Virus record (IMG/VR): IMGVR_UViG_3300044991_001466
Direction: 5' to 3' (one strand)
Length of the DNA: 64,000 bases
Source of the DNA: a virus
Lineage: Duplodnaviria; Caudoviricetes
Made by a program: the position numbers and the translations under genes. Positions 1-64,000 of this stretch are shown here, piece after piece. The notes below the pieces were generated by a model. It worked only from the letters and a program-made list of their open reading frames with translations, ran no database searches and was not told the origin of the DNA. How positions within the stretch are numbered: position 1 is the first letter of the stretch; each line of letters opens with the position of its first letter.

Positions 1-2
1 AC

Positions 3-1658
3 CCTAATGCAACTGTTGCTCACCCTTTTGCAAATGAACCGGTTCAAGGTGGAACTTGGTATCCCGTAATAAAATCAATTTATTTAAATGGAACAAAATA
101 TTCGGCATATAATGTAAATGGTGTATCATATAGTCCTGATTTATTAAATTGTTTAAGTACAGTTACGGTAAGCAATTATAATTGTACTACGGGTTATCAA
201 AATTCTACATACCCAATATACATTAATTATACTAACACAACAACAAACTCAGCGTTAGCGAATAGAAGTATTAGATTTGATTTATCGAGTGGAATTAATT
301 ATTTCGCTTGGAATTTTGCGGGACAAGTAGTTTCTGATTTTATTAAAATAAGTTATTTTAATGTATTGACCCAAACTAAAACTCAACTTGAATATTGGCA
401 AATTGGTCGAGATGCAGGGTCGACTAATTTAACCTCAAATCCTAAAGTGTGTAGTGATTATTCATTACAAAGAGCAACAGATTTAACATCTTTTAATTTT
501 TCAGAGGGTAATTATTTAATTATTGAACTAACACCTAATTCAGGTAATAGTAATACAAACTGGAGTTTCCAATGTAAATGTTTAACAGATAGTGGATGTG
601 CTGACATTATTGACCCAACCGAAGATTTTGGATATACAACTGCAGGAATTACAATGTATTATGATAATGTAAATTGTGGATATGGAATTAATGGTTTAGT
701 TAAAACAAATGTACTTTCAGGAACATCATTTTATGATAATAATTTTACTAGATATAATACTTCATATATCAATGCTTATATTCACTCACAGTCATCCTTA
801 CCAACACCTTTAATTTTAAGTGGAAGAACTACCGCTCAAGAACATGGAAATGGTTATGTGTACTACTATTGTCAAAATCAAAATTCGTATACCACAGTTA
901 CAAAAGTTGGTAATGTTATCACATTTGATTTTGATAATTTAGCGGATTACAACGTATATAAAACACAACATACTGAAGCAATGAATAGTAGTTATATGTC
1001 AAATTACACCTCAGATACTACTAATATAAATCATTATAAGTTTTTTCAAATTGGAGTAATTGAAGGTTTAACTTGTGGTGATAATACACAAGGACAGGCT
1101 TGGTATACGTCACACGTATCGAGTCCAATCGTTTTCAATGATTCAACTAAAAAGATTACATATACTATTGTTAATGTTGTTAATGGATTACCAACTGGAA
1201 ATGTATGTGATACACGTCACACTAATGTAAATTATTATATTAGTAATATTAATAATGCAATTAACGCGAGTAATTTCACATACCAAACTTATATAAGAAA
1301 AGGTGACGGTGGATATTATAGAGCACTTGCCGTTAGGTCTTTGTATGAGTACGTATTCACACAAACCGAAAGTAATACTGGAATTTACACTGACTATATT
1401 CCCGTAAAGCCAGGTGTTTGTGAATCAACACTAATTTCTAAAAATTGGATAGATAGAGGAGTCTCATATTATAATTACATACACGGTATTCAAGTTACAA
1501 TTACTAATGAGAGTGACCCATTAAATAATTTTAAAGTTAATAGTATGGTAAATTATACCACGAAAACATATAATGGTGTTTACACTAAAATCTTTGAAAA
1601 AATAAACGGAGTGGTAAAAACATCCTCAGTTGGTACAACAATAACAACAATACCTTAA
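3..1658 (+). CDS. 5'-truncated virion structural protein (Asn/Thr/Tyr/Cys-rich, beta-rich)
   Basis: Frame 3 is open from base 3 (PNATVAHPFANEPVQGGTWYP...) straight into the ORF-track protein at 366, so the true start lies upstream of the window. It sits at the head of a structural gene run. Confidence 0.7.
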   Translation, partial: PNATVAHPFANEPVQGGTWYPVIKSIYLNGTKYSAYNVNGVSYSPDLLNCLSTVTVSNYNCTTGYQNSTYPIYINYTNTTTNSALANRSIRFDLSSGINYFAWNFAGQVVSDFIKISYFNVLTQTKTQLEYWQIGRDAGSTNLTSNPKVCSDYSLQRATDLTSFNFSEGNYLIIELTPNSGNSNTNWSFQCKCLTDSGCADIIDPTEDFGYTTAGITMYYDNVNCGYGINGLVKTNVLSGTSFYDNNFTRYNTSYINAYIHSQSSLPTPLILSGRTTAQEHGNGYVYYYCQNQNSYTTVTKVGNVITFDFDNLADYNVYKTQHTEAMNSSYMSNYTSDTTNINHYKFFQIGVIEGLTCGDNTQGQAWYTSHVSSPIVFNDSTKKITYTIVNVVNGLPTGNVCDTRHTNVNYYISNINNAINASNFTYQTYIRKGDGGYYRALAVRSLYEYVFTQTESNTGIYTDYIPVKPGVCESTLISKNWIDRGVSYYNYIHGIQVTITNESDPLNNFKVNSMVNYTTKTYNGVYTKIFEKINGVVKTSSVGTTITTIP

Positions 1659-1662
1659 TAAA

Positions 1663-2103
1663 ATGATAAAAAATTTAAATTGGACAAATAACGGAATACC
1701 TAATTATGATACAAATAAATGGGTATTTTCAAATGATAAGTTACACATTAACTTATTAATTACTGACAATGATTATGCAGAACAATATAATTTATTTGGA
1801 ACATTTATCGTTGGTGAAGAAGAAATAAATCTACATGTTAATATTTGCGGAATTGGTGACGGGAAAATTGAAAATAACGAGAATATTACATTTTTTTTAG
1901 ATGGTGAGAACATAATAAATGGTTTAACACCTCAAATTGACAATTTAGAAAATGGAACAGGTTCAATTCTACAAATGTTAAATAAACAACTACCACTTTC
2001 ATTAACCGCAAACAGTTCTCATGTTATTAGTATACAGTTTCATAATTTAAGTGGATTTTTAAAAGAAAACACCAATTACCAAATAAGTTTAAATTGTATA
2101 TAA
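1663..2103 (+). CDS. hypothetical protein
   Basis: 146-aa ORF tightly packed after the previous stop; no motif recognised. Confidence 0.6.
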   Translation: MIKNLNWTNNGIPNYDTNKWVFSNDKLHINLLITDNDYAEQYNLFGTFIVGEEEINLHVNICGIGDGKIENNENITFFLDGENIINGLTPQIDNLENGTGSILQMLNKQLPLSLTANSSHVISIQFHNLSGFLKENTNYQISLNCI

Positions 2104-2133
2104 AATAAAAATTAAATAAGTTATTTATAAAAG

Positions 2134-4977
2134 GTGAAAAAAATTAAACATTCGATAAGTAGAAAATCAATCCCCCAAGTGAAATTAGTTTCATTAACGG
2201 GTAAGACATGGTTTGATGCGGACGGAAGTTTATTTGAATGGTCAGGAACTACGGGTAATTTACCTACGGGATTAACCCCAACAACCGGTTATGTTGTTTA
2301 TAACGTAACTGGCGGAACTGTAACTGGTGGTTATTATTATAAATGGGGAATACCTACAGGTAACACATGGAATAAAATCACAGGAACAACATCCTATATT
2401 AATTCACAAATATATGATACTCACCAAGTACCATTATTTTTAGAATCATCGGTTGATGAATATGGTCCAATGGTTGATTTTGATGGTGATGTTGAACAAA
2501 ATACAATTACCGCCAATTTTGATTATGATATTAGTTGTACGGATTATACAATAACAATCAATAACACCACAAATTTTGGTAAGTTAAAACAACTTAGAAA
2601 TGCAACATACACGGTACATTTTGACGACGGTTTAAAATTACCAATGAATGCAAATCAATCACTTATTAGGAATTTTTCAACAAATGGAGTTCAAAATATT
2701 AAAATCACATTAGATTCACCATTCTTTACTTCACATATTTCTAAAAGTGTTATTGTAGATTGTACTCAATTTGTTAATGCGTCACCAACGCCAACAAATA
2801 CGGTAACACCGACTATAACCGCTACACCAACCGTAACCCCAAGTGTTACACCAACAAGAAACGCAACACCAACTGTTACTAGAACAAGTACCGTAACACC
2901 AACTATTACCAAAACAAATACATTAACACCTACGGTTACACCAACTATAACTGTAACAAATACTGTTACACCAACAGGAACTCCAACAAGATCGGTTGAT
3001 AGTACTCCAACGCCAACAAGTACTGTTACTCCAACATCACTTACACCAACACCTACAACTACAGTAACACCAACTGTTACCCCAACAATAACTGTATCAC
3101 CAACAAATACAGTTACACCAACTGTTACATCCACAACTACTGTTACTCCAACTGTAACCTCAACAGTAACTCCATCAACACCAGACCCAACACCGGCGGA
3201 AACATCTTCACCAACCCCAACTGCCACGGTTACTCCAACAACTACCGTTACACCAACTGTGACATCAACTACAACTGTTACTCCAACCGTAACACTAACA
3301 CCAACAGTAACACCTACGGTGAATTGTTCATTCGGTATCGGAGTTGTGGTATTAGCACCTTCACCTACACCAACAACTACGGTAACACCTACAACAACTG
3401 TTACGTCAACTGTAACACCAACTGTTACGTCAACAATCACATTAACACCTACAGTGACTTCAACAATAACTGCAACACCAACAGTTACAACCACAGTTAC
3501 CCCAACAACAACCGTAACACTAACACCGACAGTTACACCTACGGTTGATTGTTCTTTTGGAATTGGTGTTGTGGTATTAGCGCCTTCACCGACGCCAACT
3601 ACCACGGTTACAAGTACTGTAACTCCAACAATAACAATCACACCAACTGTAACATCAACAACTACTGTTACTCCAACCGTAACACTAACACCGACAGTTA
3701 CACCTACGGTTGATTGTTCATTTGGTATTGGCGTTGTTGTGTTAGCACCGTCACCGACGCCAACAACTACAGTTACAAGTACAGTTACACCGACAGTCAC
3801 AGTAACACCAACTTTAACATCGACAGTTACATTAACACCAACAGTGACCCCAACAAATACGGTCACATCAACTATAACTTTAACACCTACAGTTACTACA
3901 ACACCAACAGTGACATCTACGGTAACACCTACGGTGGATTGTTCATTTGGTATTGGGGTGGTAGTATTGGCTCCTTCACCTACGCCAACAACTACGGTTA
4001 CACCAACTGTAACTTTAACTCCAACTGTAACCTCTACAGTTACACCAACTATAACTCTAACACCAACCGTAACACCTACTAAGGATTGTTTCTTTGATGC
4101 AACATTTACTGAAACATTTACACCACCAAATGAATCTCCAACTTGTGCCTGTTATTCATATACAAATACAACTGATACTAATGGTGAAGTTTATTATACT
4201 TCTTGTTTAGGTAATTCTCCAACAACATCATATGTTAATGCCGGTTTAACCATTACATTTTGTGCGGTATATGGACAATCTGTAACTGCAACATCAGGAA
4301 CAATCGGTGGATTATGTGGTGGTTTTGTTCAATCTTGTCAGGATGATAGTTGGTGTAGCTCTTGTGGTTCTAATATCCCAAGTTCAACTCCAACTCCAAC
4401 AATAACCGCAACACCAACTCTAACACCAAAACCTGCGTCAGTTCCAAGTATTAGAACTAATTCATGTCCTATAGTAACATACAATTCGTTACCTCAAAGT
4501 GGTAATGGTACAATAACTATTGGAAGTAATACCATAACTACAACATATAGTGGTGTTAATACATTATTAACCAATCAAGCTGGCAATTTATTGGTACAAC
4601 CTGTAAATTGCTTACCGGGGTCATATCCAACCGGATATAATTTATGGTTAGGAACATATGCTGGAGCCTTCACATATACCATGACATTTTCACAATCAGT
4701 TAATAACATTTTATTAATGGGTTACGGTAGTGGACAACGACAAGCACCTTCATTATATGAACGTTTTATTATTACAACAAATTCAGGTAATCCAAGCTTA
4801 GTAATATGTAATGGGTGTGGTGGTTATACACAAGGAAATAATTTATACGTGAATTACCCCGGAGATCAAGGTGGTAATACACAAACATTAATAACAGCGA
4901 GTTCATCATTTACTAGTTTAACAATAACAGGAAATGGTGGTCTATTAGGAACTTTGTTCTTACTAGGATTACAATGA
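2134..4977 (+). CDS. mucin-like Thr/Pro/Val-repeat virion protein (putative fibre/decoration) with Cys-rich C-terminal domain
   Basis: About 440 aa of TPTVT repeats punctuated by four CSFGIGVVVLAPSPTPT nodes. The N-terminal region has an Ig/PKD-like stretch (TYTVHFDDG...IKITL). TATTTATA lies just upstream. Confidence 0.75.
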   Translation: MKKIKHSISRKSIPQVKLVSLTGKTWFDADGSLFEWSGTTGNLPTGLTPTTGYVVYNVTGGTVTGGYYYKWGIPTGNTWNKITGTTSYINSQIYDTHQVPLFLESSVDEYGPMVDFDGDVEQNTITANFDYDISCTDYTITINNTTNFGKLKQLRNATYTVHFDDGLKLPMNANQSLIRNFSTNGVQNIKITLDSPFFTSHISKSVIVDCTQFVNASPTPTNTVTPTITATPTVTPSVTPTRNATPTVTRTSTVTPTITKTNTLTPTVTPTITVTNTVTPTGTPTRSVDSTPTPTSTVTPTSLTPTPTTTVTPTVTPTITVSPTNTVTPTVTSTTTVTPTVTSTVTPSTPDPTPAETSSPTPTATVTPTTTVTPTVTSTTTVTPTVTLTPTVTPTVNCSFGIGVVVLAPSPTPTTTVTPTTTVTSTVTPTVTSTITLTPTVTSTITATPTVTTTVTPTTTVTLTPTVTPTVDCSFGIGVVVLAPSPTPTTTVTSTVTPTITITPTVTSTTTVTPTVTLTPTVTPTVDCSFGIGVVVLAPSPTPTTTVTSTVTPTVTVTPTLTSTVTLTPTVTPTNTVTSTITLTPTVTTTPTVTSTVTPTVDCSFGIGVVVLAPSPTPTTTVTPTVTLTPTVTSTVTPTITLTPTVTPTKDCFFDATFTETFTPPNESPTCACYSYTNTTDTNGEVYYTSCLGNSPTTSYVNAGLTITFCAVYGQSVTATSGTIGGLCGGFVQSCQDDSWCSSCGSNIPSSTPTPTITATPTLTPKPASVPSIRTNSCPIVTYNSLPQSGNGTITIGSNTITTTYSGVNTLLTNQAGNLLVQPVNCLPGSYPTGYNLWLGTYAGAFTYTMTFSQSVNNILLMGYGSGQRQAPSLYERFIITTNSGNPSLVICNGCGGYTQGNNLYVNYPGDQGGNTQTLITASSSFTSLTITGNGGLLGTLFLLGLQ

Positions 4978-4989
4978 TAATTATAAAGA

Positions 4990-6060
4990 ATGGCTAGATA
5001 TTTTGACATAAAAATTACAACGGGAACAGCCCCTGGACCATATACAATCTATTATGATTCTATAGGTGCGGGAAATATTGCTACGTTAACAAGTAATAGT
5101 CAACCAGCCACTAATTTATCATATAATACACTAACAGCGGGAAATGGTGTTAGTGTTACAATACCCGATGGTAGTTATGCATTATTTCTTTATAATGAAA
5201 CTTGTGATATTAATATTCCAACATCTTTCCCAAGTCCAACACCAACCACAACACCAACGTTAACACCGACAAATACTGTTACACCAACATTAACCGCAAC
5301 ACCAACCGTCACACCTACTGTTGACTGTTCATTTGGTATCGGAGTGGTAGTATTGGTTCCTTCACCTACACCAACAACTACGGTTACACCAACTATAACA
5401 GTAACACCAACAATTACACCAACTGTAACTTCAACTGTAACCGTTACACCAACGGTAACACCAACTAAGGATTGTACATATGAATTTGAATTTAATCCAA
5501 TTACAGTTCAACCACCATCAACTATTGAAGTTGGTAGTGCATTAATTGACGTGTTTGTTAATTCAAGTGTTACAGAAATGAAGTTAGTACAATCAACATC
5601 AGCCACATCTGAATTTAATCAGTTTGTTTCTTTATCTGGCACAAAATCTGATAGAAGATTACCGTCAAATATTATACCGGTGTCTAATAGTTATTTATTG
5701 GCACCATTTGATAAATCATTGACTACGTTCTATAGATTTGGTATTAACATTTCATTATTAAAACAAAATTATCCAAATATTAATGTTTTTGAATTTGATT
5801 TATTTGGAAAAAGAACAGATGGTTCATCAGGTGATATTGGAATTAAATTTACCAAAGGAATTAAGATTAATTCATTGATTGATGCCTCATCAAATAACGG
5901 AATAGATTTTGCTCCAGTTACAGCACATCCAAATGACGTTGTTGAGGTAGACCCATCAAATGTTACACGTATAACAGAGTTAGACGAAGTTTTCCAAAGA
6001 TTTGCAACATTTGTCTATAATAAAACTAATAATACTTTTACCTACACAAACCTTATTTAA
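4990..6060 (+). CDS. Thr/Pro-repeat structural protein
   Basis: N-terminal domain paralogous to 6066 (GT..GPYTIYYD.IG..NIAT); TPTVT tract with one CSFGIGVVVL node. Confidence 0.7.
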   Translation: MARYFDIKITTGTAPGPYTIYYDSIGAGNIATLTSNSQPATNLSYNTLTAGNGVSVTIPDGSYALFLYNETCDINIPTSFPSPTPTTTPTLTPTNTVTPTLTATPTVTPTVDCSFGIGVVVLVPSPTPTTTVTPTITVTPTITPTVTSTVTVTPTVTPTKDCTYEFEFNPITVQPPSTIEVGSALIDVFVNSSVTEMKLVQSTSATSEFNQFVSLSGTKSDRRLPSNIIPVSNSYLLAPFDKSLTTFYRFGINISLLKQNYPNINVFEFDLFGKRTDGSSGDIGIKFTKGIKINSLIDASSNNGIDFAPVTAHPNDVVEVDPSNVTRITELDEVFQRFATFVYNKTNNTFTYTNLI

Positions 6061-6065
6061 TATAA

Positions 6066-8129
6066 ATGGCGATATATTATAACATAAAATTAACTTCAGG
6101 AACTTCAAGCGGACCGTATACAATTTATTACGATACGATTGGCCCGAGTAATATTGCCACGATAATTTCATCTGGCGACCCTGCTAGTGGTTTAAATTAT
6201 AATACCGTTACAATCGGGGTTAATGTTTCAGTACCTGATAATGCAACGTCAATTTATGTTTATAACACAACTTGTAGTAGTAGTGATATCTTCCAAATAC
6301 CAGCTCCAAGTCCAACACCGACACTCACAAGTACACCAACGTTGACACCAACAATAACAGTAACACCTACGGTGGATTGTTCATTCGGTATTGGGGTGGT
6401 AGTATTGGCGCCTTCACCTACACCAACAACTACAGTTACGTCAACTGCAACGGTAACACCAACAATTACACCAACATTGACACCGGCCCCAACATCAGAT
6501 GTAACATCTACACCAACGGTTACGCCAACAAATACGGGTACACCGGCACCGACATCTGATGTAACATCTACACCAACACCTACAATAACACCTACGGTTG
6601 ACTGTTCATTTGGTATTGGGGTTGTGGTATTGGGACCATCTCAAACACCAACACCAACTCATACATCTGCAGTTACATCCACACCAACTGTAACACCAAC
6701 CCCAACCACAACATCTGAGGTAACGTCTACCCCAACTGTAACACCAACAACGGCAGCGACATCGACACCAGCACCAACATCGACACCAGCATCAACACCA
6801 ACATTGCCAGCACTTTCAGTTTCAGTAAGTTCAGCAACATTACAAACTTGTTGGAATTCTAATGATGCGTCATTTACGTTAAGTGCTAGTGGTGGTAACG
6901 GAGCACCATATGAATATTCAAGAGATAATTCAAATTGGCAGTCAAGTGATACATTTAGTGGTTTAGCTGGTACGTCATATACAGGATATGTTAGAAATGA
7001 TGATCGTTTAGGTACTGTGGCAAGTACTGCAGTTGGTAGTTTAGCTAGAAGTCAACCAGAAGTAAGTGTTTCAAGTGCCGGTTACCCATCTTGTTGGAAT
7101 AGTAGTAATGGTTCATTAGTATTAAGTGGTTCTGGTGGTTCTGGAACATTTTATTATAGTATCGATAATGGTGCTAATTATCAATATAATGATGCCTATT
7201 TCCCTAATTTAACATCTCAAACATATTACATTAGAGTTAAAGATACTAATAATTGTGAATCACAGTCATTAGTACCATATAACTTAACTACAGGAGAACC
7301 GTCAGCTGATTTTACACCTACAAATATATCATGTAATGGTGGTTCAGATGGAACGATTGCGACTTCTGTAATTAATTCTAATGGAATTTATTACAGATAC
7401 AATGCGGGTGCTGGATTCACAAACACAAGTGGAACTAGATATAATGTTGGTACGTCTAGAGGAAGTTTAACCTCAGGTTCATATACTTTTAGAATTTATA
7501 ACTCTAACGAATCATGTTATAAAGATTATACTATTACATTAACACAACCAACTCTACAAACAGCATCTATCACAAGTATTGTAGGAGCCACAAGTGGTGA
7601 CAATGGTTCATTAACAATATCTTCAGGTGGAGGTACTTGGAATAAAACATATAGATTATACAAAGATAGTACAACACCATACAATGATTATCCTACCGAT
7701 AATTTAATCGCAACTTACAGTAACGTAACTGCAGGTTCACCATCATTTAATGTGACAGGATTAGCTTGTGGATATTATTGGTTACAAGTTACTGACGCAA
7801 ATGGATGTCAAACAAATACAATAGCATATCAAGTTACATGTCCAACACCTGCAGTAACATACTATCCTGTTGAATTACGTACAGGTCAAGCTGGTGATAA
7901 CAGTGATTTTGGTAGTGCATGTTACAACTTGGCTAATGGTGCTTTGATGGATGTTGTAATATACACAGAAACGGGATATTTTGATGATGGATATCAAGCA
8001 TATACTAACAGTGGTACACTTTATACGGGTCTTGGTTATTATACTGACGGAATAAATTATGGAAGAATAATAGGAGGAACTATAACCCTTCAAAATTCAT
8101 GTACCGGTGGACCAGTAACTCGGTATTAA
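6066..8129 (+). CDS. Thr/Pro-repeat structural protein with SprB-like repeats
   Basis: TPT tract with two CSFGIGVVVL nodes, then about four repeats of C..G..DG/NG-S-x-SGG..PY.YS.D...Q....F..L....Y...V.D.NGC type, characteristic of Bacteroidota SprB adhesin repeats. Confidence 0.7.
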   Translation: MAIYYNIKLTSGTSSGPYTIYYDTIGPSNIATIISSGDPASGLNYNTVTIGVNVSVPDNATSIYVYNTTCSSSDIFQIPAPSPTPTLTSTPTLTPTITVTPTVDCSFGIGVVVLAPSPTPTTTVTSTATVTPTITPTLTPAPTSDVTSTPTVTPTNTGTPAPTSDVTSTPTPTITPTVDCSFGIGVVVLGPSQTPTPTHTSAVTSTPTVTPTPTTTSEVTSTPTVTPTTAATSTPAPTSTPASTPTLPALSVSVSSATLQTCWNSNDASFTLSASGGNGAPYEYSRDNSNWQSSDTFSGLAGTSYTGYVRNDDRLGTVASTAVGSLARSQPEVSVSSAGYPSCWNSSNGSLVLSGSGGSGTFYYSIDNGANYQYNDAYFPNLTSQTYYIRVKDTNNCESQSLVPYNLTTGEPSADFTPTNISCNGGSDGTIATSVINSNGIYYRYNAGAGFTNTSGTRYNVGTSRGSLTSGSYTFRIYNSNESCYKDYTITLTQPTLQTASITSIVGATSGDNGSLTISSGGGTWNKTYRLYKDSTTPYNDYPTDNLIATYSNVTAGSPSFNVTGLACGYYWLQVTDANGCQTNTIAYQVTCPTPAVTYYPVELRTGQAGDNSDFGSACYNLANGALMDVVIYTETGYFDDGYQAYTNSGTLYTGLGYYTDGINYGRIIGGTITLQNSCTGGPVTRY

Positions 8130-8196
8130 TTTGACATAAAAAAAGATTTAAAATGAAACAAAATAAACATATATTTATAAATAAACATAATTAATT

Positions 8197-8904
8197 ATGC
8201 CAGGCGCACTTATACAAACACAGGTCTCAATAAATCTAACAGGAAATTCTTCAGTTCCAGATAATTTTACAATTAAAATATATCCTTGGGATTCCGCAAC
8301 TGATGCGGTTTCAACGACTAGTAGAACCTACGCCACAGGAGTTTCAAGATCTACAACCTCAGCAATAAATGGTGGAACATTAATTAGTGGATATGGAATT
8401 TCACCCATTTATCAAACTGACTATCAAATTGAATTAATTAGTACAACAACCTGTACAACGTCAGCAACTATTACTGTTGAAGGTGACCCCGATTTCTTAG
8501 AACAAATTAAATCAATTTATCAACCAAGTACTTTCACCATTAGTGAAAATTTCCCAAATACTGGACAGGTTGATACTGTCAATAATAATGGGATGTACTT
8601 AATTGGAGGATTTTCAACTTTAGCTACCGTAGAAATATTACCATATTTAGACGCGGCAGATTTTACTGTAAATGCTGGACAACAACGATTTGGGGACGAT
8701 ATGCCAGTGTATGATCAATATCAATATGGGCCATTTAGTTCTTTTATTATAACCAAAGTGGGTAAAATACTTACACTTAAAGGAAACCCAAATCAATCGC
8801 TACAAACTTCAAATAATACTTATAAGGGATCGTTTACATTAACATACGTTCCATCTAATGAAGATTTAAATTTTACATATTGTTATACTGCGGGAATGAT
8901 TTAA
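8197..8904 (+). CDS. hypothetical structural protein
   Basis: 235-aa Thr/Ser-rich ORF in the structural cluster; TATTTATA upstream. Confidence 0.6.
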   Translation: MPGALIQTQVSINLTGNSSVPDNFTIKIYPWDSATDAVSTTSRTYATGVSRSTTSAINGGTLISGYGISPIYQTDYQIELISTTTCTTSATITVEGDPDFLEQIKSIYQPSTFTISENFPNTGQVDTVNNNGMYLIGGFSTLATVEILPYLDAADFTVNAGQQRFGDDMPVYDQYQYGPFSSFIITKVGKILTLKGNPNQSLQTSNNTYKGSFTLTYVPSNEDLNFTYCYTAGMI

Positions 8905-8982
8905 TATTGACTTTATATAGTTCCTAAAATTAATTACATTAGATAAACCTTATAAAGATATTTATAGGTGTAACTAAATAAT

Positions 8983-9588
8983 ATGGCGGATTCCTTAGGT
9001 TCAATAACATTTACAATTCCTTATACTTCAAGTGAGATTACACAAACTTACTTGAATGACTATGATTATTCAAAAACGGGGTTTACCGCCACATCCACAG
9101 GATATACGTTTATTGCTATTGGTACAAGTAGATTATCAGAATTAAAAAAATATGGTTCAGGTGGTTATACTCAATCATTAACGTCAGGTTCAATGAGTGA
9201 CGGAACAACATACACTGGATATACGATTGATACACTTAATTTTCAAGATTTTTCGGATGGTACCACTCAAATTATAGGAACCACACCAAATTTTAGACAT
9301 ACAACAACAGGTTTCACTATGAGTGGTGCAACCGACGGGTTTTCTACCAAATTTGGATACACCACAGGTAATACTACAAATTTTGCAACTGAATACGTAA
9401 TAAATAATATGTTAACTCGAAACGAACATTTCTTGGGATTTGTGGAACAACCTACCGTTTATTCGGATGTTTTTGTGGAGAGGGGAAAACAAGGAGTGAT
9501 GGAGAATAACCTTCGTTTGGGGGAGATTGACAACATGGGAGAATTAAGCGTTTATGGAAATAAATTCTTTACGATTAAAAAACAATAA
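8983..9588 (+). CDS. hypothetical structural protein
   Basis: 201-aa ORF; Thr/Gly-rich N-terminus and a globular-looking C-terminus (EHFLGFVEQPTVYSDVFVERGKQ). Confidence 0.6.
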   Translation: MADSLGSITFTIPYTSSEITQTYLNDYDYSKTGFTATSTGYTFIAIGTSRLSELKKYGSGGYTQSLTSGSMSDGTTYTGYTIDTLNFQDFSDGTTQIIGTTPNFRHTTTGFTMSGATDGFSTKFGYTTGNTTNFATEYVINNMLTRNEHFLGFVEQPTVYSDVFVERGKQGVMENNLRLGEIDNMGELSVYGNKFFTIKKQ

Positions 9589-9613
9589 GATTTATATTTA
9601 TTAATAAAAGAAA

Positions 9614-10534
9614 ATGGCAGTAGGATCATATGGTATAATTAGACCGGCGGACGTTTCACCATCAGATGTGGAGATTTTATATCATTACACAGCTAATAGA
9701 ACATCCACGGCCGAAGTAACATTAAAGAAATTAGTATCTGAGGATATATTGACACCTGTGTATCATAATGATGCAACCACAGATTCAACAACCGCACCTA
9801 ATAATGAAATTATTGGGGGATTGTATAATTTGAAATTAAAATCTGCGGATTTCTCAGAATTGGGAATTTACACATTACATATTAGACCAAAACAAATTAG
9901 AACTTCAATTACGGATTGTGGTGTTTTAGCGGCATTACCATCGGTTAGGGGTTTGGTTATTGATTTAACAAATGTACCTTCACTTGATAAAAATAAGTTT
10001 ACACCACAGGGTTTAGTGGGATATAGAGTTGAGTATATTAATAGTGCAAACAATCAAAAAGTACCCAATTTTTACAGGGTGGTCACATCTTCTTTCTTTT
10101 GTGAACCGGTTGTTTCTAACTTAACAACCACAACAGAAAAGGCTATAAGATATCGTTATAAGGATTCAGCAACAAACTTAATGTTTTTAACTTTAACACC
10201 ATCTTCAGCACCTTCAAGTAGACCAAACGTGGTTCCATTTATTGGTGAACCAAGTCAAAAAATTATATTAACAAATACCTTCTTTAATCCAACAACAGTT
10301 GAGGTTGAAATGGTTGAACATGATTCATCAACATTGGCACACGCACTTTACGGTAATCAATCTAAGGCGGTTGCCCCTGGTATATACACAATTTACGATG
10401 AGGCTAATAACATCTATAAACAATATAACTTATTTGAAATTAAGGATGAGTTTAATAATAGTCTTTTCGAGGTTAGAGAAGAAAGAACAAATATTGATGA
10501 GACTTTAAATTTAGATAATATCACTAACGCATAA
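9614..10534 (+). CDS. hypothetical structural protein (large-phage type)
   Basis: 306-aa ORF coupled to the next gene by a TAATG overlap. Confidence 0.65.
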   Translation: MAVGSYGIIRPADVSPSDVEILYHYTANRTSTAEVTLKKLVSEDILTPVYHNDATTDSTTAPNNEIIGGLYNLKLKSADFSELGIYTLHIRPKQIRTSITDCGVLAALPSVRGLVIDLTNVPSLDKNKFTPQGLVGYRVEYINSANNQKVPNFYRVVTSSFFCEPVVSNLTTTTEKAIRYRYKDSATNLMFLTLTPSSAPSSRPNVVPFIGEPSQKIILTNTFFNPTTVEVEMVEHDSSTLAHALYGNQSKAVAPGIYTIYDEANNIYKQYNLFEIKDEFNNSLFEVREERTNIDETLNLDNITNA

Positions 10535-12999
10535 TGACAGTAGTAAAAAGAAGAGTTCCAAGTTTGGCCGCAAGCGGTAATCAAACCTTTAGTGATAGTT
10601 TAGTCGGTGTACAAATTACCGACGGAAGCTCACAACTGGCGAACACGAACTTTGCTGTTGATAAAATTATACCAGAAAAAGATAGTAAAAATTTTAAAAC
10701 ATCACCATTTTCTGAATTTTTAACATTAGATAATTTAAAGACTGAAGAAGATGTTCCATCAACTCAAGATGGTAGTATTCAAAAAGATGAAAAGATAAAG
10801 TTTAAAGGTGGAATTGATGATGCAGGTAAATCACTTTATGGTTCATTAAAACAAAGATTAAATGTTTCTGTTGGTAAAATTATTACAAAATTTCCAGCAT
10901 CAATTTTAGTTGATAGTGATAGTCTTGTTAAATCATCAGATTATACCGCATCAGGAATTACATATAGTGCTATTACAACAAGTACAGATTTTTATGTTCA
11001 AAAATCAATCTTATATAACCCGTTTGATGTTGTTTTAGTTACACCAAGTAGTAACACAACACCAGCAACTAAAAATAAAATTAGAAATTTTTATTCCTCA
11101 TATAAAAAATATGTGGTTGATTATAGTGGTCAAACTTATAATATATTAAGTTATACTGAACCTGACGCAAACAATTTAATAAAATTAAGAGTATCGGGAA
11201 AACCATTTGGTACAGGTTCAACAATTAATGATAATTTTTTAATAAGACCGAACGATACGATTAATGAGGAGTTCTTTAAAAATTTAGATGACTTAGAAGA
11301 ACTATTATTAAATAGAGAATCTAATCCTAAATTTACTGCATCATTTAAAGTACCAAGAGATAGTTTTGACCAAACCACAACGGATATTATTTCTGTTGAC
11401 GTTTCATGGCCATTATCAAGAGACGGATGGAACCCACAAATTATTGGAACCAACTACGAATATTATGTTAGTAAGTTAAGTGACCTCGCTGATGAGATTG
11501 ATGATTATAAATCAAATTTAATTGTTAGATTTTTAACATCACCACAACTATTTGAATTTGATACCGAAGACCGAAAGGCGGAAGCGGTATTTCAATTATA
11601 CGGACAATCTTTTGATAGAGTTAAAAAATATATAGATAACATCGCCTTCATGAGGAATGTTAGTTATGATGGATTAAATAATGTTCCCGATATTTTATTA
11701 AAAAATTTATCAGAAACATTAGGTTTATCTACCGTTAATTTATTTAACGAGAAAAGTTTAAAAGACACAATACATACAAGAACAGACACACAATATTCGG
11801 GAGTATCGATTGGTAAAACATTAATTGAAGCTGAATATGAATTTTATAGGAGACTATTAACAAATTTAGCTTACCTATATAAATCAAAAGGTACAAGACA
11901 ATCTTTAGAATTCTTTTTAAAATTTTTAGGAGCACCAAATCAGTTAATTAGAATTAATGAATTTGTATATGATGTGAAATCTAAAATTAATTTAAATTAT
12001 TCTGGTGACACATATGAAACAGTACAAGGAACAAAAATAGATACCGTTATAACAGGAACAACTGCAGTTACGGGAAGTACTTTCATATATTATAGTGAGG
12101 GAACAACAGGATTAACAAGTGGTAACACTTTTAACACAGGTTCAATAACAGGGTCAACAAATCTAACATTAGATGAATATCCGATTGATGAGGACGGTCT
12201 ACCAAGAAAAGTTACAAGTTTAAATTCTGACATTTATTTCCAAAAAGGTTCGGGTTGGAATAATATCACGTTAGACCATAGGTCATCAAATATTATTGAT
12301 ACGGACTTATCAAGTGGTTCATTTGTTGATGGGGTTTTTCAATTAACAGGTAGAACTAAAACAATAAAAACAAAACCAAAAGATTATACGTATGGTGAAG
12401 ACTATTTTGATAGTTTTAGAACTTTAGATGGTCTTGATTATGGATTTGAATTAGAAAAAAGAATTGATAATAAGAAAGTTAGTGTTAGTGATGATGAAAC
12501 ATTATCTAAATTTATTTTAAATAGAAAAAACATTGAGGTTTATTTGGTACCGTCACAAGGAATTGAATATGACATATATAGACAAGGTAGAAATTTAGAA
12601 TTAACATTTGGTAATTTAATACCACAAACCGGAAGTACATTTGACAACTATATTGACACCGTATTGGGTCAAGTAATTACTAATTCAAATAGTGCTAAAT
12701 TTAGTAAATCATATAGTGGACTAACAAAAGTCTTTTATGATTACACAACCAACACAAACACAGGGTTTACTCCTTATAATTTTACATCAGTAAATGAATT
12801 CATTAATAAGATGAGTCCATATTGGATTCAAGTTGTTGAACAATTTGTTCCAGCAACTACGTTATGGACGGGTGGAAATTTAATTGGAAATAATATTTTC
12901 AATAGGTCAAAATACGATTATAGAAAACCAAGATATGGTGTTCCTGTGGTTAGTACAACTTATGATAGTGTAACATTTAATTGTGAAGAAATAGAATAA
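10534..12999 (+). CDS. putative baseplate wedge-like protein
   Basis: Contains LAYLYKSKGTRQSLEFFLKFLG, resembling the KGT motif of P2 gpI/T4 wedge-type baseplate proteins; structural context. Confidence 0.5.
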   Translation: MTVVKRRVPSLAASGNQTFSDSLVGVQITDGSSQLANTNFAVDKIIPEKDSKNFKTSPFSEFLTLDNLKTEEDVPSTQDGSIQKDEKIKFKGGIDDAGKSLYGSLKQRLNVSVGKIITKFPASILVDSDSLVKSSDYTASGITYSAITTSTDFYVQKSILYNPFDVVLVTPSSNTTPATKNKIRNFYSSYKKYVVDYSGQTYNILSYTEPDANNLIKLRVSGKPFGTGSTINDNFLIRPNDTINEEFFKNLDDLEELLLNRESNPKFTASFKVPRDSFDQTTTDIISVDVSWPLSRDGWNPQIIGTNYEYYVSKLSDLADEIDDYKSNLIVRFLTSPQLFEFDTEDRKAEAVFQLYGQSFDRVKKYIDNIAFMRNVSYDGLNNVPDILLKNLSETLGLSTVNLFNEKSLKDTIHTRTDTQYSGVSIGKTLIEAEYEFYRRLLTNLAYLYKSKGTRQSLEFFLKFLGAPNQLIRINEFVYDVKSKINLNYSGDTYETVQGTKIDTVITGTTAVTGSTFIYYSEGTTGLTSGNTFNTGSITGSTNLTLDEYPIDEDGLPRKVTSLNSDIYFQKGSGWNNITLDHRSSNIIDTDLSSGSFVDGVFQLTGRTKTIKTKPKDYTYGEDYFDSFRTLDGLDYGFELEKRIDNKKVSVSDDETLSKFILNRKNIEVYLVPSQGIEYDIYRQGRNLELTFGNLIPQTGSTFDNYIDTVLGQVITNSNSAKFSKSYSGLTKVFYDYTTNTNTGFTPYNFTSVNEFINKMSPYWIQVVEQFVPATTLWTGGNLIGNNIFNRSKYDYRKPRYGVPVVSTTYDSVTFNCEEIE

Positions 13000-13020
13000 T
13001 AATATAAATATTTATAACAT

Positions 13021-14538
13021 ATGAGCTTTTTAAAAACAGAATATTCAGCAACGGTCGCAGCGAGATTAACACAAAAGGGTAGAAACTCTATTGCAAAAGG
13101 TAATTTTGTTGTAAGTTACTTTGCGGTGGGAGATTCTGAATACAATTATAACGGAACCGCAAGTCAAAATACATTATCACCATTCGATAAAGACAGTCAT
13201 GTAAAATACCCATTGTGGTATACAAGTGGAAGTACATTTTTTGGAATACCAATAGACGGTTCAAATACTACAATATGTAAGAATTTAGTTACTGCAAATA
13301 GTGATTGGACATTGAGTACAGTTTGGGATAAAAATCCAATCGGATTAGCAAATTCGTATACAACTAACGCATATGTAGGTGTTAAAAATTTATTAGGTTA
13401 TTCATCATCTTCAGGACAAACATATAATACTGGCACAACAATATATGACACTTTTGGAACTGGAGTAACCATTTCACCTGAAGAACAAAAAGCAATTGCA
13501 ATATTACATTATACACAGAGCGGAACCACTGGTGACCCTTATAGATTTTTTAAGTATGATGATTACATCTGTATAGATAACACAACAGGTCAAACATCGT
13601 TTAATGTTACATTGACCTCAATTATGTATCACAGATCATCATTGGGAACATCTGGTGCAACATTTACAATGGGAACCGTTGATAAAAAAATGGTATCTAA
13701 TTATAATTCAAGATATGAATTACCATATAGAGATTTAGTAGATTCACAAACTAATAGAGTTGGTAAAATATTTCACAATCAAAAACTTGTAGTATTTGAT
13801 GATGAGGAAATTGTTGCAGCATTAGACACATCATCATCAAGAAATTACACATTAACAGCACCAAAAGTTGATGTACTTGTTACAAGTAATAGTCCAATTA
13901 CAGATTTAACCGTTGGTAAAACTATGTGGGTTACCTATAAATTTGGAGGAGGAACAGTATCGGACGACTTACCTTGTAATTATTTTATGAAAGTCACAGG
14001 GTCAACTAATGATGAGAATGTTACTGTTAAATTTAATAGTGGTGGATTTAAACATTTAAATAGTGGTTATACCGCAACAGAATTTCATATATTAACTCAA
14101 ATTAATACAGGACAAACACCTTCAAGTAGTTTGTGGTACAAAAGAGATTATACACTCGATTTAGGTGGAGATATTAATAATATTAAAACTGGACATACAT
14201 TTACAATTAATCAAACCAAAATTGCCGAAGCAATTGCTGGTGGAACTTATTCATCAGGTCTATCTTCTTTTGGAACAGATAGGGCATTGACAGGAGCCAC
14301 AATATCTGGTACAGTTGCATTGGTAAGATCAAGTGATATTGAAGAAATGGTGTTTAATTTAAACTTACCTACTAACACATTCAAAACATCTCAAAACCCA
14401 ACGTATGTTTCAGGGAACCCAAAGATTACAGAAGTTGCATTACTTAATTCCAATAAAGAAACATTGGCGATGGGTAAATTAGCTTCTCCAATACCAAGAG
14501 ATGGTAATCAAGTAATCCAAGTTAAAATAGATTTCTAA
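13021..14538 (+). CDS. putative tail-collar/baseplate-fibre attachment protein
   Basis: N-terminal LTQKGR...YFAVGDSE and C-terminal ITEVALLN...LAMGKLASPI..., the split pattern seen in tail-collar fibre proteins. Confidence 0.5.
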   Translation: MSFLKTEYSATVAARLTQKGRNSIAKGNFVVSYFAVGDSEYNYNGTASQNTLSPFDKDSHVKYPLWYTSGSTFFGIPIDGSNTTICKNLVTANSDWTLSTVWDKNPIGLANSYTTNAYVGVKNLLGYSSSSGQTYNTGTTIYDTFGTGVTISPEEQKAIAILHYTQSGTTGDPYRFFKYDDYICIDNTTGQTSFNVTLTSIMYHRSSLGTSGATFTMGTVDKKMVSNYNSRYELPYRDLVDSQTNRVGKIFHNQKLVVFDDEEIVAALDTSSSRNYTLTAPKVDVLVTSNSPITDLTVGKTMWVTYKFGGGTVSDDLPCNYFMKVTGSTNDENVTVKFNSGGFKHLNSGYTATEFHILTQINTGQTPSSSLWYKRDYTLDLGGDINNIKTGHTFTINQTKIAEAIAGGTYSSGLSSFGTDRALTGATISGTVALVRSSDIEEMVFNLNLPTNTFKTSQNPTYVSGNPKITEVALLNSNKETLAMGKLASPIPRDGNQVIQVKIDF

Positions 14539-14577
14539 AGCTTTACATTTAAACTTATTAGGTTTAAATTTTATATT

Positions 14578-15186
14578 ATGATTACAGATGTAAAATTTAA
14601 AAACAAACCAAAAATTCTTGGTTTGGATATAAGTACAAAAACCATAGGTTTTGCTTTATTTGATATAAGTGGTTCTAAATTATTGGAATTAACTCACTTC
14701 TCCCCAAAAATTAAGCCTCAACCAGAAGATAAGTTAGAAGAACTTATGATGAAAGCAAATGCATTTCAGAAAGTTTTAGATAACTATAAAGACATGGGTA
14801 TAACTCGTGTTATCATTGAAGAACCATTATTGAATTCAAATAACGTTTATACCGTAGGTACATTACTAAGATATAACACATTAATTTGTAAACTTATTTA
14901 CGATAATTTTCAAATCGTACCAACATTCATATCAACATATAACGCAAGAAAATTTGCATTTCCTGATTTGGTTGGACCAAATGATAAAGGACGTAATGTA
15001 TTATTTGGAGGTTATCCAAAAGATATCGACAAGAAAAAAGTAATATGGGAACATGTTAATGATGTTTGTCCTGATATTAATTGGTTAAAAGGAAAGAATG
15101 ATGTTTTGAAGAAAGAAAATTTTGATATGGCGGATGCGGTAACTTGTGTTATTGGTTATTTCAACATGATTAAACAAGAAAAATAA
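14578..15186 (+). CDS. RuvC-like Holliday junction resolvase
   Basis: RNase H-fold motifs ILGLDISTKTIGFA, IIEEP and DMADAV. Confidence 0.8.
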   Translation: MITDVKFKNKPKILGLDISTKTIGFALFDISGSKLLELTHFSPKIKPQPEDKLEELMMKANAFQKVLDNYKDMGITRVIIEEPLLNSNNVYTVGTLLRYNTLICKLIYDNFQIVPTFISTYNARKFAFPDLVGPNDKGRNVLFGGYPKDIDKKKVIWEHVNDVCPDINWLKGKNDVLKKENFDMADAVTCVIGYFNMIKQEK

Positions 15187-15278
15187 TATCCGGCAACTCA
15201 TATTTCATTATAAGAGTTGTTTGTGTTATACTTATTAATAGGACGGGACAGAGCGTAAAAAACTTTGTTTGGTTGGTA

Positions 15279-15314
15279 GGGAGTCGATGTGGTGGTCGGC
15301 TCCCATTTTTTTTT
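15279..15314 (+). terminator. intrinsic terminator
   Basis: GGGAGTCGA / TCGGCTCCC stem (one G-U pair), 8-nt loop, followed by A plus T9. Confidence 0.7.
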
Positions 15315-15343
15315 ATCATATTTTTTTCTTATAATTCTACTGT

Positions 15344-16285
15344 ATGAACAATCAAGAAGTAGATTATACCGCAATTTTTGAGATACTAGAAGATATTTTT
15401 GGTGACTATAAAAATCATAGTGACTATAAATCTCAGGTTAGTTTTGATTGTCCGGTTTGCTCATATGATATTAAAAGTTTAGACCACGGAGATGGAAAGG
15501 GTAATTTAGAAATCAATTATAGGTATGGGGTTTATAAATGTTGGGTGTGTGCTGAATCACATGAAACACATGGGTCTATCTATAAACTAATTAAAAAATA
15601 TGGTAATCCTAAACAACTCAAAAAATATCTTTTATTAAAACCCGAAGAACAACACGACGGAGTAAAAAAAGTATATAATCAAATTAAGTTGCCGTCAGAA
15701 TTTATTCCATTCAAAGATGCAAGTTTTGGAATGAAATTAACTCCCGGTTATAAACAAGCTTACAACTACATTAAAAGAAGAAACATTACTGATTTAATGT
15801 TACAGATTTATAATATTGGATTTTGTGCTACGGGAATATATGAAAATAGAATTATTATTCCATCTTATGATGAGAACAATAGAATAAATTATTTCATTGC
15901 TCGTTCATACTTGAACAATACAAAAATGAAATATAAAAATCCACAGGCACAAAAAGAGATTATAATATTCAACGAGAAATTAATTGATTGGAATGAAACT
16001 GTTTATATAGTTGAAGGCGCATTCGACAGTATATTCATTCCAAATGCAATTCCAATGTTAGGTAAATTTATGAGTGAACATTTATTCAATAAACTTTACA
16101 ATAACGCAAAAAAAATTATAATAGTGTTAGACCCTGATGCATATAACGACCAAGAGAGATTGTATCATAGATTGAATTGTGGTAAGTTAATGGGTAAGGT
16201 GTGGTCAATAAAATTAGAGGGGGATAAAGATATTGCCGATTTAAAAGGTGATTTAAGTGAGTATAAAATAAAAAAAATAGAATAA
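15344..16285 (+). CDS. DNA primase (Zn-finger + TOPRIM)
   Basis: CPVC...CWVC zinc finger; TOPRIM motifs IVEGAFD and LDPDA; RIIIP...YFIAR. Confidence 0.8.
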   Translation: MNNQEVDYTAIFEILEDIFGDYKNHSDYKSQVSFDCPVCSYDIKSLDHGDGKGNLEINYRYGVYKCWVCAESHETHGSIYKLIKKYGNPKQLKKYLLLKPEEQHDGVKKVYNQIKLPSEFIPFKDASFGMKLTPGYKQAYNYIKRRNITDLMLQIYNIGFCATGIYENRIIIPSYDENNRINYFIARSYLNNTKMKYKNPQAQKEIIIFNEKLIDWNETVYIVEGAFDSIFIPNAIPMLGKFMSEHLFNKLYNNAKKIIIVLDPDAYNDQERLYHRLNCGKLMGKVWSIKLEGDKDIADLKGDLSEYKIKKIE

Positions 16286-17155
16286 ATGAATTTAAAAGAC
16301 ATCTCATTAGAGATTAATGACTTATTAGAAAAAAGAAGAAAAGAATTAGAGTTAACCTTTATTGAAGAGGAACACATCTATTATATGAAAGATGTTGATG
16401 GTGAAATTAAAAAGAACTTCCCATCGGTATCTAAAATTATAAAAAAATTCTATAAACCATTTGACGCTGACGGTATGGCATTGAAGATGTCTAAAGGTGA
16501 TCCTGAAGGGCAAGCAAATTTGCTTGCGGAATGGAAACAAGCTGGTGACCTATCAACCAATATGGGTAGTAGAGTTCACTTTGAATTGGAATCTGATTTG
16601 ATTGGTCGTTTTGATAACTACAAAGAAGTTAGACAACCATTATTTGATATCAATGAAGAACAACAACGTAAGAGTGATAACATGATTGTTGCGGGAAAAC
16701 AATTTCTTGATTTAATGTTAGAGAGAGGTGGGGTGTTATTAGATACTGAAATTGTATTAGGTGACCCTAATGAACAATATACAGGACAACCTGATAAAGT
16801 TTGGTTAATGGAAAATAAAACTAAAGATGATTTTGGATTTGTTATAACAGATTGGAAGACGAATCAACCAAAGAACTTTGAGGTACATCATTATACTGGT
16901 AAATTATATCCACCATTTAGTGAATATCACGATAACGCACTAAGTCATTATTATTTACAACTACCATTATATGGAAGATTATTACGTAAGATGTTAGAAG
17001 GTACGAAATATAACGACACCAAATTATTAGGTAATGTGGTTGTTTTATTAAAAGAAGACGGAACATTTGTTGAATATAAAGTTCCACCACAAATTAACAA
17101 CACAATCCAAACAATGGATTTAACAAAATATATTTCAAGATGGTCAAAAAAATAA
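16286..17155 (+). CDS. PD-(D/E)XK exonuclease (RecB/Cas4-like)
   Basis: PSVSKII, GSRVHFELE, GQPDKV, ITDWKT and YYLQLPLY motifs. Confidence 0.75.
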   Translation: MNLKDISLEINDLLEKRRKELELTFIEEEHIYYMKDVDGEIKKNFPSVSKIIKKFYKPFDADGMALKMSKGDPEGQANLLAEWKQAGDLSTNMGSRVHFELESDLIGRFDNYKEVRQPLFDINEEQQRKSDNMIVAGKQFLDLMLERGGVLLDTEIVLGDPNEQYTGQPDKVWLMENKTKDDFGFVITDWKTNQPKNFEVHHYTGKLYPPFSEYHDNALSHYYLQLPLYGRLLRKMLEGTKYNDTKLLGNVVVLLKEDGTFVEYKVPPQINNTIQTMDLTKYISRWSKK

Positions 17156-17964
17156 TTCACATTGCAGATTTACATATTCGTACAATTCAAATGCATGATT
17201 TATACAAAGAACAGTTTCAAAAACTGTTGGATGAATTAAGTGTAAAATTTTTAGAATGGGCAGATGAAAATATATCGCATAACGAAATTAGAATTGTTGT
17301 TGCGGGTGATATCGCACATCAAAAAATTAATATTTCAAATGAACAATTATTATTAACGAGTTGGTTTTTAAAAGAGTTAACTCGTTTTGGTAAGGTTGTA
17401 ATAATACCAGGTAATCACGACTTCTTGGAGAATAATACACAACGTATGGATAGTATAACACCAGTCGTTCAATTATTAGACAATCAACATATCACATACC
17501 TAAAAGATAGTGGTGATTATGTTGATACCGATGGTAGCGTTCAATGGGTTGTTTATTCATTATATCAACACAACGTAAGACCTGAATTTACAAAACAAGA
17601 AGGTTTATTAACGGTTGGACTGTTCCATGGACCGATTATGGGGTTATCGACAGACTTAGGTTTTGAGTTTGAAGATGCGTATGACCAATTAAACTTTGTC
17701 GATTTGGATTTATTGTTATGTGGTGACATTCATAAGAGACAACAATTCACATTACCTAGTGGTGGTAAAGCAATTATGGTCGGTAGTCTTATTCAGCAAA
17801 ACTTTGGTGAAACAGTTAAACATCATGGTTACGGAGTTTATGACGTAGAGACAGATGGATATACATTTCACGATTTACCAAATGAACAATCATTTCTTCA
17901 TTTTACAATAAACGATATTAAAGACATAGAAAATGGAGAAGAAGTTCACGTTAACATTGGATAA
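17140..17964 (+). CDS. sbcD: SbcD/Mre11 (T4 gp47-like) nuclease subunit, C-terminally short
   Basis: Metallophosphoesterase motifs HIADLH, AGDIAH, PGNHD, FHG and GDIHK. Confidence 0.85.
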   Translation: MVKKIIHIADLHIRTIQMHDLYKEQFQKLLDELSVKFLEWADENISHNEIRIVVAGDIAHQKINISNEQLLLTSWFLKELTRFGKVVIIPGNHDFLENNTQRMDSITPVVQLLDNQHITYLKDSGDYVDTDGSVQWVVYSLYQHNVRPEFTKQEGLLTVGLFHGPIMGLSTDLGFEFEDAYDQLNFVDLDLLLCGDIHKRQQFTLPSGGKAIMVGSLIQQNFGETVKHHGYGVYDVETDGYTFHDLPNEQSFLHFTINDIKDIENGEEVHVNIG

Positions 17965-18472
17965 TGAATTTTCGCAGTATTGTGAATTAAATAACATTAA
18001 AGATGTTAATAAATTGGGTAAGGAAACATTCAATAGAGGGTTCTCACTGTTGAAATATGGAGAAACACCATACGGACAAAGAACTAAAGAAATTGTAGAG
18101 GTACCTAAAGAAACCATTAAAGAAATTATCGTTGAAAAGATTGTAGAACGAATTGTAGAGGTGCCGGTTGAAGTCATTAGGGAGGTTATTAAAGAAGTAA
18201 GAATAGAGGTACCTATTGAGGTGATTAGAGAGGTTATTATTGAAAAACAAGGTAAGACTAAGACGGTAACAAAAGAGGTCATTAAAGAGGTTCCTGTTGA
18301 AAAGATAGTTGAAGTTACAAGGGAGGTTTTTAACAATTCGGAAATTGATAAACTTAAGTCTGAAAATGAAAAATTGAGAAATGAATTGGATAAAATAACC
18401 AGTTCCTTAAATAACTTAGGTAAAGGGAGGATGATGAAGAAGAGTGATTTATCAAATTTATATGACGAGTAA
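17933..18472 (+). CDS. hypothetical protein with VEVP(V/I)E repeats and coiled coil
   Basis: Repeated VEVPVEVIREVIKEV motifs. Confidence 0.6.
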   Translation: MEKKFTLTLDNEFSQYCELNNIKDVNKLGKETFNRGFSLLKYGETPYGQRTKEIVEVPKETIKEIIVEKIVERIVEVPVEVIREVIKEVRIEVPIEVIREVIIEKQGKTKTVTKEVIKEVPVEKIVEVTREVFNNSEIDKLKSENEKLRNELDKITSSLNNLGKGRMMKKSDLSNLYDE

Positions 18473-18537
18473 TTTCCGGCAACTCACTTTTTTTTACGGA
18501 ATGTTTTCTCTATATTTTAAATAATAAACTAATAATT

Positions 18538-18846
18538 ATGATACTACTATTTTGGGTTTTAGCGGCATACGGGATGACATCAATTCTTGTTTGGGGTAAA
18601 ATTTTCGACAATCAAAGAGAATGGATTAAGAAACATTCTAAATTTTTTGGTGATTTAATTAGTTGTACACTTTGTACATCGACATGGGTTGGTTTCTTTA
18701 TGTCACTTGTTTTAGGTGGATTAACTAAAAATTATTTTAACACGCCATGGTTCATGTCTTTATTTTTTGATGGGATGTTTACTGCTGGTTCAGTATGGGC
18801 AATCAACGCCATAATCGAATTTTTCGAAGAGAATAGAATTAAATAA
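18538..18846 (+). CDS. DUF1360-like membrane protein
   Basis: Hydrophobic helices with GDLISCTLCTSTWV (C-x2-C-x3-W). Confidence 0.65.
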   Translation: MILLFWVLAAYGMTSILVWGKIFDNQREWIKKHSKFFGDLISCTLCTSTWVGFFMSLVLGGLTKNYFNTPWFMSLFFDGMFTAGSVWAINAIIEFFEENRIK

Positions 18847-18850
18847 TCAC

Positions 18851-19645
18851 ATGGCAATTACTAAAAAAGAGAAAGGGTATTTGAAAAGACAGTTAAATTT
18901 ATTTCAAGAGGAAGTTTTTATTGATATTCCTTTAAAGAACGCAGTTAATAGAAAATCTAAGAATTCATCATATAGAAGATTTTTTCCTAACAACACCATA
19001 TTTGATAAAGTATTTGATTTAGTAAGTGATATTGGCACGGCAATGCAATCCTTAGCGATATCAGAAGGTATTAAGTTAGAAACATATATTTTTGATGAAT
19101 TTAAGGGAGAAAAACATGAAGACATTAAATTTGAAAATGTTATTAAAATAATTAACAATAAACCAAATGAAACCATTTTATTTAAAAGAGTTAAAATAAC
19201 TAAAAATATTTTAAATGAAAATACAACATATACACATAACAGATCTAAATCATTACATTTAGATTTATTAATTTTACATGAAAATGAATTATATATTGAT
19301 GAAGTAAAAGATGGTATGAGTTTAGACACCAAAAAAAGTGATGCGGAAATTACTGAAATAAAAATGGTAAAAGAATTATGTGAAAATAAAACAAACTTAA
19401 AATGTAAATCAAGTATTATATTATGGACATGTCAAGATTTATCAAATGCATCGATTAAAAGTGACGAAGCGAGTGATTATATTGTAATAGGTAGGGATTT
19501 ATGTGAAATTTTAAATGTTAGTTTTGATGATATTGAAAATAAAAGATACCAATCAAATCGACATAATGGAGAATTTGCCATGAATTATATAAAAGAAATA
19601 AATGAAGAAATTATAAAAATAGAAAAAAATGAAACCACTCTGTAA
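18851..19645 (+). CDS. putative PD-(D/E)XK restriction endonuclease
   Basis: LDLLILHENELYIDEVKDG...LDTKKS fits D-x(n)-E-x-K; the ORF overlaps an adjacent DNA MTase. Confidence 0.5.
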   Translation: MAITKKEKGYLKRQLNLFQEEVFIDIPLKNAVNRKSKNSSYRRFFPNNTIFDKVFDLVSDIGTAMQSLAISEGIKLETYIFDEFKGEKHEDIKFENVIKIINNKPNETILFKRVKITKNILNENTTYTHNRSKSLHLDLLILHENELYIDEVKDGMSLDTKKSDAEITEIKMVKELCENKTNLKCKSSIILWTCQDLSNASIKSDEASDYIVIGRDLCEILNVSFDDIENKRYQSNRHNGEFAMNYIKEINEEIIKIEKNETTL

Positions 19646-20453
19646 ATGGTCGGGAGGCAAAAGAAATGAAATAAAGTTGTTTCAAAAATACTATCCACAA
19701 GAATTTAATGTTTATATTGAACCATTTATCGGAGGAGGAGCCGTTTATTTTGATTTGAATTTTAAAGGTAAAAATGTTATTAATGATGTTCATCCAGATT
19801 TAGTTAATTTTTATAAAATGATTGCAGATGGTCATAGTAAAGAAATTTACGATTTAGCTAGTTCTTGGGGAACTACTGAGATTGATTTTTATATTGTGAG
19901 AGGGGGTAGTAAACAAAAATTAAAAAACGGTGAACTACCTTTTGTTCCAAAAAACGATATTGAAAGAGCCGCACAATTTTATTATTTAAGAAAAACTTGT
20001 TTTAGAGGAATGATTAGATATAACGATGAAGGTAAATTCAATATCCCATGGGGAAGATATAAAACAGTTAATTTTGAGGATTTATTAGTACCGGATTACA
20101 ATCATCTTTTAAATAGAACTGATGTAAGTTTAGGTGATTACAAACATATCTTTGAAAAATACAATTCACCTGATAATTTTGTTTTTTTAGACCCACCGTA
20201 CGATTCTGAATTTAATGATTATGGTTTTGATGATTTTAATAGACAATCTCAAATAGAGTTGGCTGAAATTTTTAAAACAACTAAAAATAAATGTTTAATG
20301 GTGATATCCGAAACTGATTTTATTAAAAATCTTTATAAGGATTTTATTGTTGGAACATACCCTAAAAAATATGCATTCAAAATATATAAAGGTAGAATTG
20401 GTGATGAAATCGATAAAAATCATCTTATTATAATGAATTATAAAAATGAGTAA
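19629..20453 (+). CDS. dam: Dam-family (D12 class) N6-adenine DNA methyltransferase
   Basis: KWSGGK, YIEPFIGGGAV and FLDPPY motifs. Confidence 0.85.
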   Translation: MKPLCKWSGGKRNEIKLFQKYYPQEFNVYIEPFIGGGAVYFDLNFKGKNVINDVHPDLVNFYKMIADGHSKEIYDLASSWGTTEIDFYIVRGGSKQKLKNGELPFVPKNDIERAAQFYYLRKTCFRGMIRYNDEGKFNIPWGRYKTVNFEDLLVPDYNHLLNRTDVSLGDYKHIFEKYNSPDNFVFLDPPYDSEFNDYGFDDFNRQSQIELAEIFKTTKNKCLMVISETDFIKNLYKDFIVGTYPKKYAFKIYKGRIGDEIDKNHLIIMNYKNE

Positions 20454-22782
20454 TCCTTTTATTAAAGTTACGTGGCAGGATGTTCCTGAAAATTTCACCC
20501 CTGAGAAAATCAGAAGGGTGAAATCTTATTTTGAGAAAAAGTATGGTGCGAAGTCAGTTCAAGTTATTACTAAAACATTGGCCAACGTAAATCAAACACG
20601 TTTAGAATCCTTAGAGGCATCTGATAATATTTTAGACCATCAGTATCAAAAGAAACTGATGAAAGATTTCCTTAGAGATAACAACATTGTTATTAAAGAG
20701 GAACTGATGGAAAGACTAGATAATAAAGTCAACACTCAAATAGATAAGTTAAATGAAAATAAAGTTAGATATAACAAATGGTACATCAAGAAAGTTGAAT
20801 TCTCAAACTTTTTATCATTTGGTGATAATAATGTTATTGATTTTACAGGTTTGGACGGCATTACTGTAATTGAATCCACACCCAAAAATTTTGGTGGTAA
20901 ATCAACATCATCAGTTGACCTTTTAATGTTCTTATTTTTTAATGCAACAACCAAAACTAAAACCAACGGTGAAATCTTTAACAGATTTACAGATAAAAAT
21001 GAGGTAAGTGTTCGAGGTGAAATTACTATTGACGGAGAAGATTATGTAATTGAAAGAAAGACTTCTCGTAAAATGAGTAAGTCGGGTGAATATACAATTA
21101 AAAACGAATTAGAATTCTTTAAGAAAGATGAAGATGGGACTATCGTCAATTTATCTGGTGAACAAAGAAGGGAAACCGAAGCGTTTATAACTTCAGCAAT
21201 TGGAACCCAAGAAGATTTCTTGTCAACCATTTTAACAACAGGATATAATTTAGAAGAGTTAATTGAATCTAAACCAACTGCTCGTGGACAAATTTTAACA
21301 AAGTTCATGGGATTAGAAAGTCTTAAATTAAAAGAGGAAATTGCTAAAGAAATTTTCAACGATTGGAGTAAAAAATTAATTTCTAACACACACGACAAAG
21401 TTAATTTAGAATCTGATAATCAAACATATAAAGAAAGTATCACTAACTCCGAAAGTGATATTGTTAGATTAACAAAAGACTTAGGTAAGTTTGAAAAGGA
21501 TTTAGAAAAGTTAGAAAAGAAAAGAGACGAAGTATTCTTAAAAAGAAACAATGATGTTGATAAAGAATTATTGAATACAAACCCAACTTTATTACAAAGA
21601 GAAGTTACTTTTTTATTAACTCAAAAAAACGTAAGTCAAACAAACGCGGATAATATTTCAGTTATAGAACCATCACAATATTATCATGAGGACCAACACA
21701 AAGAGTTAAGAGGTGAGATGGCCAATCTTCAAGGAATTGATGTTGTATGCAAACACGAAAAAAGTGACAGAGAAAAACTAATAAAGAAATTTGAAGAAGG
21801 GACAGTTTGTCCAACTTGTAATAGAGCGTTAGATGAGGTAGACCACACAGATGAAATCAATAAAATTAAAAAAGAAATTGAAGACATCATCAAGTCAATG
21901 GAAGAAAATCAAATTCAATTTGATTTATTAAAAGAACAATCCGAATCGTTTGACACATTAAAGACTGAGTTTGAAACTTACGAAAAGAATAAACTTCGTA
22001 AAGAAAGATATGAATTGGAGGTTGAACAAAAACAACTTGAGATTGATACTAAACAAACAAGACTAGATAATTACGAAAGTAATAAAAAGAAACTTGAGGA
22101 TAATCAAAAAATAGATGCTGAAGTAATATCCCTTAAGACTAAAATTGAAACGGCAAACGGAGACATAAGACAAACAAATACTAACATTGAAAAACATACC
22201 AACAATATCACTAACATGAATGATAAGATTGGTATCAATGAAGAGTTGATTAAAAAAATAACAGCCGAAGAAGAGTTGTTGTCTGTGTTTAAAATATACC
22301 TAACTGTTTATGGTAAGAATGGTATTTCAAAAATCATACTTAAAAATATGGTACCGTTAATCAACCAAGAGTTATATCGTTTGTTAGTGGATAGTTGTCA
22401 TTTCATTTTAGAGATGAATATAAACGATAAGAACGAGGTTGAATTTATAATGATAGATACTGAGACACGAATTGTTAAACCTCTTAATGCGGGGTCTGGT
22501 TACGAAAGAACCATATCCTCTTTAGCACTTCGTAGTGTGTTAACTAAAATTTCATCATTACCTAAACCAAACATTGTGGTAATGGATGAAGTATTTGGTA
22601 AGATAGCGGATGAGAACTTAGAAATGGTAGGGGAATTCTTTAAGAAAATTAAAAATTACTTTGACCACATACTTGTTATATCACACAATTCTTTAATACG
22701 CAACTGGTCAGATAATATTATCATGATTAAGAAAGAAGAAAACGTTTCATCAATAGATTTTATCACTACCAAGATTTCTTAA
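20446..22782 (+). CDS. sbcC: SbcC/Rad50 (T4 gp46-like) ATPase with ~110-aa N-terminal extension
   Basis: Walker A NFGGKST, Zn-hook CPTC, signature GSGYE, Walker B VVMDEVFG, H-loop VISH, and long coiled coils. Confidence 0.85.
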   Translation: MSNPFIKVTWQDVPENFTPEKIRRVKSYFEKKYGAKSVQVITKTLANVNQTRLESLEASDNILDHQYQKKLMKDFLRDNNIVIKEELMERLDNKVNTQIDKLNENKVRYNKWYIKKVEFSNFLSFGDNNVIDFTGLDGITVIESTPKNFGGKSTSSVDLLMFLFFNATTKTKTNGEIFNRFTDKNEVSVRGEITIDGEDYVIERKTSRKMSKSGEYTIKNELEFFKKDEDGTIVNLSGEQRRETEAFITSAIGTQEDFLSTILTTGYNLEELIESKPTARGQILTKFMGLESLKLKEEIAKEIFNDWSKKLISNTHDKVNLESDNQTYKESITNSESDIVRLTKDLGKFEKDLEKLEKKRDEVFLKRNNDVDKELLNTNPTLLQREVTFLLTQKNVSQTNADNISVIEPSQYYHEDQHKELRGEMANLQGIDVVCKHEKSDREKLIKKFEEGTVCPTCNRALDEVDHTDEINKIKKEIEDIIKSMEENQIQFDLLKEQSESFDTLKTEFETYEKNKLRKERYELEVEQKQLEIDTKQTRLDNYESNKKKLEDNQKIDAEVISLKTKIETANGDIRQTNTNIEKHTNNITNMNDKIGINEELIKKITAEEELLSVFKIYLTVYGKNGISKIILKNMVPLINQELYRLLVDSCHFILEMNINDKNEVEFIMIDTETRIVKPLNAGSGYERTISSLALRSVLTKISSLPKPNIVVMDEVFGKIADENLEMVGEFFKKIKNYFDHILVISHNSLIRNWSDNIIMIKKEENVSSIDFITTKIS

Positions 22783-23580
22783 TTTTAAAATATAATCTTT
22801 AAGACCATTTTCTAAATTCCATTTAGATTTCCAACCAAACATCCATTTATGTGGTTTACTTTCAGTATGGAATTGATATCCATTAGGAATATCTTTTTCA
22901 TCATGATATGTGTATGGTATGTTTAAATTATCTAACACATCTTCAAAGGTTCTTGCAACACCATTACCAACTTCATACCAATCACCTGCGTTTTCTTTGT
23001 AATTTTCCATTGCAAATATGTTGGCACTTATAATGTCTTTTACATAAACAAAATCTCGTTTAGGTTTAAGTGGAAATAATTTAATTTCCAAACCTTCTTC
23101 TTGTTTTTGTAACATTTGATATGCAACTGAAGCCATCTTTCCTTTATTATGTTCTAAAGGACCATAGACATTAAAATAACGTAAAGCAATCCCACCATTT
23201 TTAATTACTAATTGTTCCGCAACGTACTTACTCCAACCATATAGGTTAGATGGGTGTATACCATTAGTTCCGTAATTTGCTGCTGACGATGAATATATGA
23301 GTTTACTGTTCATTGTGTTTGACCATTCAGATAAACAACGTGTAAATTCGTAGTTTCTGGTCATCATATAATTGACATCTGTTTCCAAAGTATCGGAACA
23401 AGCACCTACGTGAAATATGACATCAGGGACAAAATCGTCTAATAAATCAAATATTTCATCATACCATTTAGGTAGGTCAAAAATGTCTTCATTTATTTCT
23501 AAAATTACATGGTTATTTACAAGTTCATTTAATAGGTTTTTTCCAATAAAACCATTTGTTCCTGTTATTAAAATTCTCAT
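22750..23580 (-). CDS. hldD: ADP-L-glycero-D-manno-heptose 6-epimerase-like SDR
   Basis: ITGTNGFIG, HVGACSDT, YSSSAANYG, NLYGWSK and LRYFNVYGP.E..KGKMASV are diagnostic of RfaD/HldD. Confidence 0.8.
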   Translation of the reverse strand: MRILITGTNGFIGKNLLNELVNNHVILEINEDIFDLPKWYDEIFDLLDDFVPDVIFHVGACSDTLETDVNYMMTRNYEFTRCLSEWSNTMNSKLIYSSSAANYGTNGIHPSNLYGWSKYVAEQLVIKNGGIALRYFNVYGPLEHNKGKMASVAYQMLQKQEEGLEIKLFPLKPKRDFVYVKDIISANIFAMENYKENAGDWYEVGNGVARTFEDVLDNLNIPYTYHDEKDIPNGYQFHTESKPHKWMFGWKSKWNLENGLKDYILKLRNLGSDKIY

Positions 23581-23581
23581 A

Positions 23582-24346
23582 TTATTTTTTTTTTCTAATT
23601 ATTGGAACACTAACACCTCTTTTTTGAACAACGATAGATGCCATTTCATTTGCGTATATTATTGACTCCTCAATATTTTTTGTTTCTAAATATTTTACGG
23701 TAAATGATGCGGTAAAAGTATCACCAGCACCACTCACATCAATGGTTTCACGTGGATCAGGTGATGGATATATATTATCCATATATTTTGCACCTTTTGA
23801 ACCTAACGTTACAATTAACTTATTTGGATAAAGTTTCTTAACATCATCACTAAAATTACGATACTCATGTTCATTTAATTTAATAAAATTAAAATTAGAT
23901 ACGAGGTCAGGTGAGATTTGTTTTTTTGTATCCATAACAATAAAACGAGAATGATAAGCAATCTCTAATAGTAATTTTTCATTTAAAAATCCTTTATTAT
24001 AATCACTCACAATAATTGCATCCGAATCTTTTATCTCATCGATGACACTATCAGTTAATTCCAAGGGTGTAATTGTCTCCTCACCCTCATCAACCCTAAT
24101 AAACATGTGGTTAGATTTATCGTCCACATATCTTGTTTTCTTAATTGGTTGAAATTGATGTATATGTTTTATTATAATATCATAGTTTAACGATTTCAAA
24201 TTTTCAATTACATTCCCACCCATTCCAAAATTTCTCTCCACGTATAATGGATTAAAAACGGGGACAGGAGCTTCAGGACTTAATCTTTTAGTTTCACCAT
24301 ATACGAATATATCCGTACATATCTCACCTATTACAGTTATTTTCAT
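23582..24346 (-). CDS. hldE: PfkB-family heptose-7-phosphate kinase (HldE/RfaE kinase domain only)
   Basis: VIGE...D...G...RLSPEAPVPV, VSDYNKG and DVSGAGDTF motifs; no adenylyltransferase domain. Confidence 0.8.
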   Translation of the reverse strand: MKITVIGEICTDIFVYGETKRLSPEAPVPVFNPLYVERNFGMGGNVIENLKSLNYDIIIKHIHQFQPIKKTRYVDDKSNHMFIRVDEGEETITPLELTDSVIDEIKDSDAIIVSDYNKGFLNEKLLLEIAYHSRFIVMDTKKQISPDLVSNFNFIKLNEHEYRNFSDDVKKLYPNKLIVTLGSKGAKYMDNIYPSPDPRETIDVSGAGDTFTASFTVKYLETKNIEESIIYANEMASIVVQKRGVSVPIIRKKK

Positions 24347-24404
24347 AATAAAATATAAAATAAATAATTAACAGTTTCAATTTTTTATTCTAAATAAAAT
24401 TCCA

Positions 24405-24412
24405 TATATTTG
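24405..24412 (+). promoter_or_regulatory. Bacteroidota-type -7 promoter element (TAnnTTTG) upstream of clpP
   Basis: Exact TATATTTG, 21 nt before the ATG at 24434. Confidence 0.45.
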
Positions 24413-24433
24413 TCACATACAAATAAACTTATT

Positions 24434-25108
24434 ATGACACCAAAAGATTATCAAAGTTTCGGTCTTTACGCTAAAGATCAAGGGATTAGTTCGTTAAAGT
24501 TACATCACTACAATAAACGGATTGAGGATAGTCTAACCCCCTATATATTAGAGGAAAGACAAATGAATGTAACCATTATGGATGTGTTTTCACGTTTAAT
24601 GATGGAACGAATTATATGGGTTGCTGGTGGGGTTGATGACCATATGTCAACAATCTGTCAAGCACAATTAATGTTTTTAGATAGTTTAGATAATAATGAC
24701 ATTACAATGCACATCGATTCTCCGGGTGGTAGTGTTAAGTCTGGGTTATCTATTGTAGATGTTATGGATTATATCTCATCGGATATTAGAACCATTAACA
24801 CAGGGATGGCGGCATCAATGGGTTCGGTTTTATTAGGTGCGGGAACTAAAGGAAAAAGAGGTTCTTTAAGATTTTCACAAACCATGTTACATCAATCTTC
24901 AGGTGGGGCAGTCGGTAATATCCAAGACGCTGAAATTAGTATGGTTGAGTGGAGAAAGGTAAATGACACCTTATTTACCCTTTTAGGTGAGTATTGTGGT
25001 AAAACAGCCGAACAGGTTAAAACTGATGCAACTAGAGATTTATGGTTAAATGCGGAGGATGCACTTTCATATGGTATTATTGACGAAATAGTTAAGAAAA
25101 AGAAATAA
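24434..25108 (+). CDS. clpP: ATP-dependent Clp protease proteolytic subunit (Bacteroidota-type)
   Basis: YILEERQMNVTIMDVFSRLMMERII; catalytic GMAASMG, HQ and D motifs. The ATG at 24434 is preferred to the ORF-track start at 24410. Confidence 0.9.
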   Translation: MTPKDYQSFGLYAKDQGISSLKLHHYNKRIEDSLTPYILEERQMNVTIMDVFSRLMMERIIWVAGGVDDHMSTICQAQLMFLDSLDNNDITMHIDSPGGSVKSGLSIVDVMDYISSDIRTINTGMAASMGSVLLGAGTKGKRGSLRFSQTMLHQSSGGAVGNIQDAEISMVEWRKVNDTLFTLLGEYCGKTAEQVKTDATRDLWLNAEDALSYGIIDEIVKKKK

Positions 25109-25111
25109 GTA

Positions 25112-25133
25112 AAAGGGAACAAAAGTTCCCTTT
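25112..25133 (+). terminator. hairpin terminator after clpP
   Basis: AAAGGGAAC-AAAA-GTTCCCTTT perfect stem-loop. Confidence 0.6.
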
Positions 25134-25159
25134 CTTCATATTTATAATAAACACATAAT

Positions 25160-25495
25160 ATGAAGATTGATAAAACAAACGTACTATTAGTTTTAATCGC
25201 TTGTTTGGCCGCATACACAATATTTCAGAATCAAGGTATAAAAACCGACGTTGCTGGTTATAATGCGAAAATTGAATCCCTACAAAAAGAGATAGATTCG
25301 GTTTATGTTGCAAACAAAAAGATTGATAATCAAATTGAAAAGGTTGATAACCACATCGTTAACGTAGATAAAGAAATTGACAATGTGACTAAAAACATAA
25401 CTATTATTAAAAACAACACAGATGAAAAAGTTAATTCTATTACTACTATTGGTAATGTCGAGCTTGAGCAGTTATTCACAAACAGATACAACTAA
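25160..25495 (+). CDS. membrane-anchored coiled-coil protein
   Basis: N-terminal hydrophobic helix followed by a heptad-like region. Confidence 0.6.
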   Translation: MKIDKTNVLLVLIACLAAYTIFQNQGIKTDVAGYNAKIESLQKEIDSVYVANKKIDNQIEKVDNHIVNVDKEIDNVTKNITIIKNNTDEKVNSITTIGNVELEQLFTNRYN

Positions 25496-25847
25496 AATTA
25501 TCGTTTCTGATACAAATAAGGTCACCTTACCAACAAGAGTTGCTAGATTAGCATTTCAAGATTTACTTCGTTACGACGGTGCCAAATTAGAGATTAATGA
25601 GTTAAATAAGGTAATAACACTTAAAGACGAACAAATTGGTTTGTTTAAACAAAAAGATTCATTAAAGGACCAAAAAATTGGAAATTTAGAATTAATCATC
25701 AATAAAAAAGATGAACAATTTGGATTAGAAAGACAAAAATCTGAAAGTTTATTAAAAGAACTTAAAGGTCAAAGAGCTAAAACATTCCTTTATAAAGTTG
25801 GGTCCTTTGTTGGAATAATTGCAACTTCATTATATCTTCTTAAGTAA
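25422..25847 (+). CDS. secreted/membrane coiled-coil protein
   Basis: Signal peptide MKKLILLLLLVMSSLSSYSQ; C-terminal hydrophobic segment; overlaps the upstream gene by 74 nt. Confidence 0.6.
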   Translation: MKKLILLLLLVMSSLSSYSQTDTTKIIVSDTNKVTLPTRVARLAFQDLLRYDGAKLEINELNKVITLKDEQIGLFKQKDSLKDQKIGNLELIINKKDEQFGLERQKSESLLKELKGQRAKTFLYKVGSFVGIIATSLYLLK

Positions 25848-25849
25848 AG

Positions 25850-26497
25850 ATGAAAAAATATTTAAACGTCAAGAATTTTACGATTGTTATTCTGATAATA
25901 CTATTATTCTTGGCATTTTTTAATCCAGGAGGATACCTACCTAATAGGACAAATATAATGGTTGATTCAATACCATATGCGGTTCATGATACCATCTCTG
26001 TTGATAATTTAGTTGAGGTTGAAGTAGAAGTCGAGGTTCCTGTTGAGGTTGAAGTTGAGAAAAGGGTTGAGGTACCCGTTCTAACTCCTGTTGATACTAA
26101 TGAAATATTGAAAGTTTATTTTGCAAAAATCCAACACAAGGAAGTATTAACGTTACCTAACAATCAAGGGATTGTAACTATAACTGACACAATTTCGAAA
26201 AACAACATAGTCAATCGTAAGTTTATTGCAGATATAAAACGTATGATTGTTAAAGATACTATCTACACACAAATACCAAGAAAAACTGAGGCTTATTTAG
26301 GTATTGATGCTAAATTTGATAAACCTAATGTTGTGAATATCATTGGATTGAGCATGTTATTTAAAAATAAAGATGATAATCACATGTATAGATTGGGTGT
26401 CGGGGTCACAAATAGAACTGATGACCAAGGAAGTACAGGTAAATTAACACCGTTTATTGGAGGGGGAGTTTATTGGAAAGTTAAATTAAGAAAGTAA
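25850..26497 (+). CDS. membrane-anchored protein with beta-rich C-terminus
   Basis: N-terminal TM helix, VEVEV repeat, and an aromatic-terminated beta-strand end (GGGVYWKVKLRK). Confidence 0.55.
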   Translation: MKKYLNVKNFTIVILIILLFLAFFNPGGYLPNRTNIMVDSIPYAVHDTISVDNLVEVEVEVEVPVEVEVEKRVEVPVLTPVDTNEILKVYFAKIQHKEVLTLPNNQGIVTITDTISKNNIVNRKFIADIKRMIVKDTIYTQIPRKTEAYLGIDAKFDKPNVVNIIGLSMLFKNKDDNHMYRLGVGVTNRTDDQGSTGKLTPFIGGGVYWKVKLRK

Positions 26498-26521
26498 TTC
26501 ACCAACCAATATTTTATTTAA

Positions 26522-26962
26522 ATGAAGACATATATTTTATTCATATTTGGAATGTTCGACGACCATGAAGATATTGAATTTTTCTGTACCCAAGTTCTTG
26601 CTGAAAGTAAAGTAATTGAATCTGTTAGGTTTGTAATTGAAAATTCCCAAAACATTATTGTCATTTTTGACTCAGAATTTGACCATAAAAACATATCAAA
26701 TGAACTTTTTGGTTTACTGATAAATGATAATATTAAATTTTACTTTATATTTGATAGGGAGAATTTAGTAACAGCACACTTACCTGCCGAGGTAAAAGAT
26801 TTTATATTTAAACCATCAAATGCTAATCACATAGTTAGAGTTGAATATGAAAAAACAAGTCCTATTTTGGATTTAGACCAACTACTTGAAAAAATAGAAG
26901 AATCAGGAATTGCTAGTTTAACTTCCGAAGAAAAAAAATTCTTAGATAATTTTGATAATTAA
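26522..26962 (+). CDS. hypothetical protein with DUF6576-like C-terminal motif
   Basis: LDQLLEKIEESGIASLTSEEKKFL resembles the LDKI...G..SLT.EEK.FL tail of Bacteroidota proteins. Confidence 0.5.
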   Translation: MKTYILFIFGMFDDHEDIEFFCTQVLAESKVIESVRFVIENSQNIIVIFDSEFDHKNISNELFGLLINDNIKFYFIFDRENLVTAHLPAEVKDFIFKPSNANHIVRVEYEKTSPILDLDQLLEKIEESGIASLTSEEKKFLDNFDN

Positions 26963-27006
26963 TCAAAAAATTCGTATCTTAGTCCTACACTAACAATAAC
27001 TTACCA

Positions 27007-27822
27007 ATGAAGAAATCCATCTTAGTCAACGCCGACGAACTAACAAACTACATCAAAGATTTACGTAAAATTCCTGTAATCACACACGAAAGACAGGAAA
27101 TTATTTTTAATTTGTTGAATAATAAAAATACAACAAAGGAAGATAAAAAGAAATTACATGATGAGTTAATTGTTGGTAATCTTAGATTTGTAATATCCGT
27201 ATCAAAAGCGTATCAAAATCAAGGGATGGATTTACTTGATATCATATCTGAAGGTAACATAGGATTAATTAAAGCGGCCGAAAGGTTTGACCCTACAAGT
27301 GGGTTAAAATTTATATCTTATGCGGTGTGGTGGGTTAGACAATCAATCATGGCATTTTTAAATGAAAATGCTAGAACAATTAGAATCCCTTCAAATTTAG
27401 TTCAAGAGGCTCAAAAGAATAAAAAATTAGATTTAAGCGACGAGGATAAATTCTACACAAATAATTCAGAAGAAAGTACACCAATAGGAACACAATTACC
27501 ATATTGTGTTGGTCTATATCGTGAAATTAATGAGGATGGGGACCAACTAATTGATGTAATTCCAAATAGAGAAGTTATAAGTCCTGATGAAATATTAAAC
27601 ACACCTGAAGAAATAAAAAAGAAAGTGTCTTTAATGTTGGGGGTTTTAGACGAAAGAGAAAAAACAATTATTGAAAAATATTACGGATTAACTGGTATAG
27701 AATCCAATTTAGAAGATTTGGGTGATGAATTTGGATGTACAAAAGAACGTATCCGACAACTAAGAGATAAAGCAATAAAGAAGCTCAGAAACGAGAGTTT
27801 TGGGTTATTAAACTATTTATAA
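27007..27822 (+). CDS. sigma-70 family RNA polymerase sigma factor (RpoD/RpoS-like)
   Basis: Region 2 NLRFVISVSK.YQNQG..L.D.ISEGNIGLIKAAERFDP..G.KFISYAVWWVRQSI; region 4 HTH ...TKERIRQL..KAIKKLR. Confidence 0.9.
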   Translation: MKKSILVNADELTNYIKDLRKIPVITHERQEIIFNLLNNKNTTKEDKKKLHDELIVGNLRFVISVSKAYQNQGMDLLDIISEGNIGLIKAAERFDPTSGLKFISYAVWWVRQSIMAFLNENARTIRIPSNLVQEAQKNKKLDLSDEDKFYTNNSEESTPIGTQLPYCVGLYREINEDGDQLIDVIPNREVISPDEILNTPEEIKKKVSLMLGVLDEREKTIIEKYYGLTGIESNLEDLGDEFGCTKERIRQLRDKAIKKLRNESFGLLNYL

Positions 27823-27834
27823 AAATATAACATT

Positions 27835-28128
27835 ATGAAAAAGTTAATCGAATTAATAAAAACATATAAACTACAGATACTGATTTTTTTAACAGTCATA
27901 TTCTTTTTTCGCTCTTGTAGTAATTCAAGTAAAGTGACTAAATTAGAAAAAATTGTAAAACAACAGGTTACCATTAATGATAGTCTTAAAATCACACATA
28001 AAAACGAAAAAATAGCAATTCACGGTTTTTATGATAATTGGATTACACAAAAAGATAGGGGACCACAGTTAATGGAACTACATTTCATTGTTAAAGAAAA
28101 ACTAAAAAAAGAACAAGAATCTAAATGA
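27835..28128 (+). CDS. putative lipoprotein/membrane protein
   Basis: Hydrophobic stretch ending FFFRSC (lipobox-like). Confidence 0.5.
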   Translation: MKKLIELIKTYKLQILIFLTVIFFFRSCSNSSKVTKLEKIVKQQVTINDSLKITHKNEKIAIHGFYDNWITQKDRGPQLMELHFIVKEKLKKEQESK

Positions 28129-29078
28129 AACATTGGTTAAACCAAAATTTTAAAACATTAATTATTGCTGCATTTTTGATTCCAATCATTACTGTGGCAA
28201 TTGTTTCTATTTCACACGTTACAAAATGGTATGGTATATCTAATCCTGTAAGTTGGGCTGTTTATTTGTCAATTGGAATTGAGATTGCCGCATTATCAGC
28301 ATTGGCAGCCATTTCCGCAAACATGGGTAAGAAAGTTTATTTTCCATTTGCGGTTGTGACATTAATTCAATTTATTGGTAACATATTTTTCGCATATACA
28401 TATATCGACATCAACGGACAATCATTTAAAGATTGGGTTGATTTGGTATCCCCATTAACAGAATTAATGGGAGTTGACCCCACAGATATGATAGGTAATA
28501 AAAGATTTTTGGCATTTTTTGCTGGAGGTATGTTACCAATCATTTCATTATCTTTTCTACATATGTTAGTTAAATTTACCGAAGAAGATAGATTAAAAGA
28601 GAATGGATTAATTCAAAATAAAGAACCTATATCTAATCCAGAAGAACTAAAAGATTTTGTTGATGAGACAACAAGAATACGTTTAAGTGAAAATGATTTA
28701 AAGAAACTTGAAGAAGTGTTATTAAATCCACCCCCACCAAATGATGAATTAAAGAAGGCGGCGGAAGAATATAAAAGACGTGGAGAGTTATTGGCGGAGA
28801 TAATGAAGAATGATGAAGAATTGGGTTTATATAACGAACCATTTGATAATCCATTAATTAAAGTAGAAGAAATTCATCAAATAAATGAAGATAGTGGAAA
28901 AAATTCATCAAACAAGGAAGAATCTGAAGTTATAGTGGAAAATAAAACACTAACCGCTAAATTAGGGGAACTTAAAAAAAACGGGTATAAGGTCAGTCAA
29001 CTTGAAGAAGAAGATATAACACCTGAAACTACAATTGAAACTACGTTACCTGAAAAGGAAGACGAAAAAAAAAAATAA
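28125..29078 (+). CDS. multi-pass membrane protein with acidic cytoplasmic tail
   Basis: About four hydrophobic helices, then a Glu/Lys-rich tail ending on an A11 run. Confidence 0.65.
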   Translation: MKHWLNQNFKTLIIAAFLIPIITVAIVSISHVTKWYGISNPVSWAVYLSIGIEIAALSALAAISANMGKKVYFPFAVVTLIQFIGNIFFAYTYIDINGQSFKDWVDLVSPLTELMGVDPTDMIGNKRFLAFFAGGMLPIISLSFLHMLVKFTEEDRLKENGLIQNKEPISNPEELKDFVDETTRIRLSENDLKKLEEVLLNPPPPNDELKKAAEEYKRRGELLAEIMKNDEELGLYNEPFDNPLIKVEEIHQINEDSGKNSSNKEESEVIVENKTLTAKLGELKKNGYKVSQLEEEDITPETTIETTLPEKEDEKKK

Positions 29079-29311
29079 AAAGGTCAACATCCAAGAACCG
29101 CAAAAAAGAAATCTCAGAATTTCCAGAGATTTTTAATCTCAACCCTACTTTACAAAGTCAAGAAGAAGAATTATATTGGGAAAAGGACGATATTAATCCA
29201 AATCAAATAATATATGATTTGGAAAATAATAAAACCATAATCCCAACTTCCGATGAAGAATTAATTGGACCATCAACGGATGATAATTAGTTTTAAATTT
29301 TGATATATTAA

Positions 29312-29929
29312 ATGTTAGTAATAAATGATATTGAAACCTTAGATAAGGACAAATTAAATATTGTTAAAAGGAAATCCAAGAAAACACAAATTTTTCTTTA
29401 CGACACTCAGAGAAGAGTTGATGATTTTGTTAATAAAATAAAACATAGAAAAAATGGTACATACGATGATGTACCACATTTTATAATTTCAAAATTGGGT
29501 TTGGTGTATCAGTTATTTGATACCGATTACAGTTCAAACACTTTTAATAACCCCAATAACGATAAGAAACAGATTAAAATTGCCATCGAGAATTTGGGGT
29601 GGTTAAATAAAAATACAATCACTGGTGTCCTTAATAATTGGATTGATGACCCATATAGGTCCGAACCTTATGTTCGTAATTGGAGAAATTACTATTTTTG
29701 GGATAGATATGGAGAAGACCAATTAAAATCATTATCTGAATTGTGTACCTACCTCACGGAAAAACACAATATATACAAACAAGTCGTACCGTCCCAAGGA
29801 TATATGGAAAAGGTATCTAATTTTAAGGGAATTGTTTGTAAATCCAATTTTTCAAGTATTTATACAGATATAAACCCGTCCTTTAATTTTAAGGTATTTT
29901 TCAATGATGCAAAAGAAAATGAAAACTGA
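29312..29929 (+). CDS. Amidase_2/PGRP-fold protein, probably degenerate
   Basis: PHFIISKLGLVYQL, IAIENLGWL and YGEDQLKSLSELC follow the N-acetylmuramoyl-L-alanine amidase pattern, but the Zn-ligand His positions look substituted. Confidence 0.55.
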   Translation: MLVINDIETLDKDKLNIVKRKSKKTQIFLYDTQRRVDDFVNKIKHRKNGTYDDVPHFIISKLGLVYQLFDTDYSSNTFNNPNNDKKQIKIAIENLGWLNKNTITGVLNNWIDDPYRSEPYVRNWRNYYFWDRYGEDQLKSLSELCTYLTEKHNIYKQVVPSQGYMEKVSNFKGIVCKSNFSSIYTDINPSFNFKVFFNDAKENEN

Positions 29930-30440
29930 TGAGTATGACGTAACAAAGAACATGTTAAAGACTATTAGAACTTTAACTGAGTCTAAGGTATCGTCCAATA
30001 TCATCAATGAAAACCAAACTGAACTCCAAACCCCTCAGGTCAACACCACTAACGATGAAAATCAAAAAAATGATATTGATGTGATTAATGATGTTGACGT
30101 TAAGTTATTATCAAGTGATCAAAACGACTTGAAATTAACTGATCAACAAAAAACCGCCATTTCTGAATTAATTGATGGATTTAAACAACAAGTTAGTCAA
30201 ATTGTAGAATTTGAACCAGGAATGACATTAACCAGAGAACAAATAAGGTTAGATGGTTATTTACCTGATGAGGATATTAACTTTGTTTTTATCTCAGGTA
30301 AAGAAAGTGGGGTATATATTAACGCAGATATGTTAAAGTTAGAACAAGATGTTGCTACATCATTAGAAAAATTGGCAAAATTTGAAATAACATTTAAATC
30401 CGCGATGGACCCAATAATACAAGAAAGAACTAATAACTAA
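29904..30440 (+). CDS. hypothetical protein (possible head-associated)
   Basis: 178-aa ORF with LTE/INE motifs; TATTTATA upstream. Confidence 0.55.
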   Translation: MMQKKMKTDEYDVTKNMLKTIRTLTESKVSSNIINENQTELQTPQVNTTNDENQKNDIDVINDVDVKLLSSDQNDLKLTDQQKTAISELIDGFKQQVSQIVEFEPGMTLTREQIRLDGYLPDEDINFVFISGKESGVYINADMLKLEQDVATSLEKLAKFEITFKSAMDPIIQERTNN

Positions 30441-30441
30441 A

Positions 30442-30681
30442 ATGGCATTAACAGATCAAGATAGAAGAGATATTGAAAAAATCACCAAAAAGGAGATTAA
30501 AGACTTTATGGATTCAACTCAAGCAACCAAAATTGTTGTTAAAATGATTCAAGATGAATTGGGTACTAAAAAGATTGATGACAAAATTGTAGATTTGTCC
30601 ACTAAGGTTGTGGTTGAGTTATTTAAAACCTTATGGCAAAGAAAGTCATTTTGGGAGAGCGCATTAAAGAATGTTAAATAA
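30442..30681 (+). CDS. hypothetical protein
   Basis: 79-aa helical ORF, TAATG-coupled to the next gene. Confidence 0.55.
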   Translation: MALTDQDRRDIEKITKKEIKDFMDSTQATKIVVKMIQDELGTKKIDDKIVDLSTKVVVELFKTLWQRKSFWESALKNVK

Positions 30682-31556
30682 TGGATAAAAAACTAATAGC
30701 AGATGAAATTGATGAATTACAAAGAGTAGTTCAAGACCTCAAAAGAAATGAGGACCTTGATATTAGTCTTGGTAAATTAGTCACCGCTTTTAGTAAATCT
30801 AAAGAAGTTGAATTAAGTAAAGATATTTGGGATAAATTAGAAAACACGGAATCAAACGACGTTGAGAAGGGTCAAATGAATTTGGTTAAAAAAATCGCCA
30901 AAAGATATGGTAAAACCGACCCCGAAATATTATCTAAGTCGTTAGAAAGTGGAGAATATCACCGTCCATTAATAGTTAAGTTAGATGGTGACAGATACCA
31001 TTTAGTTGCGGGTAACACAAGATTGTGTACCGCCAAAGCAATGGGAATGATACCTAATGTGTTTATTGCGGACATATCAGGAAATAAAGAAGAGACCAAA
31101 GAATCCACAGACGCTGGTTCATCTGGTTCATCTGAAGGTCCTCTATTTGGTAAATCGAGTACAATTAAAAGAAGAATCTCTAAAATCCCTAATATGAACC
31201 TAAATGAGGTTACTACAGGGGATGCGGGTGAATATGATGTCCCATTATTTGGAACGTCACCAAAGGGTCGTAAAAACCCATTAAAGATAGATGGTCCTGA
31301 TAGTATCTATAAGGGTAGGGCGGTAAAAGATAGGGATTTCCCAAAATGGGGTGGTCCTGATAGTGTTTTTGTTAAGGTAAAGGAAAAATGTAAAAAATTC
31401 CCTTATTGTAACCAAGGAGATATGAATGCGTTAGAAATCATAAAAGAAGACGATGAATTGATATTAACAATTAAAGAAACGGCTAAAAAATACGGAATTT
31501 CATATAAACATATGGAATCTATCGTATTAAATGAGATTAACAAGATATTTATTTAA
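30681..31556 (+). CDS. protein with ParB/Srx-like domain
   Basis: RPLIVKLDGDRYHLVAGNTRLCTAKAMG matches the ParB-N/Srx core (P.+V.....Y.++.G..R+.A). Confidence 0.5.
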   Translation: MDKKLIADEIDELQRVVQDLKRNEDLDISLGKLVTAFSKSKEVELSKDIWDKLENTESNDVEKGQMNLVKKIAKRYGKTDPEILSKSLESGEYHRPLIVKLDGDRYHLVAGNTRLCTAKAMGMIPNVFIADISGNKEETKESTDAGSSGSSEGPLFGKSSTIKRRISKIPNMNLNEVTTGDAGEYDVPLFGTSPKGRKNPLKIDGPDSIYKGRAVKDRDFPKWGGPDSVFVKVKEKCKKFPYCNQGDMNALEIIKEDDELILTIKETAKKYGISYKHMESIVLNEINKIFI

Positions 31557-31558
31557 TT

Positions 31559-32953
31559 ATGAAAGTAAGTGAACTAAACACCATTATTGAAAATATTTTA
31601 TCTGAAGAAGTTAAGAGAGCAATCCTTAATGAATCTAAAGGTAAATCTAAAGAAGTATTTCACATAATTTGTGATGGGGAACCATATATGAATTGCGACA
31701 CTCAAAATGAGGCTGAAGAACACTTAGATAAATTAAAAAAAGAACATCCAGGTAAACAATTTATCATCGAAAAAACAATGTACGAATCTCATGAAGATAT
31801 GTTACATAAATTAGATAAAATGGGTGAACAATTAGAAGAAAAAGAAAATACAAATATGGAAAATCAAGAACCAATGGAAGGTAACTCTTTCGGTCAAGCG
31901 GTATTAAACGCAAAAGAAAAGGGAGAAAAGACTTTTGAATTTGACGGAGAACAACATGATGTTGAGGAATGTTGGAAACAATTAGAAGAAGAAGAGATGG
32001 TTGGCACAATGGAAGAAAAGAAAGAAGAAGATGAAGAAGATGAAGAAGACGAAGGACCATATAGTGATTGTTGTGGTGCACATACCGATATGCCAGAATA
32101 TGGAATTTGTCCTGAATGTAGAGAACATTGTGGTTGGGTGAACGGAAATGGTGATGAGATTGATATTTCAGAAGAAAAAGAATGTAAAGAATGTGGACAA
32201 CCTATGGAAGAAGAGGGTGTCGATTTTGAAAAAATATTAAGAGGTAAAAAAACTGAAGTTGCTGAAGAAAAAACTACATGTGAAAGCGGAGGAATGTATG
32301 AGTCTAAAAAGAAAACTGTACGTTTAACTGAAACTGAACTAACTAATTTAATTGCTAAGATGGTTAGTGAATCTGTACCAGGATTAGAAGTTACAAAAAA
32401 ATCACATACTGAAAGTGGTAAAGAAAATTCATCACATTTAAAAGATGTTGATAAGAAAATGAAAGATTACTTATCATTTGATGGTAATGACAATCCTGAG
32501 TTTCCTAAACCAATAGGTAAAGGAGAAAAGGTTGCAAGAAAAAATACACAAAAACAAGAAGACGAAATTAAGAAAAATTTTGCAGGTTTAGAAAATTTAG
32601 ATTACGATATTGAGCCAGATGAAAACTTTAAGAAAAGATTGAAGATGGCAATAGATGGTGATAGATTAATGGGTAATGCTCCTACCACAGAAAAAACTAA
32701 TGTAGTTCCATCTAATGGTTCTAAATTAGGAGAAGAACCTAAAGATAAAGATGGTAATAGTATCCCAACACCTGAAACCGCAAAGAAGATTGAAAAACAA
32801 GTTAAGGATAGAGGAGAAGATAAAAAGAACAGAGTATTGTATAAAAAAGAAAAAGTTCCAGTTAGTGAATCTAAAACAACATTAAATAGTGTTCTTTTAG
32901 AAGAAATAAACAAAATGAAGAAAATTTCGGAATACAACAAAAAAACTCAATAG
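31559..32953 (+). CDS. acidic scaffold/internal-head-like protein with embedded Cys cluster
   Basis: Very Glu-rich; LTETEL..LI..MVSE and LLEEINKMKKI motifs; SDCCGAH...ICPECREHC cluster. Confidence 0.5.
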   Translation: MKVSELNTIIENILSEEVKRAILNESKGKSKEVFHIICDGEPYMNCDTQNEAEEHLDKLKKEHPGKQFIIEKTMYESHEDMLHKLDKMGEQLEEKENTNMENQEPMEGNSFGQAVLNAKEKGEKTFEFDGEQHDVEECWKQLEEEEMVGTMEEKKEEDEEDEEDEGPYSDCCGAHTDMPEYGICPECREHCGWVNGNGDEIDISEEKECKECGQPMEEEGVDFEKILRGKKTEVAEEKTTCESGGMYESKKKTVRLTETELTNLIAKMVSESVPGLEVTKKSHTESGKENSSHLKDVDKKMKDYLSFDGNDNPEFPKPIGKGEKVARKNTQKQEDEIKKNFAGLENLDYDIEPDENFKKRLKMAIDGDRLMGNAPTTEKTNVVPSNGSKLGEEPKDKDGNSIPTPETAKKIEKQVKDRGEDKKNRVLYKKEKVPVSESKTTLNSVLLEEINKMKKISEYNKKTQ

Positions 32954-33003
32954 TGTCTTTTTTTTATTTTGATTTATCCTTATATTAGTAATATTATAAG
33001 GTT

Positions 33004-33459
33004 ATGGAAAATAAAGAGGACTACTTAGATTTTATCTCATCTGAGAATTACAAAAATCAAATCGACATTTGGTATCGAACTTACAATATAAGTCGTGAAA
33101 AAATAGAACTTTTTCACGATTTTGTCGTTTCATTATATTCAATAATAGATGAAACATATTTGGGACCTGATATTTTATTCACGGAAGTAGACCAAAAAAA
33201 TCATTTTACATGGTGTTGGGACAAAATCATCAATAACTTCAGCAAAGAAAAAATATTCTTTAAAGAAAGGGGTAATTGTTACGAATACTGTTGGAACTTC
33301 TTTTTGGAAGCGTTCTATTTTGCACAAATGGATGGTAATCAATTAAGAATAAGTGATTACTTCTTTAACTTATTCAATTTTAAGCATAGAAAAACAAGGT
33401 CGGAATTAGACATGTTAACCGAAGTTTATAAAATGTTTGAACAAAACTTGAAAAAGTAA
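33004..33459 (+). CDS. hypothetical protein
   Basis: 151-aa aromatic-rich ORF. Confidence 0.6.
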   Translation: MENKEDYLDFISSENYKNQIDIWYRTYNISREKIELFHDFVVSLYSIIDETYLGPDILFTEVDQKNHFTWCWDKIINNFSKEKIFFKERGNCYEYCWNFFLEAFYFAQMDGNQLRISDYFFNLFNFKHRKTRSELDMLTEVYKMFEQNLKK

Positions 33460-33497
33460 AATTTTTTTCATATATTACTATTAAAAACCGAGATATT

Positions 33498-33677
33498 ATG
33501 GAAACTTTAAAAAAAATAAAGGACCTAGTTGAGAGAATGTCCGTCGATACACAAAAGGTATACGATAAAGGAAATCGAAGTGCATCCATTAGGGCTAGAA
33601 AATATGCACAGGAAATAAAAATCCTTATTGCGGTATATCGTAGGGATATTTTAGAAGAAATTAAAAAACATGATTGA
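33498..33677 (+). CDS. Hc1-like (histone H1-like, Bacteroidota-type) small DNA-binding protein
   Basis: Not in the ORF track. Translation: METLKKIKDLVERMSVDTQKVYDKGNRSASIRARKYAQEIKILIAVYRRDILEEIKKHD. The KGN.SA..R.RK motif matches the short Hc1 family. Confidence 0.65.
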   Translation: METLKKIKDLVERMSVDTQKVYDKGNRSASIRARKYAQEIKILIAVYRRDILEEIKKHD

Positions 33678-33849
33678 ACAAATTAAACTTTTTTTATTCG
33701 TGATGAGTATTATATACACATTACGATTTGTTGTTGAGTTTGTGGTAAGGCTCACACAAGAAAATCCTGAACCTATGACAATGTCAAAATTAGATCAGGT
33801 GTTTCAAATTATATCATTATCATACATAATAACCTACATTTTAATTTAA
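33670..33849 (+). CDS. small two-TM membrane protein
   Basis: Not in the ORF track. 59 aa, MIEQIKLFLFVMSIIYTLRFVVEF...QIISLSYIITYILI; fills the gap between neighbours exactly. Confidence 0.55.
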   Translation: MIEQIKLFLFVMSIIYTLRFVVEFVVRLTQENPEPMTMSKLDQVFQIISLSYIITYILI

Positions 33850-33853
33850 AAAC

Positions 33854-34309
33854 GTGTTTGAAAATATAAAATCATTAAGGCCTCATTTTCATTCTTTAAG
33901 AGAAATTGAAGGTAATGTTAGTTTAGACATTAAGTTACCATTGAATTGGAAATTTGAGGAAATAATAAAACCATATAGGTCAATTAAAGTTAAACTACAA
34001 GATAAGAATGAGAAATATACTTTATTATCTTTAGTAACTAACGCCACGCAAGAAGGTTACGATGTTATTTTTGCATGTGCGTTAGAAGTACTTACACAAA
34101 ACAAAGAGGAAGAAGAAAAACAAAAGTTGTTTCAACAAAAAGTTAAAGAGTTACAACAATTATTTCAAAACGAAAAGTTAGATAAATTAAAAGATATAAA
34201 CCTACTTGAGGATTATGGACAAGAGATTACAACAAGGACTGAATTGGTTGACGAAGGAGACGGAGAAGGACAAACTGGAGATACAGACGCACAAGAATCA
34301 GTTGATTAA
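33854..34309 (+). CDS. hypothetical protein
   Basis: 151-aa ORF whose C-terminus overlaps the next ORF. Confidence 0.55.
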   Translation: MFENIKSLRPHFHSLREIEGNVSLDIKLPLNWKFEEIIKPYRSIKVKLQDKNEKYTLLSLVTNATQEGYDVIFACALEVLTQNKEEEEKQKLFQQKVKELQQLFQNEKLDKLKDINLLEDYGQEITTRTELVDEGDGEGQTGDTDAQESVD

Positions 34310-34418
34310 GGAATTAAAACAACTTGATAAAAGTGAAATGTTTAAACCAGAAATAAAAAAGAAGATATCTATAATAGATAAGATATTAAAGATATTAGGA
34401 TATGGAAAAAAAAGGTGA
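34215..34418 (+). CDS. small coiled-coil protein
   Basis: ATG at 34215 (MDKRLQQGLNWL...). Confidence 0.5.
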   Translation: MDKRLQQGLNWLTKETEKDKLEIQTHKNQLIKELKQLDKSEMFKPEIKKKISIIDKILKILGYGKKR

Positions 34419-34635
34419 CATATTAAATCAACTCGCAATCATTAGCGATTTATTAGAAAAAGTTAATGTTAAAGTTGAATCCAAAACTATTGTTTTTGAA
34501 TTATCAAAAATTGAATACGAAAAGGTATTGACTACTCTTCAAAAGAAATACGGAAAACGAATGGATGCACCCGACGGTAAATTCAACATATCTATTGGTG
34601 AGGTTGAAATTGTTTTTAATATGAGTAATGTCTAA
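34402..34635 (+). CDS. hypothetical protein
   Basis: 77-aa ORF converging on the minus-strand pair. Confidence 0.5.
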   Translation: MEKKGDILNQLAIISDLLEKVNVKVESKTIVFELSKIEYEKVLTTLQKKYGKRMDAPDGKFNISIGEVEIVFNMSNV

Positions 34636-35254
34636 ATAATTCTCTACGTTTAAATCCTTTTAATTCTAATAAATTATAAAGTAACGTTCTTTGATGGGTT
34701 GTAATATCTTTTACAAATATAAAATTACCCTTTTTTCTTCTTATTAAATCTTCTTTTATTATATTGAATAATCTTTCAGAGTCATCTTTATTTTTATTAC
34801 CATATAATTTAACATCCTCTTCTATTTGAACAAAAATTTTATTGTTTAATGTAAAAATTTGAGCAATTTCAGTTATCGGTGTAATTTTATCCATCATCTC
34901 ATGATAACGAATTCTTTTTTTAGTTTGAAAATCGTATATCAGTTCTTCTTGCCAATATGTTATAATTTCCTTTATTCTAAATTTATCCCCCTCAATGAGA
35001 GCGGGTTCATTTCTGCCCAAACTATCTTTAACCCAAGTCGTGGTTGCCCATCTATTATTTGGAAACACCAATGCTAATTCAAATACCAATTCTTGATTTC
35101 TTTTTCCCCCTTGTTGTTTTACGTAAGGTGGTTTTTTTTCTGTCTTAAACTCCCTCCAATATTCATATACGGTGTTACGAGTCATACATCTGTATAATAT
35201 TTTAACTCTTTTTTTGTTACTAAAAAGAACTATAAAATATTTCCCGTTTTTCAT
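34616..35254 (-). CDS. hypothetical basic protein
   Basis: The likely start is the ATG at 35254 (MKNGKYFIVLF), which overlaps the TGA of the upstream small ORF as ATGA. Confidence 0.6.
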   Translation of the reverse strand: MKNGKYFIVLFSNKKRVKILYRCMTRNTVYEYWREFKTEKKPPYVKQQGGKRNQELVFELALVFPNNRWATTTWVKDSLGRNEPALIEGDKFRIKEIITYWQEELIYDFQTKKRIRYHEMMDKITPITEIAQIFTLNNKIFVQIEEDVKLYGNKNKDDSERLFNIIKEDLIRRKKGNFIFVKDITTHQRTLLYNLLELKGFKRRELFRHYSY

Positions 35255-35406
35255 AAGATATTGGTTATTAAAGAATAAAGACCATATATCGCCAATCCAG
35301 ACCAAATAATAACAAAAATAACAACCCCTTTTGGAAAGTCATTTGTTTTATCATAAACGTCCTTATACGATTCGGAACTATTCTTTTTACAATTTGTACA
35401 TGCCAT
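35251..35406 (-). CDS. small CxxC + C-terminal TM protein
   Basis: Not in the ORF track. Translation: MACTNCKKNSSESYKDVYDKTNDFPKGVVIFVIIWSGLAIYGLYSLITNIL (51 aa); ATGA-coupled to the downstream gene. Confidence 0.55.
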   Translation of the reverse strand: MACTNCKKNSSESYKDVYDKTNDFPKGVVIFVIIWSGLAIYGLYSLITNIL

Positions 35407-35479
35407 AATCAAATATATACCATTTATTTCTTTTTGTAAAATTTTTTAGTTATATTTTTTAATATAAATAAAAATAAAG

Positions 35480-36322
35480 ATGATATCTTATATTGGTGGT
35501 AAAGCACGTATTGGTAAGTGGATAGTTCCACAAATACCAACTGACATTGAAACATATGTTGAAGGATTTTCAGGAATGTTTTGGGTCTTTTTTAATATGG
35601 ATTTAAGTAAATTCCCGAATTTAAATAAAGTTGTTTATAATGACTTTAACAGATTGAATGCCAATCTGATGAAATGGTCAAAACAATATGATATATTATG
35701 GAACGAATTGGCAAAATATCCATGTCAACAATTAGGAGTTGTAGATACACCACCAGAATATGCTGAGATGTTTAAACAATATCAGAAAGAAGTTTTTAAT
35801 GATGATTTAGTTATAACAGAAGAAAATAGTTTGGAAATTGCGGGTAAGTATGTTTATGTCTTATGTCAAGTATTTTCAGGTTCAAAACCCGAAACTGCGG
35901 CTTACACCGACTACAAAGGAAAATATCGTTGTAAAGTTCTTATCTTTATGGATAAGTTAAAGAACCCAAAATACCGTGAACATTTTGATAAGTTAACATT
36001 TGTCGAGAACATGGATTTTGAGGCGGTCGTTGAAAAATACGATTCACCAACAACTTATTTCTATATGGACCCACCATATTGGAAAACTGAAAATTACTAT
36101 TCAAATCATGACTTTGATGTGAATGATCACACACGATTGGCGGAATGTATTAAAAATATCCAAGGTAAATTTAGTTTATCGTATTATGATTTTCCTAAAT
36201 TGGTTGAATGGTTTCCAAAAGATGAATATAAATGGAATCAAAAAGATTTCGCAAAGGCGGCTGCAGCTAAAAAAGACGGTAAACAAAATATGGGCACCGA
36301 ACTTTTAATTATGAATTATTAA
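35480..36322 (+). CDS. orphan Dam-family (D12 class) N6-adenine DNA methyltransferase
   Basis: SYIGGK, YVEGFSGMFWV and YMDPPY motifs. Confidence 0.8.
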   Translation: MISYIGGKARIGKWIVPQIPTDIETYVEGFSGMFWVFFNMDLSKFPNLNKVVYNDFNRLNANLMKWSKQYDILWNELAKYPCQQLGVVDTPPEYAEMFKQYQKEVFNDDLVITEENSLEIAGKYVYVLCQVFSGSKPETAAYTDYKGKYRCKVLIFMDKLKNPKYREHFDKLTFVENMDFEAVVEKYDSPTTYFYMDPPYWKTENYYSNHDFDVNDHTRLAECIKNIQGKFSLSYYDFPKLVEWFPKDEYKWNQKDFAKAAAAKKDGKQNMGTELLIMNY

Positions 36323-36346
36323 AATAATATTTATTAAAAAAAGAGT

Positions 36347-36874
36347 ATGGAATTAAGTTGGTATGTGGTAAAAGTTTTACCCGGAAAAGAAAGGTCATTA
36401 ACCGAAGAATTTAATAAACAAATTTTATTAGGTAAAATGAAAAACATAAATCGTTTTGTTTGTCCAACCGAAAAGGAGTTTAAGGTGGTAAAAAACAAAA
36501 AAGTTTTAAGAGAAAGGGTTTTATATAGTGGGTACCTTTATTTTGAATCCCCATCAAAATTAAGTGAATCCGATTTAAAAACAATCTCATTAACACCAAA
36601 TATTATGGGAATGATGGGAGATAGAATTCCAGTATTATTAAGGGAAAATGATATTAAACGAATTTTAAAAGACGATTCTTTAGATGAACATATAGAATCT
36701 AAAAAATTAAAATATATTGTTGGTGAAGTTGTAAGTGTTATTGAAGGACCATTTTCATCGTTTGAAGCAACTATTTCAGAAATTAAGGGAGAAAAAGTTG
36801 ATCTTGAAATTAAAATATTTGGCAGAAACACACCAGTATCATTAACGATAAATCAAATTGAAAAATTAAAATGA
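36347..36874 (+). CDS. nusG: transcription termination/antitermination factor NusG
   Basis: NGN domain (WYVVKVLPGKE...YSGYLY) and KOW domain (VGEVVSVIEGPFSSF...IFGRNTPV). Confidence 0.9.
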   Translation: MELSWYVVKVLPGKERSLTEEFNKQILLGKMKNINRFVCPTEKEFKVVKNKKVLRERVLYSGYLYFESPSKLSESDLKTISLTPNIMGMMGDRIPVLLRENDIKRILKDDSLDEHIESKKLKYIVGEVVSVIEGPFSSFEATISEIKGEKVDLEIKIFGRNTPVSLTINQIEKLK

Positions 36875-37188
36875 AATTATCCCCCGAAGTATTAACATAT
36901 ATCCAAACAGTTAAAAATTATTTAAAAAAGAATGATGAAGCCCGAAAATATTTTTTAACGGGTGTTGATGAAGATTTTTTTTTCCAACATTTAAGTGAAA
37001 TCTCTCAAAAAAATTTCAACTCATTAGGTGAAGCGATGTTAAATAAAGAACAATTTGATTTATTAAGAAACACAATGAAGGCAATCTCAATCGTAAATAA
37101 ATCAAAAATAGAAGATACACAAGTTATTAATCCTGAAGAAAATATCTTTATAGATATGAGAGGTTTAAGTAAAATTTGTCTTAACTAA
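36871..37188 (+). CDS. hypothetical protein
   Basis: 105-aa ORF with an ATGA overlap to nusG. Confidence 0.6.
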   Translation: MKLSPEVLTYIQTVKNYLKKNDEARKYFLTGVDEDFFFQHLSEISQKNFNSLGEAMLNKEQFDLLRNTMKAISIVNKSKIEDTQVINPEENIFIDMRGLSKICLN

Positions 37189-37223
37189 CTTTATTTTTAA
37201 ATTTAAATATATTACATTATACC

Positions 37224-38294
37224 ATGTCAAGAAAATTACCAGAAAATTATCCTATGTACGATACGGTATATGGAAGTGAAGTACCAACCGAGCAATATTA
37301 TGTTGTGTTATTCGATAGGTTACCATCAAAATATGTTAATACGTCTAACTACGACCCAATAATAAATGAATTCCTAACCTCATTGGGGTTTATTGAGGAA
37401 ATTAATATTTTTTCATCAAATAGAAGATACGATTTGTCGTCACAATCATTATACGTTAATTTTGATATGAAGATGATGATTAGGATTTCAGGAAACACAA
37501 ATAAAACAAAAGATAATTTAGTACAACTTGATATTGTTTACGATATTTCACAAGGTCCATTAAGTAAACAATTAGATTTAGATAAGATTAAAACATTTGA
37601 ACGAACAAAAAAGAAAGCAAATATTCAGTTAGTTAAAAGTGAAATGGGTCATTTAGATACTGAAGAATATGATTTATTAGTACCCCCAATTAATTTAAAA
37701 TTAAATTATGGTGAATCATTTATTAAAGTTAATGATGCAATTGTAAAAAAATTAAATGAAAATAATGGTAAAGGAATTATTTTGTTACATGGTGATCCTG
37801 GAACAGGGAAGACATCCTATATAAAATACTTAACAACATTAATTAAAGAAAAAGATATTTTATTTATTCCACCATCTATGGCGGAAATGTTATCCGAACC
37901 ATCAATTATACCATTCTTAATGGACCATAAAAATAGTATCCTTATTATTGAAGATGCTGAACGTGTAATTTCAGATAGAGAAGGTAATGGTTCCCCCGCT
38001 GGTGTTTCTAATATTTTAAATTTAACCGACGGTATATTGGGGGATTGTTTAAGTATTCAAATAGTGGCCACTTTTAACATGAAAAGGGAAAAAATAGACC
38101 AAGCTTTACTCCGTAAGGGTCGATTAATTGCGGAACATAAATTTGAAAAATTAACAGTAGAGGAAAGTAATAAACTATTAAAACACATAAAAAAAGACCA
38201 TAAAGTTTCGGAAGGGTTAACATTAGCAGATATATATAATATCGATGTTGAAGTTCACAGACCAACAAAAGAAAAAAGTAAGTTAGGGTTTTGA
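37224..38294 (+). CDS. AAA+ ATPase (BCS1-like)
   Basis: Walker A GDPGTGKT, Walker B IIEDAE, LLNLTDG-like segment and SRH D.ALLRKGRL. Confidence 0.8.
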   Translation: MSRKLPENYPMYDTVYGSEVPTEQYYVVLFDRLPSKYVNTSNYDPIINEFLTSLGFIEEINIFSSNRRYDLSSQSLYVNFDMKMMIRISGNTNKTKDNLVQLDIVYDISQGPLSKQLDLDKIKTFERTKKKANIQLVKSEMGHLDTEEYDLLVPPINLKLNYGESFIKVNDAIVKKLNENNGKGIILLHGDPGTGKTSYIKYLTTLIKEKDILFIPPSMAEMLSEPSIIPFLMDHKNSILIIEDAERVISDREGNGSPAGVSNILNLTDGILGDCLSIQIVATFNMKREKIDQALLRKGRLIAEHKFEKLTVEESNKLLKHIKKDHKVSEGLTLADIYNIDVEVHRPTKEKSKLGF

Positions 38295-38346
38295 TTAGTC
38301 AAATAAATTTAAATTGGTCGATATTTAATATAAAAGAAAACACAAT

Positions 38347-38652
38347 ATGGAAAATGTAACTGCGGAATACGTAAAACAACTACAATTAGAAGGAAAGAAA
38401 ATTTTGGTGGATTATTGGGCAACTTGGTGTGGACCATGTCAAGCGTTAATTCCTAGATTAGAACTATTAGAATCTGATTATCCTAATGTTACATTTGTAA
38501 AGGTTAATGTGGATGAGAATATGGATAGTGCATTAGAATTAGGAGTAAGAACGGTACCAACTATTATGATATATGATGGTGAAAATCTTATCAATCGTTC
38601 TATGGGTGCCAATGTTGATAGTGTTTATACTAAAATATTAGATACGTTATAA
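38347..38652 (+). CDS. trxA: thioredoxin
   Basis: WATWCGPC active site and cis-Pro VPT. Confidence 0.9.
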   Translation: MENVTAEYVKQLQLEGKKILVDYWATWCGPCQALIPRLELLESDYPNVTFVKVNVDENMDSALELGVRTVPTIMIYDGENLINRSMGANVDSVYTKILDTL

Positions 38653-38653
38653 T

Positions 38654-38926
38654 ATGTCAAATAATGTTATTGTTTTTACATTAAATGGTTGTGGCCATTG
38701 TGTTGAGTTAAAAAAAGAACTTAAAAAACAACAAATAACATTTAATGAAATTGAAGTTGGTAATAATAAAGAGATATGGGATAAAGTCGTTGAACAAACA
38801 GGACATAATTCACTACCAACAGTGTTTATAGCATTAGATGGTTCCGATGAAGGACCTGTCTATGTACCCGGAAGAGACTACGATAATCGAGATGACTTGA
38901 TTAAAAAGATAAAAATTTACGTTTAA
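38654..38926 (+). CDS. glutaredoxin-like protein
   Basis: CGHC active site and SLPTVFI. Confidence 0.8.
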   Translation: MSNNVIVFTLNGCGHCVELKKELKKQQITFNEIEVGNNKEIWDKVVEQTGHNSLPTVFIALDGSDEGPVYVPGRDYDNRDDLIKKIKIYV

Positions 38927-38930
38927 CTAT

Positions 38931-38961
38931 AAGAGGATTTAAAATAATCCTCTTTTTTTTT
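38931..38961 (+). terminator. intrinsic terminator
   Basis: AAGAGGATT-TAAAAT-AATCCTCTT followed by a T run. Confidence 0.7.
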
Positions 38962-39008
38962 ACAAACTATCGAAATAAAAGTATTTATGTAAAAGACATT
39001 ACTTTTAC

Positions 39009-42000
39009 ATGGCCTTACAAAGAATAAATTGGACACAGATTGATAGTGAGAACGTCCCTTCGGGGTCGATTATTGATTTAGGTTCATCCTCCAACCCTCT
39101 TCATGCGGTATATGCCGAAAATTTATACATTTCCGGTGTAAGTGTATCTTCATTAATTACTTATGGTACAAGTGGAACTGGTGGAAGTGGTTCTAACGGA
39201 ACGTCAGGTTCATCAGGTTCTAGTGGTGTGGGTTCTTCAGGAACGGCCGGTTCTTCAGGAACATCAGGACAAGCGGGTACTTCAGGAACTTCGGGAACTT
39301 CAGGTGAGGCGGGAACGTCAGGTTCTTCAGGTTCTAGTGGTGTTGGTTCTTCAGGTTCTTCGGGAACTTCAGGTGAGGCGGGAACGTCAGGTTCATCAGG
39401 TTCAAGTGGTGTTGGAACAAGTGGAACTTCAGGAAGTAGTGGTACATCACCATTAGGGTTTTCATCAGGAACTTCGGGAACTTCAGGTGAGGCGGGAACG
39501 TCAGGTTCTTCAGGTTCTTCGGGGTTAGCCGGAACTTCAGGCTCTTCGGGAACTTCAGGTGAGGCGGGAACGTCAGGTTCATCAGGATCTAGTGGTGTGG
39601 GTACTAGTGGAACTTCGGGTTCAAGTGGTACAGGTTCATCATTATCAATTACACAATCAGGAGGGTCAACATATACTGCGGTTTCAGGAATAACATTTAG
39701 TGGTGCAACAATCGTTGACCAAGGAAATGGTAGTATTACTGTTAATATTATTGGAGGTGGAACTTCAGGTACAGGTGGTACAGGTTCATCGGGAACTTCA
39801 GGAATTGATGGTTACGAAGGACATTTAGCAATTTGGAAATATAGTGGAAACACAAACACATCTCTTGACCCTGGTACAGGATATTTTAATTTAGATTCGG
39901 CAGCTTGGGGAACATCAACAACAAGTATCACATTAGATAATTTTGCTTATTCACCAAATACAAATTTTTCAGCTTACTTAGACGGATTAACTATAGGTAC
40001 CATTTTAAAATTGGTAAAAGTAGGTGACGCATCAACATTTAAGTTATTAAAAATTGATTTAGTATCACCACTTGATAGTGGATTTGAGAATTATACTGTT
40101 AGTCAATTATCATCAGGTGGAACAGACCCGAATGATAATGACCAATTTTTAATTATACCATTAGGTATACCAGGTTTAACGGGTACTGCCGGTACTTCGG
40201 GTTCATCAGGTTCTAGTGGTTCATCGGGTTCTAGTGGTTCTTCAGGAACGGCTGGAACTTCAGGAACTGCCGGAACATCAGGTTCTGACGGTACTTCGGG
40301 AACTAGTGGTTCTTCAGGAACAGCTGGTTCTAGTGGTTCTTCAGGTTCATCAGGAAGTACAGGTACTTCGGGAACTAGTGGTTCTGACGGTACAAGTGGC
40401 ACTTCAGGGGATTCAATTTTTACATTAACGGGTTCTAATTGGTATACTAATGAAAACGTTATAATTGACGGTAAATTAACTGTAAATGAATTGATAGTAT
40501 CATCTTCAATTACAAATATGACCGTACAATATTCTAGTGGGTCAACTAAATTTGGAGACACATCGGATGATACTCATACATTTACAGGGTCTGTTAACAT
40601 ATCAGGTTCAATAGTTGCAACTGGCACGTCATTAGTTTCAGGTTCATCACAAGTTATACTTTCAGGAGTTACAGGATTTTCAGATTTTAGTAGTTCAATT
40701 TCAACATCATTAGCGGGATTAACAACAACATTAAATGATAGTAATATTTGGCAACAAACCGGTAGTTACTATTCAGCTAATCAAAATATTCAAATTACAG
40801 GTAGTGCTGGTTCATTAATGAAATCACCTGATGGAGCGACTGACGAAAAATATGCATTGGCAATTTCACAATCAATTCATGCTAGTAATATTAATGTTGG
40901 TATACCAACTTCAAATGATTGGGGTTCGAATTTAAATGGTTCTTATTTTAATAATTTTAATAAAAACACAGACGTTTCTGAAATATTGAGATTTGTTGCG
41001 GGTTTATTATCATCTTCAGCACCTGACGCAGCACCTAATACAAAAACATATAGTACTGCAACTAGAAATATTGTTAATACAACAGCGGGTAGTGTATCAA
41101 CAACAGTACCCGGTAGTGTTCCACAAAGTTCTACTAACACAACAATTACTTATTTAAATGGTAAAGGATTTGCTAACACAGGACAACCATTATTTAGTGG
41201 AATTACTATCAATACAAACGCATCTTACGGACATACATTTACAAGTGTGTCAGCTGGGTCTACCAACGTATCATCTTCAGTTGATGCACAATTATTTGGT
41301 TTAGGTCAATTAAGTAGTGGTACACCAACAAATTTTAGAGTATCGGGTTCATTTACATTTAAATTTAAAGATAGTAGTTTAAAAACGGACACCGCAACAT
41401 CAAGTTCAAATCATTTAATAACACAAACAGGTGCTGGTACAACAAGTGGTGTTACGTTAGCAAAAATAACAACAGCAAATCCTGCGGTTATTCCAGCAGC
41501 TTATCAAGATGGTAAATTTGTTTCAGTATTTTCACCTACAATATATAATGGTGGTTTAAGTGGAATAAGTGGTAGTGGTTATTATAACATAACATCATCT
41601 ATTTCAATATCAAGTGGATCTGCAACAACATATACAACCCCTGTTACAAGTGATATTGAAGTATTCTATGCTCCTCTTTCTACTATTGCAACAAACATAC
41701 CGGCACAAACACCAACATTTAGTGGTGTAAGTGTTAATGCAATATCAGCCGTTTCTCGTTCATTGAGTGGAGCGCCTTTCTTAACAAGTGCAACATATAA
41801 TATTTCAGGTTCTGTTACAGGATTGTTTAATCCATTATATTATGCAGGCACTGGTATTGCAACAATAGGTGTTAGTGGAACAGGTTTAGTTGCAACATCT
41901 GGAACAAATACAGTATCAACATTGGGTGGTACAATACAAACATCAAATGCGGTTTATGATTCAACAGGTGTAACTGTAAGAAGTACATCTACAGTTCCTT

Positions 42001-42881
42001 ATGAAACAGATATTGTTAAAGTAAATGGACTTTATACATTTACAGCACCGGCATCATCAAACGTAGTTTCGGCTTCGGGTTCGACAACACCAACAACATT
42101 TACATTAACAGTTAACGGTTTAAATAAAGCTGGTACAACAAGTACAAATACGTCAACAGTATCATATCATACTGCGGGAAATTTTAGTCAACTAAGTGCG
42201 AGTGGTAGTTTGGCCTATTATGGTAGAGTACAAGGAACAGATTCAGGAACAAACTCGGGAGCGTCAAACTTAGAACCATTTACTGGTGAAAGTAATAGAA
42301 TACAATTAAGTGATAATATATTATCATTCACAGGAACAGCTTGGGATACGGCATTTGGTTTATATAATTTAGGCGAAAAAGATTTACAAGTTAAACCTGG
42401 TTTCTTAGTTAAACCTGGCGGAGCTTACAAGTATTGGTTAGAAAATCCAAGTGATACAAGTGATTACAAATATTATGTTAGAAAAGTTACAACCAACGCA
42501 GGTGTAAAGGGAACAATGACTTTAAACATGGGATCTACCCTTGTGAATTGGAATTCAACAACAAGTAATTCTGTTTCATGTTTAATTTTATTTGAATCAA
42601 CAAAGAGTGGTTTATATACACCACCAAGATTTTTTGACCCATCAAACGCTTTAACAAACTTAGGTACGATTACTGCAAATACTGACGGAACAAATCCATT
42701 TGGTTCAAGTATATATGTAAATCGTTGTAACACAAGTAGTGTTTCGTCAACAACATATACAATTCCATTAATTAGTGGTGACGGTATGATACTAAATGCA
42801 ACATATACGAATATTTATGTAATTGTAAGATACAAAGGAGACCCAACACCAATAACTTCCATAACAACAACTTTTAGTTAA
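39009..42881 (+). CDS. long tail fibre-like protein with Gly-Ser/Thr triplet tracts
   Basis: 1290 aa; G-X-Y (GTS/GSS) tracts, a GSTKFGD...H.FTGSV module, and a Ser/Thr-rich beta C-terminus. Confidence 0.7.
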   Translation: MALQRINWTQIDSENVPSGSIIDLGSSSNPLHAVYAENLYISGVSVSSLITYGTSGTGGSGSNGTSGSSGSSGVGSSGTAGSSGTSGQAGTSGTSGTSGEAGTSGSSGSSGVGSSGSSGTSGEAGTSGSSGSSGVGTSGTSGSSGTSPLGFSSGTSGTSGEAGTSGSSGSSGLAGTSGSSGTSGEAGTSGSSGSSGVGTSGTSGSSGTGSSLSITQSGGSTYTAVSGITFSGATIVDQGNGSITVNIIGGGTSGTGGTGSSGTSGIDGYEGHLAIWKYSGNTNTSLDPGTGYFNLDSAAWGTSTTSITLDNFAYSPNTNFSAYLDGLTIGTILKLVKVGDASTFKLLKIDLVSPLDSGFENYTVSQLSSGGTDPNDNDQFLIIPLGIPGLTGTAGTSGSSGSSGSSGSSGSSGTAGTSGTAGTSGSDGTSGTSGSSGTAGSSGSSGSSGSTGTSGTSGSDGTSGTSGDSIFTLTGSNWYTNENVIIDGKLTVNELIVSSSITNMTVQYSSGSTKFGDTSDDTHTFTGSVNISGSIVATGTSLVSGSSQVILSGVTGFSDFSSSISTSLAGLTTTLNDSNIWQQTGSYYSANQNIQITGSAGSLMKSPDGATDEKYALAISQSIHASNINVGIPTSNDWGSNLNGSYFNNFNKNTDVSEILRFVAGLLSSSAPDAAPNTKTYSTATRNIVNTTAGSVSTTVPGSVPQSSTNTTITYLNGKGFANTGQPLFSGITINTNASYGHTFTSVSAGSTNVSSSVDAQLFGLGQLSSGTPTNFRVSGSFTFKFKDSSLKTDTATSSSNHLITQTGAGTTSGVTLAKITTANPAVIPAAYQDGKFVSVFSPTIYNGGLSGISGSGYYNITSSISISSGSATTYTTPVTSDIEVFYAPLSTIATNIPAQTPTFSGVSVNAISAVSRSLSGAPFLTSATYNISGSVTGLFNPLYYAGTGIATIGVSGTGLVATSGTNTVSTLGGTIQTSNAVYDSTGVTVRSTSTVPYETDIVKVNGLYTFTAPASSNVVSASGSTTPTTFTLTVNGLNKAGTTSTNTSTVSYHTAGNFSQLSASGSLAYYGRVQGTDSGTNSGASNLEPFTGESNRIQLSDNILSFTGTAWDTAFGLYNLGEKDLQVKPGFLVKPGGAYKYWLENPSDTSDYKYYVRKVTTNAGVKGTMTLNMGSTLVNWNSTTSNSVSCLILFESTKSGLYTPPRFFDPSNALTNLGTITANTDGTNPFGSSIYVNRCNTSSVSSTTYTIPLISGDGMILNATYTNIYVIVRYKGDPTPITSITTTFS
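39291..39580 (+). repeat. four exact 35-bp direct repeats within a fibre gene
   Basis: TCGGGAACTTCAGGTGAGGCGGGAACGTCAGGTTC at 39291, 39360, 39474 and 39546. Confidence 0.85.
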
Positions 42882-42890
42882 GAATAAGAA

Positions 42891-44309
42891 ATGTCAATAG
42901 ATAATAGTAAAAAATCCCCAAGGTTACTCCAAAGTAGAAGATATACACATGATACTTTTACTGATGCTCAAGAGGCTTTTACTTCAGTATTAGACATTAA
43001 TGCAAATGAAATTTATGTTGATCAAGATTTAATACCTGTAAGTAGTGTTCCTTTTGGAACAAGTGGAGATAATTTATCAATTTATAGTTCTGGTGGTCAA
43101 GATGTAATGAAATATTACTATCGTTACAAGATGACTAAATCCAGTACGAATACTGAGGTTTGGTTTTTTACAACAGGAACGACAGCGGGAATTGATGCTC
43201 AGTTAATTGATTCTAACCAACAAAAAAACTTCATATCACCAAAATATTCAATCCCCTCACTATCTACTGCAAACGCGGAAGACAGTCCAGCGGGTTATGG
43301 TGTTAAAGTTTTTGTTTCAACGAACTCATCTTCACCATCTGCGGGTGATCAAATATCATCAACAAAATTTGTTTTTGATTATAAGACAGGAGTTTTACAA
43401 TTTGTTTTAACTGCAGATAAACCAACGGATAGTCAATATGTTTATATATCTGCATATCAATATGTCGGTAGAACATTAAAAGATTCATTAAACAATTTAG
43501 GTAGTGCGGGAATATTCCAACAAACAGGTTCATATTATTCAACTATTAATGATATCAAAATCACAGGGTCACTTGTTACTACAGGTGATTTAACTGTTGA
43601 AGGTACATTAACTGCGAAGACGTTAATTATTTCGTCTTCAGTAACAAACATGGTTGTTCAATACGCTAGTGGATCAACAGCGTTTGGTGACACCGTAAAT
43701 GACAATCATAATTTCACAGGTTCGGTTAATATCACTGGTTCATTAACAATTAATGGACAATCATTTAGTGCTGCAACATCAGGCACAAGTGGTTCATCAG
43801 GAACGGCAGGTTCATCAGGAACAGCAGGTTCATCGGGTACTAGTGGTTCTGATGGTTCATCAGGTTCTAGTGGAAGTTCAGGTAGTAACGGTTCATCGGG
43901 TTCTAGCGGTACTGCGGGTACATCTGGTTCAAGCGGTATTAGTGGGGTTAACGGAACAGATGGTTCTTCAGGTTCATCAGGAGATTCAATATTTGCACAA
44001 ACGGGTTCTGCCCCTTATGATTTTTGGGCAACATCTAAAAATGTACAAATCACCGGTTCATTAATCACCTCAGGTTCTGTTATTATAAGGGGTGATTTAA
44101 CGGTTGAAGGTACCACAACATTAAATCAAAAAAATGATTTAAATAGAGAATCTTTAATAGTATCAGGAGCGTTAAATATTGTTGAGAGAAGAGTTAATAC
44201 AACGTTAACATCGGCCTCATTATACTTTAATAATGAACTATCAATCATTAATAACACAATATCAAATCTAACATTCTCTGGAACATTTATTGACTCAGGA
44301 GAATTTTAA
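42891..44309 (+). CDS. tail fibre-associated protein with Gly-Ser tract
   Basis: Shares the GST.FGD...H.FTGSVNITGS module and a GSS tract with its neighbours. Confidence 0.65.
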   Translation: MSIDNSKKSPRLLQSRRYTHDTFTDAQEAFTSVLDINANEIYVDQDLIPVSSVPFGTSGDNLSIYSSGGQDVMKYYYRYKMTKSSTNTEVWFFTTGTTAGIDAQLIDSNQQKNFISPKYSIPSLSTANAEDSPAGYGVKVFVSTNSSSPSAGDQISSTKFVFDYKTGVLQFVLTADKPTDSQYVYISAYQYVGRTLKDSLNNLGSAGIFQQTGSYYSTINDIKITGSLVTTGDLTVEGTLTAKTLIISSSVTNMVVQYASGSTAFGDTVNDNHNFTGSVNITGSLTINGQSFSAATSGTSGSSGTAGSSGTAGSSGTSGSDGSSGSSGSSGSNGSSGSSGTAGTSGSSGISGVNGTDGSSGSSGDSIFAQTGSAPYDFWATSKNVQITGSLITSGSVIIRGDLTVEGTTTLNQKNDLNRESLIVSGALNIVERRVNTTLTSASLYFNNELSIINNTISNLTFSGTFIDSGEF

Positions 44310-44388
44310 AAAAATAAACAGAAATAATTCTACAAAAGAATAGAAAACAATAAAAATGAACTATTTATCAATTAAACAAATCAAATAG

Positions 44389-47300
44389 ATGGCACAAATT
44401 ATTAAACACAGGAGGGGTCAGTTATCCGGAATAAAAGCTTTAACCGCAAACAATGGTGAAATTATTGTTGCGTCGGGTTCAATTTCAGATTTACAAGGAC
44501 CATTTATTTTCATCGGTTCACCCGTATTACTGGATAATGGAACCGCTGGAGCCTTTAGTCCGGCCTCTAAAATATATACAGGAGCAGCTGCACCAACAAT
44601 ATTAAATGCGAGTTATGGTACTGCTTTAGATGGTACACCATTTTATGCTAGTGGTGACAAATCGTACTATATTTTAAATAATAGTGGTGCTGGTGGAAAT
44701 ACTAAATTAGATTTAACAGGTAACATTGAAGGTAACACCATTAGTGGAGTTACTATTACCACATTAACAAGTACTAAGGGTACATTCAGTAGTCAAGTAA
44801 ATGTTAGTGGGTCAATTAATGTTACAGGAAGTTTATTTATAAACGGTTCTGAATATACATCAAACTCTTCAGGTACTTCAGGTTCTTCAGGGTCTAGTGG
44901 CTCATCAGGAACTGCTGGTACATCAGGTTCTTCAGGTTCTAGTGGTTCATCAGGAACATCAGGTTCTTCAGGGTCAGACGGTTCTTCAGGAACTTCAGGT
45001 TCTAGTGGTTCAGCTGGTACTTCAGGTTCTAGTGGTTCTTCAGGAACGTCAGGTTCTAGTGGTTCTTCAGGAACTGCAGGAACATCAGGTTCTTCAGGGT
45101 CAGATGGTTCATCAGGTTCTTCAGGAACGTCAGGTTCTAGTGGTTCTTCAGGAACTGCAGGAACATCAGGTTCTTCAGGGTCAGATGGTTCATCAGGTTC
45201 ATCAGGAACAAGTGGATCATCAGGAACATCGGGTTCTAGTGGTTCTTCAGGAACGGCTGGTACTTCAGGAACATCAGGTTCTTCAGGTTCAGATGGTTCA
45301 TCAGGATCTTCAGGTTCATCAGGAACCGCTGGTACTTCAGGAACATCAGGTTCATCAGGTTCTTCAGGGTCAGATGGTTCATCAGGTTCTAGTGGTTCTG
45401 CGGGTACGTCAGGTTCATCAGGGTCATCAGGAACTTCAGGTTCATCAGGTTCATCAGGGTCAGACGGTTCTTCAGGAACATCGGGATCATCAGGTTCATC
45501 AGGAACTTCAGGTTCAAGTGGTTCATCAGGAACTTCAGGTTCATCGGGTTCTTCAGGTTCTAATGGTACAGATGGTACTTCAGGAGATAGTTTATTCGCA
45601 TTAACTGGTTCAATATGGTCTACCCAAAATCCAGTAAGAATAGTAGGAGCTTTAACCGCTTCAATGGTATCATCTTCATTCATAGGCGATGGTGCGGGTT
45701 TATATAATATTCCAGCAAGTGGTGTTACAGGTTTAGAATTAAATAAAATTGTAAACGGTGCGGTAAGTGCTTCAGTTTTATCTGACGGAACATTCAGAGT
45801 AAACGGTGATACATTTATTAATGGTACCATCACGGCAAGACAATTAAATATTGATTATGTAACTTCATCAATTTTATACACATCAGGTTCAACTAAGTTT
45901 GGTGATACATTTGATGATTTACATGAATTTACAGGAAGTGTAAACATAACAGGTTCTTTATTCTTAAATGGTGTAACAGTTGGAACGGGTAAACTAAATA
46001 CAACTGATTTTAACTCATATACATCTTCAGTAAATTCACAATTTGCAGGAACATCATCATTTGCGATTTCTTCATCATATGCTGTTTACGCGGAGAATGC
46101 AGTTATTGTTTCAGGTCAAACTAAAACATTAACAGTAACTACTCCATCAACAACATGGTCATTTACACACAATTTGGGTTATAAATTCCCAGCGATTAAT
46201 GTTTTTGATGGTAATGATAATGTAATAGTTCCTTCAGGAATTAAAGTAAAAAATAGTAATCTATTAGAGGTATATTTTAATAGTGTTGAAACGGGTACTG
46301 TAATTGCCACTATCGGTGGTAATGGTTCTTCTGGAACTTCAGGTTCAGGTGGTTCTTCTGGAACTTCAGGTTCTAGTGGTTCATCAGGAACATCAGGTTC
46401 TTCAGGGTCAGACGGTTCATCAGGAACTTCAGGTTCTAGTGGTTCTTCAGGAACTTCAGGTTCTAGCGGTTCTTCAGGAACATCAGGTTCCTCAGGTTCA
46501 TCAGGAACTTCAGGTTCTAGTGGTTCATCAGGTTCTAATGGTACAGATGGTTCTTCAGGTTCTAGTGGTTCTTCAGGAACGGCTGGTACATCAGGAACTT
46601 CAGGTTCATCAGGTTCAGATGGTACTTCAGGAACATCAGGTTCTTCAGGAACTTCAGGTTCTAGTGGTTCATCAGGAACATCAGGTTCAAGTGGTACTGC
46701 GGGTACTTCAGGTTCTTCAGGGTCAGATGGTTCTAGCGGTTCTTCAGGAACAAGTGGTTCATCAGGTTCTTCAGGAACAAGTGGTTCATCAGGTTCTTCA
46801 GGAACTTCAGGCTCAAGTGGTTCTTCAGGAACTTCAGGTTCAGATGGTACTTCAGGAACATCAGGTACTTCAGGTTCGTCAGGTTCTTCAGGAACTGCGG
46901 GAACTTCAGGTTCTAGTGGTTCATCAGGAACTGCAGGTACATCAGGTTCTTCGGGTTCAGATGGTTCTTCAGGTACTTCAGGTTCTAGTGGTTCATCAGG
47001 AACATCAGGTTCATCAGGAACAGCGGGTACTTCAGGTTCTTCAGGTTCTTCAGGAACGAGTGGTTCTTCAGGTTCTTCAGGGTCTAGCGGTTCATCAGGT
47101 TCTTCAGGAGATAGTATATTCGCTTTAACAGGTTCAGTTTGGGAGACTAATTTAAATGTTAAGTTCAACCAATCAGTAACCTCATCTATATTCACAGGTT
47201 CATTTAAAGGTGATGGTGCAGGACTTTATAACATACCAGCAAGTGGTGTTACAGGATTACAATTAGACAAAATTGCAAGTGGAGCGGTAACAGCTTCAGT

Positions 47301-47997
47301 AACAGCGGCAGGTTTACAAGTAAATGCTAACACATCTATCACAGGTTCTTTAAGTGTAAGTCAAGATGTTAGTTTCTTATCTAATTTGTTTGTATCAGGT
47401 AACCTACAAGTTTTGGGTTCATCAACAAATGTTAATATTGAATCACATACAGTTGAAATCGGTGATAATATCATCCAAGTAAACGCTTACTCACCATTTA
47501 ACAGATATGCGGGTTTATCAGCATACGATTCAGGTTCAGTAGGTGGTTCAGGTTCATTGTTATGGGATTCAACAAATGATTATTGGATACAAGTTGGTTC
47601 TAACGGACAATCAAGTAAAATGGTTGGAGTTACAGGAGGAGCATATGGTAGTGAAGCAAGTTTAACAACAAACGCAATACCAAAAGCAACTACAGGAAAC
47701 ACAATCGGTGATAGTTTGTTAACTGATAATGGTACAACATTAGCATACAACACTAACAAGTTTACCGTAGCATCTTCTGACGGAGCAACGTTAATCGCGG
47801 GTAATGTTACTGTAAGTGCAGCGGGTGGTAGTGACTCTAATAGTAAAACATCAGCAGTTACATTTAGAAACTCATCAAATGTTTTAGGTTATGTATCAAC
47901 AACAGTTGGTAGTGACGTAACGGATGGTTTCTTAGGATATAAAACATCAAATGGTGGTTTAGTATTCTCGAATGTAATTGACGGAGGAACATTCTAA
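44389..47997 (+). CDS. tail fibre protein with two very long GSS/GTS triplet tracts
   Basis: MAQIIKHRRG (Mtd_N-like start); tracts of about 240 and 265 aa; ends IDGGTF. Confidence 0.7.
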   Translation: MAQIIKHRRGQLSGIKALTANNGEIIVASGSISDLQGPFIFIGSPVLLDNGTAGAFSPASKIYTGAAAPTILNASYGTALDGTPFYASGDKSYYILNNSGAGGNTKLDLTGNIEGNTISGVTITTLTSTKGTFSSQVNVSGSINVTGSLFINGSEYTSNSSGTSGSSGSSGSSGTAGTSGSSGSSGSSGTSGSSGSDGSSGTSGSSGSAGTSGSSGSSGTSGSSGSSGTAGTSGSSGSDGSSGSSGTSGSSGSSGTAGTSGSSGSDGSSGSSGTSGSSGTSGSSGSSGTAGTSGTSGSSGSDGSSGSSGSSGTAGTSGTSGSSGSSGSDGSSGSSGSAGTSGSSGSSGTSGSSGSSGSDGSSGTSGSSGSSGTSGSSGSSGTSGSSGSSGSNGTDGTSGDSLFALTGSIWSTQNPVRIVGALTASMVSSSFIGDGAGLYNIPASGVTGLELNKIVNGAVSASVLSDGTFRVNGDTFINGTITARQLNIDYVTSSILYTSGSTKFGDTFDDLHEFTGSVNITGSLFLNGVTVGTGKLNTTDFNSYTSSVNSQFAGTSSFAISSSYAVYAENAVIVSGQTKTLTVTTPSTTWSFTHNLGYKFPAINVFDGNDNVIVPSGIKVKNSNLLEVYFNSVETGTVIATIGGNGSSGTSGSGGSSGTSGSSGSSGTSGSSGSDGSSGTSGSSGSSGTSGSSGSSGTSGSSGSSGTSGSSGSSGSNGTDGSSGSSGSSGTAGTSGTSGSSGSDGTSGTSGSSGTSGSSGSSGTSGSSGTAGTSGSSGSDGSSGSSGTSGSSGSSGTSGSSGSSGTSGSSGSSGTSGSDGTSGTSGTSGSSGSSGTAGTSGSSGSSGTAGTSGSSGSDGSSGTSGSSGSSGTSGSSGTAGTSGSSGSSGTSGSSGSSGSSGSSGSSGDSIFALTGSVWETNLNVKFNQSVTSSIFTGSFKGDGAGLYNIPASGVTGLQLDKIASGAVTASVTAAGLQVNANTSITGSLSVSQDVSFLSNLFVSGNLQVLGSSTNVNIESHTVEIGDNIIQVNAYSPFNRYAGLSAYDSGSVGGSGSLLWDSTNDYWIQVGSNGQSSKMVGVTGGAYGSEASLTTNAIPKATTGNTIGDSLLTDNGTTLAYNTNKFTVASSDGATLIAGNVTVSAAGGSDSNSKTSAVTFRNSSNVLGYVSTTVGSDVTDGFLGYKTSNGGLVFSNVIDGGTF
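45034..45195 (+). repeat. perfect 81-bp tandem duplication
   Basis: 45034-45114 is identical to 45115-45195 (27 codons). Confidence 0.85.
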
Positions 47998-48017
47998 TAG
48001 TAAGTTTAAATAAAATT

Positions 48018-48048
48018 AAAAGGAGACCCTAAAAAGTCTCCTTTTTTT
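48018..48048 (+). terminator. intrinsic terminator
   Basis: AAAAGGAGAC-N8-GTCTCCTTTT plus a T run. Confidence 0.75.
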
Positions 48049-48147
48049 ATTTATACAATACCAACTTTTGTTGTATTTATGTATAATACCTACATAGGTA
48101 ATTAACCGTGATATATATCACAAAGATTTTTAAGGAAACCCATACAT

Positions 48148-51100
48148 ATGGCACAAATAGTAAAACTACGCAGAAGTTCTGTAGCTGGCAATAAACCAGT
48201 TAATGAAACATTACAATTAGGGGAATTAGCATTAAATACAACCGACGGTAAAATTTATTTAGCCGTATCTGGTTCAGATGGTCCTACAATTGAAGAGGTA
48301 ATTACTACAAATGCATATAATACAGGTTCAGTAAATCTTAGTGGTAGTCTAAAAGTTGTCGGTACAGAATATGTAACCGGCTCAGTTATAATAACGGGTT
48401 CTTTATTCGTTAACGGAAATTCATCATTCACATCATTAGTTGTTTCAGGTTCTGACCCTGTTGGTAATGTACAAGCTTACGTTCCACCAAGTTCAGTTTA
48501 TGATCCTGCGTCATTTAACACACCTGAAAGGGTTGCTAGTGGTATTCGTTTTAATTGGAATAATGAAAACTGGACTATTGGTGCAGCAAGAGGTGCAACA
48601 ACCGATATTGATGGTTTAATTTTTAGTAGAAACGGAGTTAAAAAATACATGTTGGACGAAGATGGTAATGCATCTTTATCAGGTTCAATGTATATAAGCG
48701 GTTCATTATTTGTTAATGGTGCTGAAGTTGGAACAGGTAAATTAAACGAAACAACATTTAATTCATATACAAGTTCAAATGTTTCACAATTTGCGGGAAC
48801 ATCATCATTTGCATTAACCGCATCATATGTTGCAAATCCAACATTAGTATCAGGGTCAACAAAAAAATCAACAGTATCGGTAGGAGCAACAACATGGTCA
48901 TTCAATCACCAATTAGGTGAAAGATATCCATCAATTAATGTATTCGATTCAAATGGTTTTGTTGTTATCCCTAAAGATATTGAAACAATAGATGCAAATA
49001 ACTTAAATGTATATTTTTCATCAAATCAGACAGGTACAGTAATTGCAACAATAGGCGGAGGAGGTTCGTCAGGAACGAGTGGTAATGGTACTTCAGGAAC
49101 AAGTGGTTCATCGGGTTCTAGTGGAACAAGTGGTTCATCAGGAACTAGTGGTGTTAACGGTTCTTCAGGTACAAGTGGTGGTTCAGGTTCTTCAGGGTCT
49201 AATGGTACATCAGGTTCATCAGGAACGAGTGGTAGAGATGGTATTGGTGGTACAACACAAACATTTGCAGCATCTACAACATGGTCAGTAGCACATAATT
49301 TAGGTACTAATTTTCCGGCAGTAACTGTTTGGGACGATAATAAAAATGTGGTTATCCCAAGTCAAATAAAATCAATCGATACTAACAATATTGATGTTTA
49401 TTTTGGTAGTCCAATTTCAGGTAGTGTAAATGTAATATTTGGTGGACATGTTGTTAGTGGTGCTATTGACACATCGGCGGTTGGACACATTGTACCTTCA
49501 GTTAATAACACATATGATTTAGGTTCGGCATCAAAACAATTTAGACACTTATATTTGTCATCAGGTTCATTATATATTGACGGACAAAAAGTTTTGGGTA
49601 GTTCAAACCAAGAGTTACAAATTACAACGGATAATGGTCAATCATTAAAAATATTAGAACAAGGTACCGATACTATCACATTACAAAGTGCTGACGGAGA
49701 CATTCAATTAAAAACATCTGCGGGTGGTAATGTATTGTTAGACCCAACAACAGGATTAATTGATTTAAGAGGAACGGTTCAAATACAAGACGGTAATAAA
49801 ATTACAAGTTCAGGAGCAACTAAAGTTGTTTTTGGAAATGATATAGAAGTTACGGGTTCGATTAGAACAAGTGGTACATTAATTGTAAATGGGGTTTCAT
49901 TCTCAGCCATGACATCAGGAACTTCAGGTTCAAGTGGTGGTTCGGGTTCATCTGGTTCAGGTGGTACTTCAGGAACATCAGGTTCTAATGGGTCTAGTGG
50001 AACATCAGGTTCATCAGGAACAAGTGGTACTTCAGGAAGTAGTGGAACGTCAGGCAGTTCAGGGTCATCGGGTACAAGTGGAACCTCAGTAACTGTTTCA
50101 GGTACTAACGATGTAATTGGTAAATTCAGTTCAGGAACATTAGTTAATTCAAATATAACCGATAATGCTTCGGTAGTTAACATTAATTCAAATACAATAA
50201 TCACAGGTTCATTGACGATTACACAAAACTTAAATGTTTTAGGTTCATCATCAATAACTTATACGACAGCTTCCCAATTAAGGGTAGATGATAATGTTAT
50301 TACGGTTAATGCCTCAAGTCCAGGTGTGAGATTTGCTGGTTTATCAGTAATTGATAGTGGTTCGTCACCTACCGTTTCGGGTTCATTCTTATTTGATTCA
50401 TTAAATAATCAATTTGTTTATGTTCACACAAATCAAGGTGTGGTAACATCTTCAGTTGTTATGGTGGGTGCACAAACTTACAATAGTTTAGGAAATGAGA
50501 TTTTACCCACACAAAATAGAATATTAAAATCTTTAGGTCAGGAACATCTTGGTGATTCTAATATTTCAGATGATGGCACAACAGTTAAAATTAGTACAAA
50601 CACAGAAATAACAGGTTCGTTAAGAGTTACAAGTTTAAATATTAACGGAACATCGTACGCCGCTGCTACAAGTGGAACGTCAGGTTCTTCAGGTAGTTCA
50701 GGTACAAGTGGTTCATCAGGAACATCAGGTTCTTCAGGTTCAAATGGTTCTTCAGGAACATCAGGTAGTTCAGGTTCTAGCGGAACATCTGGCAGTTCAG
50801 GTTCATCAGGAACATCAGGTTCTAGTGGTAGTAACGGTTCATCAGGTTCTAGTGGTACAACAACAATCACAAATGCGGTAGATAATAGAGTAATGACAAG
50901 TGTCGGTGGTGTTACGTTAAATGCGGAAGCGAATTTAACATTTGACGGATCAACATTAACAGTAACAGGAGCAGTATCAACAACCGGTAACTTAACAGTA
51001 GGTGGAACATTAACAGAAAACTCATCAGTAAGATATAAGGATAACATTGAAACTTTAAAATATGGTTTAGATAATGTTCTTAAAATGAGAGGTGTTTCAT

Positions 51101-51294
51101 ACATTAAAAAAGATACAGGTGTTAAAGAGATTGGTTTAATAGCAGAAGAGTTAAATGAAATTGCACCTGAATTGGTAAATAAAAATGAAGAAGGATTACC
51201 TGATTCCGTTTCTTACGGTAGAGTAGTTTCATATTTGATTGAAGCAATAAAAGATTTAAAGAAAGAAATTGAAGAACTTAAATCAAATAAATAA
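48148..51294 (+). CDS. tail fibre with Mtd_N N-terminus and C-terminal peptidase S74 intramolecular chaperone
   Basis: N-terminus MAQIVKLRRS...LQLGELALNTTDGKIY; C-terminus SSVRYKDNI...IGLIAEEL...PELV...VSY...LIEAIKDL..EIEELK. Confidence 0.8.
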   Translation: MAQIVKLRRSSVAGNKPVNETLQLGELALNTTDGKIYLAVSGSDGPTIEEVITTNAYNTGSVNLSGSLKVVGTEYVTGSVIITGSLFVNGNSSFTSLVVSGSDPVGNVQAYVPPSSVYDPASFNTPERVASGIRFNWNNENWTIGAARGATTDIDGLIFSRNGVKKYMLDEDGNASLSGSMYISGSLFVNGAEVGTGKLNETTFNSYTSSNVSQFAGTSSFALTASYVANPTLVSGSTKKSTVSVGATTWSFNHQLGERYPSINVFDSNGFVVIPKDIETIDANNLNVYFSSNQTGTVIATIGGGGSSGTSGNGTSGTSGSSGSSGTSGSSGTSGVNGSSGTSGGSGSSGSNGTSGSSGTSGRDGIGGTTQTFAASTTWSVAHNLGTNFPAVTVWDDNKNVVIPSQIKSIDTNNIDVYFGSPISGSVNVIFGGHVVSGAIDTSAVGHIVPSVNNTYDLGSASKQFRHLYLSSGSLYIDGQKVLGSSNQELQITTDNGQSLKILEQGTDTITLQSADGDIQLKTSAGGNVLLDPTTGLIDLRGTVQIQDGNKITSSGATKVVFGNDIEVTGSIRTSGTLIVNGVSFSAMTSGTSGSSGGSGSSGSGGTSGTSGSNGSSGTSGSSGTSGTSGSSGTSGSSGSSGTSGTSVTVSGTNDVIGKFSSGTLVNSNITDNASVVNINSNTIITGSLTITQNLNVLGSSSITYTTASQLRVDDNVITVNASSPGVRFAGLSVIDSGSSPTVSGSFLFDSLNNQFVYVHTNQGVVTSSVVMVGAQTYNSLGNEILPTQNRILKSLGQEHLGDSNISDDGTTVKISTNTEITGSLRVTSLNINGTSYAAATSGTSGSSGSSGTSGSSGTSGSSGSNGSSGTSGSSGSSGTSGSSGSSGTSGSSGSNGSSGSSGTTTITNAVDNRVMTSVGGVTLNAEANLTFDGSTLTVTGAVSTTGNLTVGGTLTENSSVRYKDNIETLKYGLDNVLKMRGVSYIKKDTGVKEIGLIAEELNEIAPELVNKNEEGLPDSVSYGRVVSYLIEAIKDLKKEIEELKSNK

Positions 51295-51764
51295 TGGCGA
51301 CATTAATAGGTACAACTGCAACAACATACAATGCAACATCTACGTCAAATGCAAGTAGTACAATTTGTTCTAATACAATGGCTTTACAACAATGGGGTGG
51401 GAATGTTTCCGTAATATCACCATATTATAGTGCAACACCATATACGGATGTACTTTGTAATAATAATAATTGGCAATGGGTAACAGGGTATGTTAGTTTT
51501 TTAGGATATCAAAGTTACAATAGTACTCAAAATGTTTGGTTTGCACTATCACAATATGGTTTACAAATAACATCGGGGCCAACTAATGACCAATTAATAA
51601 CATTTTCATATTATGAAGACCCAACAAGTGCTTCTAAAAGTTGGTTAAGATTTACAAATCAATATAACGCATCGTGGGCAAATGCCACCTGTTTAGTTAA
51701 TATAACATTATTCGCTCCAAATGCTAATGCAATAACATCACCTATTTTAACAAGATACGTTTAA
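51294..51764 (+). CDS. small fibre-associated protein, paralog 1
   Basis: S.YGL and WLRFTN motifs shared with the next two genes; TAATG coupling. Confidence 0.6.
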   Translation: MATLIGTTATTYNATSTSNASSTICSNTMALQQWGGNVSVISPYYSATPYTDVLCNNNNWQWVTGYVSFLGYQSYNSTQNVWFALSQYGLQITSGPTNDQLITFSYYEDPTSASKSWLRFTNQYNASWANATCLVNITLFAPNANAITSPILTRYV

Positions 51765-52231
51765 TGGCAACTTTACAAAATACAACAATAAATGGTACGA
51801 TAACCGCATCTACGAGTTTCACATCACCACGTATATTAAATAATACAAGTTATAATCATATGATGAGGGAGTATAGTGGAACTGTATCAATACCATCATC
51901 AGTTAATAATGCAACAAACTATGTTGACCTATTTGGTAATCTAGGGGTTCATAATCGTATGTATGGATTTTGTAGTTGGGTAACATATCAATCTCAAATA
52001 CATTGTGGTAGTTTTTATTGGCAATTATCAGAGTATGGACTTAGTACACAAACATTAACAAATTCAGGTAATTGGTCTGTTGCTAGACATAATCCAACAT
52101 ATGGAACAAATTATTTGAGATTTACAAATACAGTAGGAACTGAATGGGGTAATGGTACATATTACTTTGTATTAAATGTACAAGGACCCGGTGATTTCAC
52201 ATCATCATATTTAACACAAAGAGTAAGATAA
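51764..52231 (+). CDS. small fibre-associated protein, paralog 2
   Basis: SEYGL and YLRFTN motifs; TAATG coupling. Confidence 0.6.
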   Translation: MATLQNTTINGTITASTSFTSPRILNNTSYNHMMREYSGTVSIPSSVNNATNYVDLFGNLGVHNRMYGFCSWVTYQSQIHCGSFYWQLSEYGLSTQTLTNSGNWSVARHNPTYGTNYLRFTNTVGTEWGNGTYYFVLNVQGPGDFTSSYLTQRVR

Positions 52232-52671
52232 TGGCAAATTTAATAGCAACAACATCTTCCGAATTAACAGCAACTTCAATAACATCACCAAAAATGTTAA
52301 TGAGTAATACATATGGGGCAATGAATGAATGGACAGGAACGGCGGCGATTAATAATGGTTCTTCCGTTGATTTAATATGTAATGTTAGTGGATACGCAAG
52401 AACAATTGGACTTTGTAATTTTTTTAATTTTACAACGGGAACATGGAGATATGGAATATTTGAGTTTGATGTATCAAGATATGGATTACAACACACACCA
52501 ATTTTATCGTGGGGAGATTATTCAGTATCTCATTATCAAGAAGGTAATGTTGACAGAAATTGGTTAAGATTTACCAATACATCAGGACAAAATGGATTAA
52601 CTGTTTATTTTAATATAAGAATATTAAATTCATCGGGGTACGAATCGTCAATATTAACAAGAGTAAAATAA
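52231..52671 (+). CDS. small fibre-associated protein, paralog 3
   Basis: SRYGL and WLRFTN motifs; TAATG coupling. Confidence 0.6.
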   Translation: MANLIATTSSELTATSITSPKMLMSNTYGAMNEWTGTAAINNGSSVDLICNVSGYARTIGLCNFFNFTTGTWRYGIFEFDVSRYGLQHTPILSWGDYSVSHYQEGNVDRNWLRFTNTSGQNGLTVYFNIRILNSSGYESSILTRVK

Positions 52672-52680
52672 TTATATAAT

Positions 52681-52947
52681 ATGATACATGAATTAGACAA
52701 CGGAGACCCATTATTAAGTCCAATCGACGGAACACCACTTACTGAAGATCAAAGATATGGATTTTATATTGGTTTATCTGAACATTACGCAACACAATAT
52801 CAAAGAGATAGACAACAAATATACCCATCATTAGGTAATCAATTAGATATGTTGTGGCATGAATTAAATGTGAGCGGTAGTTTAACAAGTAATGGTGAAT
52901 GGTTTAATAAAATAAAAGAGGTTAAAGAAAACAATCCAAAACCTTAA
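52681..52947 (+). CDS. tail fibre assembly-type small protein
   Basis: R...YPSLGNQLDMLWH...W...IKEVK...PKP pattern common next to phage fibre genes. Confidence 0.55.
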   Translation: MIHELDNGDPLLSPIDGTPLTEDQRYGFYIGLSEHYATQYQRDRQQIYPSLGNQLDMLWHELNVSGSLTSNGEWFNKIKEVKENNPKP

Positions 52948-52950
52948 TAA

Positions 52951-53814
52951 ATGGCAAATCTTACAAATCTTACCATAAACGACACTGGTTATATACAATT
53001 ACCATCGGGTACAACGGCACAAAGACCCGTATCACCATTGACTGGTTATATTAGATTTAATACAACTATGGGTTTAGTTGAATATTACAACGGTACTTAT
53101 TGGATAGATCAAACAACCGGTAGAATTGCGGAAGGTGGTATTGTAACATCAAACTTATTACTTCATTTAGATAGTGGTAAACCAACGAGTTATCGCGGTG
53201 GTAATGTGTGGTATGATGTTAGTTCACAATGTGCACATGGGATATTTGTAAACAGTCCAACATATACACCAGCTGATGGTTCGGGAGGTACCGTTTCATT
53301 TGACGGAACTAATGATTATATTAGAATTTCTACATTAAATACATTACCAACAACACAAATAACTATGGAAGGTTGGATTAAACCAACAAGAACAGTAAGT
53401 ACAGGTACAGTAAGAGGTGGTGTGGTTTCTGCAACAAATACAACATATTTGGGTATATTTAATTCCGCAGATGGTGGTAGTACACACTCTTTACATTGGG
53501 CAAATACTACCGATAGTAGTAGACCATATAGTGCAGTTGGTAATATTCCCAATAATGTTTGGTCACACATTGTAGGTACATGGGATGGTTCAACGAGTAG
53601 AGCGTATGTGAATGGTACTGAAGTATGGTCTGCGGCACAGACAGGGACAATTGCCGCTGCCACATATGTAGTTGGAACATATGGAAGTGGATTGACAGAT
53701 GGGTTGCATAATTTTCAAGGACAAATTGCAATTGCAAGAATGTATAGTATAGGATTAAGTGGAGCTCAAGTTTTACAAAATTATAATGCTCAAAGAAATA
53801 GATTTAATATTTAA
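52951..53814 (+). CDS. LamG/concanavalin-like receptor-binding protein
   Basis: LLLHLDSG, FDGTNDY, ITMEGWIKP, WSHIVGTWDG...YVNG and ARMYSIGLS..QVLQNYNA. Confidence 0.8.
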   Translation: MANLTNLTINDTGYIQLPSGTTAQRPVSPLTGYIRFNTTMGLVEYYNGTYWIDQTTGRIAEGGIVTSNLLLHLDSGKPTSYRGGNVWYDVSSQCAHGIFVNSPTYTPADGSGGTVSFDGTNDYIRISTLNTLPTTQITMEGWIKPTRTVSTGTVRGGVVSATNTTYLGIFNSADGGSTHSLHWANTTDSSRPYSAVGNIPNNVWSHIVGTWDGSTSRAYVNGTEVWSAAQTGTIAAATYVVGTYGSGLTDGLHNFQGQIAIARMYSIGLSGAQVLQNYNAQRNRFNI

Positions 53815-53819
53815 ATGTA

Positions 53820-54527
53820 ATGGCAAGTTTAAAAAATTTAACAATTAACGACACTGGATTTATTGGATTACCAACAGGTAGTACAGCTGAAAGACCATCT
53901 CCATCTAATGGATATTTAAGATATAATACTACATTAGGTAGACCCGAAGTTTATATTAGTAGTTGGTTAAACCCATACGCCAGAACGGAAGGTTATTTAC
54001 ATTATTACGAAGGTAGAGATGCAAATTTATATACTGCAAATTGGAATAATAGCACAACGTATTCAATGTTAAATTTTGGTGGATTAGGTCATATTACGGC
54101 ACATGGTTGGACAACTGGTCCTGCAACATATACATTAACATTAGGTTCAATTCCAATACACACACAAGTTCGTTATTTAGTATTTTGGCATTTAGTAGAT
54201 TCGTTGGATACTGAAACAAGTAATTTGTACTTAATGAACTCAGCCGGAACTGAAACTGAATTTCTAAGATTTACAAAGATATATAACGCGGTACCAACCA
54301 CATCGGTTTTACAATCGGGAGCAACAGCAACGTGGAGTGGTGCTAAATCGTACACATATAGACCTTGGGCAAGTGGAGCATATGGAAACGATGGTTACTA
54401 TTTATTTGATAGTGGATATTATGACCACACATCCACATCATTTACTGCAAGACACGTATGTGGTGCAGACCAAGCACAAGCGGATGAAGCGATGTATCTT
54501 TCACACGTTCAATTATGGATTAAATAA
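53820..54527 (+). CDS. fibre-tip protein sharing the LP.G.T..RP N-terminal module
   Basis: N-terminus paralogous to 52951 and 54534; C-terminal domain unrecognised. Confidence 0.6.
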   Translation: MASLKNLTINDTGFIGLPTGSTAERPSPSNGYLRYNTTLGRPEVYISSWLNPYARTEGYLHYYEGRDANLYTANWNNSTTYSMLNFGGLGHITAHGWTTGPATYTLTLGSIPIHTQVRYLVFWHLVDSLDTETSNLYLMNSAGTETEFLRFTKIYNAVPTTSVLQSGATATWSGAKSYTYRPWASGAYGNDGYYLFDSGYYDHTSTSFTARHVCGADQAQADEAMYLSHVQLWIK

Positions 54528-54533
54528 TAAATT

Positions 54534-56195
54534 ATGGCAACACTTAAAAATACAACAATAACAAGTTCTACGGGATATTTGGGGTTACCATCTGGAACAG
54601 GAACACAACGACCATCACCAACAACTGGAATGATGAGATATAATTCAAGTCGTACTGAGGTTGAAGTATATGATGGTACCAAATGGATGAGTGTACAAAA
54701 AAGAAAAGAAAATTATAGTACATCTGGTTTAGTTTGTTATATAGATGCAGGTGACCCTAATTGTTATAGTGGTAATGGTAGTACATTAACCGATTTATCA
54801 GGAAATGCTAATAATTTAACTCTACCTGGTTCAGGTGTTTCATTTAATACTACCGGAGGAGGTTCTTTATATTTTGATGGAACCGCAAGAGCAAACGTTG
54901 CACATCATAGTTCATTGGATTTTACTAGTACACAACAATATACTGCGTTAATTTGGGTAAATCCATCATTAGGTGGTGGAACTTGGCACGGATTAATTAG
55001 TAAAGGAGATTCACAACAATACGCCGCAACATTGAGAAGTGCATTCGGATATATTCATTATGAAACAAATTACTCATTGGCAGCGATAGATACACCCAAT
55101 AATTCAATAATAGGAAGTAAGTGGCAACAAGTTGTCATTAGAAGTGACGGGTCATCAAAAGCAACATTTATTGATACAATACGATGTGCATATGTAACAG
55201 GTGCCGTTAGTTCAACTACAAATACTGAAACATTGAGATTTGGTGAAGGTAATACGGGAGAATTACTTATTGGTTATTTAGGAGCGGTTATGATTTATAA
55301 CCGAGCATTAAGTGATGAAGAAATTGGAAATATATTTAATGAACAAAGAGGTAGATATGGAGTAGATGCACCATTAGGATCGGCATTTAATCCAGCGGAT
55401 TCGGCACAAACAATAAAGACCTTAAATACAAATGCACCAAATGGTGTATATTATATAAATTTACCCAATATCGGCCCGAGAAAAACATTTTGTATTATGG
55501 ATAGTACATATGATGGAGGGGGTTGGATGATGGTAATGAAAGCCACACGAGGAACTACTTTTAATTATGGGGCAAGTTATTGGACCACACAAAATGTATT
55601 AAATCAAAATAATTTAAATCAAGATGATGGTGATGCCAAATACGATGCATTCAATTATTTTGAAGGTACAGATTTAATGGCTAGATGGCCCGATATTCCA
55701 ACTACTGGTGGTAGTATTGCGGGAACAGGAAATTGGATATGGATGGAAAAAGGGTTTAATGGTGGTAGAGCTAGTACGCGAACAAATTTAGTAGATTTTT
55801 TTACTAATGCAGGAACATACGAAAGTGGTGATGGTGGTACTTATGGTGGATATTTTTTAAGAGATGCAAAAACTTTTACTGGTTGGGCAAGTGGAGTATT
55901 TTCAAGTCAAGTAGATATTAGATTTTATGGATTTAATTTTAGAAACAACCCATTGTATTTTGGTGCAACCGATGCCAAAGTTAGATGGGGGTTTGGTTGG
56001 AATGAAAACGGAGAAGGGTTGTATACATCACCCGCTACTTTGGCAGTTGGACCATATAGAGGTTCGGATGATGTAAGTGGTGGTATTGGTATGGATAGTA
56101 GATATGGTAATTTCTCAGGTGGAGATTTGATTGGTTGTTGTCAAGATACGACTGGTATAAATAGAAGTGCAAGAGTGGAAGTCTATATTAGATAA
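54534..56195 (+). CDS. LamG + fibrinogen-C-like receptor-binding protein
   Basis: LamG (WQQVVI...IYNRALSDEEI), then NGVYYI...FCIMDSTYDGGGWMMVMK. Confidence 0.75.
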   Translation: MATLKNTTITSSTGYLGLPSGTGTQRPSPTTGMMRYNSSRTEVEVYDGTKWMSVQKRKENYSTSGLVCYIDAGDPNCYSGNGSTLTDLSGNANNLTLPGSGVSFNTTGGGSLYFDGTARANVAHHSSLDFTSTQQYTALIWVNPSLGGGTWHGLISKGDSQQYAATLRSAFGYIHYETNYSLAAIDTPNNSIIGSKWQQVVIRSDGSSKATFIDTIRCAYVTGAVSSTTNTETLRFGEGNTGELLIGYLGAVMIYNRALSDEEIGNIFNEQRGRYGVDAPLGSAFNPADSAQTIKTLNTNAPNGVYYINLPNIGPRKTFCIMDSTYDGGGWMMVMKATRGTTFNYGASYWTTQNVLNQNNLNQDDGDAKYDAFNYFEGTDLMARWPDIPTTGGSIAGTGNWIWMEKGFNGGRASTRTNLVDFFTNAGTYESGDGGTYGGYFLRDAKTFTGWASGVFSSQVDIRFYGFNFRNNPLYFGATDAKVRWGFGWNENGEGLYTSPATLAVGPYRGSDDVSGGIGMDSRYGNFSGGDLIGCCQDTTGINRSARVEVYIR

Positions 56196-56236
56196 TAATA
56201 TTTTAATTATTGAAATATTTTTCTTATATTATAGGT

Positions 56237-56923
56237 ATGAATAATATCGGTATAGGTATAATGTGTTTCGGTGATGTTTCCTATTTTAACAGTACAAAAG
56301 AAAAAGTTACCAATTTAAAAGATATTGGAATTGATTGTTATATCTTAACCGATGAACCAGAACAATTTACAACTAAAACCATACACTACGGTAGACACCT
56401 CAAGTCATATCATGATAAGATAATATTAGTTAAAGAAATATTAAAAAATCACAATATCTGTATTCTAATAGATGCCGACACTTTTATCTCCGACTATTCA
56501 TTTATCGAACAGTTAGTTAACTATCCATACCAAAATGGAATTACATATGTTGAAACTCTATTAAGTCATAAGATAAAAAAAGAATTCATAAGAGATATTC
56601 AAATGAATATTGGAGATATTGATTGGTTAAATTATAAAACATATCTCCAAAAAATATATCCACAATATGGTGATTTAGAGACCATTTACGAGTACTTCTT
56701 GGTTTTCAATAAAGAAGGATTAAAAGATAATTTCTTTCTCTTATATGAGAAGTTACAATCAATTAAAGAGGCGTGTGATGTGATGAGTGGAAAGAAAATT
56801 GTGGTAGGGTCAGCTGAAGGTGTATCAATACAAGTTGCCGCAAAAATTACGGATACCCAAATACAAAAAGATGTGGTATTATTTGAATTAATTAAAGATA
56901 AAATTAAAAATGATTCAAGATAA
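56237..56923 (+). CDS. putative GT-A fold glycosyltransferase
   Basis: YILTDEP, SYHDK and LIDADT (DxD). The ATG at 56237 is preferred. Confidence 0.5.
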   Translation: MNNIGIGIMCFGDVSYFNSTKEKVTNLKDIGIDCYILTDEPEQFTTKTIHYGRHLKSYHDKIILVKEILKNHNICILIDADTFISDYSFIEQLVNYPYQNGITYVETLLSHKIKKEFIRDIQMNIGDIDWLNYKTYLQKIYPQYGDLETIYEYFLVFNKEGLKDNFFLLYEKLQSIKEACDVMSGKKIVVGSAEGVSIQVAAKITDTQIQKDVVLFELIKDKIKNDSR

Positions 56924-57665
56924 CAATTATATAAAAAAATACATCACCAACAATCAAGAATTTGATGAAATGGGTGATGAAATATTAAAAAGTGTACCGT
57001 TTCGTTGGAGCCATGGTGCAACAGATTTACATATGGGTGATGGTATCATTGTGTATGCGTTGATACAACATATGAGAGCAAAGACTTGCGTTTGTTTAGG
57101 TAGCGGTGGTGGTTTTATTCCACGTATCATGACACAAGCAAGAATTGATTTACACAAACAAGAAATATTTGAAGGTAACGGTAGTCATAATTGGGGAGAC
57201 ATAGGTGAGACCTATATTGTTGACGCAATGAACGGAGTTGGTGGACAAGTTAATTGGTTTGATGAAGATAGTTTTCTTAGAAAATGGTTTCAACCAAGAA
57301 TAATTAATACCACAACCGAAGATGCCTTTCATAACTACTTCGTTTTAAACGATATAAAGATTGATTATTTACATATTGATGCCGGACATAGTTATGAAAA
57401 TGTTAAAGAAGACTTTGAACTTTATACACAGATATTATCAACGAATGCAATCGTATCTATACACGATACCGACCCAAATTATGCCGACAAATACATTGTA
57501 ACCAACGAGGTTAAAGATAGGGGTGATTTTGATGATTGGACAGGACCAATTAAGTTTAACCAAGAAATCGATGAGACAAAATGGGAAAAAATTAATCTAT
57601 TTAATTTTGGTATAGTTAAAAACAAACCATCATCCACAGGAATTACAATTTTACGTAAAAAATAG
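56910..57665 (+). CDS. class I SAM-dependent methyltransferase (Methyltransf_24-like)
   Basis: VCLGSGGG, IDYLHIDAGHSYE.V..D and IHDT. Confidence 0.75.
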   Translation: MIQDNNYIKKYITNNQEFDEMGDEILKSVPFRWSHGATDLHMGDGIIVYALIQHMRAKTCVCLGSGGGFIPRIMTQARIDLHKQEIFEGNGSHNWGDIGETYIVDAMNGVGGQVNWFDEDSFLRKWFQPRIINTTTEDAFHNYFVLNDIKIDYLHIDAGHSYENVKEDFELYTQILSTNAIVSIHDTDPNYADKYIVTNEVKDRGDFDDWTGPIKFNQEIDETKWEKINLFNFGIVKNKPSSTGITILRKK

Positions 57666-57674
57666 CCTTAGACA

Positions 57675-57706
57675 TTTGATTTATACGTAAAAATTTCTTA
57701 TATTTT
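57675..57706 (+). promoter_or_regulatory. Bacteroidota-type promoter (TTTG-N20-TAnnTTTT)
   Basis: TTTG at 57675-57678, a 20-nt spacer, and TATATTTT at 57699-57706 just before the ATG at 57713. Confidence 0.45.
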
Positions 57707-57712
57707 ATACTA

Positions 57713-58564
57713 ATGGTAAGATTAGTTACAGTTATAGGTCACGGAGTTAAATTACTACCTCATTTCATTAAACATTATTCAAGATATGTTGATGAAATTA
57801 ATATAGTTGTTTACCAATCAGACTTACATCCAGATTTACATGATGAAGTGTCACAATACATTGAAAATCAAAACAATGTAAAAATTGTACATACATTAAC
57901 GGAAAGAATATTTGATTGGGAAAAGGTAACTAGTTTATATAATTTCATAAAATCAAAACACAAAAATGATTGGTGGGTAGTCGCCGACATTGATGAGTTT
58001 CATTTATACCCTGATGATGATTTACCAAAAGTAATTCAAACATGTGAAGAGTATGGTTTTGAAATGGTTAGAGGTGGGTTTATTGATAGAATAGGTAGAG
58101 GTGGAGAGTTTGCAGAATTGGTTGACGATGTATCTATATGGGACCAATTTCCGAACGCAGGATTTTTTAGATATCCAATGAGTAGTGCAAACCCTAATAA
58201 AATATGTCTAATGAAAGGTTTTGTTGAAATAACATCAGGACAACATTATGCTAAAATAGATGGTCAAACAACTTGGAAATGGCAAGGATGGAATCATCCA
58301 CAAATAAACCCAATCGATTTCGTTCAAGTACATCATTTCAAGTGGGATAGAACATCAATCGAAAGAATAAAAACCGTTGCTGAATTAAACGAAGATTATG
58401 CATATTCAAATGAGTATTTCACAATGTTTAAAGAATTAATAAAAACTAAATTTAGAATAAATCTAATGGAAAAAGATTTCATGTTTGAATTGGGTTTGAT
58501 ATACCCCAAATATGAATTATATAAAAATTGGAATAAATTAATAAACAAAATAATATCAATATGA
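57713..58564 (+). CDS. glycosyltransferase family 2/92-like
   Basis: LLPHFIKHYS..VDEI, WWVVADIDEFH and GG(F)IDR. Confidence 0.7.
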   Translation: MVRLVTVIGHGVKLLPHFIKHYSRYVDEINIVVYQSDLHPDLHDEVSQYIENQNNVKIVHTLTERIFDWEKVTSLYNFIKSKHKNDWWVVADIDEFHLYPDDDLPKVIQTCEEYGFEMVRGGFIDRIGRGGEFAELVDDVSIWDQFPNAGFFRYPMSSANPNKICLMKGFVEITSGQHYAKIDGQTTWKWQGWNHPQINPIDFVQVHHFKWDRTSIERIKTVAELNEDYAYSNEYFTMFKELIKTKFRINLMEKDFMFELGLIYPKYELYKNWNKLINKIISI

Positions 58565-58586
58565 CACATATAAATATTGGATTAGA

Positions 58587-59993
58587 ATGAGATTAGCGAT
58601 AATAGTACCATATAGAGACAGAAGAGACGATTTAGATGTGTTTATACCACACATGGAAAAATTTTTAGCTAATAAACAAATAGATTATAAAATTTTTGTT
58701 GCTGAACAATCTGACGATAGGGCTTTCAATTACGGTAAAATATGTAATGCAGTTTTTAATGAAATAAAAGATGATTACGATTATTTTTGTTTTCATGACG
58801 TAGATTTATTACCATTAAATGACGATGCTGATTATTCTTATAAAGACATCCCAACACATTTGGTTTTTGAGAATAAAAATAAAGAAAAGATATTACCATA
58901 CAGCCAATATTTCGGTGGTGTGGTAATTTTTAGTAAAAACGATTTTATAAAGATAAACGGATTTGGGAATGACTATTGGGGTAAAGGATATGTTGATTTA
59001 GATTTATTATATCGATGTTTAAAAAGTAAAATTACCTTAACTAAAAATTACGATTATAATCTTAAAGAAATACTCAAATCTGATTTAAAATATAGAAACA
59101 TTACCAAAAAGGTTTCTAAAATTGTTTTACCTGAAAATTCAATTATAGTTAATAGAAAATCTGACGTCATTGCCACCAATTTTACGTTAAGTTTTCATTA
59201 TAAAGAAGTGAGACAAAATAGGAAAAAAATAGTAATTTTTAGGACACTTGATTTTGGAGATTTCCAAATATTCACCATAAATGGACAAATGATTTTACAA
59301 TTTTTTGATAAGGGTAAACTATTCCAAATCGACATTAACAACGAAGTCGATATAACTCAGTTTAATCATTTTACATTTACTCACGATTACAATAAAAAAG
59401 AATTTATTATCTATATAAATGGTGTTGAAAAATTTAATATTAATTATACCATAAATTATAATTTTACCAAAAAAAATGTTATATTAGGTGATATAGACAA
59501 TAGCGTAAAAATTGAATTAATTGATTTTAAATTGTTTACAAAAAAACTAACAAAAAATGAAGTTAATAGAAATTTTTACTATGGGGTAAAATCAAATTGT
59601 TTTGAATTTAATAAGATTACGTTTTACGATAATGTAACAAAATTTATTGATGAGCATTTTAACATTTGGGAAATTATGGGTAAAACAACATCCGATAAAG
59701 AAAACTTAATAATTGGTGAAATGTTAATGGTAGATGTGGTTAATAAACAATTAAATAAAGTAAAATATACACCAAATAAAATAAAAGGAAGATATGAAAT
59801 TAGAGGTAATAAATTTGATAACATTGAAACAACGTATCATCCCGATATATTAGAAAATAAAAACACTTACTATAATGATTTGTTGACTAATAAGATTAAT
59901 ACAAGTAAGTTTGGACTAAAAAGTGTTAAGTACACTTTATTGAATAAAATAGAATATAATAATAACACAGAATGGTTAAAAATATCTCTTTAA
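58587..59993 (+). CDS. GT7 galactosyltransferase-like protein with LamG insertion (atypical catalytic motif)
   Basis: IIVPYRDR, FNYGK, FHDVD and YFGGV; WGKGYVDLD in place of WGWGGEDDD. Confidence 0.75.
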   Translation: MRLAIIVPYRDRRDDLDVFIPHMEKFLANKQIDYKIFVAEQSDDRAFNYGKICNAVFNEIKDDYDYFCFHDVDLLPLNDDADYSYKDIPTHLVFENKNKEKILPYSQYFGGVVIFSKNDFIKINGFGNDYWGKGYVDLDLLYRCLKSKITLTKNYDYNLKEILKSDLKYRNITKKVSKIVLPENSIIVNRKSDVIATNFTLSFHYKEVRQNRKKIVIFRTLDFGDFQIFTINGQMILQFFDKGKLFQIDINNEVDITQFNHFTFTHDYNKKEFIIYINGVEKFNINYTINYNFTKKNVILGDIDNSVKIELIDFKLFTKKLTKNEVNRNFYYGVKSNCFEFNKITFYDNVTKFIDEHFNIWEIMGKTTSDKENLIIGEMLMVDVVNKQLNKVKYTPNKIKGRYEIRGNKFDNIETTYHPDILENKNTYYNDLLTNKINTSKFGLKSVKYTLLNKIEYNNNTEWLKISL

Positions 59994-60550
59994 CAAAGTA
60001 TCAAGTTGAAAATCTTGAAAATATCGCAGATTTATTAGAAAGTATTGATTATTCTAAAGAAGATGCTGAAATTAAATTTTTAACTCTTATTGTGAATATT
60101 GAAAGCCTTTTACCAAAATCAAATATTTTTGATTACGTGTTTAAGACGGATATCACGAAAGATAAGAAATTAGAATTACAGGAAAATAAAAAACAAAAAT
60201 TTGTGGTAATAAATGACAATGTGGAGTTGTTAAAATCATTACCAAATGATATTGAATTTAAGTGGAGCCAAGTAAATAATAAATACGATATCATAAATAA
60301 CACATACGATGAAATAAAAAGTATCGAATCAAACATCCAAGATATTCACACACAAATGAGTGAAATAGCTTCTGAAAACGATGTGTTATATGGTGAGATA
60401 GAAAATATTGACTTTGAAATATCACAAATTGATAACTACATTGAGGAGTCCGAATGGAAAGTAGACTTGGATAGTCACGAAGAAATAACATTTAATAAAA
60501 TAAAAGAAAAATTAATAATCGAAAAAAAGTTTAATTATGGAAATATCTAA
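59972..60550 (+). CDS. acidic coiled-coil hypothetical protein
   Basis: 192 aa with a heptad-like C-terminal half. Confidence 0.5.
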   Translation: MVKNISLTKYQVENLENIADLLESIDYSKEDAEIKFLTLIVNIESLLPKSNIFDYVFKTDITKDKKLELQENKKQKFVVINDNVELLKSLPNDIEFKWSQVNNKYDIINNTYDEIKSIESNIQDIHTQMSEIASENDVLYGEIENIDFEISQIDNYIEESEWKVDLDSHEEITFNKIKEKLIIEKKFNYGNI

Positions 60551-60782
60551 AGAAGAACAACACGAATTAAATAAAAAGGGTGTTGAAGCTATGACAAGAA
60601 TTGCAACCTCATTGGAGGGTATAAACGATTGGGTTTATACATTAAATACCGCAGCATGGTCAGAGAGACTAGAGTGGTATTTAAACGAATTTTATCAATT
60701 AGCTAAAGCAAAAACTATCGGTTCATCCGATAGACCAACAAAAGAATATGAAGAAGAAACTGGCGATAATAGTCCCTTATAG
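60537..60782 (+). CDS. hypothetical protein
   Basis: 81-aa ORF overlapping both neighbours. Confidence 0.45.
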   Translation: MEISKEEQHELNKKGVEAMTRIATSLEGINDWVYTLNTAAWSERLEWYLNEFYQLAKAKTIGSSDRPTKEYEEETGDNSPL

Positions 60783-61995
60783 GGATAGAAGTACTCATTT
60801 AAATACGTTTATTTCATACATGGAATCTTATTTAAAAGATTACACATATGAAATCATTGTTATTAATCAAGCGGATAACCAACCATTTAATAGAGGTAAA
60901 TTATTAAACATCGGCGCAAAATATGCCATAGACAATGGTTTTGATTATTTGTGTTTTCACGATGTAGATATGTTACCAATTAATGCAGATTACTCATATC
61001 CTAAAGAACCAACAAGTCTAATATCTGAATTGGAAAATAAAGAAGGTAATATATTTTTTACTTACTTTGGAGGTATCACTTTATTTAATATTCAAGATTT
61101 TATAACGGTGAATGGATATTCTAATAACTATTGGGGGTGGGGATATGAAGATACTGATTTATTTTATAGAGTTACACATAGCGGATTATTTTTTGATTCT
61201 GAAATGATTGGTGAGAATGACTATTCTTTATTTTCTGTTGAATTAAAAGAAGAGGATTATATAAAAATACCAATAGACTCTAAATTCATTGATGGCGATT
61301 TTAATATTAAATTAACCACAAAAGTTGAATCTAAGTATTTCGATGAGAATAAAAATTATGATGAATATCCAATATTATCCATACCGGGATATAACATTGG
61401 TATTTTTTATAATTCATTTAATAGATTTTTTATACAGGTTTATGATACTAATAAAAAACCATATTCAATTACAACGGACATTTTAGATGACGTAACATCA
61501 AGTTTTACATTTTCTAAGGTTAGGAATACAATTTCATTCTCAATGAATAACAAATTAATTGGTGAAGTTGTTATGGATAGTCCAATACTTAATTTAGACA
61601 ATGAATTTATGTATATAGGAACGTTCTCTGAAAAAGAAAAAATCGAATTTGATTTAACAATAATTGACATTGAAATTGACGACTATCATTTAGGTACAAA
61701 TGATTATGAATTAATAGGTGGCGTTATTAATTCTGATAAAATGATATCACATAGAACTTCAATACCAAAACCAATTAGAAGAGAAGGGTTATATCGTGAA
61801 TTATATCACGACAGTAACTCATCAATTAACAAATCTTGGGTACATAAAGAAACTAGAAATAATCAAATATTTTTTAATAATTTTGTTAAGCAAAATTTAA
61901 TTGATTTCACTAAAGAAGGATTAAACACACTTCAATATGAATTAATTTCGGAAAAAGATAATAATAACCATAAAATTTTGTCCGTATCATTATGA
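60748..61995 (+). CDS. GT7 galactosyltransferase-like protein with LamG-like insertion
   Basis: IIVPYRDR, FNRGKLLNIG, FHDVD and YWGWGYEDTD. Confidence 0.8.
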   Translation: MKKKLAIIVPYRDRSTHLNTFISYMESYLKDYTYEIIVINQADNQPFNRGKLLNIGAKYAIDNGFDYLCFHDVDMLPINADYSYPKEPTSLISELENKEGNIFFTYFGGITLFNIQDFITVNGYSNNYWGWGYEDTDLFYRVTHSGLFFDSEMIGENDYSLFSVELKEEDYIKIPIDSKFIDGDFNIKLTTKVESKYFDENKNYDEYPILSIPGYNIGIFYNSFNRFFIQVYDTNKKPYSITTDILDDVTSSFTFSKVRNTISFSMNNKLIGEVVMDSPILNLDNEFMYIGTFSEKEKIEFDLTIIDIEIDDYHLGTNDYELIGGVINSDKMISHRTSIPKPIRREGLYRELYHDSNSSINKSWVHKETRNNQIFFNNFVKQNLIDFTKEGLNTLQYELISEKDNNNHKILSVSL

Positions 61996-63404
61996 GTCAT
62001 AAATTAGGGATTTGTATACCATATAGAAATAGAAAAGAACATTTAGATAAATTAGTTCCACATCTTTCTGAACATTTAACAAAACAAGGAATAGAACATA
62101 CTTTTTATGTTGGACATCAACTAGACGATAAATTATTTAACAGAGGGGCGATGAAAAACATTGCAGCTAAATATGCGTTTGAAGATGGGTGCGACTATAT
62201 TGCATGGCACGATGTGGATATGTTACCACAAGAAAATGCGGACTATTCGTACCCATCGGAAACCCCTGTACATATCGCAACTAAATTGTCAAAGTATAAT
62301 TATGGTTTAGGTTATGATCAATACTTTGGTGGCGTTGTATTATTCACAAAAGAACAAGTTGAAAAAACTAACGGATACTCAAATGATTATTGGGATTGGG
62401 GAATGGAAGATGATGATTTATTTTGGAGATCATATTTTGAAGGTATGACAACTGGTGATATCTTTAAAGAATATAAAAGTAAAAAAATAGGTATTTTCAA
62501 TGGAATAAATTCACATGTTGAAATACCTGCTAATAGAAAATTAGTAGAATGTTTAAATAAAAACCATACAATATCTTTTTTAGTTTGTGCAGAACAACAA
62601 CCAGAGAAAGTACCAATTTGGTTAATTGGTGACAAAGAAAAGAAATTTATCGAATATCCAATCTTTGTAAAAACGGGCGGTTACAATTATATGTTATCTT
62701 TTAATAACTCAAGAGCCTTCACGATGAAAGTATTTGACGAAAGAAGAAACCCAATTTATAATTGGATTAAAAGATTTGAATCTCTTTGGACTTGGGTTAC
62801 GTTATCAATAGACACAGAAAATAATCAAATGTATTTTTATCTAAATAACGAACTGACAAGAAATCAATTCGGTACCAAAGAAAATTTACCAATTTCTTAT
62901 GAAGGTAAACTAATGAGATATGATTTAAGAAATCCATTTATGATTGGATTTGATAATTTTACTAACACAAGATTTAAAGGTAAAATTGCAAGAATAAAAC
63001 TATATAATAAATTTTTTAATAGTGAAGAAATAAATAACATAATTGATGATAAATTAGATACTCCACTATTAAATTTTGATTTTGATAATTTAACGCAAGA
63101 GTATCAATTAAACAACATTGATTTAATAGATGAACAAATTCAAGTTATTGAAAATATTATACCATTTAGAAGAGAGGGGGTTTTTGATTGTCTATCACAT
63201 ATAGATGAGGGTTATGTAGGGGGTACGTGGAAAAAAGGTGAAACTACAGCTAAAAATGAAAAAAGGTTTGTTTCTGAAATGCAACAAGGATTGATTAATT
63301 ACAAAGAAGATGGTTTAAATAATATATTGAATGTAATGGATATTGATAATGTAGATGTATCTTTATATCCAAACACTAAATTTATAAATGTAAAAATGAA
63401 ATGA
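61992..63404 (+). CDS. GT7 galactosyltransferase-like protein with LamG insertion
   Basis: CIPYRNR, FNRGAMKN, WHDVD and YWDWGMEDDD; the insert has FNG.NS.VEIP...W.WVTL...YLN...FKGKIARIKLYN. Confidence 0.8.
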   Translation: MSHKLGICIPYRNRKEHLDKLVPHLSEHLTKQGIEHTFYVGHQLDDKLFNRGAMKNIAAKYAFEDGCDYIAWHDVDMLPQENADYSYPSETPVHIATKLSKYNYGLGYDQYFGGVVLFTKEQVEKTNGYSNDYWDWGMEDDDLFWRSYFEGMTTGDIFKEYKSKKIGIFNGINSHVEIPANRKLVECLNKNHTISFLVCAEQQPEKVPIWLIGDKEKKFIEYPIFVKTGGYNYMLSFNNSRAFTMKVFDERRNPIYNWIKRFESLWTWVTLSIDTENNQMYFYLNNELTRNQFGTKENLPISYEGKLMRYDLRNPFMIGFDNFTNTRFKGKIARIKLYNKFFNSEEINNIIDDKLDTPLLNFDFDNLTQEYQLNNIDLIDEQIQVIENIIPFRREGVFDCLSHIDEGYVGGTWKKGETTAKNEKRFVSEMQQGLINYKEDGLNNILNVMDIDNVDVSLYPNTKFINVKMK

Positions 63405-64000
63405 GCGACTTTGACGTAACCAAAAGTGAATTAGATAAGGTAGGTTGTGGTATGTGTTTAGCAAAATGGACACAAGTTACTATGCATTTACACAATGGAA
63501 TGACACACTCATGTCATCACCCTGTACCACATAAAATACCATTAAGTGAAATAAAAGAAAATCCAACAGCATTACACAATACCAAATATAAGAAATTGGC
63601 TCGTAAAGAAATGTTGGAAAATAAAAGACCTGGTGAATGTGACTATTGTTGGAATGTTGAAGATAATTCTAATTCATTTTCAGATAGAGTATTTAAATCA
63701 AATGAATCTTGGTCATTACCACATTTAGAAGAAATTAAAGGATTAAATTGGAAAGCAAATTATAACCCAAAATATGTTGAGGTAAGTTTTTCAAATACAT
63801 GTAATTTTAAATGTGCATATTGTAGTCCAATGGCATCTTCAAAGTGGGTTGAAGAAATTGAAAAATTTGGTGGGTACCCGTTGTCATATAATTTTAACAA
63901 TTTAGAGTGGTTAAAAGAAACTGGTCAGTTACCATATAAACAAACAGAATACAATCCGTATGTGGAATCTTTTTGGAATTGGTGGCCTGAATTGTATAGA
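63401..64000 (+). CDS. 3'-truncated radical SAM enzyme with N-terminal SPASM/twitch-like Cys cluster
   Basis: Not in the ORF track. MSDFDVTK...CLAKW...SCHH...CDYCW, then the CNFKCAYC (CX3CX2C) motif; the frame is open to the window end. Confidence 0.85.
   Translation, partial: MSDFDVTKSELDKVGCGMCLAKWTQVTMHLHNGMTHSCHHPVPHKIPLSEIKENPTALHNTKYKKLARKEMLENKRPGECDYCWNVEDNSNSFSDRVFKSNESWSLPHLEEIKGLNWKANYNPKYVEVSFSNTCNFKCAYCSPMASSKWVEEIEKFGGYPLSYNFNNLEWLKETGQLPYKQTEYNPYVESFWNWWPELYR

Follow-up and report, generated by a model that had tools for sequence, protein, structure and literature searches.

An uncultured huge phage from lake water carries a block of glycan enzymes directly 3′ of its tail-fibre genes, which raises the question of what these enzymes glycosylate. 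We analyzed 64,000 nucleotides of this virus (IMGVR_UViG_3300044991_001466), a stretch that we call the window and from whose first letter all positions are counted. A preliminary description had proposed that the phage glycosylates its own stalks. Its gene calls and the adjacency to fibre genes proved right, while the support it sought from co-occurrence with Ser/Thr-rich tracts and from gene copy number was weakened. We lean towards the phage's own virion as the target, with the Ser/Thr-rich tail fibres as the likeliest acceptor, at a probability somewhat short of even.

The glycan-enzyme block and its genomic setting

ORF calls between 56210 and 64000 gave tightly packed, co-oriented genes, all on the + strand:

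56237–56923 (alternative start 56210), + strand: candidate GT-A-fold glycosyltransferase, GT6/GT8/GT24-like, with a D-A-D motif (AF2 model with Foldseek, alignment, synteny)
56910–57665, + strand: class I SAM methyltransferase (MTase), a core gene of the block (Pfam Methyltransf_24, 6.6e-10)
57713–58564, + strand: GT2/GT92-like GT-A glycosyltransferase (GT2), a core gene (Pfam Glyco_tranf_2_4, 1.4e-7)
58587–59993, + strand: GT7a, beta4GalT-like with a LamG insert (GT7N 2.6e-22, GT7C 3.4e-14, Laminin_G_3 5.6e-8)
59972–60550, + strand: 192-aa protein without a family, poorly conserved (Pfam search, synteny)
60537–60782, + strand: conserved 81-aa protein without a family, which most relatives keep within the GT7 array
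60748–61995, + strand: GT7b, beta4GalT-like (GT7N 2e-22, GT7C 9e-17)
61992–63404, + strand: GT7c, beta4GalT-like, the most conserved paralogue (GT7C 3e-19, GT7N 6e-18, Laminin_G_3 5e-6)
63401–64000, + strand: 5′ portion of a gene for a twitch-domain radical SAM enzyme, truncated by the window end (weak Radical_SAM match, 0.0084)

Pfam and NCBIfam matches thus bear out the three GT7 paralogues, the Methyltransf_24 MTase and the radical SAM enzyme described earlier after the fibre block. The two GT-A proteins that had been placed ahead of the MTase are both present, but the order is GT-A, MTase, GT-A, and the two small ORFs within the GT7 array are additions to the earlier account. The first GT-A protein had no Pfam match. 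Its AF2 model (pLDDT 86) adopts a GT-A fold, with BoGT6a, ABO transferases, alpha3GalT and the UGGT catalytic domain as the best PDB matches (Foldseek E ~1e-6, TM ~0.5), and its D-A-D motif was invariant in an alignment of 17 homologues; by synteny, the gene is variable among relatives and missing from one of them (L001). The Atlas structural neighbours of the second GT-A protein are GT2/GT92 clusters. Altogether the block encodes five or six soluble GT-A glycosyltransferases: besides the three beta4GalT-like GT7 enzymes, there is one of GT6/8 type and one of GT2/92 type. A hydropathy scan found none of the block's proteins to contain a hydrophobic segment.

Identical contigs carry the block beyond the window. 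The full radical SAM gene encodes 461 aa and matches the twitch-domain radical SAM family NF033640 of NCBIfam at 1e-99. The region contains two twitch-type radical SAM enzymes (NF033640 at 1e-99 and 6.5e-91), both flanked by nucleotide-sugar enzymes of the dehydratase/epimerase type, and SGNH-like proteins. The stretch in the window is the first half of a real, conserved, phage-encoded glycan-assembly block. Further upstream, on the − strand, lies a gene pair for heptose-type sugar activation:

22750–23580, − strand: HldD-like epimerase (NCBIfam)
23582–24346, − strand: HldE-kinase-like protein (NCBIfam)

This pair had been assigned to ADP-heptose synthesis; HldD (2.6e-54) and the HldE kinase domain (5.7e-37) are indeed its best NCBIfam matches, but both fall below the curated cut-offs. 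The pair may be tied to the glycan block.

The last terminator-like hairpin before the window end is bidirectional and lies upstream of the block:

48018–48045, either strand: bidirectional intrinsic-terminator-like hairpin

The interval 48148–64000 may therefore be one transcription unit. No convincing + strand terminator was found within it, the sole match being weak, intragenic and located at 54823. In 53 of 57 loci, all genes were co-oriented over the span that starts 4 kb ahead of the MTase and ends with the radical SAM gene. Four lake metatranscriptome runs contained short contigs near-identical to GT2, GT7a, GT7b, the 192-aa ORF and the radical SAM gene; since DNA carry-over is possible, they offer weak support for expression of the block.

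IMG/VR yielded 542 confirmed matches; among the 80 best-matching loci, 78 contained the core (MTase, GT2, two GT7 genes and radical SAM). GT7c had no match among 50,697 GenBank phage records. The LamG insert within the GT7 catalytic domain, the continuation of the block past the window and this breadth in IMG/VR are new here.

GT7 paralogues with a jelly roll inside the catalytic domain

In each GT7 protein, a LamG/pentraxin-type jelly roll interrupts an otherwise intact catalytic domain. Pfam recognises the insert in GT7a and GT7c only; GT7b, with its unrecognised insert, aligns with the LamG-bearing paralogues. GT7c consists of a GT7 core (residues 1–153), the jelly roll (~160–385) and a GT7 C-terminal part (390–470). 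Its AF2 model (pLDDT 89) has beta4GalT7 and beta4GalT1 as top Foldseek matches (E ~1e-13), and phmmer matched it to Drosophila and human beta4GalT7 and beta4GalT1 (8.6e-33; 37–42% identity over residues 1–152), while a PDB sequence search with only residues 385–470 returned nothing significant. Across 48 sequences that included all three paralogues, PYRxR (P10–R14), FN, HDVD (H73–D76), Y111-x-GG, G137, D140 and D142 were invariant, and W136, E139 and H403 were kept in at least 90%. The residues for UDP binding, DVD metal binding and Glu-Asp catalysis, and the presumed lid histidine, are thus fully or almost fully conserved. The PYRxR and WG-x-EDD motifs align with those of 3lw6. A DGLN-type motif with an invariant G441 lies near the C-terminus and, together with H403, is split from the core by the ~230-residue insert. 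The GT-A fold and the DVD metal-/nucleotide-sugar-binding motif place GT7c in the GT7 family.

Known GT7 enzymes are inverting and transfer Gal or GalNAc from a UDP-sugar in a beta-1,4 linkage; they extend sugars and are not known to prime proteins. An invariant Tyr occupies what we take to be the position of bovine Tyr289, known from beta4GalT1 mutagenesis, which hints that the donor may be a non-acetylated hexose. The jelly roll sits just before the flexible lid loop, which in beta4GalT1 forms the acceptor site. Compared with metazoan beta4GalT7 and beta4GalT1 (CAZy GT7), the phage enzymes share the fold, the core motifs and the sequence identity over ~150 residues, but they are encoded as tandem paralogues, carry the jelly roll between catalytic motif and lid, and lack a membrane anchor or secretory signal. 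Their maximum KD19 values (0.73–1.11) are not those of type II membrane proteins. Without anchor or signal, they would be cytoplasmic.

GT7a is an extra paralogue present in some relatives only, and many bacterial genomes and MAGs encode GT7-like domains. On a Spirochaetaceae-binned contig (L140), a LamG-bearing GT7 homologue lies inside an ABC-transporter polysaccharide locus with two ABC-2 permeases, an ABC ATPase, a GT4, a GT2_4 fusion, two GT2, an FkbM methyltransferase and a radical SAM/SPASM enzyme. Another contig (L131) carries three GT7 paralogues, two with LamG, and a Methyltransf_21 gene alongside an ABC exporter. Because both sets of homologues sit by ABC-transporter genes, the LamG insert is not a protein-specific adaptation. 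At least in the L140 locus, the GT7 family probably builds a transporter-exported glycan, not a Ser-linked proteoglycan linker; such glycans are usually made on a lipid carrier. The eukaryote-like proteoglycan analogy of the preliminary description is weak in view of these bacterial occurrences.

These loci bear on host-surface modification, which stays viable, if on the unlikely side. Soluble phage enzymes would act at the inner membrane face on host lipid-linked glycans (O-antigen, capsule or Bacteroidota protein O-glycan), a host transporter would export the altered product, and the benefit would be superinfection exclusion or keeping progeny from re-adsorbing to debris. The L140 enzyme mix nearly equals that of the phage block, sharing the GT2_4-type glycosyltransferase, LamG-bearing GT7, methyltransferase and radical SAM enzyme, and L131 adds a similar set, but the phage block lacks the transporter, priming enzyme and ligase. 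Pelagimyophage cassettes with glycosyltransferase, rfaE and radical SAM genes in the tail-fibre region have been read as host O-chain modification (PMC7029224); they too are GT-rich and lie beside fibre genes in aquatic myophages, but the published account sorts them into broad categories, mainly GT8, and does not present a GT7-LamG block. Among the phage relatives, no Bac_transf priming enzyme (PF02397) and no ABC-2 permease (PF01061) was found in G001–G004, and no protein with at least five TM segments in three relatives of 198–326 kb, a crude TM count that is also the only ground for ruling out a WecA-type priming enzyme. The host would thus have to supply every membrane-bound part. The block also lies in a structural, probably late, co-oriented run, which suits surface remodelling badly, since remodelling takes time ahead of lysis.

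Tail fibres as candidate acceptors

Upstream of the block, the window encodes four collagen-like fibre genes and a cassette of fibre-tip genes:

39009–42881, + strand: collagen-like tail-fibre gene, 1290 aa, 222 aa in Gly-X-Y runs (Pfam Collagen 6e-19, PHROG tail-fibre families)
42891–44309, + strand: collagen-like fibre gene, 472 aa (Pfam Collagen 3.4e-9)
44389–47997, + strand: collagen-like fibre gene, 1202 aa (Pfam Collagen 1.3e-68, PHROG 5073 7.6e-67)
48148–51294, + strand: collagen-like fibre gene whose product ends in a Peptidase_S74 intramolecular chaperone domain (Pfam Collagen 3.7e-19, Peptidase_S74 9.3e-10)
51294–56195, + strand: cassette of small fibre-tip "head" genes (PHROG virion structural families)

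The GSS/GTS tracts reported at 39–51 kb are real and consist of strict Gly-X-Y collagen repeats. The four genes at 39009–51294 hold 975 aa of such repeats, with single runs of up to ~260 aa; the X and Y positions hold little besides Ser, Thr, Ala, Asp and Asn, and the proteins as a whole contain 1–3% Pro and 2–3% Lys. The fibre at 44389–47997 has 507 aa of G-[ST]-S-type triplets in two runs (28% Ser, 1% Pro). Like collagens, these fibres have uninterrupted Gly-X-Y, joined in the protein from 48148–51294 by a trimerisation domain (Peptidase_S74), but stabilising Pro/Hyp or charged triplets are lacking. Two fibre-tip genes, at 52951–53814 and 54534–56195, encode LamG domains (Laminin_G_3 2.9e-20 and 2e-11). 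The TPTVT tracts described earlier, in proteins that are candidate virion parts, were confirmed (2134–4977 has 28% Thr and 10% Pro), and Ser/Thr-rich tract in the window amounts to 1059 aa.

The block sits 3′ of fibre genes in the window, L001, L002, G001, G002 and G004, and a fibre-like ORF of at least 600 aa lies upstream in 26 of the 34 loci with enough flank. Related phages inherit gene order by descent, so most of this repeated adjacency is not independent evidence. In L059 and L080, which have a different genome layout, a solo GT7c lies without the rest of the block between tail-fibre genes and terminase and portal genes; fibre linkage survives genome rearrangement, which also speaks against the host envelope as target.

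For the phage's own virion, the leading reading, we envisage that the nucleotide-sugar enzymes make unusual activated sugars, which the glycosyltransferases would add stepwise, and that the methyltransferase and SGNH proteins would decorate or cap the chain. The acceptor would be the virion, most plausibly the Ser/Thr-rich fibres directly upstream in what appears to be the same late transcription unit, and progeny would carry glycosylated fibres that confer stability, shielding or adhesion. The fibre linkage, the all-soluble enzymes and the lack of an encoded exporter or priming enzyme in relatives suggest this reading from gene content, and the proline-poor Gly-X-Y repeats of the adjacent fibres could supply the substrate. 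Against it stands the sugar-extending rather than protein-priming action of GT7 enzymes, and no protein O-glycosyltransferase of a recognised kind was identified.

The relatives weaken this reading. Two of the four near-complete relatives, G002 and G004, keep the block with no Pfam Collagen match and a Gly-X-Y run of 0 and 18 aa; Ser/Thr-rich tract reaches 132 and 362 aa in these collagen-less genomes vs 1640 aa in a third relative. Enzymes and Ser/Thr-rich substrate thus do not consistently co-occur, and the finding of relatives with the cluster but without the tracts, which had been named in advance as counting against self-glycosylation, was partly made. The persistence of the block where tracts are scarce fits envelope remodelling. 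Nor did GT7 copy number (2 or 3) track Gly-X-Y tract length across loci, contrary to the co-occurrence with tract length that had been proposed.

Virus-encoded virion glycosylation has precedents. Mycobacteriophages of the Che8/Corndog/Myrna type have capsid and tail tube glycosylated by phage-encoded glycosyltransferases (Freeman et al. 2023, as cited in PMC12619734 and PMC11256854). As these citing papers present it, that system likewise uses phage-encoded glycosyltransferases, in some cases with a methyltransferase, and its own structural proteins are thought or shown to be O-glycosylated in the cytoplasm; it differs in its GT families, Actinobacteria hosts, far fewer genes and capsid/tail-tube C-terminus targets, whereas the block here is known from genes alone. 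Giant viruses glycosylate virion fibrils and capsids in the cytoplasm with their own enzymes, as in Mimivirus fibril glycans, L230 collagen glucosylation and chlorovirus capsid glycans (PMC9614988). They share clusters of nucleotide-sugar synthesis, soluble glycosyltransferases and methyltransferases and genomes with collagen-like virion proteins, but they are eukaryotic viruses with unrelated enzymes, and L230 acts via hydroxylysine, against the low Lys content of the phage fibres; no lysyl hydroxylase was seen here.

In BclA-type glycoproteins and vent-worm cuticle collagen, Thr-linked sugars stabilise Gly-X-Thr helices, and a (Gly-Pro-Thr)10 peptide became triple-helical on beta-galactosylation of every Thr (PMC11923368 and its references). 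Those collagens are, like the phage fibres, Pro-poor or Hyp-free with Thr/Ser-rich Gly-X-Y, and in them O-glycosylation replaces hydroxyproline. By analogy, the GT7s and other glycosyltransferases might place beta-linked sugars on Gly-X-Y Ser/Thr, so that the triple helix would be held by glycan instead of hydroxyproline or salt bridges, a cytoplasmic, virus-encoded counterpart of vent-worm galactosyl-threonine collagen and BclA. We regard this specific form as improbable. The known BclA glycosylation enzymes are unrelated to the block, and in the two relatives that keep the enzymes without repeats the same glycan would go onto other parts of the fibres.

Further acceptors and implications

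Another intracellular acceptor or product, such as a free or carrier-bound oligosaccharide, a small glycoside or a non-fibre phage or host protein, is doubtful. The sequence names no acceptor; the 81-aa protein, which most loci retain within the array, might serve as a scaffold or carrier, and the radical SAM enzymes might modify a peptide and not a sugar. In L001, four radical SAM paralogues are accompanied by a SPASM protein, and the family includes peptide maturases (weak NCBIfam side matches). However, the 81-aa protein lacks the Ser/Thr-rich or Cys-rich core that modified peptides typically have, and the radical SAM enzymes belong to the twitch subfamily NF033640 beside nucleotide-sugar enzymes. 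Twitch enzymes such as BtrN perform chemistry on sugars, and those of the block would fit such chemistry. An island this large and this conserved better fits a structural product.

DNA hypermodification, offered earlier as an alternative, now appears very improbable. GT7 enzymes are not known to act on DNA, and the block lies in the fibre module, away from nucleotide-metabolism genes. The glycosyltransferases would glycosylate hydroxymethylated bases to evade restriction, as in T-even phages, and phage glycosyltransferases commonly do glycosylate DNA (reviewed in PMC12619734). Thymidylate-synthase-family proteins (PF00303) are encoded with strong matches in G001 and G002, but the match in G003 is sub-threshold and there is none in G004, which carries the block and is 100% complete by CheckV estimate, so the hydroxymethylase needed for known DNA glycosylation is not coupled to the block.

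If the glycan is on the virion, phage self-glycosylation would reach beyond a few actinobacteriophages into a lineage of huge freshwater phages that is very widespread, using an enzyme family known mainly from the animal Golgi and rebuilt with an internal lectin-like domain, and the fibres would provide a natural test of sugars replacing hydroxyproline in collagen-like proteins. If it is on the host envelope, lytic jumbo phages would spend tens of kilobases on re-dressing the infected cell. Either way, the block of MTase, GT2, GT7-LamG and twitch radical SAM genes is a compact lineage marker and a defined enzyme set for assay.

Gene content of the fibre region and the glycan-enzyme block

The features of the fibre region and of the block that directly follows it are:

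39009-51294, + strand, four large fibre genes matching tail-fibre PHROGs and Pfam Collagen (best E 1.3e-68)
48018-48045, strong bidirectional terminator-like hairpin between the third and fourth fibre genes
51294-56195, + strand, six small fibre-tip genes, two with LamG, after the collagen-like fibres
56237-56923, + strand, GT-A-fold protein (228/237 aa)
56910-57665, + strand, Methyltransf_24-type methyltransferase (MTase)
57713-58564, + strand, GT2_4-type glycosyltransferase (GT2)
58587-59993, + strand, GT7a, followed by a 192-aa ORF
60537-60782, + strand, 81-aa protein
60748-61995, + strand, GT7b
61992-63404, + strand, GT7c
63401 onward, + strand, start of a radical SAM gene

Pfam and, for the 228-aa protein, an AF2 fold bore out the inventory given in the preliminary description (a GT-A-type pair, a Methyltransf_24 MTase, three GT7 genes and a radical SAM gene); the actual gene order is slightly different, and the 192-aa and 81-aa ORFs had been left out. 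The 228-aa protein has no Pfam match. Its confidently predicted fold (pLDDT 86) is a GT-A domain with an invariant D-A-D motif, and the model most resembles retaining transferases of the GT6 and GT24/GT8 types. A PHROGs search of the block glycosyltransferases gave no matches, nor did NCBIfam for the MTase, GT2, GT7a, the GT-A protein and several downstream ORFs. No block protein contains a hydrophobic segment. The 81-aa protein belongs to no known family; most relatives retain it within the GT7 array, with a common core of about KALEKIANSLD...W.E.ID...WS.R.QYYL.EFH, and may be a scaffold or subunit.

The GSS/GTS tracts previously noted in the fibres are present, but they are strict Gly-X-Y collagen-type runs, totalling 975 residues across the four large genes. 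Ser, Thr, Ala, Asp and Asn fill nearly all of their X and Y positions, and the Pro content of the collagen-like proteins is 1-3%. The last of the four ends in a C-terminal Peptidase_S74 chaperone domain. Most of the six fibre-tip genes encode Asn-x-Thr/Ser-rich N-termini (e.g. M-A-N-L-T-N-L-T-I-N-D-T), which may be candidate glycosylation sequons or merely a shared anchor motif; N-x-S/T sites per 100 aa number 1.41 in the window vs 0.8-1.0 in three relatives. A motif of the fibre-tip heads, LP.G....RP, is absent from the near-complete relatives G001, G002 and G004 and was for that reason rejected as a conserved acceptor.

Elsewhere, the AT-rich window (~32% G+C) encodes primase, exonuclease, SbcCD and a RuvC-like resolvase for replication and recombination, a sigma factor, ClpP and a long + strand gene run; no tRNAs were found in it. 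A 947-aa protein (2134-4977; 28% Thr, 10% Pro) carries four near-identical modules, in which a Thr/Pro-rich run is followed by C-S-F-G-I-G-V-V-V-L-A-P-S-P at the end, and then a C-terminal Cys-rich domain. No family was found for it, and an Atlas search with its N-terminus was empty. Its neighbours at 8983-12999 adjoin the fibre genes and glycosyltransferase block in G001. The sole multi-TM protein of the window is a 317-aa product (28125-29078) with ~4 hydrophobic segments and a TacA1-like antitoxin motif.

The hairpin at 48018-48045 is the only convincing terminator-like one in 47-64 kb. The junction between the fibre-tip cassette and the block lacks a terminator, and the block frames overlap or nearly abut. 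TATTTAT occurs ~20-75 nt 5' of the start codons at 8197, 8983, 25160, 39009, 44389 and 48148, and GATTTAT, one mismatch away, lies 5' of the GT2 gene at 57713; judged by sequence, TATTTAT is a candidate late-promoter element only. A sigma-70 promoter scan gave fewer hits than the shuffle expectation and was uninformative. Read depth on the collagen repeats in RNA runs was rejected as evidence (many organisms, 90-95% likeness), and block parts without RNA contigs carry no meaning either way.

Contigs encoding GT7c letter for letter gave the view downstream of the window. They encode radical SAM enzymes of 461 and 481 aa, both NCBIfam NF033640 twitch-domain proteins (1e-99 and 6.5e-91), then several ORFs without a recognised family, two of which have SGNH-type GDS motifs. 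The opposite strand encodes an E1-beta-like thiamine-enzyme subunit, a GDP-fucose-synthase-like SDR and an SDR fused to a 2OG-Fe(II) oxygenase domain. With these downstream radical SAM, SDR and other genes, the block forms the leading part of a larger glycan island. Relatives differ in the size of the radical SAM array: the locus L001 (14782-21446) has four paralogues in a row and then a SPASM-domain protein, and the window's phage has two.

Conservation of the block and architecture of its GT7 enzymes

Among the candidates scored in a 90%-clustered protein set, GT7c had 1656 significant homologues; the best 120 were 61-88% identical and lay on contigs of up to 636 kb. No fewer than 542 IMG/VR stretches carry a gene for a relative, and the DNA turns up in many lake-water metagenomes. 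A core of MTase, GT2, two GT7 genes and the first radical SAM gene was found in 78 of the 80 best loci, GT7a and the 228-aa GT-A gene being variable extras among relatives. The core also occurs on a 45% G+C Firmicute-binned contig and on contigs assigned to Flavobacteriaceae, Flavobacteriales and Pelagibacterales bins, all of them presumably phage contigs that were caught up in MAG bins. Against 50,697 GenBank phage records, neither megablast with the stretch nor tblastn with GT7c gave a match. The lineage fits, and may be identical with, the recently named 'moraphages', freshwater jumbo phages of 200-307 kb with predicted Bacteroidota hosts and four core glycosyltransferase groups (PMC12619734). 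For phages that carry the block, Flavobacteriia of lake water are the most probable hosts.

GT7c matched Drosophila and human beta4GalT7 and beta4GalT1 by sequence (8.6e-33) and by fold (E ~1e-13), with 37-42% identity over its residues 1-152. An alignment of 48 GT7 homologues, all three window paralogues included, shows no variation in the UDP-binding PYRxR, in HDVD, at the Tyr that precedes the GG pair or at the catalytic Asp. The residues of WG-x-E, and a His further on, are shared by at least 90% of the sequences, and GT7c has a DGLN-type motif close to its C-terminus. In the AF2 model of GT7c (pLDDT 89), residues ~160-385 form a separate jelly roll resembling pentraxins and the LamG-like module of PAPP-A, after which the chain completes the GT7 domain; residues 385-470 had no significant match in the PDB by sequence. 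By alignment with beta4GalT1, the insertion point would lie just before the flexible lid, which in beta4GalT1 forms the acceptor site. Recent copying from the fibre-tip LamG domains, or from a 195-aa downstream ORF, was rejected as the origin of the LamG inserts. The GT7 enzymes look like active, cytoplasmic, inverting transferases to which a binding module has been added.

The glycosylated-stalk model and cellular counterparts

It had been proposed that the phage glycosylates its own Ser/Thr-rich stalks into a mucin-like coat. The block does follow the fibre genes, but of the four near-complete relatives that keep it, two have no collagen repeats and few Ser/Thr tracts (132 and 362 Ser/Thr-rich residues; a third relative has 1640 and the 64-kb window 1059). 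GT7 copy number and tract length, which the preliminary description had suggested comparing, did not correspond across relatives. Repeated fibre-block synteny counts little because it is largely inherited among relatives. Beta-galactosyl-threonine stabilises a collagen-type helix, both in a model peptide and in the collagen of vent worms (PMC11923368). By analogy, sugars on Ser/Thr might stabilise the Pro-poor collagen-like fibres, an attractive idea that we consider improbable, since there are relatives that have the enzymes but no longer the repeats.

A 195-kb Spirochaetaceae-binned contig (L140, 2938-17658) encodes a LamG-bearing GT7, 33% identical to GT7c. Its neighbours are transport genes (two ABC-2 permeases and an ABC ATPase), glycosyltransferase genes (a GT4, a GT2_4 fusion and two GT2) and genes for an FkbM methyltransferase and a radical SAM/SPASM enzyme. 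On its gene content, this locus is a cellular counterpart of the phage block. A 636-kb, 29% G+C NCBI MAG contig (L131, 10001-21443), which may be cellular or a giant virus, has three GT7 paralogues, two with LamG. Near them lie genes for an ABC exporter, a Methyltransf_21, a deacetylase and an acetyltransferase, with GH116 and GH20 alongside. The architecture is therefore not confined to phages, and the ABC-2 locus of L140 places the family's cellular setting, at least there, in transporter-dependent polysaccharide assembly. On a contig of another lineage (L213, 8001-13061), a 1686-aa fusion joins GH125, GT61, GT7, GT17 and at least two further GT7 domains beside a GH38 mannosidase, and looks like an N-glycan-type toolkit in a single polypeptide.

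The glycan acceptor

The phage block looks like the L140-type polysaccharide enzyme set, but without its membrane parts. Two readings therefore follow: a host lipid-linked pathway is fed, or the enzymes are redirected to a soluble acceptor such as the fibres. The first, host-envelope remodelling, draws on the transporter-dependent locus around the LamG-bearing GT7 of L140 and on pelagimyophage tail-fibre-region cassettes of GT, rfaE and radical SAM genes, which their authors read, without a test, as of the host-pathway type (PMC7029224). However, three relatives with genomes of 198-326 kb, two of them complete by estimate and the third to 93%, encode no protein with at least five TM segments, and neither they nor a fourth (86% complete) have a priming phosphoglycosyltransferase or an ABC-2 permease. 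We regard host-envelope remodelling as rather doubtful. Some other intracellular product is a distinctly unlikely outcome. One complete relative carrying the block has no thymidylate-synthase-family gene, which argues against a conserved role in hydroxymethyl-base DNA glycosylation; DNA modification is very improbable. A small share of the probability is given to none of the readings named here.

For a virion target, fibre genes precede the block in every genome inspected. A fibre-like ORF lies upstream in 26 of the 34 loci with enough flank, and the genes across the junction all point the same way in 53 of 57 loci. The most telling single case comes from two contigs (L059, 1-19983, and L080). 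On these a solo GT7c homologue (54-56% identical) is flanked by two tail-fibre-like genes on one side and, on the other, by genes for an NMN-adenylyltransferase fusion, terminase and portal; the other block genes are missing. The genome layout differs there, and the link between GT7 and fibre is kept. Beside this solo GT7c is a 1438-aa protein that was rejected as a sugar activator, being NMN-adenylyltransferase-like.

Glycan genes beside phage fibre genes, and self-glycosylation by phages and giant viruses, are already known (PMC7029224, PMC9614988, PMC12619734). The block reported here is real and strongly conserved and has not been described as such, and its glycan acceptor may tentatively be placed, at somewhat short of an even chance, on the phage's own virion proteins.

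What the first reader, a model, noticed from the sequence alone, without database searches (positions are those of the whole stretch)
58587..63404. Three tandem GT7 paralogs, each with a LamG lectin-like domain inserted inside the catalytic domain
Seen: in all three, the GT7 core (PYR, FN.G, HDVD, GG, W.WG.EDDD-like) breaks just after the R...G segment. About 200-260 aa of LamG-like sequence follows (FT.S...H.T.T.D....+Y+NG...+G...I.D++++.K.L...E+). The GT7 tail then resumes (P....G.Y/F...H...N...GL..+.Y). The insertion point is equivalent in all three, implying insertion before triplication. Known: eukaryotic GT27 ppGalNAc-transferases use an appended lectin domain to glycosylate mucins densely. 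Inference: this may be a convergent lectin-assisted GT architecture, with the diverged inserts giving different acceptor specificity. I do not know it as a described family.
Basis: partly seen in the sequence, partly recalled or inferred. Interest (0 to 1): 0.72.

Follow-up and report, generated by a model that had tools for sequence, protein, structure and literature searches.

The report
Phage galactosyltransferase-like enzymes split by LamG
A large uncultured lake phage encodes three sugar-adding enzymes of the animal beta-1,4-galactosyltransferase type, each with a lectin-like LamG domain spliced into the middle of its catalytic fold; the design is real, common in uncultured phages and unstudied, and probably helps build a glycan on the phage's Ser/Thr-rich fibres.

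Summary
Three paralogs (58587-59993, 60748-61995, 61992-63404) have a GT7 core that stops after the WGxGxEDDD helix. A beta-sandwich of about 194-262 aa follows, then a tail of about 75 aa. Two AlphaFold models (pLDDT 93-94, pTM 0.88) superpose core plus tail on bovine B4GalT1 178-399 (212-215 residues, rmsd 1.9-2.2 A, Z 27-28). Their inserts match LamG and pentraxin domains (Z 16-22). All three tails align to the C-terminus of insert-free phage GT7s (hhalign E 5e-6 to 2e-9).

Corrections:
- The genes are not strictly tandem. Two conserved small ORFs separate copies 1 and 2.
- Copy 1 has WGKGYVDLD, lacks the post-insert His, and may be altered or inactive.

The three copies fall in three separate starred clades. 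One ancient insertion is not rejected.

The design occurs in thousands of metagenomic proteins on T4-like phage contigs. It is nearly absent from cellular genomes. I found no paper describing it.

Function is inferred only. The enzymes are cytoplasmic and have a late-promoter motif. The conserved cassette lies downstream of Ser/Thr/Gly-rich fibre genes. Lectin activity is untested.

This scan has already reported the same design on several other phage genomes.

The parts
58569..58576 (+). T4-type late-promoter-like TATAAATA, 10 nt before the start codon of copy 1
   Evidence: The motif is not enriched overall (14 found, 16 expected). However, all five plus-strand copies in the window lie 17-54 nt upstream of a start codon.
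58587..59993 (+). GT7-LamG paralog 1 (468 aa, P0151). Core is about residues 1-148 (58587-59030), insert about 149-395 (59031-59771), tail about 396-468 (59772-59990). Its active-site motifs are divergent.
   Evidence: Pfam 7N 79 bits, 7C 53 bits, Laminin_G_3 33.5 bits. The tail aligns to insert-free GT7 positions 150-223 (hhalign 85.7%, E 5e-6). WGKGY[VI]DLD, FNYG and the missing His are conserved in 22 orthologs.
59972..60550 (+). Small ORF (192 aa, coiled-coil-like) between copies 1 and 2. No family assigned.
   Evidence: An ORF of 137-232 aa sits at the same place in L072, L073 and L074.
60537..60782 (+). Small ORF (81 aa) that overlaps the start of copy 2. No family assigned.
   Evidence: An ORF of 79-81 aa sits at the same place in L072, L073 and L074.
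60748..61995 (+). GT7-LamG paralog 2 (415 aa, P0166). Core is about residues 1-150 (60748-61197), insert about 151-340 (61198-61767), tail about 341-415 (61768-61992).
   Evidence: phmmer: residues 4-149 match B4GalT1 66-217 of 287, E 1e-30. AF2 pLDDT 92.9, pTM 0.88. VIA-align Z 26.8 to B4GalT1 across 1..415; insert Z 16-17 to laminin LG, agrin and PAPP-A. Tail against P0422 149-209: BLASTP E 4e-6; hhalign E 2e-9.
61992..63404 (+). GT7-LamG paralog 3 (470 aa, P0121). Core is about residues 1-154 (61992-62453), insert about 155-390 (62454-63161), tail about 391-470 (63162-63401).
   Evidence: AF2 pLDDT 94.3, pTM 0.88. VIA-align Z 28, 215 residues aligned to B4GalT1 178..399; insert Z 22 to PAPP-A LamG. 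The A3 profile hits B4GalT1 twice, colinearly: 3-154 and 422-469. Tail hhalign E 3e-7.
56910..58564 (+). Upstream members of the conserved cassette: a Methyltransf_24 protein (56910-57665) and a 283-aa Glyco_tranf_2_4-like protein (57713-58564).
   Evidence: Pfam. The same order is seen in L001, L072 and L074.
63401..64000 (+). Downstream twitch-type radical SAM gene, cut by the end of the window.
   Evidence: NCBIfam N_Twi_rSAM E 4e-45. Radical SAM genes follow the GT7 genes in L001, L072 and L074.
39009..51294 (+). Four fibre genes with long (Gly-Ser/Thr-Ser/Thr)n collagen-like runs. These are the candidate acceptors (inference).
   Evidence: PHROG tail-fibre and collagen-like families. Composition is S 18-29%, G 11-21%, T 11-15%, with many GXY runs.

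Best explanation
These are three soluble, cytoplasmic, late-expressed phage glycosyltransferases of the inverting GT-A family GT7 (the beta-1,4-galactosyltransferase type).

Shown: a LamG/pentraxin-type beta-sandwich is nested in each catalytic fold. It sits between the helix that follows WGxGxEDDD and the strand that carries the conserved His and leads into the C-terminal segment. In B4GalT1 that point lies just before the metal-binding strand and the long flexible loop.

Inferred:
- The three enzymes work together with the upstream GT2-like protein and methyltransferase, and with the two small conserved proteins, to build a defined O-glycan stepwise on the phage's Ser/Thr/Gly-rich fibre proteins before assembly.
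- The donor is a UDP-hexose. A Tyr is kept at the B4GalT1 Tyr289 position, which I recall as the Gal-versus-GalNAc determinant.
- The nested LamG domain is held rigidly against the catalytic domain. It acts as a built-in acceptor-recognition module that binds either the fibre or the growing glycan, so each paralog has its own step.
- Copy 1 has lost the Trp, Glu and His of the active site in a conserved way. It is either re-specialised or a non-catalytic partner.
For: Architecture:
- Pfam hits.
- Core matches to B4GalT1 and B4GalT7 at E 1e-30 to 1e-55.
- AF2 pLDDT 93-94 and pTM 0.88 for two-domain proteins.
- VIA-align Z 27-28 across the insert, and Z 16-22 for the insert itself.
- Tail homology to insert-free phage GT7s.
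- 356 of 531 collected relatives are split at the same HMM position of about 150, with a median gap of 227 aa.

Catalytic competence: copies 2 and 3 have the HDVD, FNRG, YFGG and W(G/D)WGxED(D/T)D motifs and the His after the insert.

Cytoplasmic location: each protein starts directly at the first strand of the fold, with no leader or membrane segment.

Late expression: TATAAATA lies 10 nt before copy 1.

Context:
- The cassette methyltransferase, GT2-like protein, GT7, small ORF, small ORF, GT7, GT7, radical SAM is conserved in phage contigs of 32-334 kb. A two-copy form sits in the same synteny on a 636-kb contig.
- It lies a few kb downstream of very Ser/Thr/Gly-rich fibre genes in the window, in L001 and L074 and in a 248-kb T4-like contig.

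Inserts evolve faster than cores.
Against: - No acceptor, donor or activity is shown.
- No conserved sugar- or Ca-binding residue was found in the insert.
- I could not read model coordinates, so the position of the LamG face relative to the acceptor pocket is unknown.
- A contig with three copies (G003:C13) has no Ser/Thr/Gly-rich gene within 20 kb.
- Collagen-like runs are absent near the relatives examined.
- The neighbouring radical SAM/SPASM-type genes would also fit peptide or small-molecule chemistry.
Confidence: 0.45

Rival explanations
1. The enzymes act on host envelope glycan precursors (undecaprenyl-linked O-antigen, capsule or S-layer glycans) at the cytoplasmic face. This would remodel the infected cell surface, for example to block superinfection. 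The LamG domain would recognise the lipid-linked glycan.
For: - GT-A enzymes next to a GT2-like protein and a methyltransferase resemble polysaccharide loci.
- Cellular bacteria carry insert-free GT7-like genes (65 loci).
- Another part of this genome was read as an envelope-remodelling module (an unchecked note).
Against: - There is no flippase, polymerase or initiating phosphoglycosyl transferase in the cassette.
- There is no membrane anchor.
- The late-promoter motif and the constant position after the fibre genes point elsewhere.
- The design is essentially confined to phage contigs.
Confidence: 0.17
2. The enzymes glycosylate ribosomal peptides or other small products made by the neighbouring radical SAM/SPASM-type enzymes. 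The LamG domain would act as the peptide-recognition element.
For: - A run of radical SAM/SPASM genes directly follows the GT7 genes here and in relatives.
- Stand-alone LamG ORFs alternate with those radical SAM genes (lead).
- Other parts of the genome were read as peptide-modifying (unchecked).
Against: - No precursor-peptide gene was identified in the cassette.
- GT7 is not a family I know to glycosylate such peptides (from memory).
- The fibre genes are the constant upstream neighbours.
- The inserts are not detectably closer to the stand-alone LamG ORFs than to other LamG domains (best BLASTP E 0.002).
Confidence: 0.13
3. The LamG insert has no role in substrate choice. It is a structural, oligomerisation or virion-docking module, and the glycosyltransferase works as an ordinary GT7. 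Alternatively, the proteins are virion components rather than enzymes.
For: - LamG/ConA-like domains are common in the structural proteins of this phage and many others.
- No ligand-binding residues are conserved in the insert.
- Copy 1 has a degraded active site yet is conserved.
Against: - The insert is kept at one exact site next to the metal-binding segment in hundreds of divergent sequences.
- Insert-free relatives exist, so the fold does not need it.
- Copies 2 and 3 keep all catalytic motifs.
Confidence: 0.15
4. The enzymes glycosylate modified bases of the phage DNA, as T4-type phages do with hydroxymethylcytosine.
For: The phage is T4-like (Gp23 in a related contig; notes). Phage DNA glycosylation is widespread, as cited in PMC12619734.
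Against: - DNA-modifying enzymes are expected early, not behind a late-promoter motif.
- The genes sit among fibre and protein-modifying genes.
- From memory, the known T4 DNA glucosyltransferases are a different fold.
- No hydroxymethylase was seen in this window.
Confidence: 0.05

Closest known systems
Animal beta-1,4-galactosyltransferases 1 and 7 (CAZy GT7; PDB 1TVY, 1NF5, 2AE7, 3LW6, 4IRQ)
   Same: - The same GT-A fold, including the C-terminal segment. Z is 26-28 with 203-216 aligned residues and 31-34% identity over the aligned residues. Foldseek alone gives 38-42% identity over the first ~152-157 core residues.
- The DVD, FNR, YFGG and WGWGxEDDD motifs are shared.
- A His lies in the strand that carries the metal ligands.
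- B4GalT7 acts on Xyl-O-Ser at Ser-Gly sites of proteoglycans (from memory), which resembles the fibre repeats.
   Different: - There is no membrane anchor or stem, and the first ~48 residues of the animal catalytic domain are missing (the alignment starts at bovine residue 178).
- A LamG domain of 194-262 aa is nested at about bovine residues 330-335.
- The host is a phage, not the Golgi.
- Copy 1 lacks the Trp, Glu and His.
- No activity is known.
Insert-free phage and bacterial GT7-like proteins of about 210-235 aa (for example P0422, next to a phage ribosomal protein S21 gene)
   Same: Core and tail are homologous to the window's proteins. They align contiguously to B4GalT1 (E 2e-60).
   Different: There is no LamG domain. 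They form one group in the tree (SH-aLRT 93). Some occur as tandem two- or three-domain fusions.
GT27 polypeptide GalNAc-transferases with a ricin-type lectin domain (PMC4432651)
   Same: A GT-A catalytic domain is joined in one chain to a carbohydrate-binding-type domain. Multiple paralogs act on Ser/Thr-rich repeats.
   Different: In GT27 the lectin is a C-terminal beta-trefoil on a flexible linker, not a nested LamG sandwich. GT27 is a retaining enzyme and is not homologous beyond the GT-A fold. Lectin activity here is unproven.
Lactose synthase (B4GalT1 with alpha-lactalbumin; PDB 1NF5, 4L41) and the MGAT4A C-terminal lectin domain (PMC9296478)
   Same: An accessory protein or domain beside the acceptor site re-tunes the acceptor choice or activity of a GT-A enzyme. 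In B4GalT1 the specifier binds only after the long loop closes (from memory). That loop starts just after the point where the phage insert sits.
   Different: Alpha-lactalbumin is a separate, unrelated protein. The MGAT4A lectin is appended, not nested. No such regulation is shown here.

Membership tests
CAZy GT7 / Pfam Glyco_transf_7N + 7C | Significant match to both Pfam halves | tested here: met
   All three score 65-80 bits on 7N (cut-off 27) and 53-69 bits on 7C (cut-off 23).
CAZy GT7 / Pfam Glyco_transf_7N + 7C | B4GalT-type GT-A fold including the C-terminal segment after the acceptor helix | tested here: met
   Copies 2 and 3: Z 26.8 and 28, with 212-215 residues aligned across the insert. 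Copy 1 was not modelled; its tail rests on hhalign alone (85.7%, E 5e-6).
CAZy GT7 / Pfam Glyco_transf_7N + 7C | DxD (DVD) metal/donor motif | tested here: met
   HDVD is invariant in all three copies and across A3, A4 and A5.
CAZy GT7 / Pfam Glyco_transf_7N + 7C | WGWGxEDDD acceptor and catalytic-base motif, plus the His in the following metal-binding strand | tested here: inconclusive
   Met in copy 2 (WGWGYEDTD, His) and copy 3 (WDWGMEDDD, His). Not met in copy 1 (WGKGYVDLD, Asn in place of His). That state is conserved in its 22 orthologs.
CAZy GT7 / Pfam Glyco_transf_7N + 7C | Inverting transfer of Gal or GalNAc from a UDP-sugar in beta-1,4 linkage | not testable with these tools
   This needs an enzyme assay.
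LamG / ConA-like lectin-glucanase superfamily (Pfam Laminin_G_3) | Profile match above the Pfam cut-off | tested here: inconclusive
   Copy 1 scores 33.5 bits (passes 27.6), copy 3 scores 27.1 (just under) and copy 2 has no hit. The family profile A3 hits sialidase lectin domains, pentraxins and 4DQA at E 1e-8 to 1e-3.
LamG / ConA-like lectin-glucanase superfamily (Pfam Laminin_G_3) | Two-sheet jelly-roll beta-sandwich | tested here: met
   Copy 3 insert: PAPP-A LamG Z 22, pentraxins Z 18-19. Copy 2 insert: laminin LG4-5, agrin, neurexin and perlecan LG Z 16. Copy 1 was not modelled.
LamG / ConA-like lectin-glucanase superfamily (Pfam Laminin_G_3) | Carbohydrate or Ca-dependent ligand binding | not testable with these tools
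   No conserved acidic or amide site was seen in the insert. Binding needs a glycan array or similar.
Lectin-assisted GT27 ppGalNAc-transferases | C-terminal ricin-type (beta-trefoil) lectin appended to a GT27 catalytic domain | tested here: not met
   The catalytic domain is GT7 and the extra domain is a nested LamG sandwich. The resemblance is functional at most.

The most novel reading that the evidence does not exclude
A phage-specific class of GT7 enzymes in which a LamG domain, nested at the hinge of the catalytic flexible loop, serves as a built-in acceptor specifier. Two or three such paralogs, together with two small partner proteins, would form an assembly line that coats Ser/Thr-rich virion fibres with a defined, proteoglycan-like glycan. 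One paralog would be a conserved non-catalytic or re-specialised partner.
Probability: 0.25. Interest if true: 0.75.

Novelty: new variant of a known kind. Interest (0 to 1): 0.58.

Why it matters
GT7 is known almost entirely from animal Golgi enzymes, and its accessory specifier (alpha-lactalbumin) is a separate protein. Here thousands of phage proteins carry a recognition-type domain nested in the same fold. It sits right next to the segment that closes over the substrates.

If the domain steers acceptor choice, this is a compact natural design for programmable glycosylation. It would also point to widespread glycan coats on the fibres of large aquatic phages. Such coats would bear on host recognition, particle stability and grazing or immune evasion.

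The family is large, soluble and models with high confidence, so it is easy to test.

Tried and rejected
- tblastn of copy 3 against 50,697 cultured-phage records found nothing.
- PHROGs and NCBIfam give no family for the three proteins.
- phmmer of a single tail against the PDB gave only noise. BLASTP of the copy 1 and copy 3 tails against one insert-free protein was not significant. Profile methods were needed.
- hmmalign could not carry the alignment across the insert, so I spliced core and tail locally for the tree.
- I considered a duplicated 'proximal tail' in the copy 1 clade, because HMMER extended the core hit. I rejected it: hhalign probability is under 1%.
- I looked for collagen-like GXY runs near the relatives' cassettes and found none within the flanks. 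Ser/Thr/Gly-rich giant genes are present, though.
- I tested whether the inserts were recently shared with the neighbouring stand-alone LamG genes. BLASTP E is 0.002 at best, so this is unresolved.
- Sigma-70 and terminator scans are at chance level.
- Five further literature searches found no description of the design. A sixth led to one jumbo-phage paper, PMC12619734, which lists four glycosyltransferase groups without architecture. I did not test whether this phage belongs to that lineage.
- Contigs of 150-235 nt from four lake-water RNA libraries match parts of copies 1 and 2, the small ORF, the GT2-like gene and the radical SAM gene at 95-100%. Without a silent-stretch control this does not show transcription.
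- No whole genome is held for the window.
- Model coordinates are not readable, so inter-domain geometry was not measured.

Full report
**What is there.** The region holds five co-oriented ORFs:
- copy 1: 58587-59993, 468 aa (P0151)
- a 192-aa ORF: 59972-60550
- an 81-aa ORF: 60537-60782
- copy 2: 60748-61995, 415 aa (P0166)
- copy 3: 61992-63404, 470 aa (P0121)

So the three GT7 genes are neighbours but not strictly tandem. The DNA is AT-rich, 26-29% G+C here. No whole genome is held for the window.

The source appears to be a large T4-like freshwater phage:
- The exact proteins occur on contigs of up to 267 kb.
- The DNA is held by lake-water metagenomes.
- A related 248-kb contig carrying two such genes also encodes a T4-type Gp23 capsid protein.
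- Earlier notes of this scan call the genome a huge T4-like freshwater phage of Bacteroidota (unchecked).

**The GT7 core.** Pfam finds Glyco_transf_7N and 7C in all three, well above cut-off, but the 7C match ends at profile position 60-63 of 78. Copy 2 residues 4-149 align to B4GalT1 66-217 of a 287-residue chain at E 1e-30. A 55-sequence family profile reaches E 1e-55. Copies 2 and 3 share the PYR.R, FNRG, HDVD, YFGG and W(G/D)WGxED(D/T)D motifs.

**The catalytic domain is discontinuous.** Four independent lines support this.
1. The family profile hits B4GalT1 a second time, weakly but colinearly. Profile positions 422-469 match chain 222-267, including the DGLNSLTY motif.
2. Insert-free phage GT7 proteins of about 223 aa exist. 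As a profile they align contiguously to B4GalT1 65-275 (E 2e-60). The C-terminal ~75 residues of each window paralog align to their positions ~145-223:
   - copy 2: hhalign 96%, E 2e-9 (BLASTP E 4e-6)
   - copy 3: hhalign 93%, E 3e-7
   - copy 1: hhalign 86%, E 5e-6
3. AlphaFold2 models of copy 3 (pLDDT 94.3, pTM 0.88) and copy 2 (92.9, 0.88) superpose on bovine B4GalT1 178-399. That covers 215 and 212 residues at rmsd 1.9 and 2.2 A, with Z 28 and 26.8, spanning model residues 1 to the end. Foldseek's local alignment covers only the first ~152 residues.
4. I ran an HMM of the insert-free family over 531 collected relatives. It gives 356 split hits that break at HMM position ~150, with a median gap of 227 aa.

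The break falls after the helix that follows the EDDD motif and before the P.RR.G.F..L.H strand. Using the alignment and the residue numbers implied by the Met344His and Cys342Thr entries, I place it at about bovine B4GalT1 residues 330-335. That is just upstream of the metal-binding strand and the long flexible loop. The exact residue equivalence is my inference.

**The insert.** It is 262, 194 and 237 aa in copies 1, 2 and 3.
- Pfam Laminin_G_3 passes in copy 1, is borderline in copy 3 and is missed in copy 2.
- Both modelled inserts are LamG/pentraxin-type sandwiches. Copy 3 matches PAPP-A LamG at Z 22, pentraxins at Z 18-19 and a Bacteroides putative carbohydrate-binding protein at Z 19. 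Copy 2 matches laminin LG, agrin, neurexin, perlecan and PAPP-A at Z 16-17.
- A pTM of 0.88 for a two-domain chain suggests a fixed mutual orientation. I could not read coordinates to see which face meets the active site.
- The inserts evolve faster than the cores: 41-55% against 69-76% identity among orthologs, and 23% against 46% among the three paralogs.
- No acidic or amide site is conserved across the family in the insert.

Lectin activity is therefore a hypothesis, not a finding.

**Copy 1 is different.** Its whole ortholog group (22 sequences, down to 45% identity) has these conserved changes:
- WGKGY[VI]DLD in place of WGWGxEDDD
- FNYG in place of FNRG
- no His in the strand after the insert

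It keeps HDVD and the Asp that aligns with the catalytic base. It is under constraint. It is either re-specialised or not a normal enzyme.

**History.** I built a tree of 136 spliced core-plus-tail sequences.
- The three window paralogs fall in three separate starred clades, each with orthologs from other phage contigs.
- The 57 rows without an insert form one group (SH-aLRT 93). That group includes tandem multi-GT7 fusions.
- Three insert-free rows sit weakly among the insert-bearing ones: one is itself a tandem two-GT7 fusion, two have N-terminal extensions.
- An AU test does not reject all insert-free rows as one clade (p 0.20).

This fits one old insertion that predates the paralogs. It does not prove it, because the root is unknown.

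**Distribution and novelty.**
- Word-index searches return 1,656, 2,154 and 171 clusters at 90% identity for copies 3, 2 and 1. Nearly all are 'hypothetical protein'.
- The exhaustive search gives 4,885 representatives at E 0.001. These mix insert-bearing and insert-free forms.
- ESM Atlas clusters with GT7 plus Laminin_G_3 are 100% viral.
- Among 185,579 species genomes, 68 loci matched. Only three match at full length: one on the T4-like 248-kb contig and two on short MAG contigs. The other 65 are core-only.
- AFDB's 2.3 million clusters contain one full-length match. BFVD contains none, only insert-free giant-virus GT7s.
- Cultured phages have no match.
- I found no paper describing the design. 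The known lectin-bearing glycosyltransferases that turned up (GT27, MGAT4A) have appended domains, not nested ones.

The scan itself has already reported this design on several other phage genomes, with the same verdict.

**Context and likely role (inferred).**
- The proteins have no leader or membrane segment, so they act in the infected cytoplasm.
- TATAAATA lies 10 nt before copy 1. All five plus-strand copies of this motif in the window sit 17-54 nt before a start codon. That fits T4-type late transcription.
- The cassette methyltransferase, GT2_4-like protein, GT7, small ORF, small ORF, GT7, GT7, radical SAM is conserved in related contigs. A two-copy form occupies the same synteny on a 636-kb contig.
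- Upstream lie LamG-bearing structural proteins and four fibre genes with hundreds of (Gly-Ser/Thr-Ser/Thr) triplets. Ser/Thr/Gly-rich giant genes also flank the cassette in three other phage contigs, but not in one three-copy contig.

The best reading is stepwise O-glycosylation of fibre proteins, with the nested LamG as an acceptor-recognition module. Rival readings are:
- host envelope precursors as acceptors
- peptides made by the radical SAM genes as acceptors
- a purely structural insert
- DNA glycosylation

Short RNA-library contigs match parts of the genes, but without a control this does not show transcription.

**Verdict.** This is a new, unstudied variant of a known enzyme family.

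Noticed in passing
window 59972-60782: Two small ORFs (192 aa coiled-coil-like, and 81 aa overlapping the start of copy 2) sit between GT7 copies 1 and 2. ORFs of 137-232 aa and 79-81 aa occupy the same place in related phage contigs (L072, L073, L074), so they look like real cassette members. They have no family.
   Followed up: partly
window 8176, 13003, 35463, 56156, 58569 (plus strand): All five plus-strand TATAAATA motifs lie 17-54 nt upstream of a start codon, although the motif is not enriched overall. This looks like T4-type late promoters.
   Followed up: partly
window 39009-51294: There are four fibre genes with very long (Gly-Ser/Thr-Ser/Thr)n collagen-like runs (S 18-29%, G 11-21%). 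The last one ends in a segment that looks like the C-terminal intramolecular-chaperone type of tail-fibre end (by eye, not tested).
   Followed up: partly
P0296 (450 aa), P0307, P0314, P0356 (metagenomic relatives): Some insert-free GT7 relatives are tandem fusions of two or three complete GT7 domains in one polypeptide. This is another way the family multiplies.
   Followed up: no
window 63401-64000 and relatives L001, L072, L074: A run of twitch/SPASM-type radical SAM genes with an N-terminal SCHHP motif follows the GT7 genes. In relatives they alternate with ~200-aa ORFs and stand-alone LamG ORFs.
   Followed up: no
window 52951-56195: The structural-looking proteins just upstream carry Laminin_G_3 domains. 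One (54534-56195) also has a fibrinogen-like GGGWT domain (NCBIfam). LamG is a recurrent module in this part of the genome.
   Followed up: partly
ESM Atlas hit, rank 29: A bacterial (Bacillota) cluster combines Glycos_transf_2 with Laminin_G_3 in 605-aa proteins. I did not examine whether the LamG there is nested or appended.
   Followed up: no
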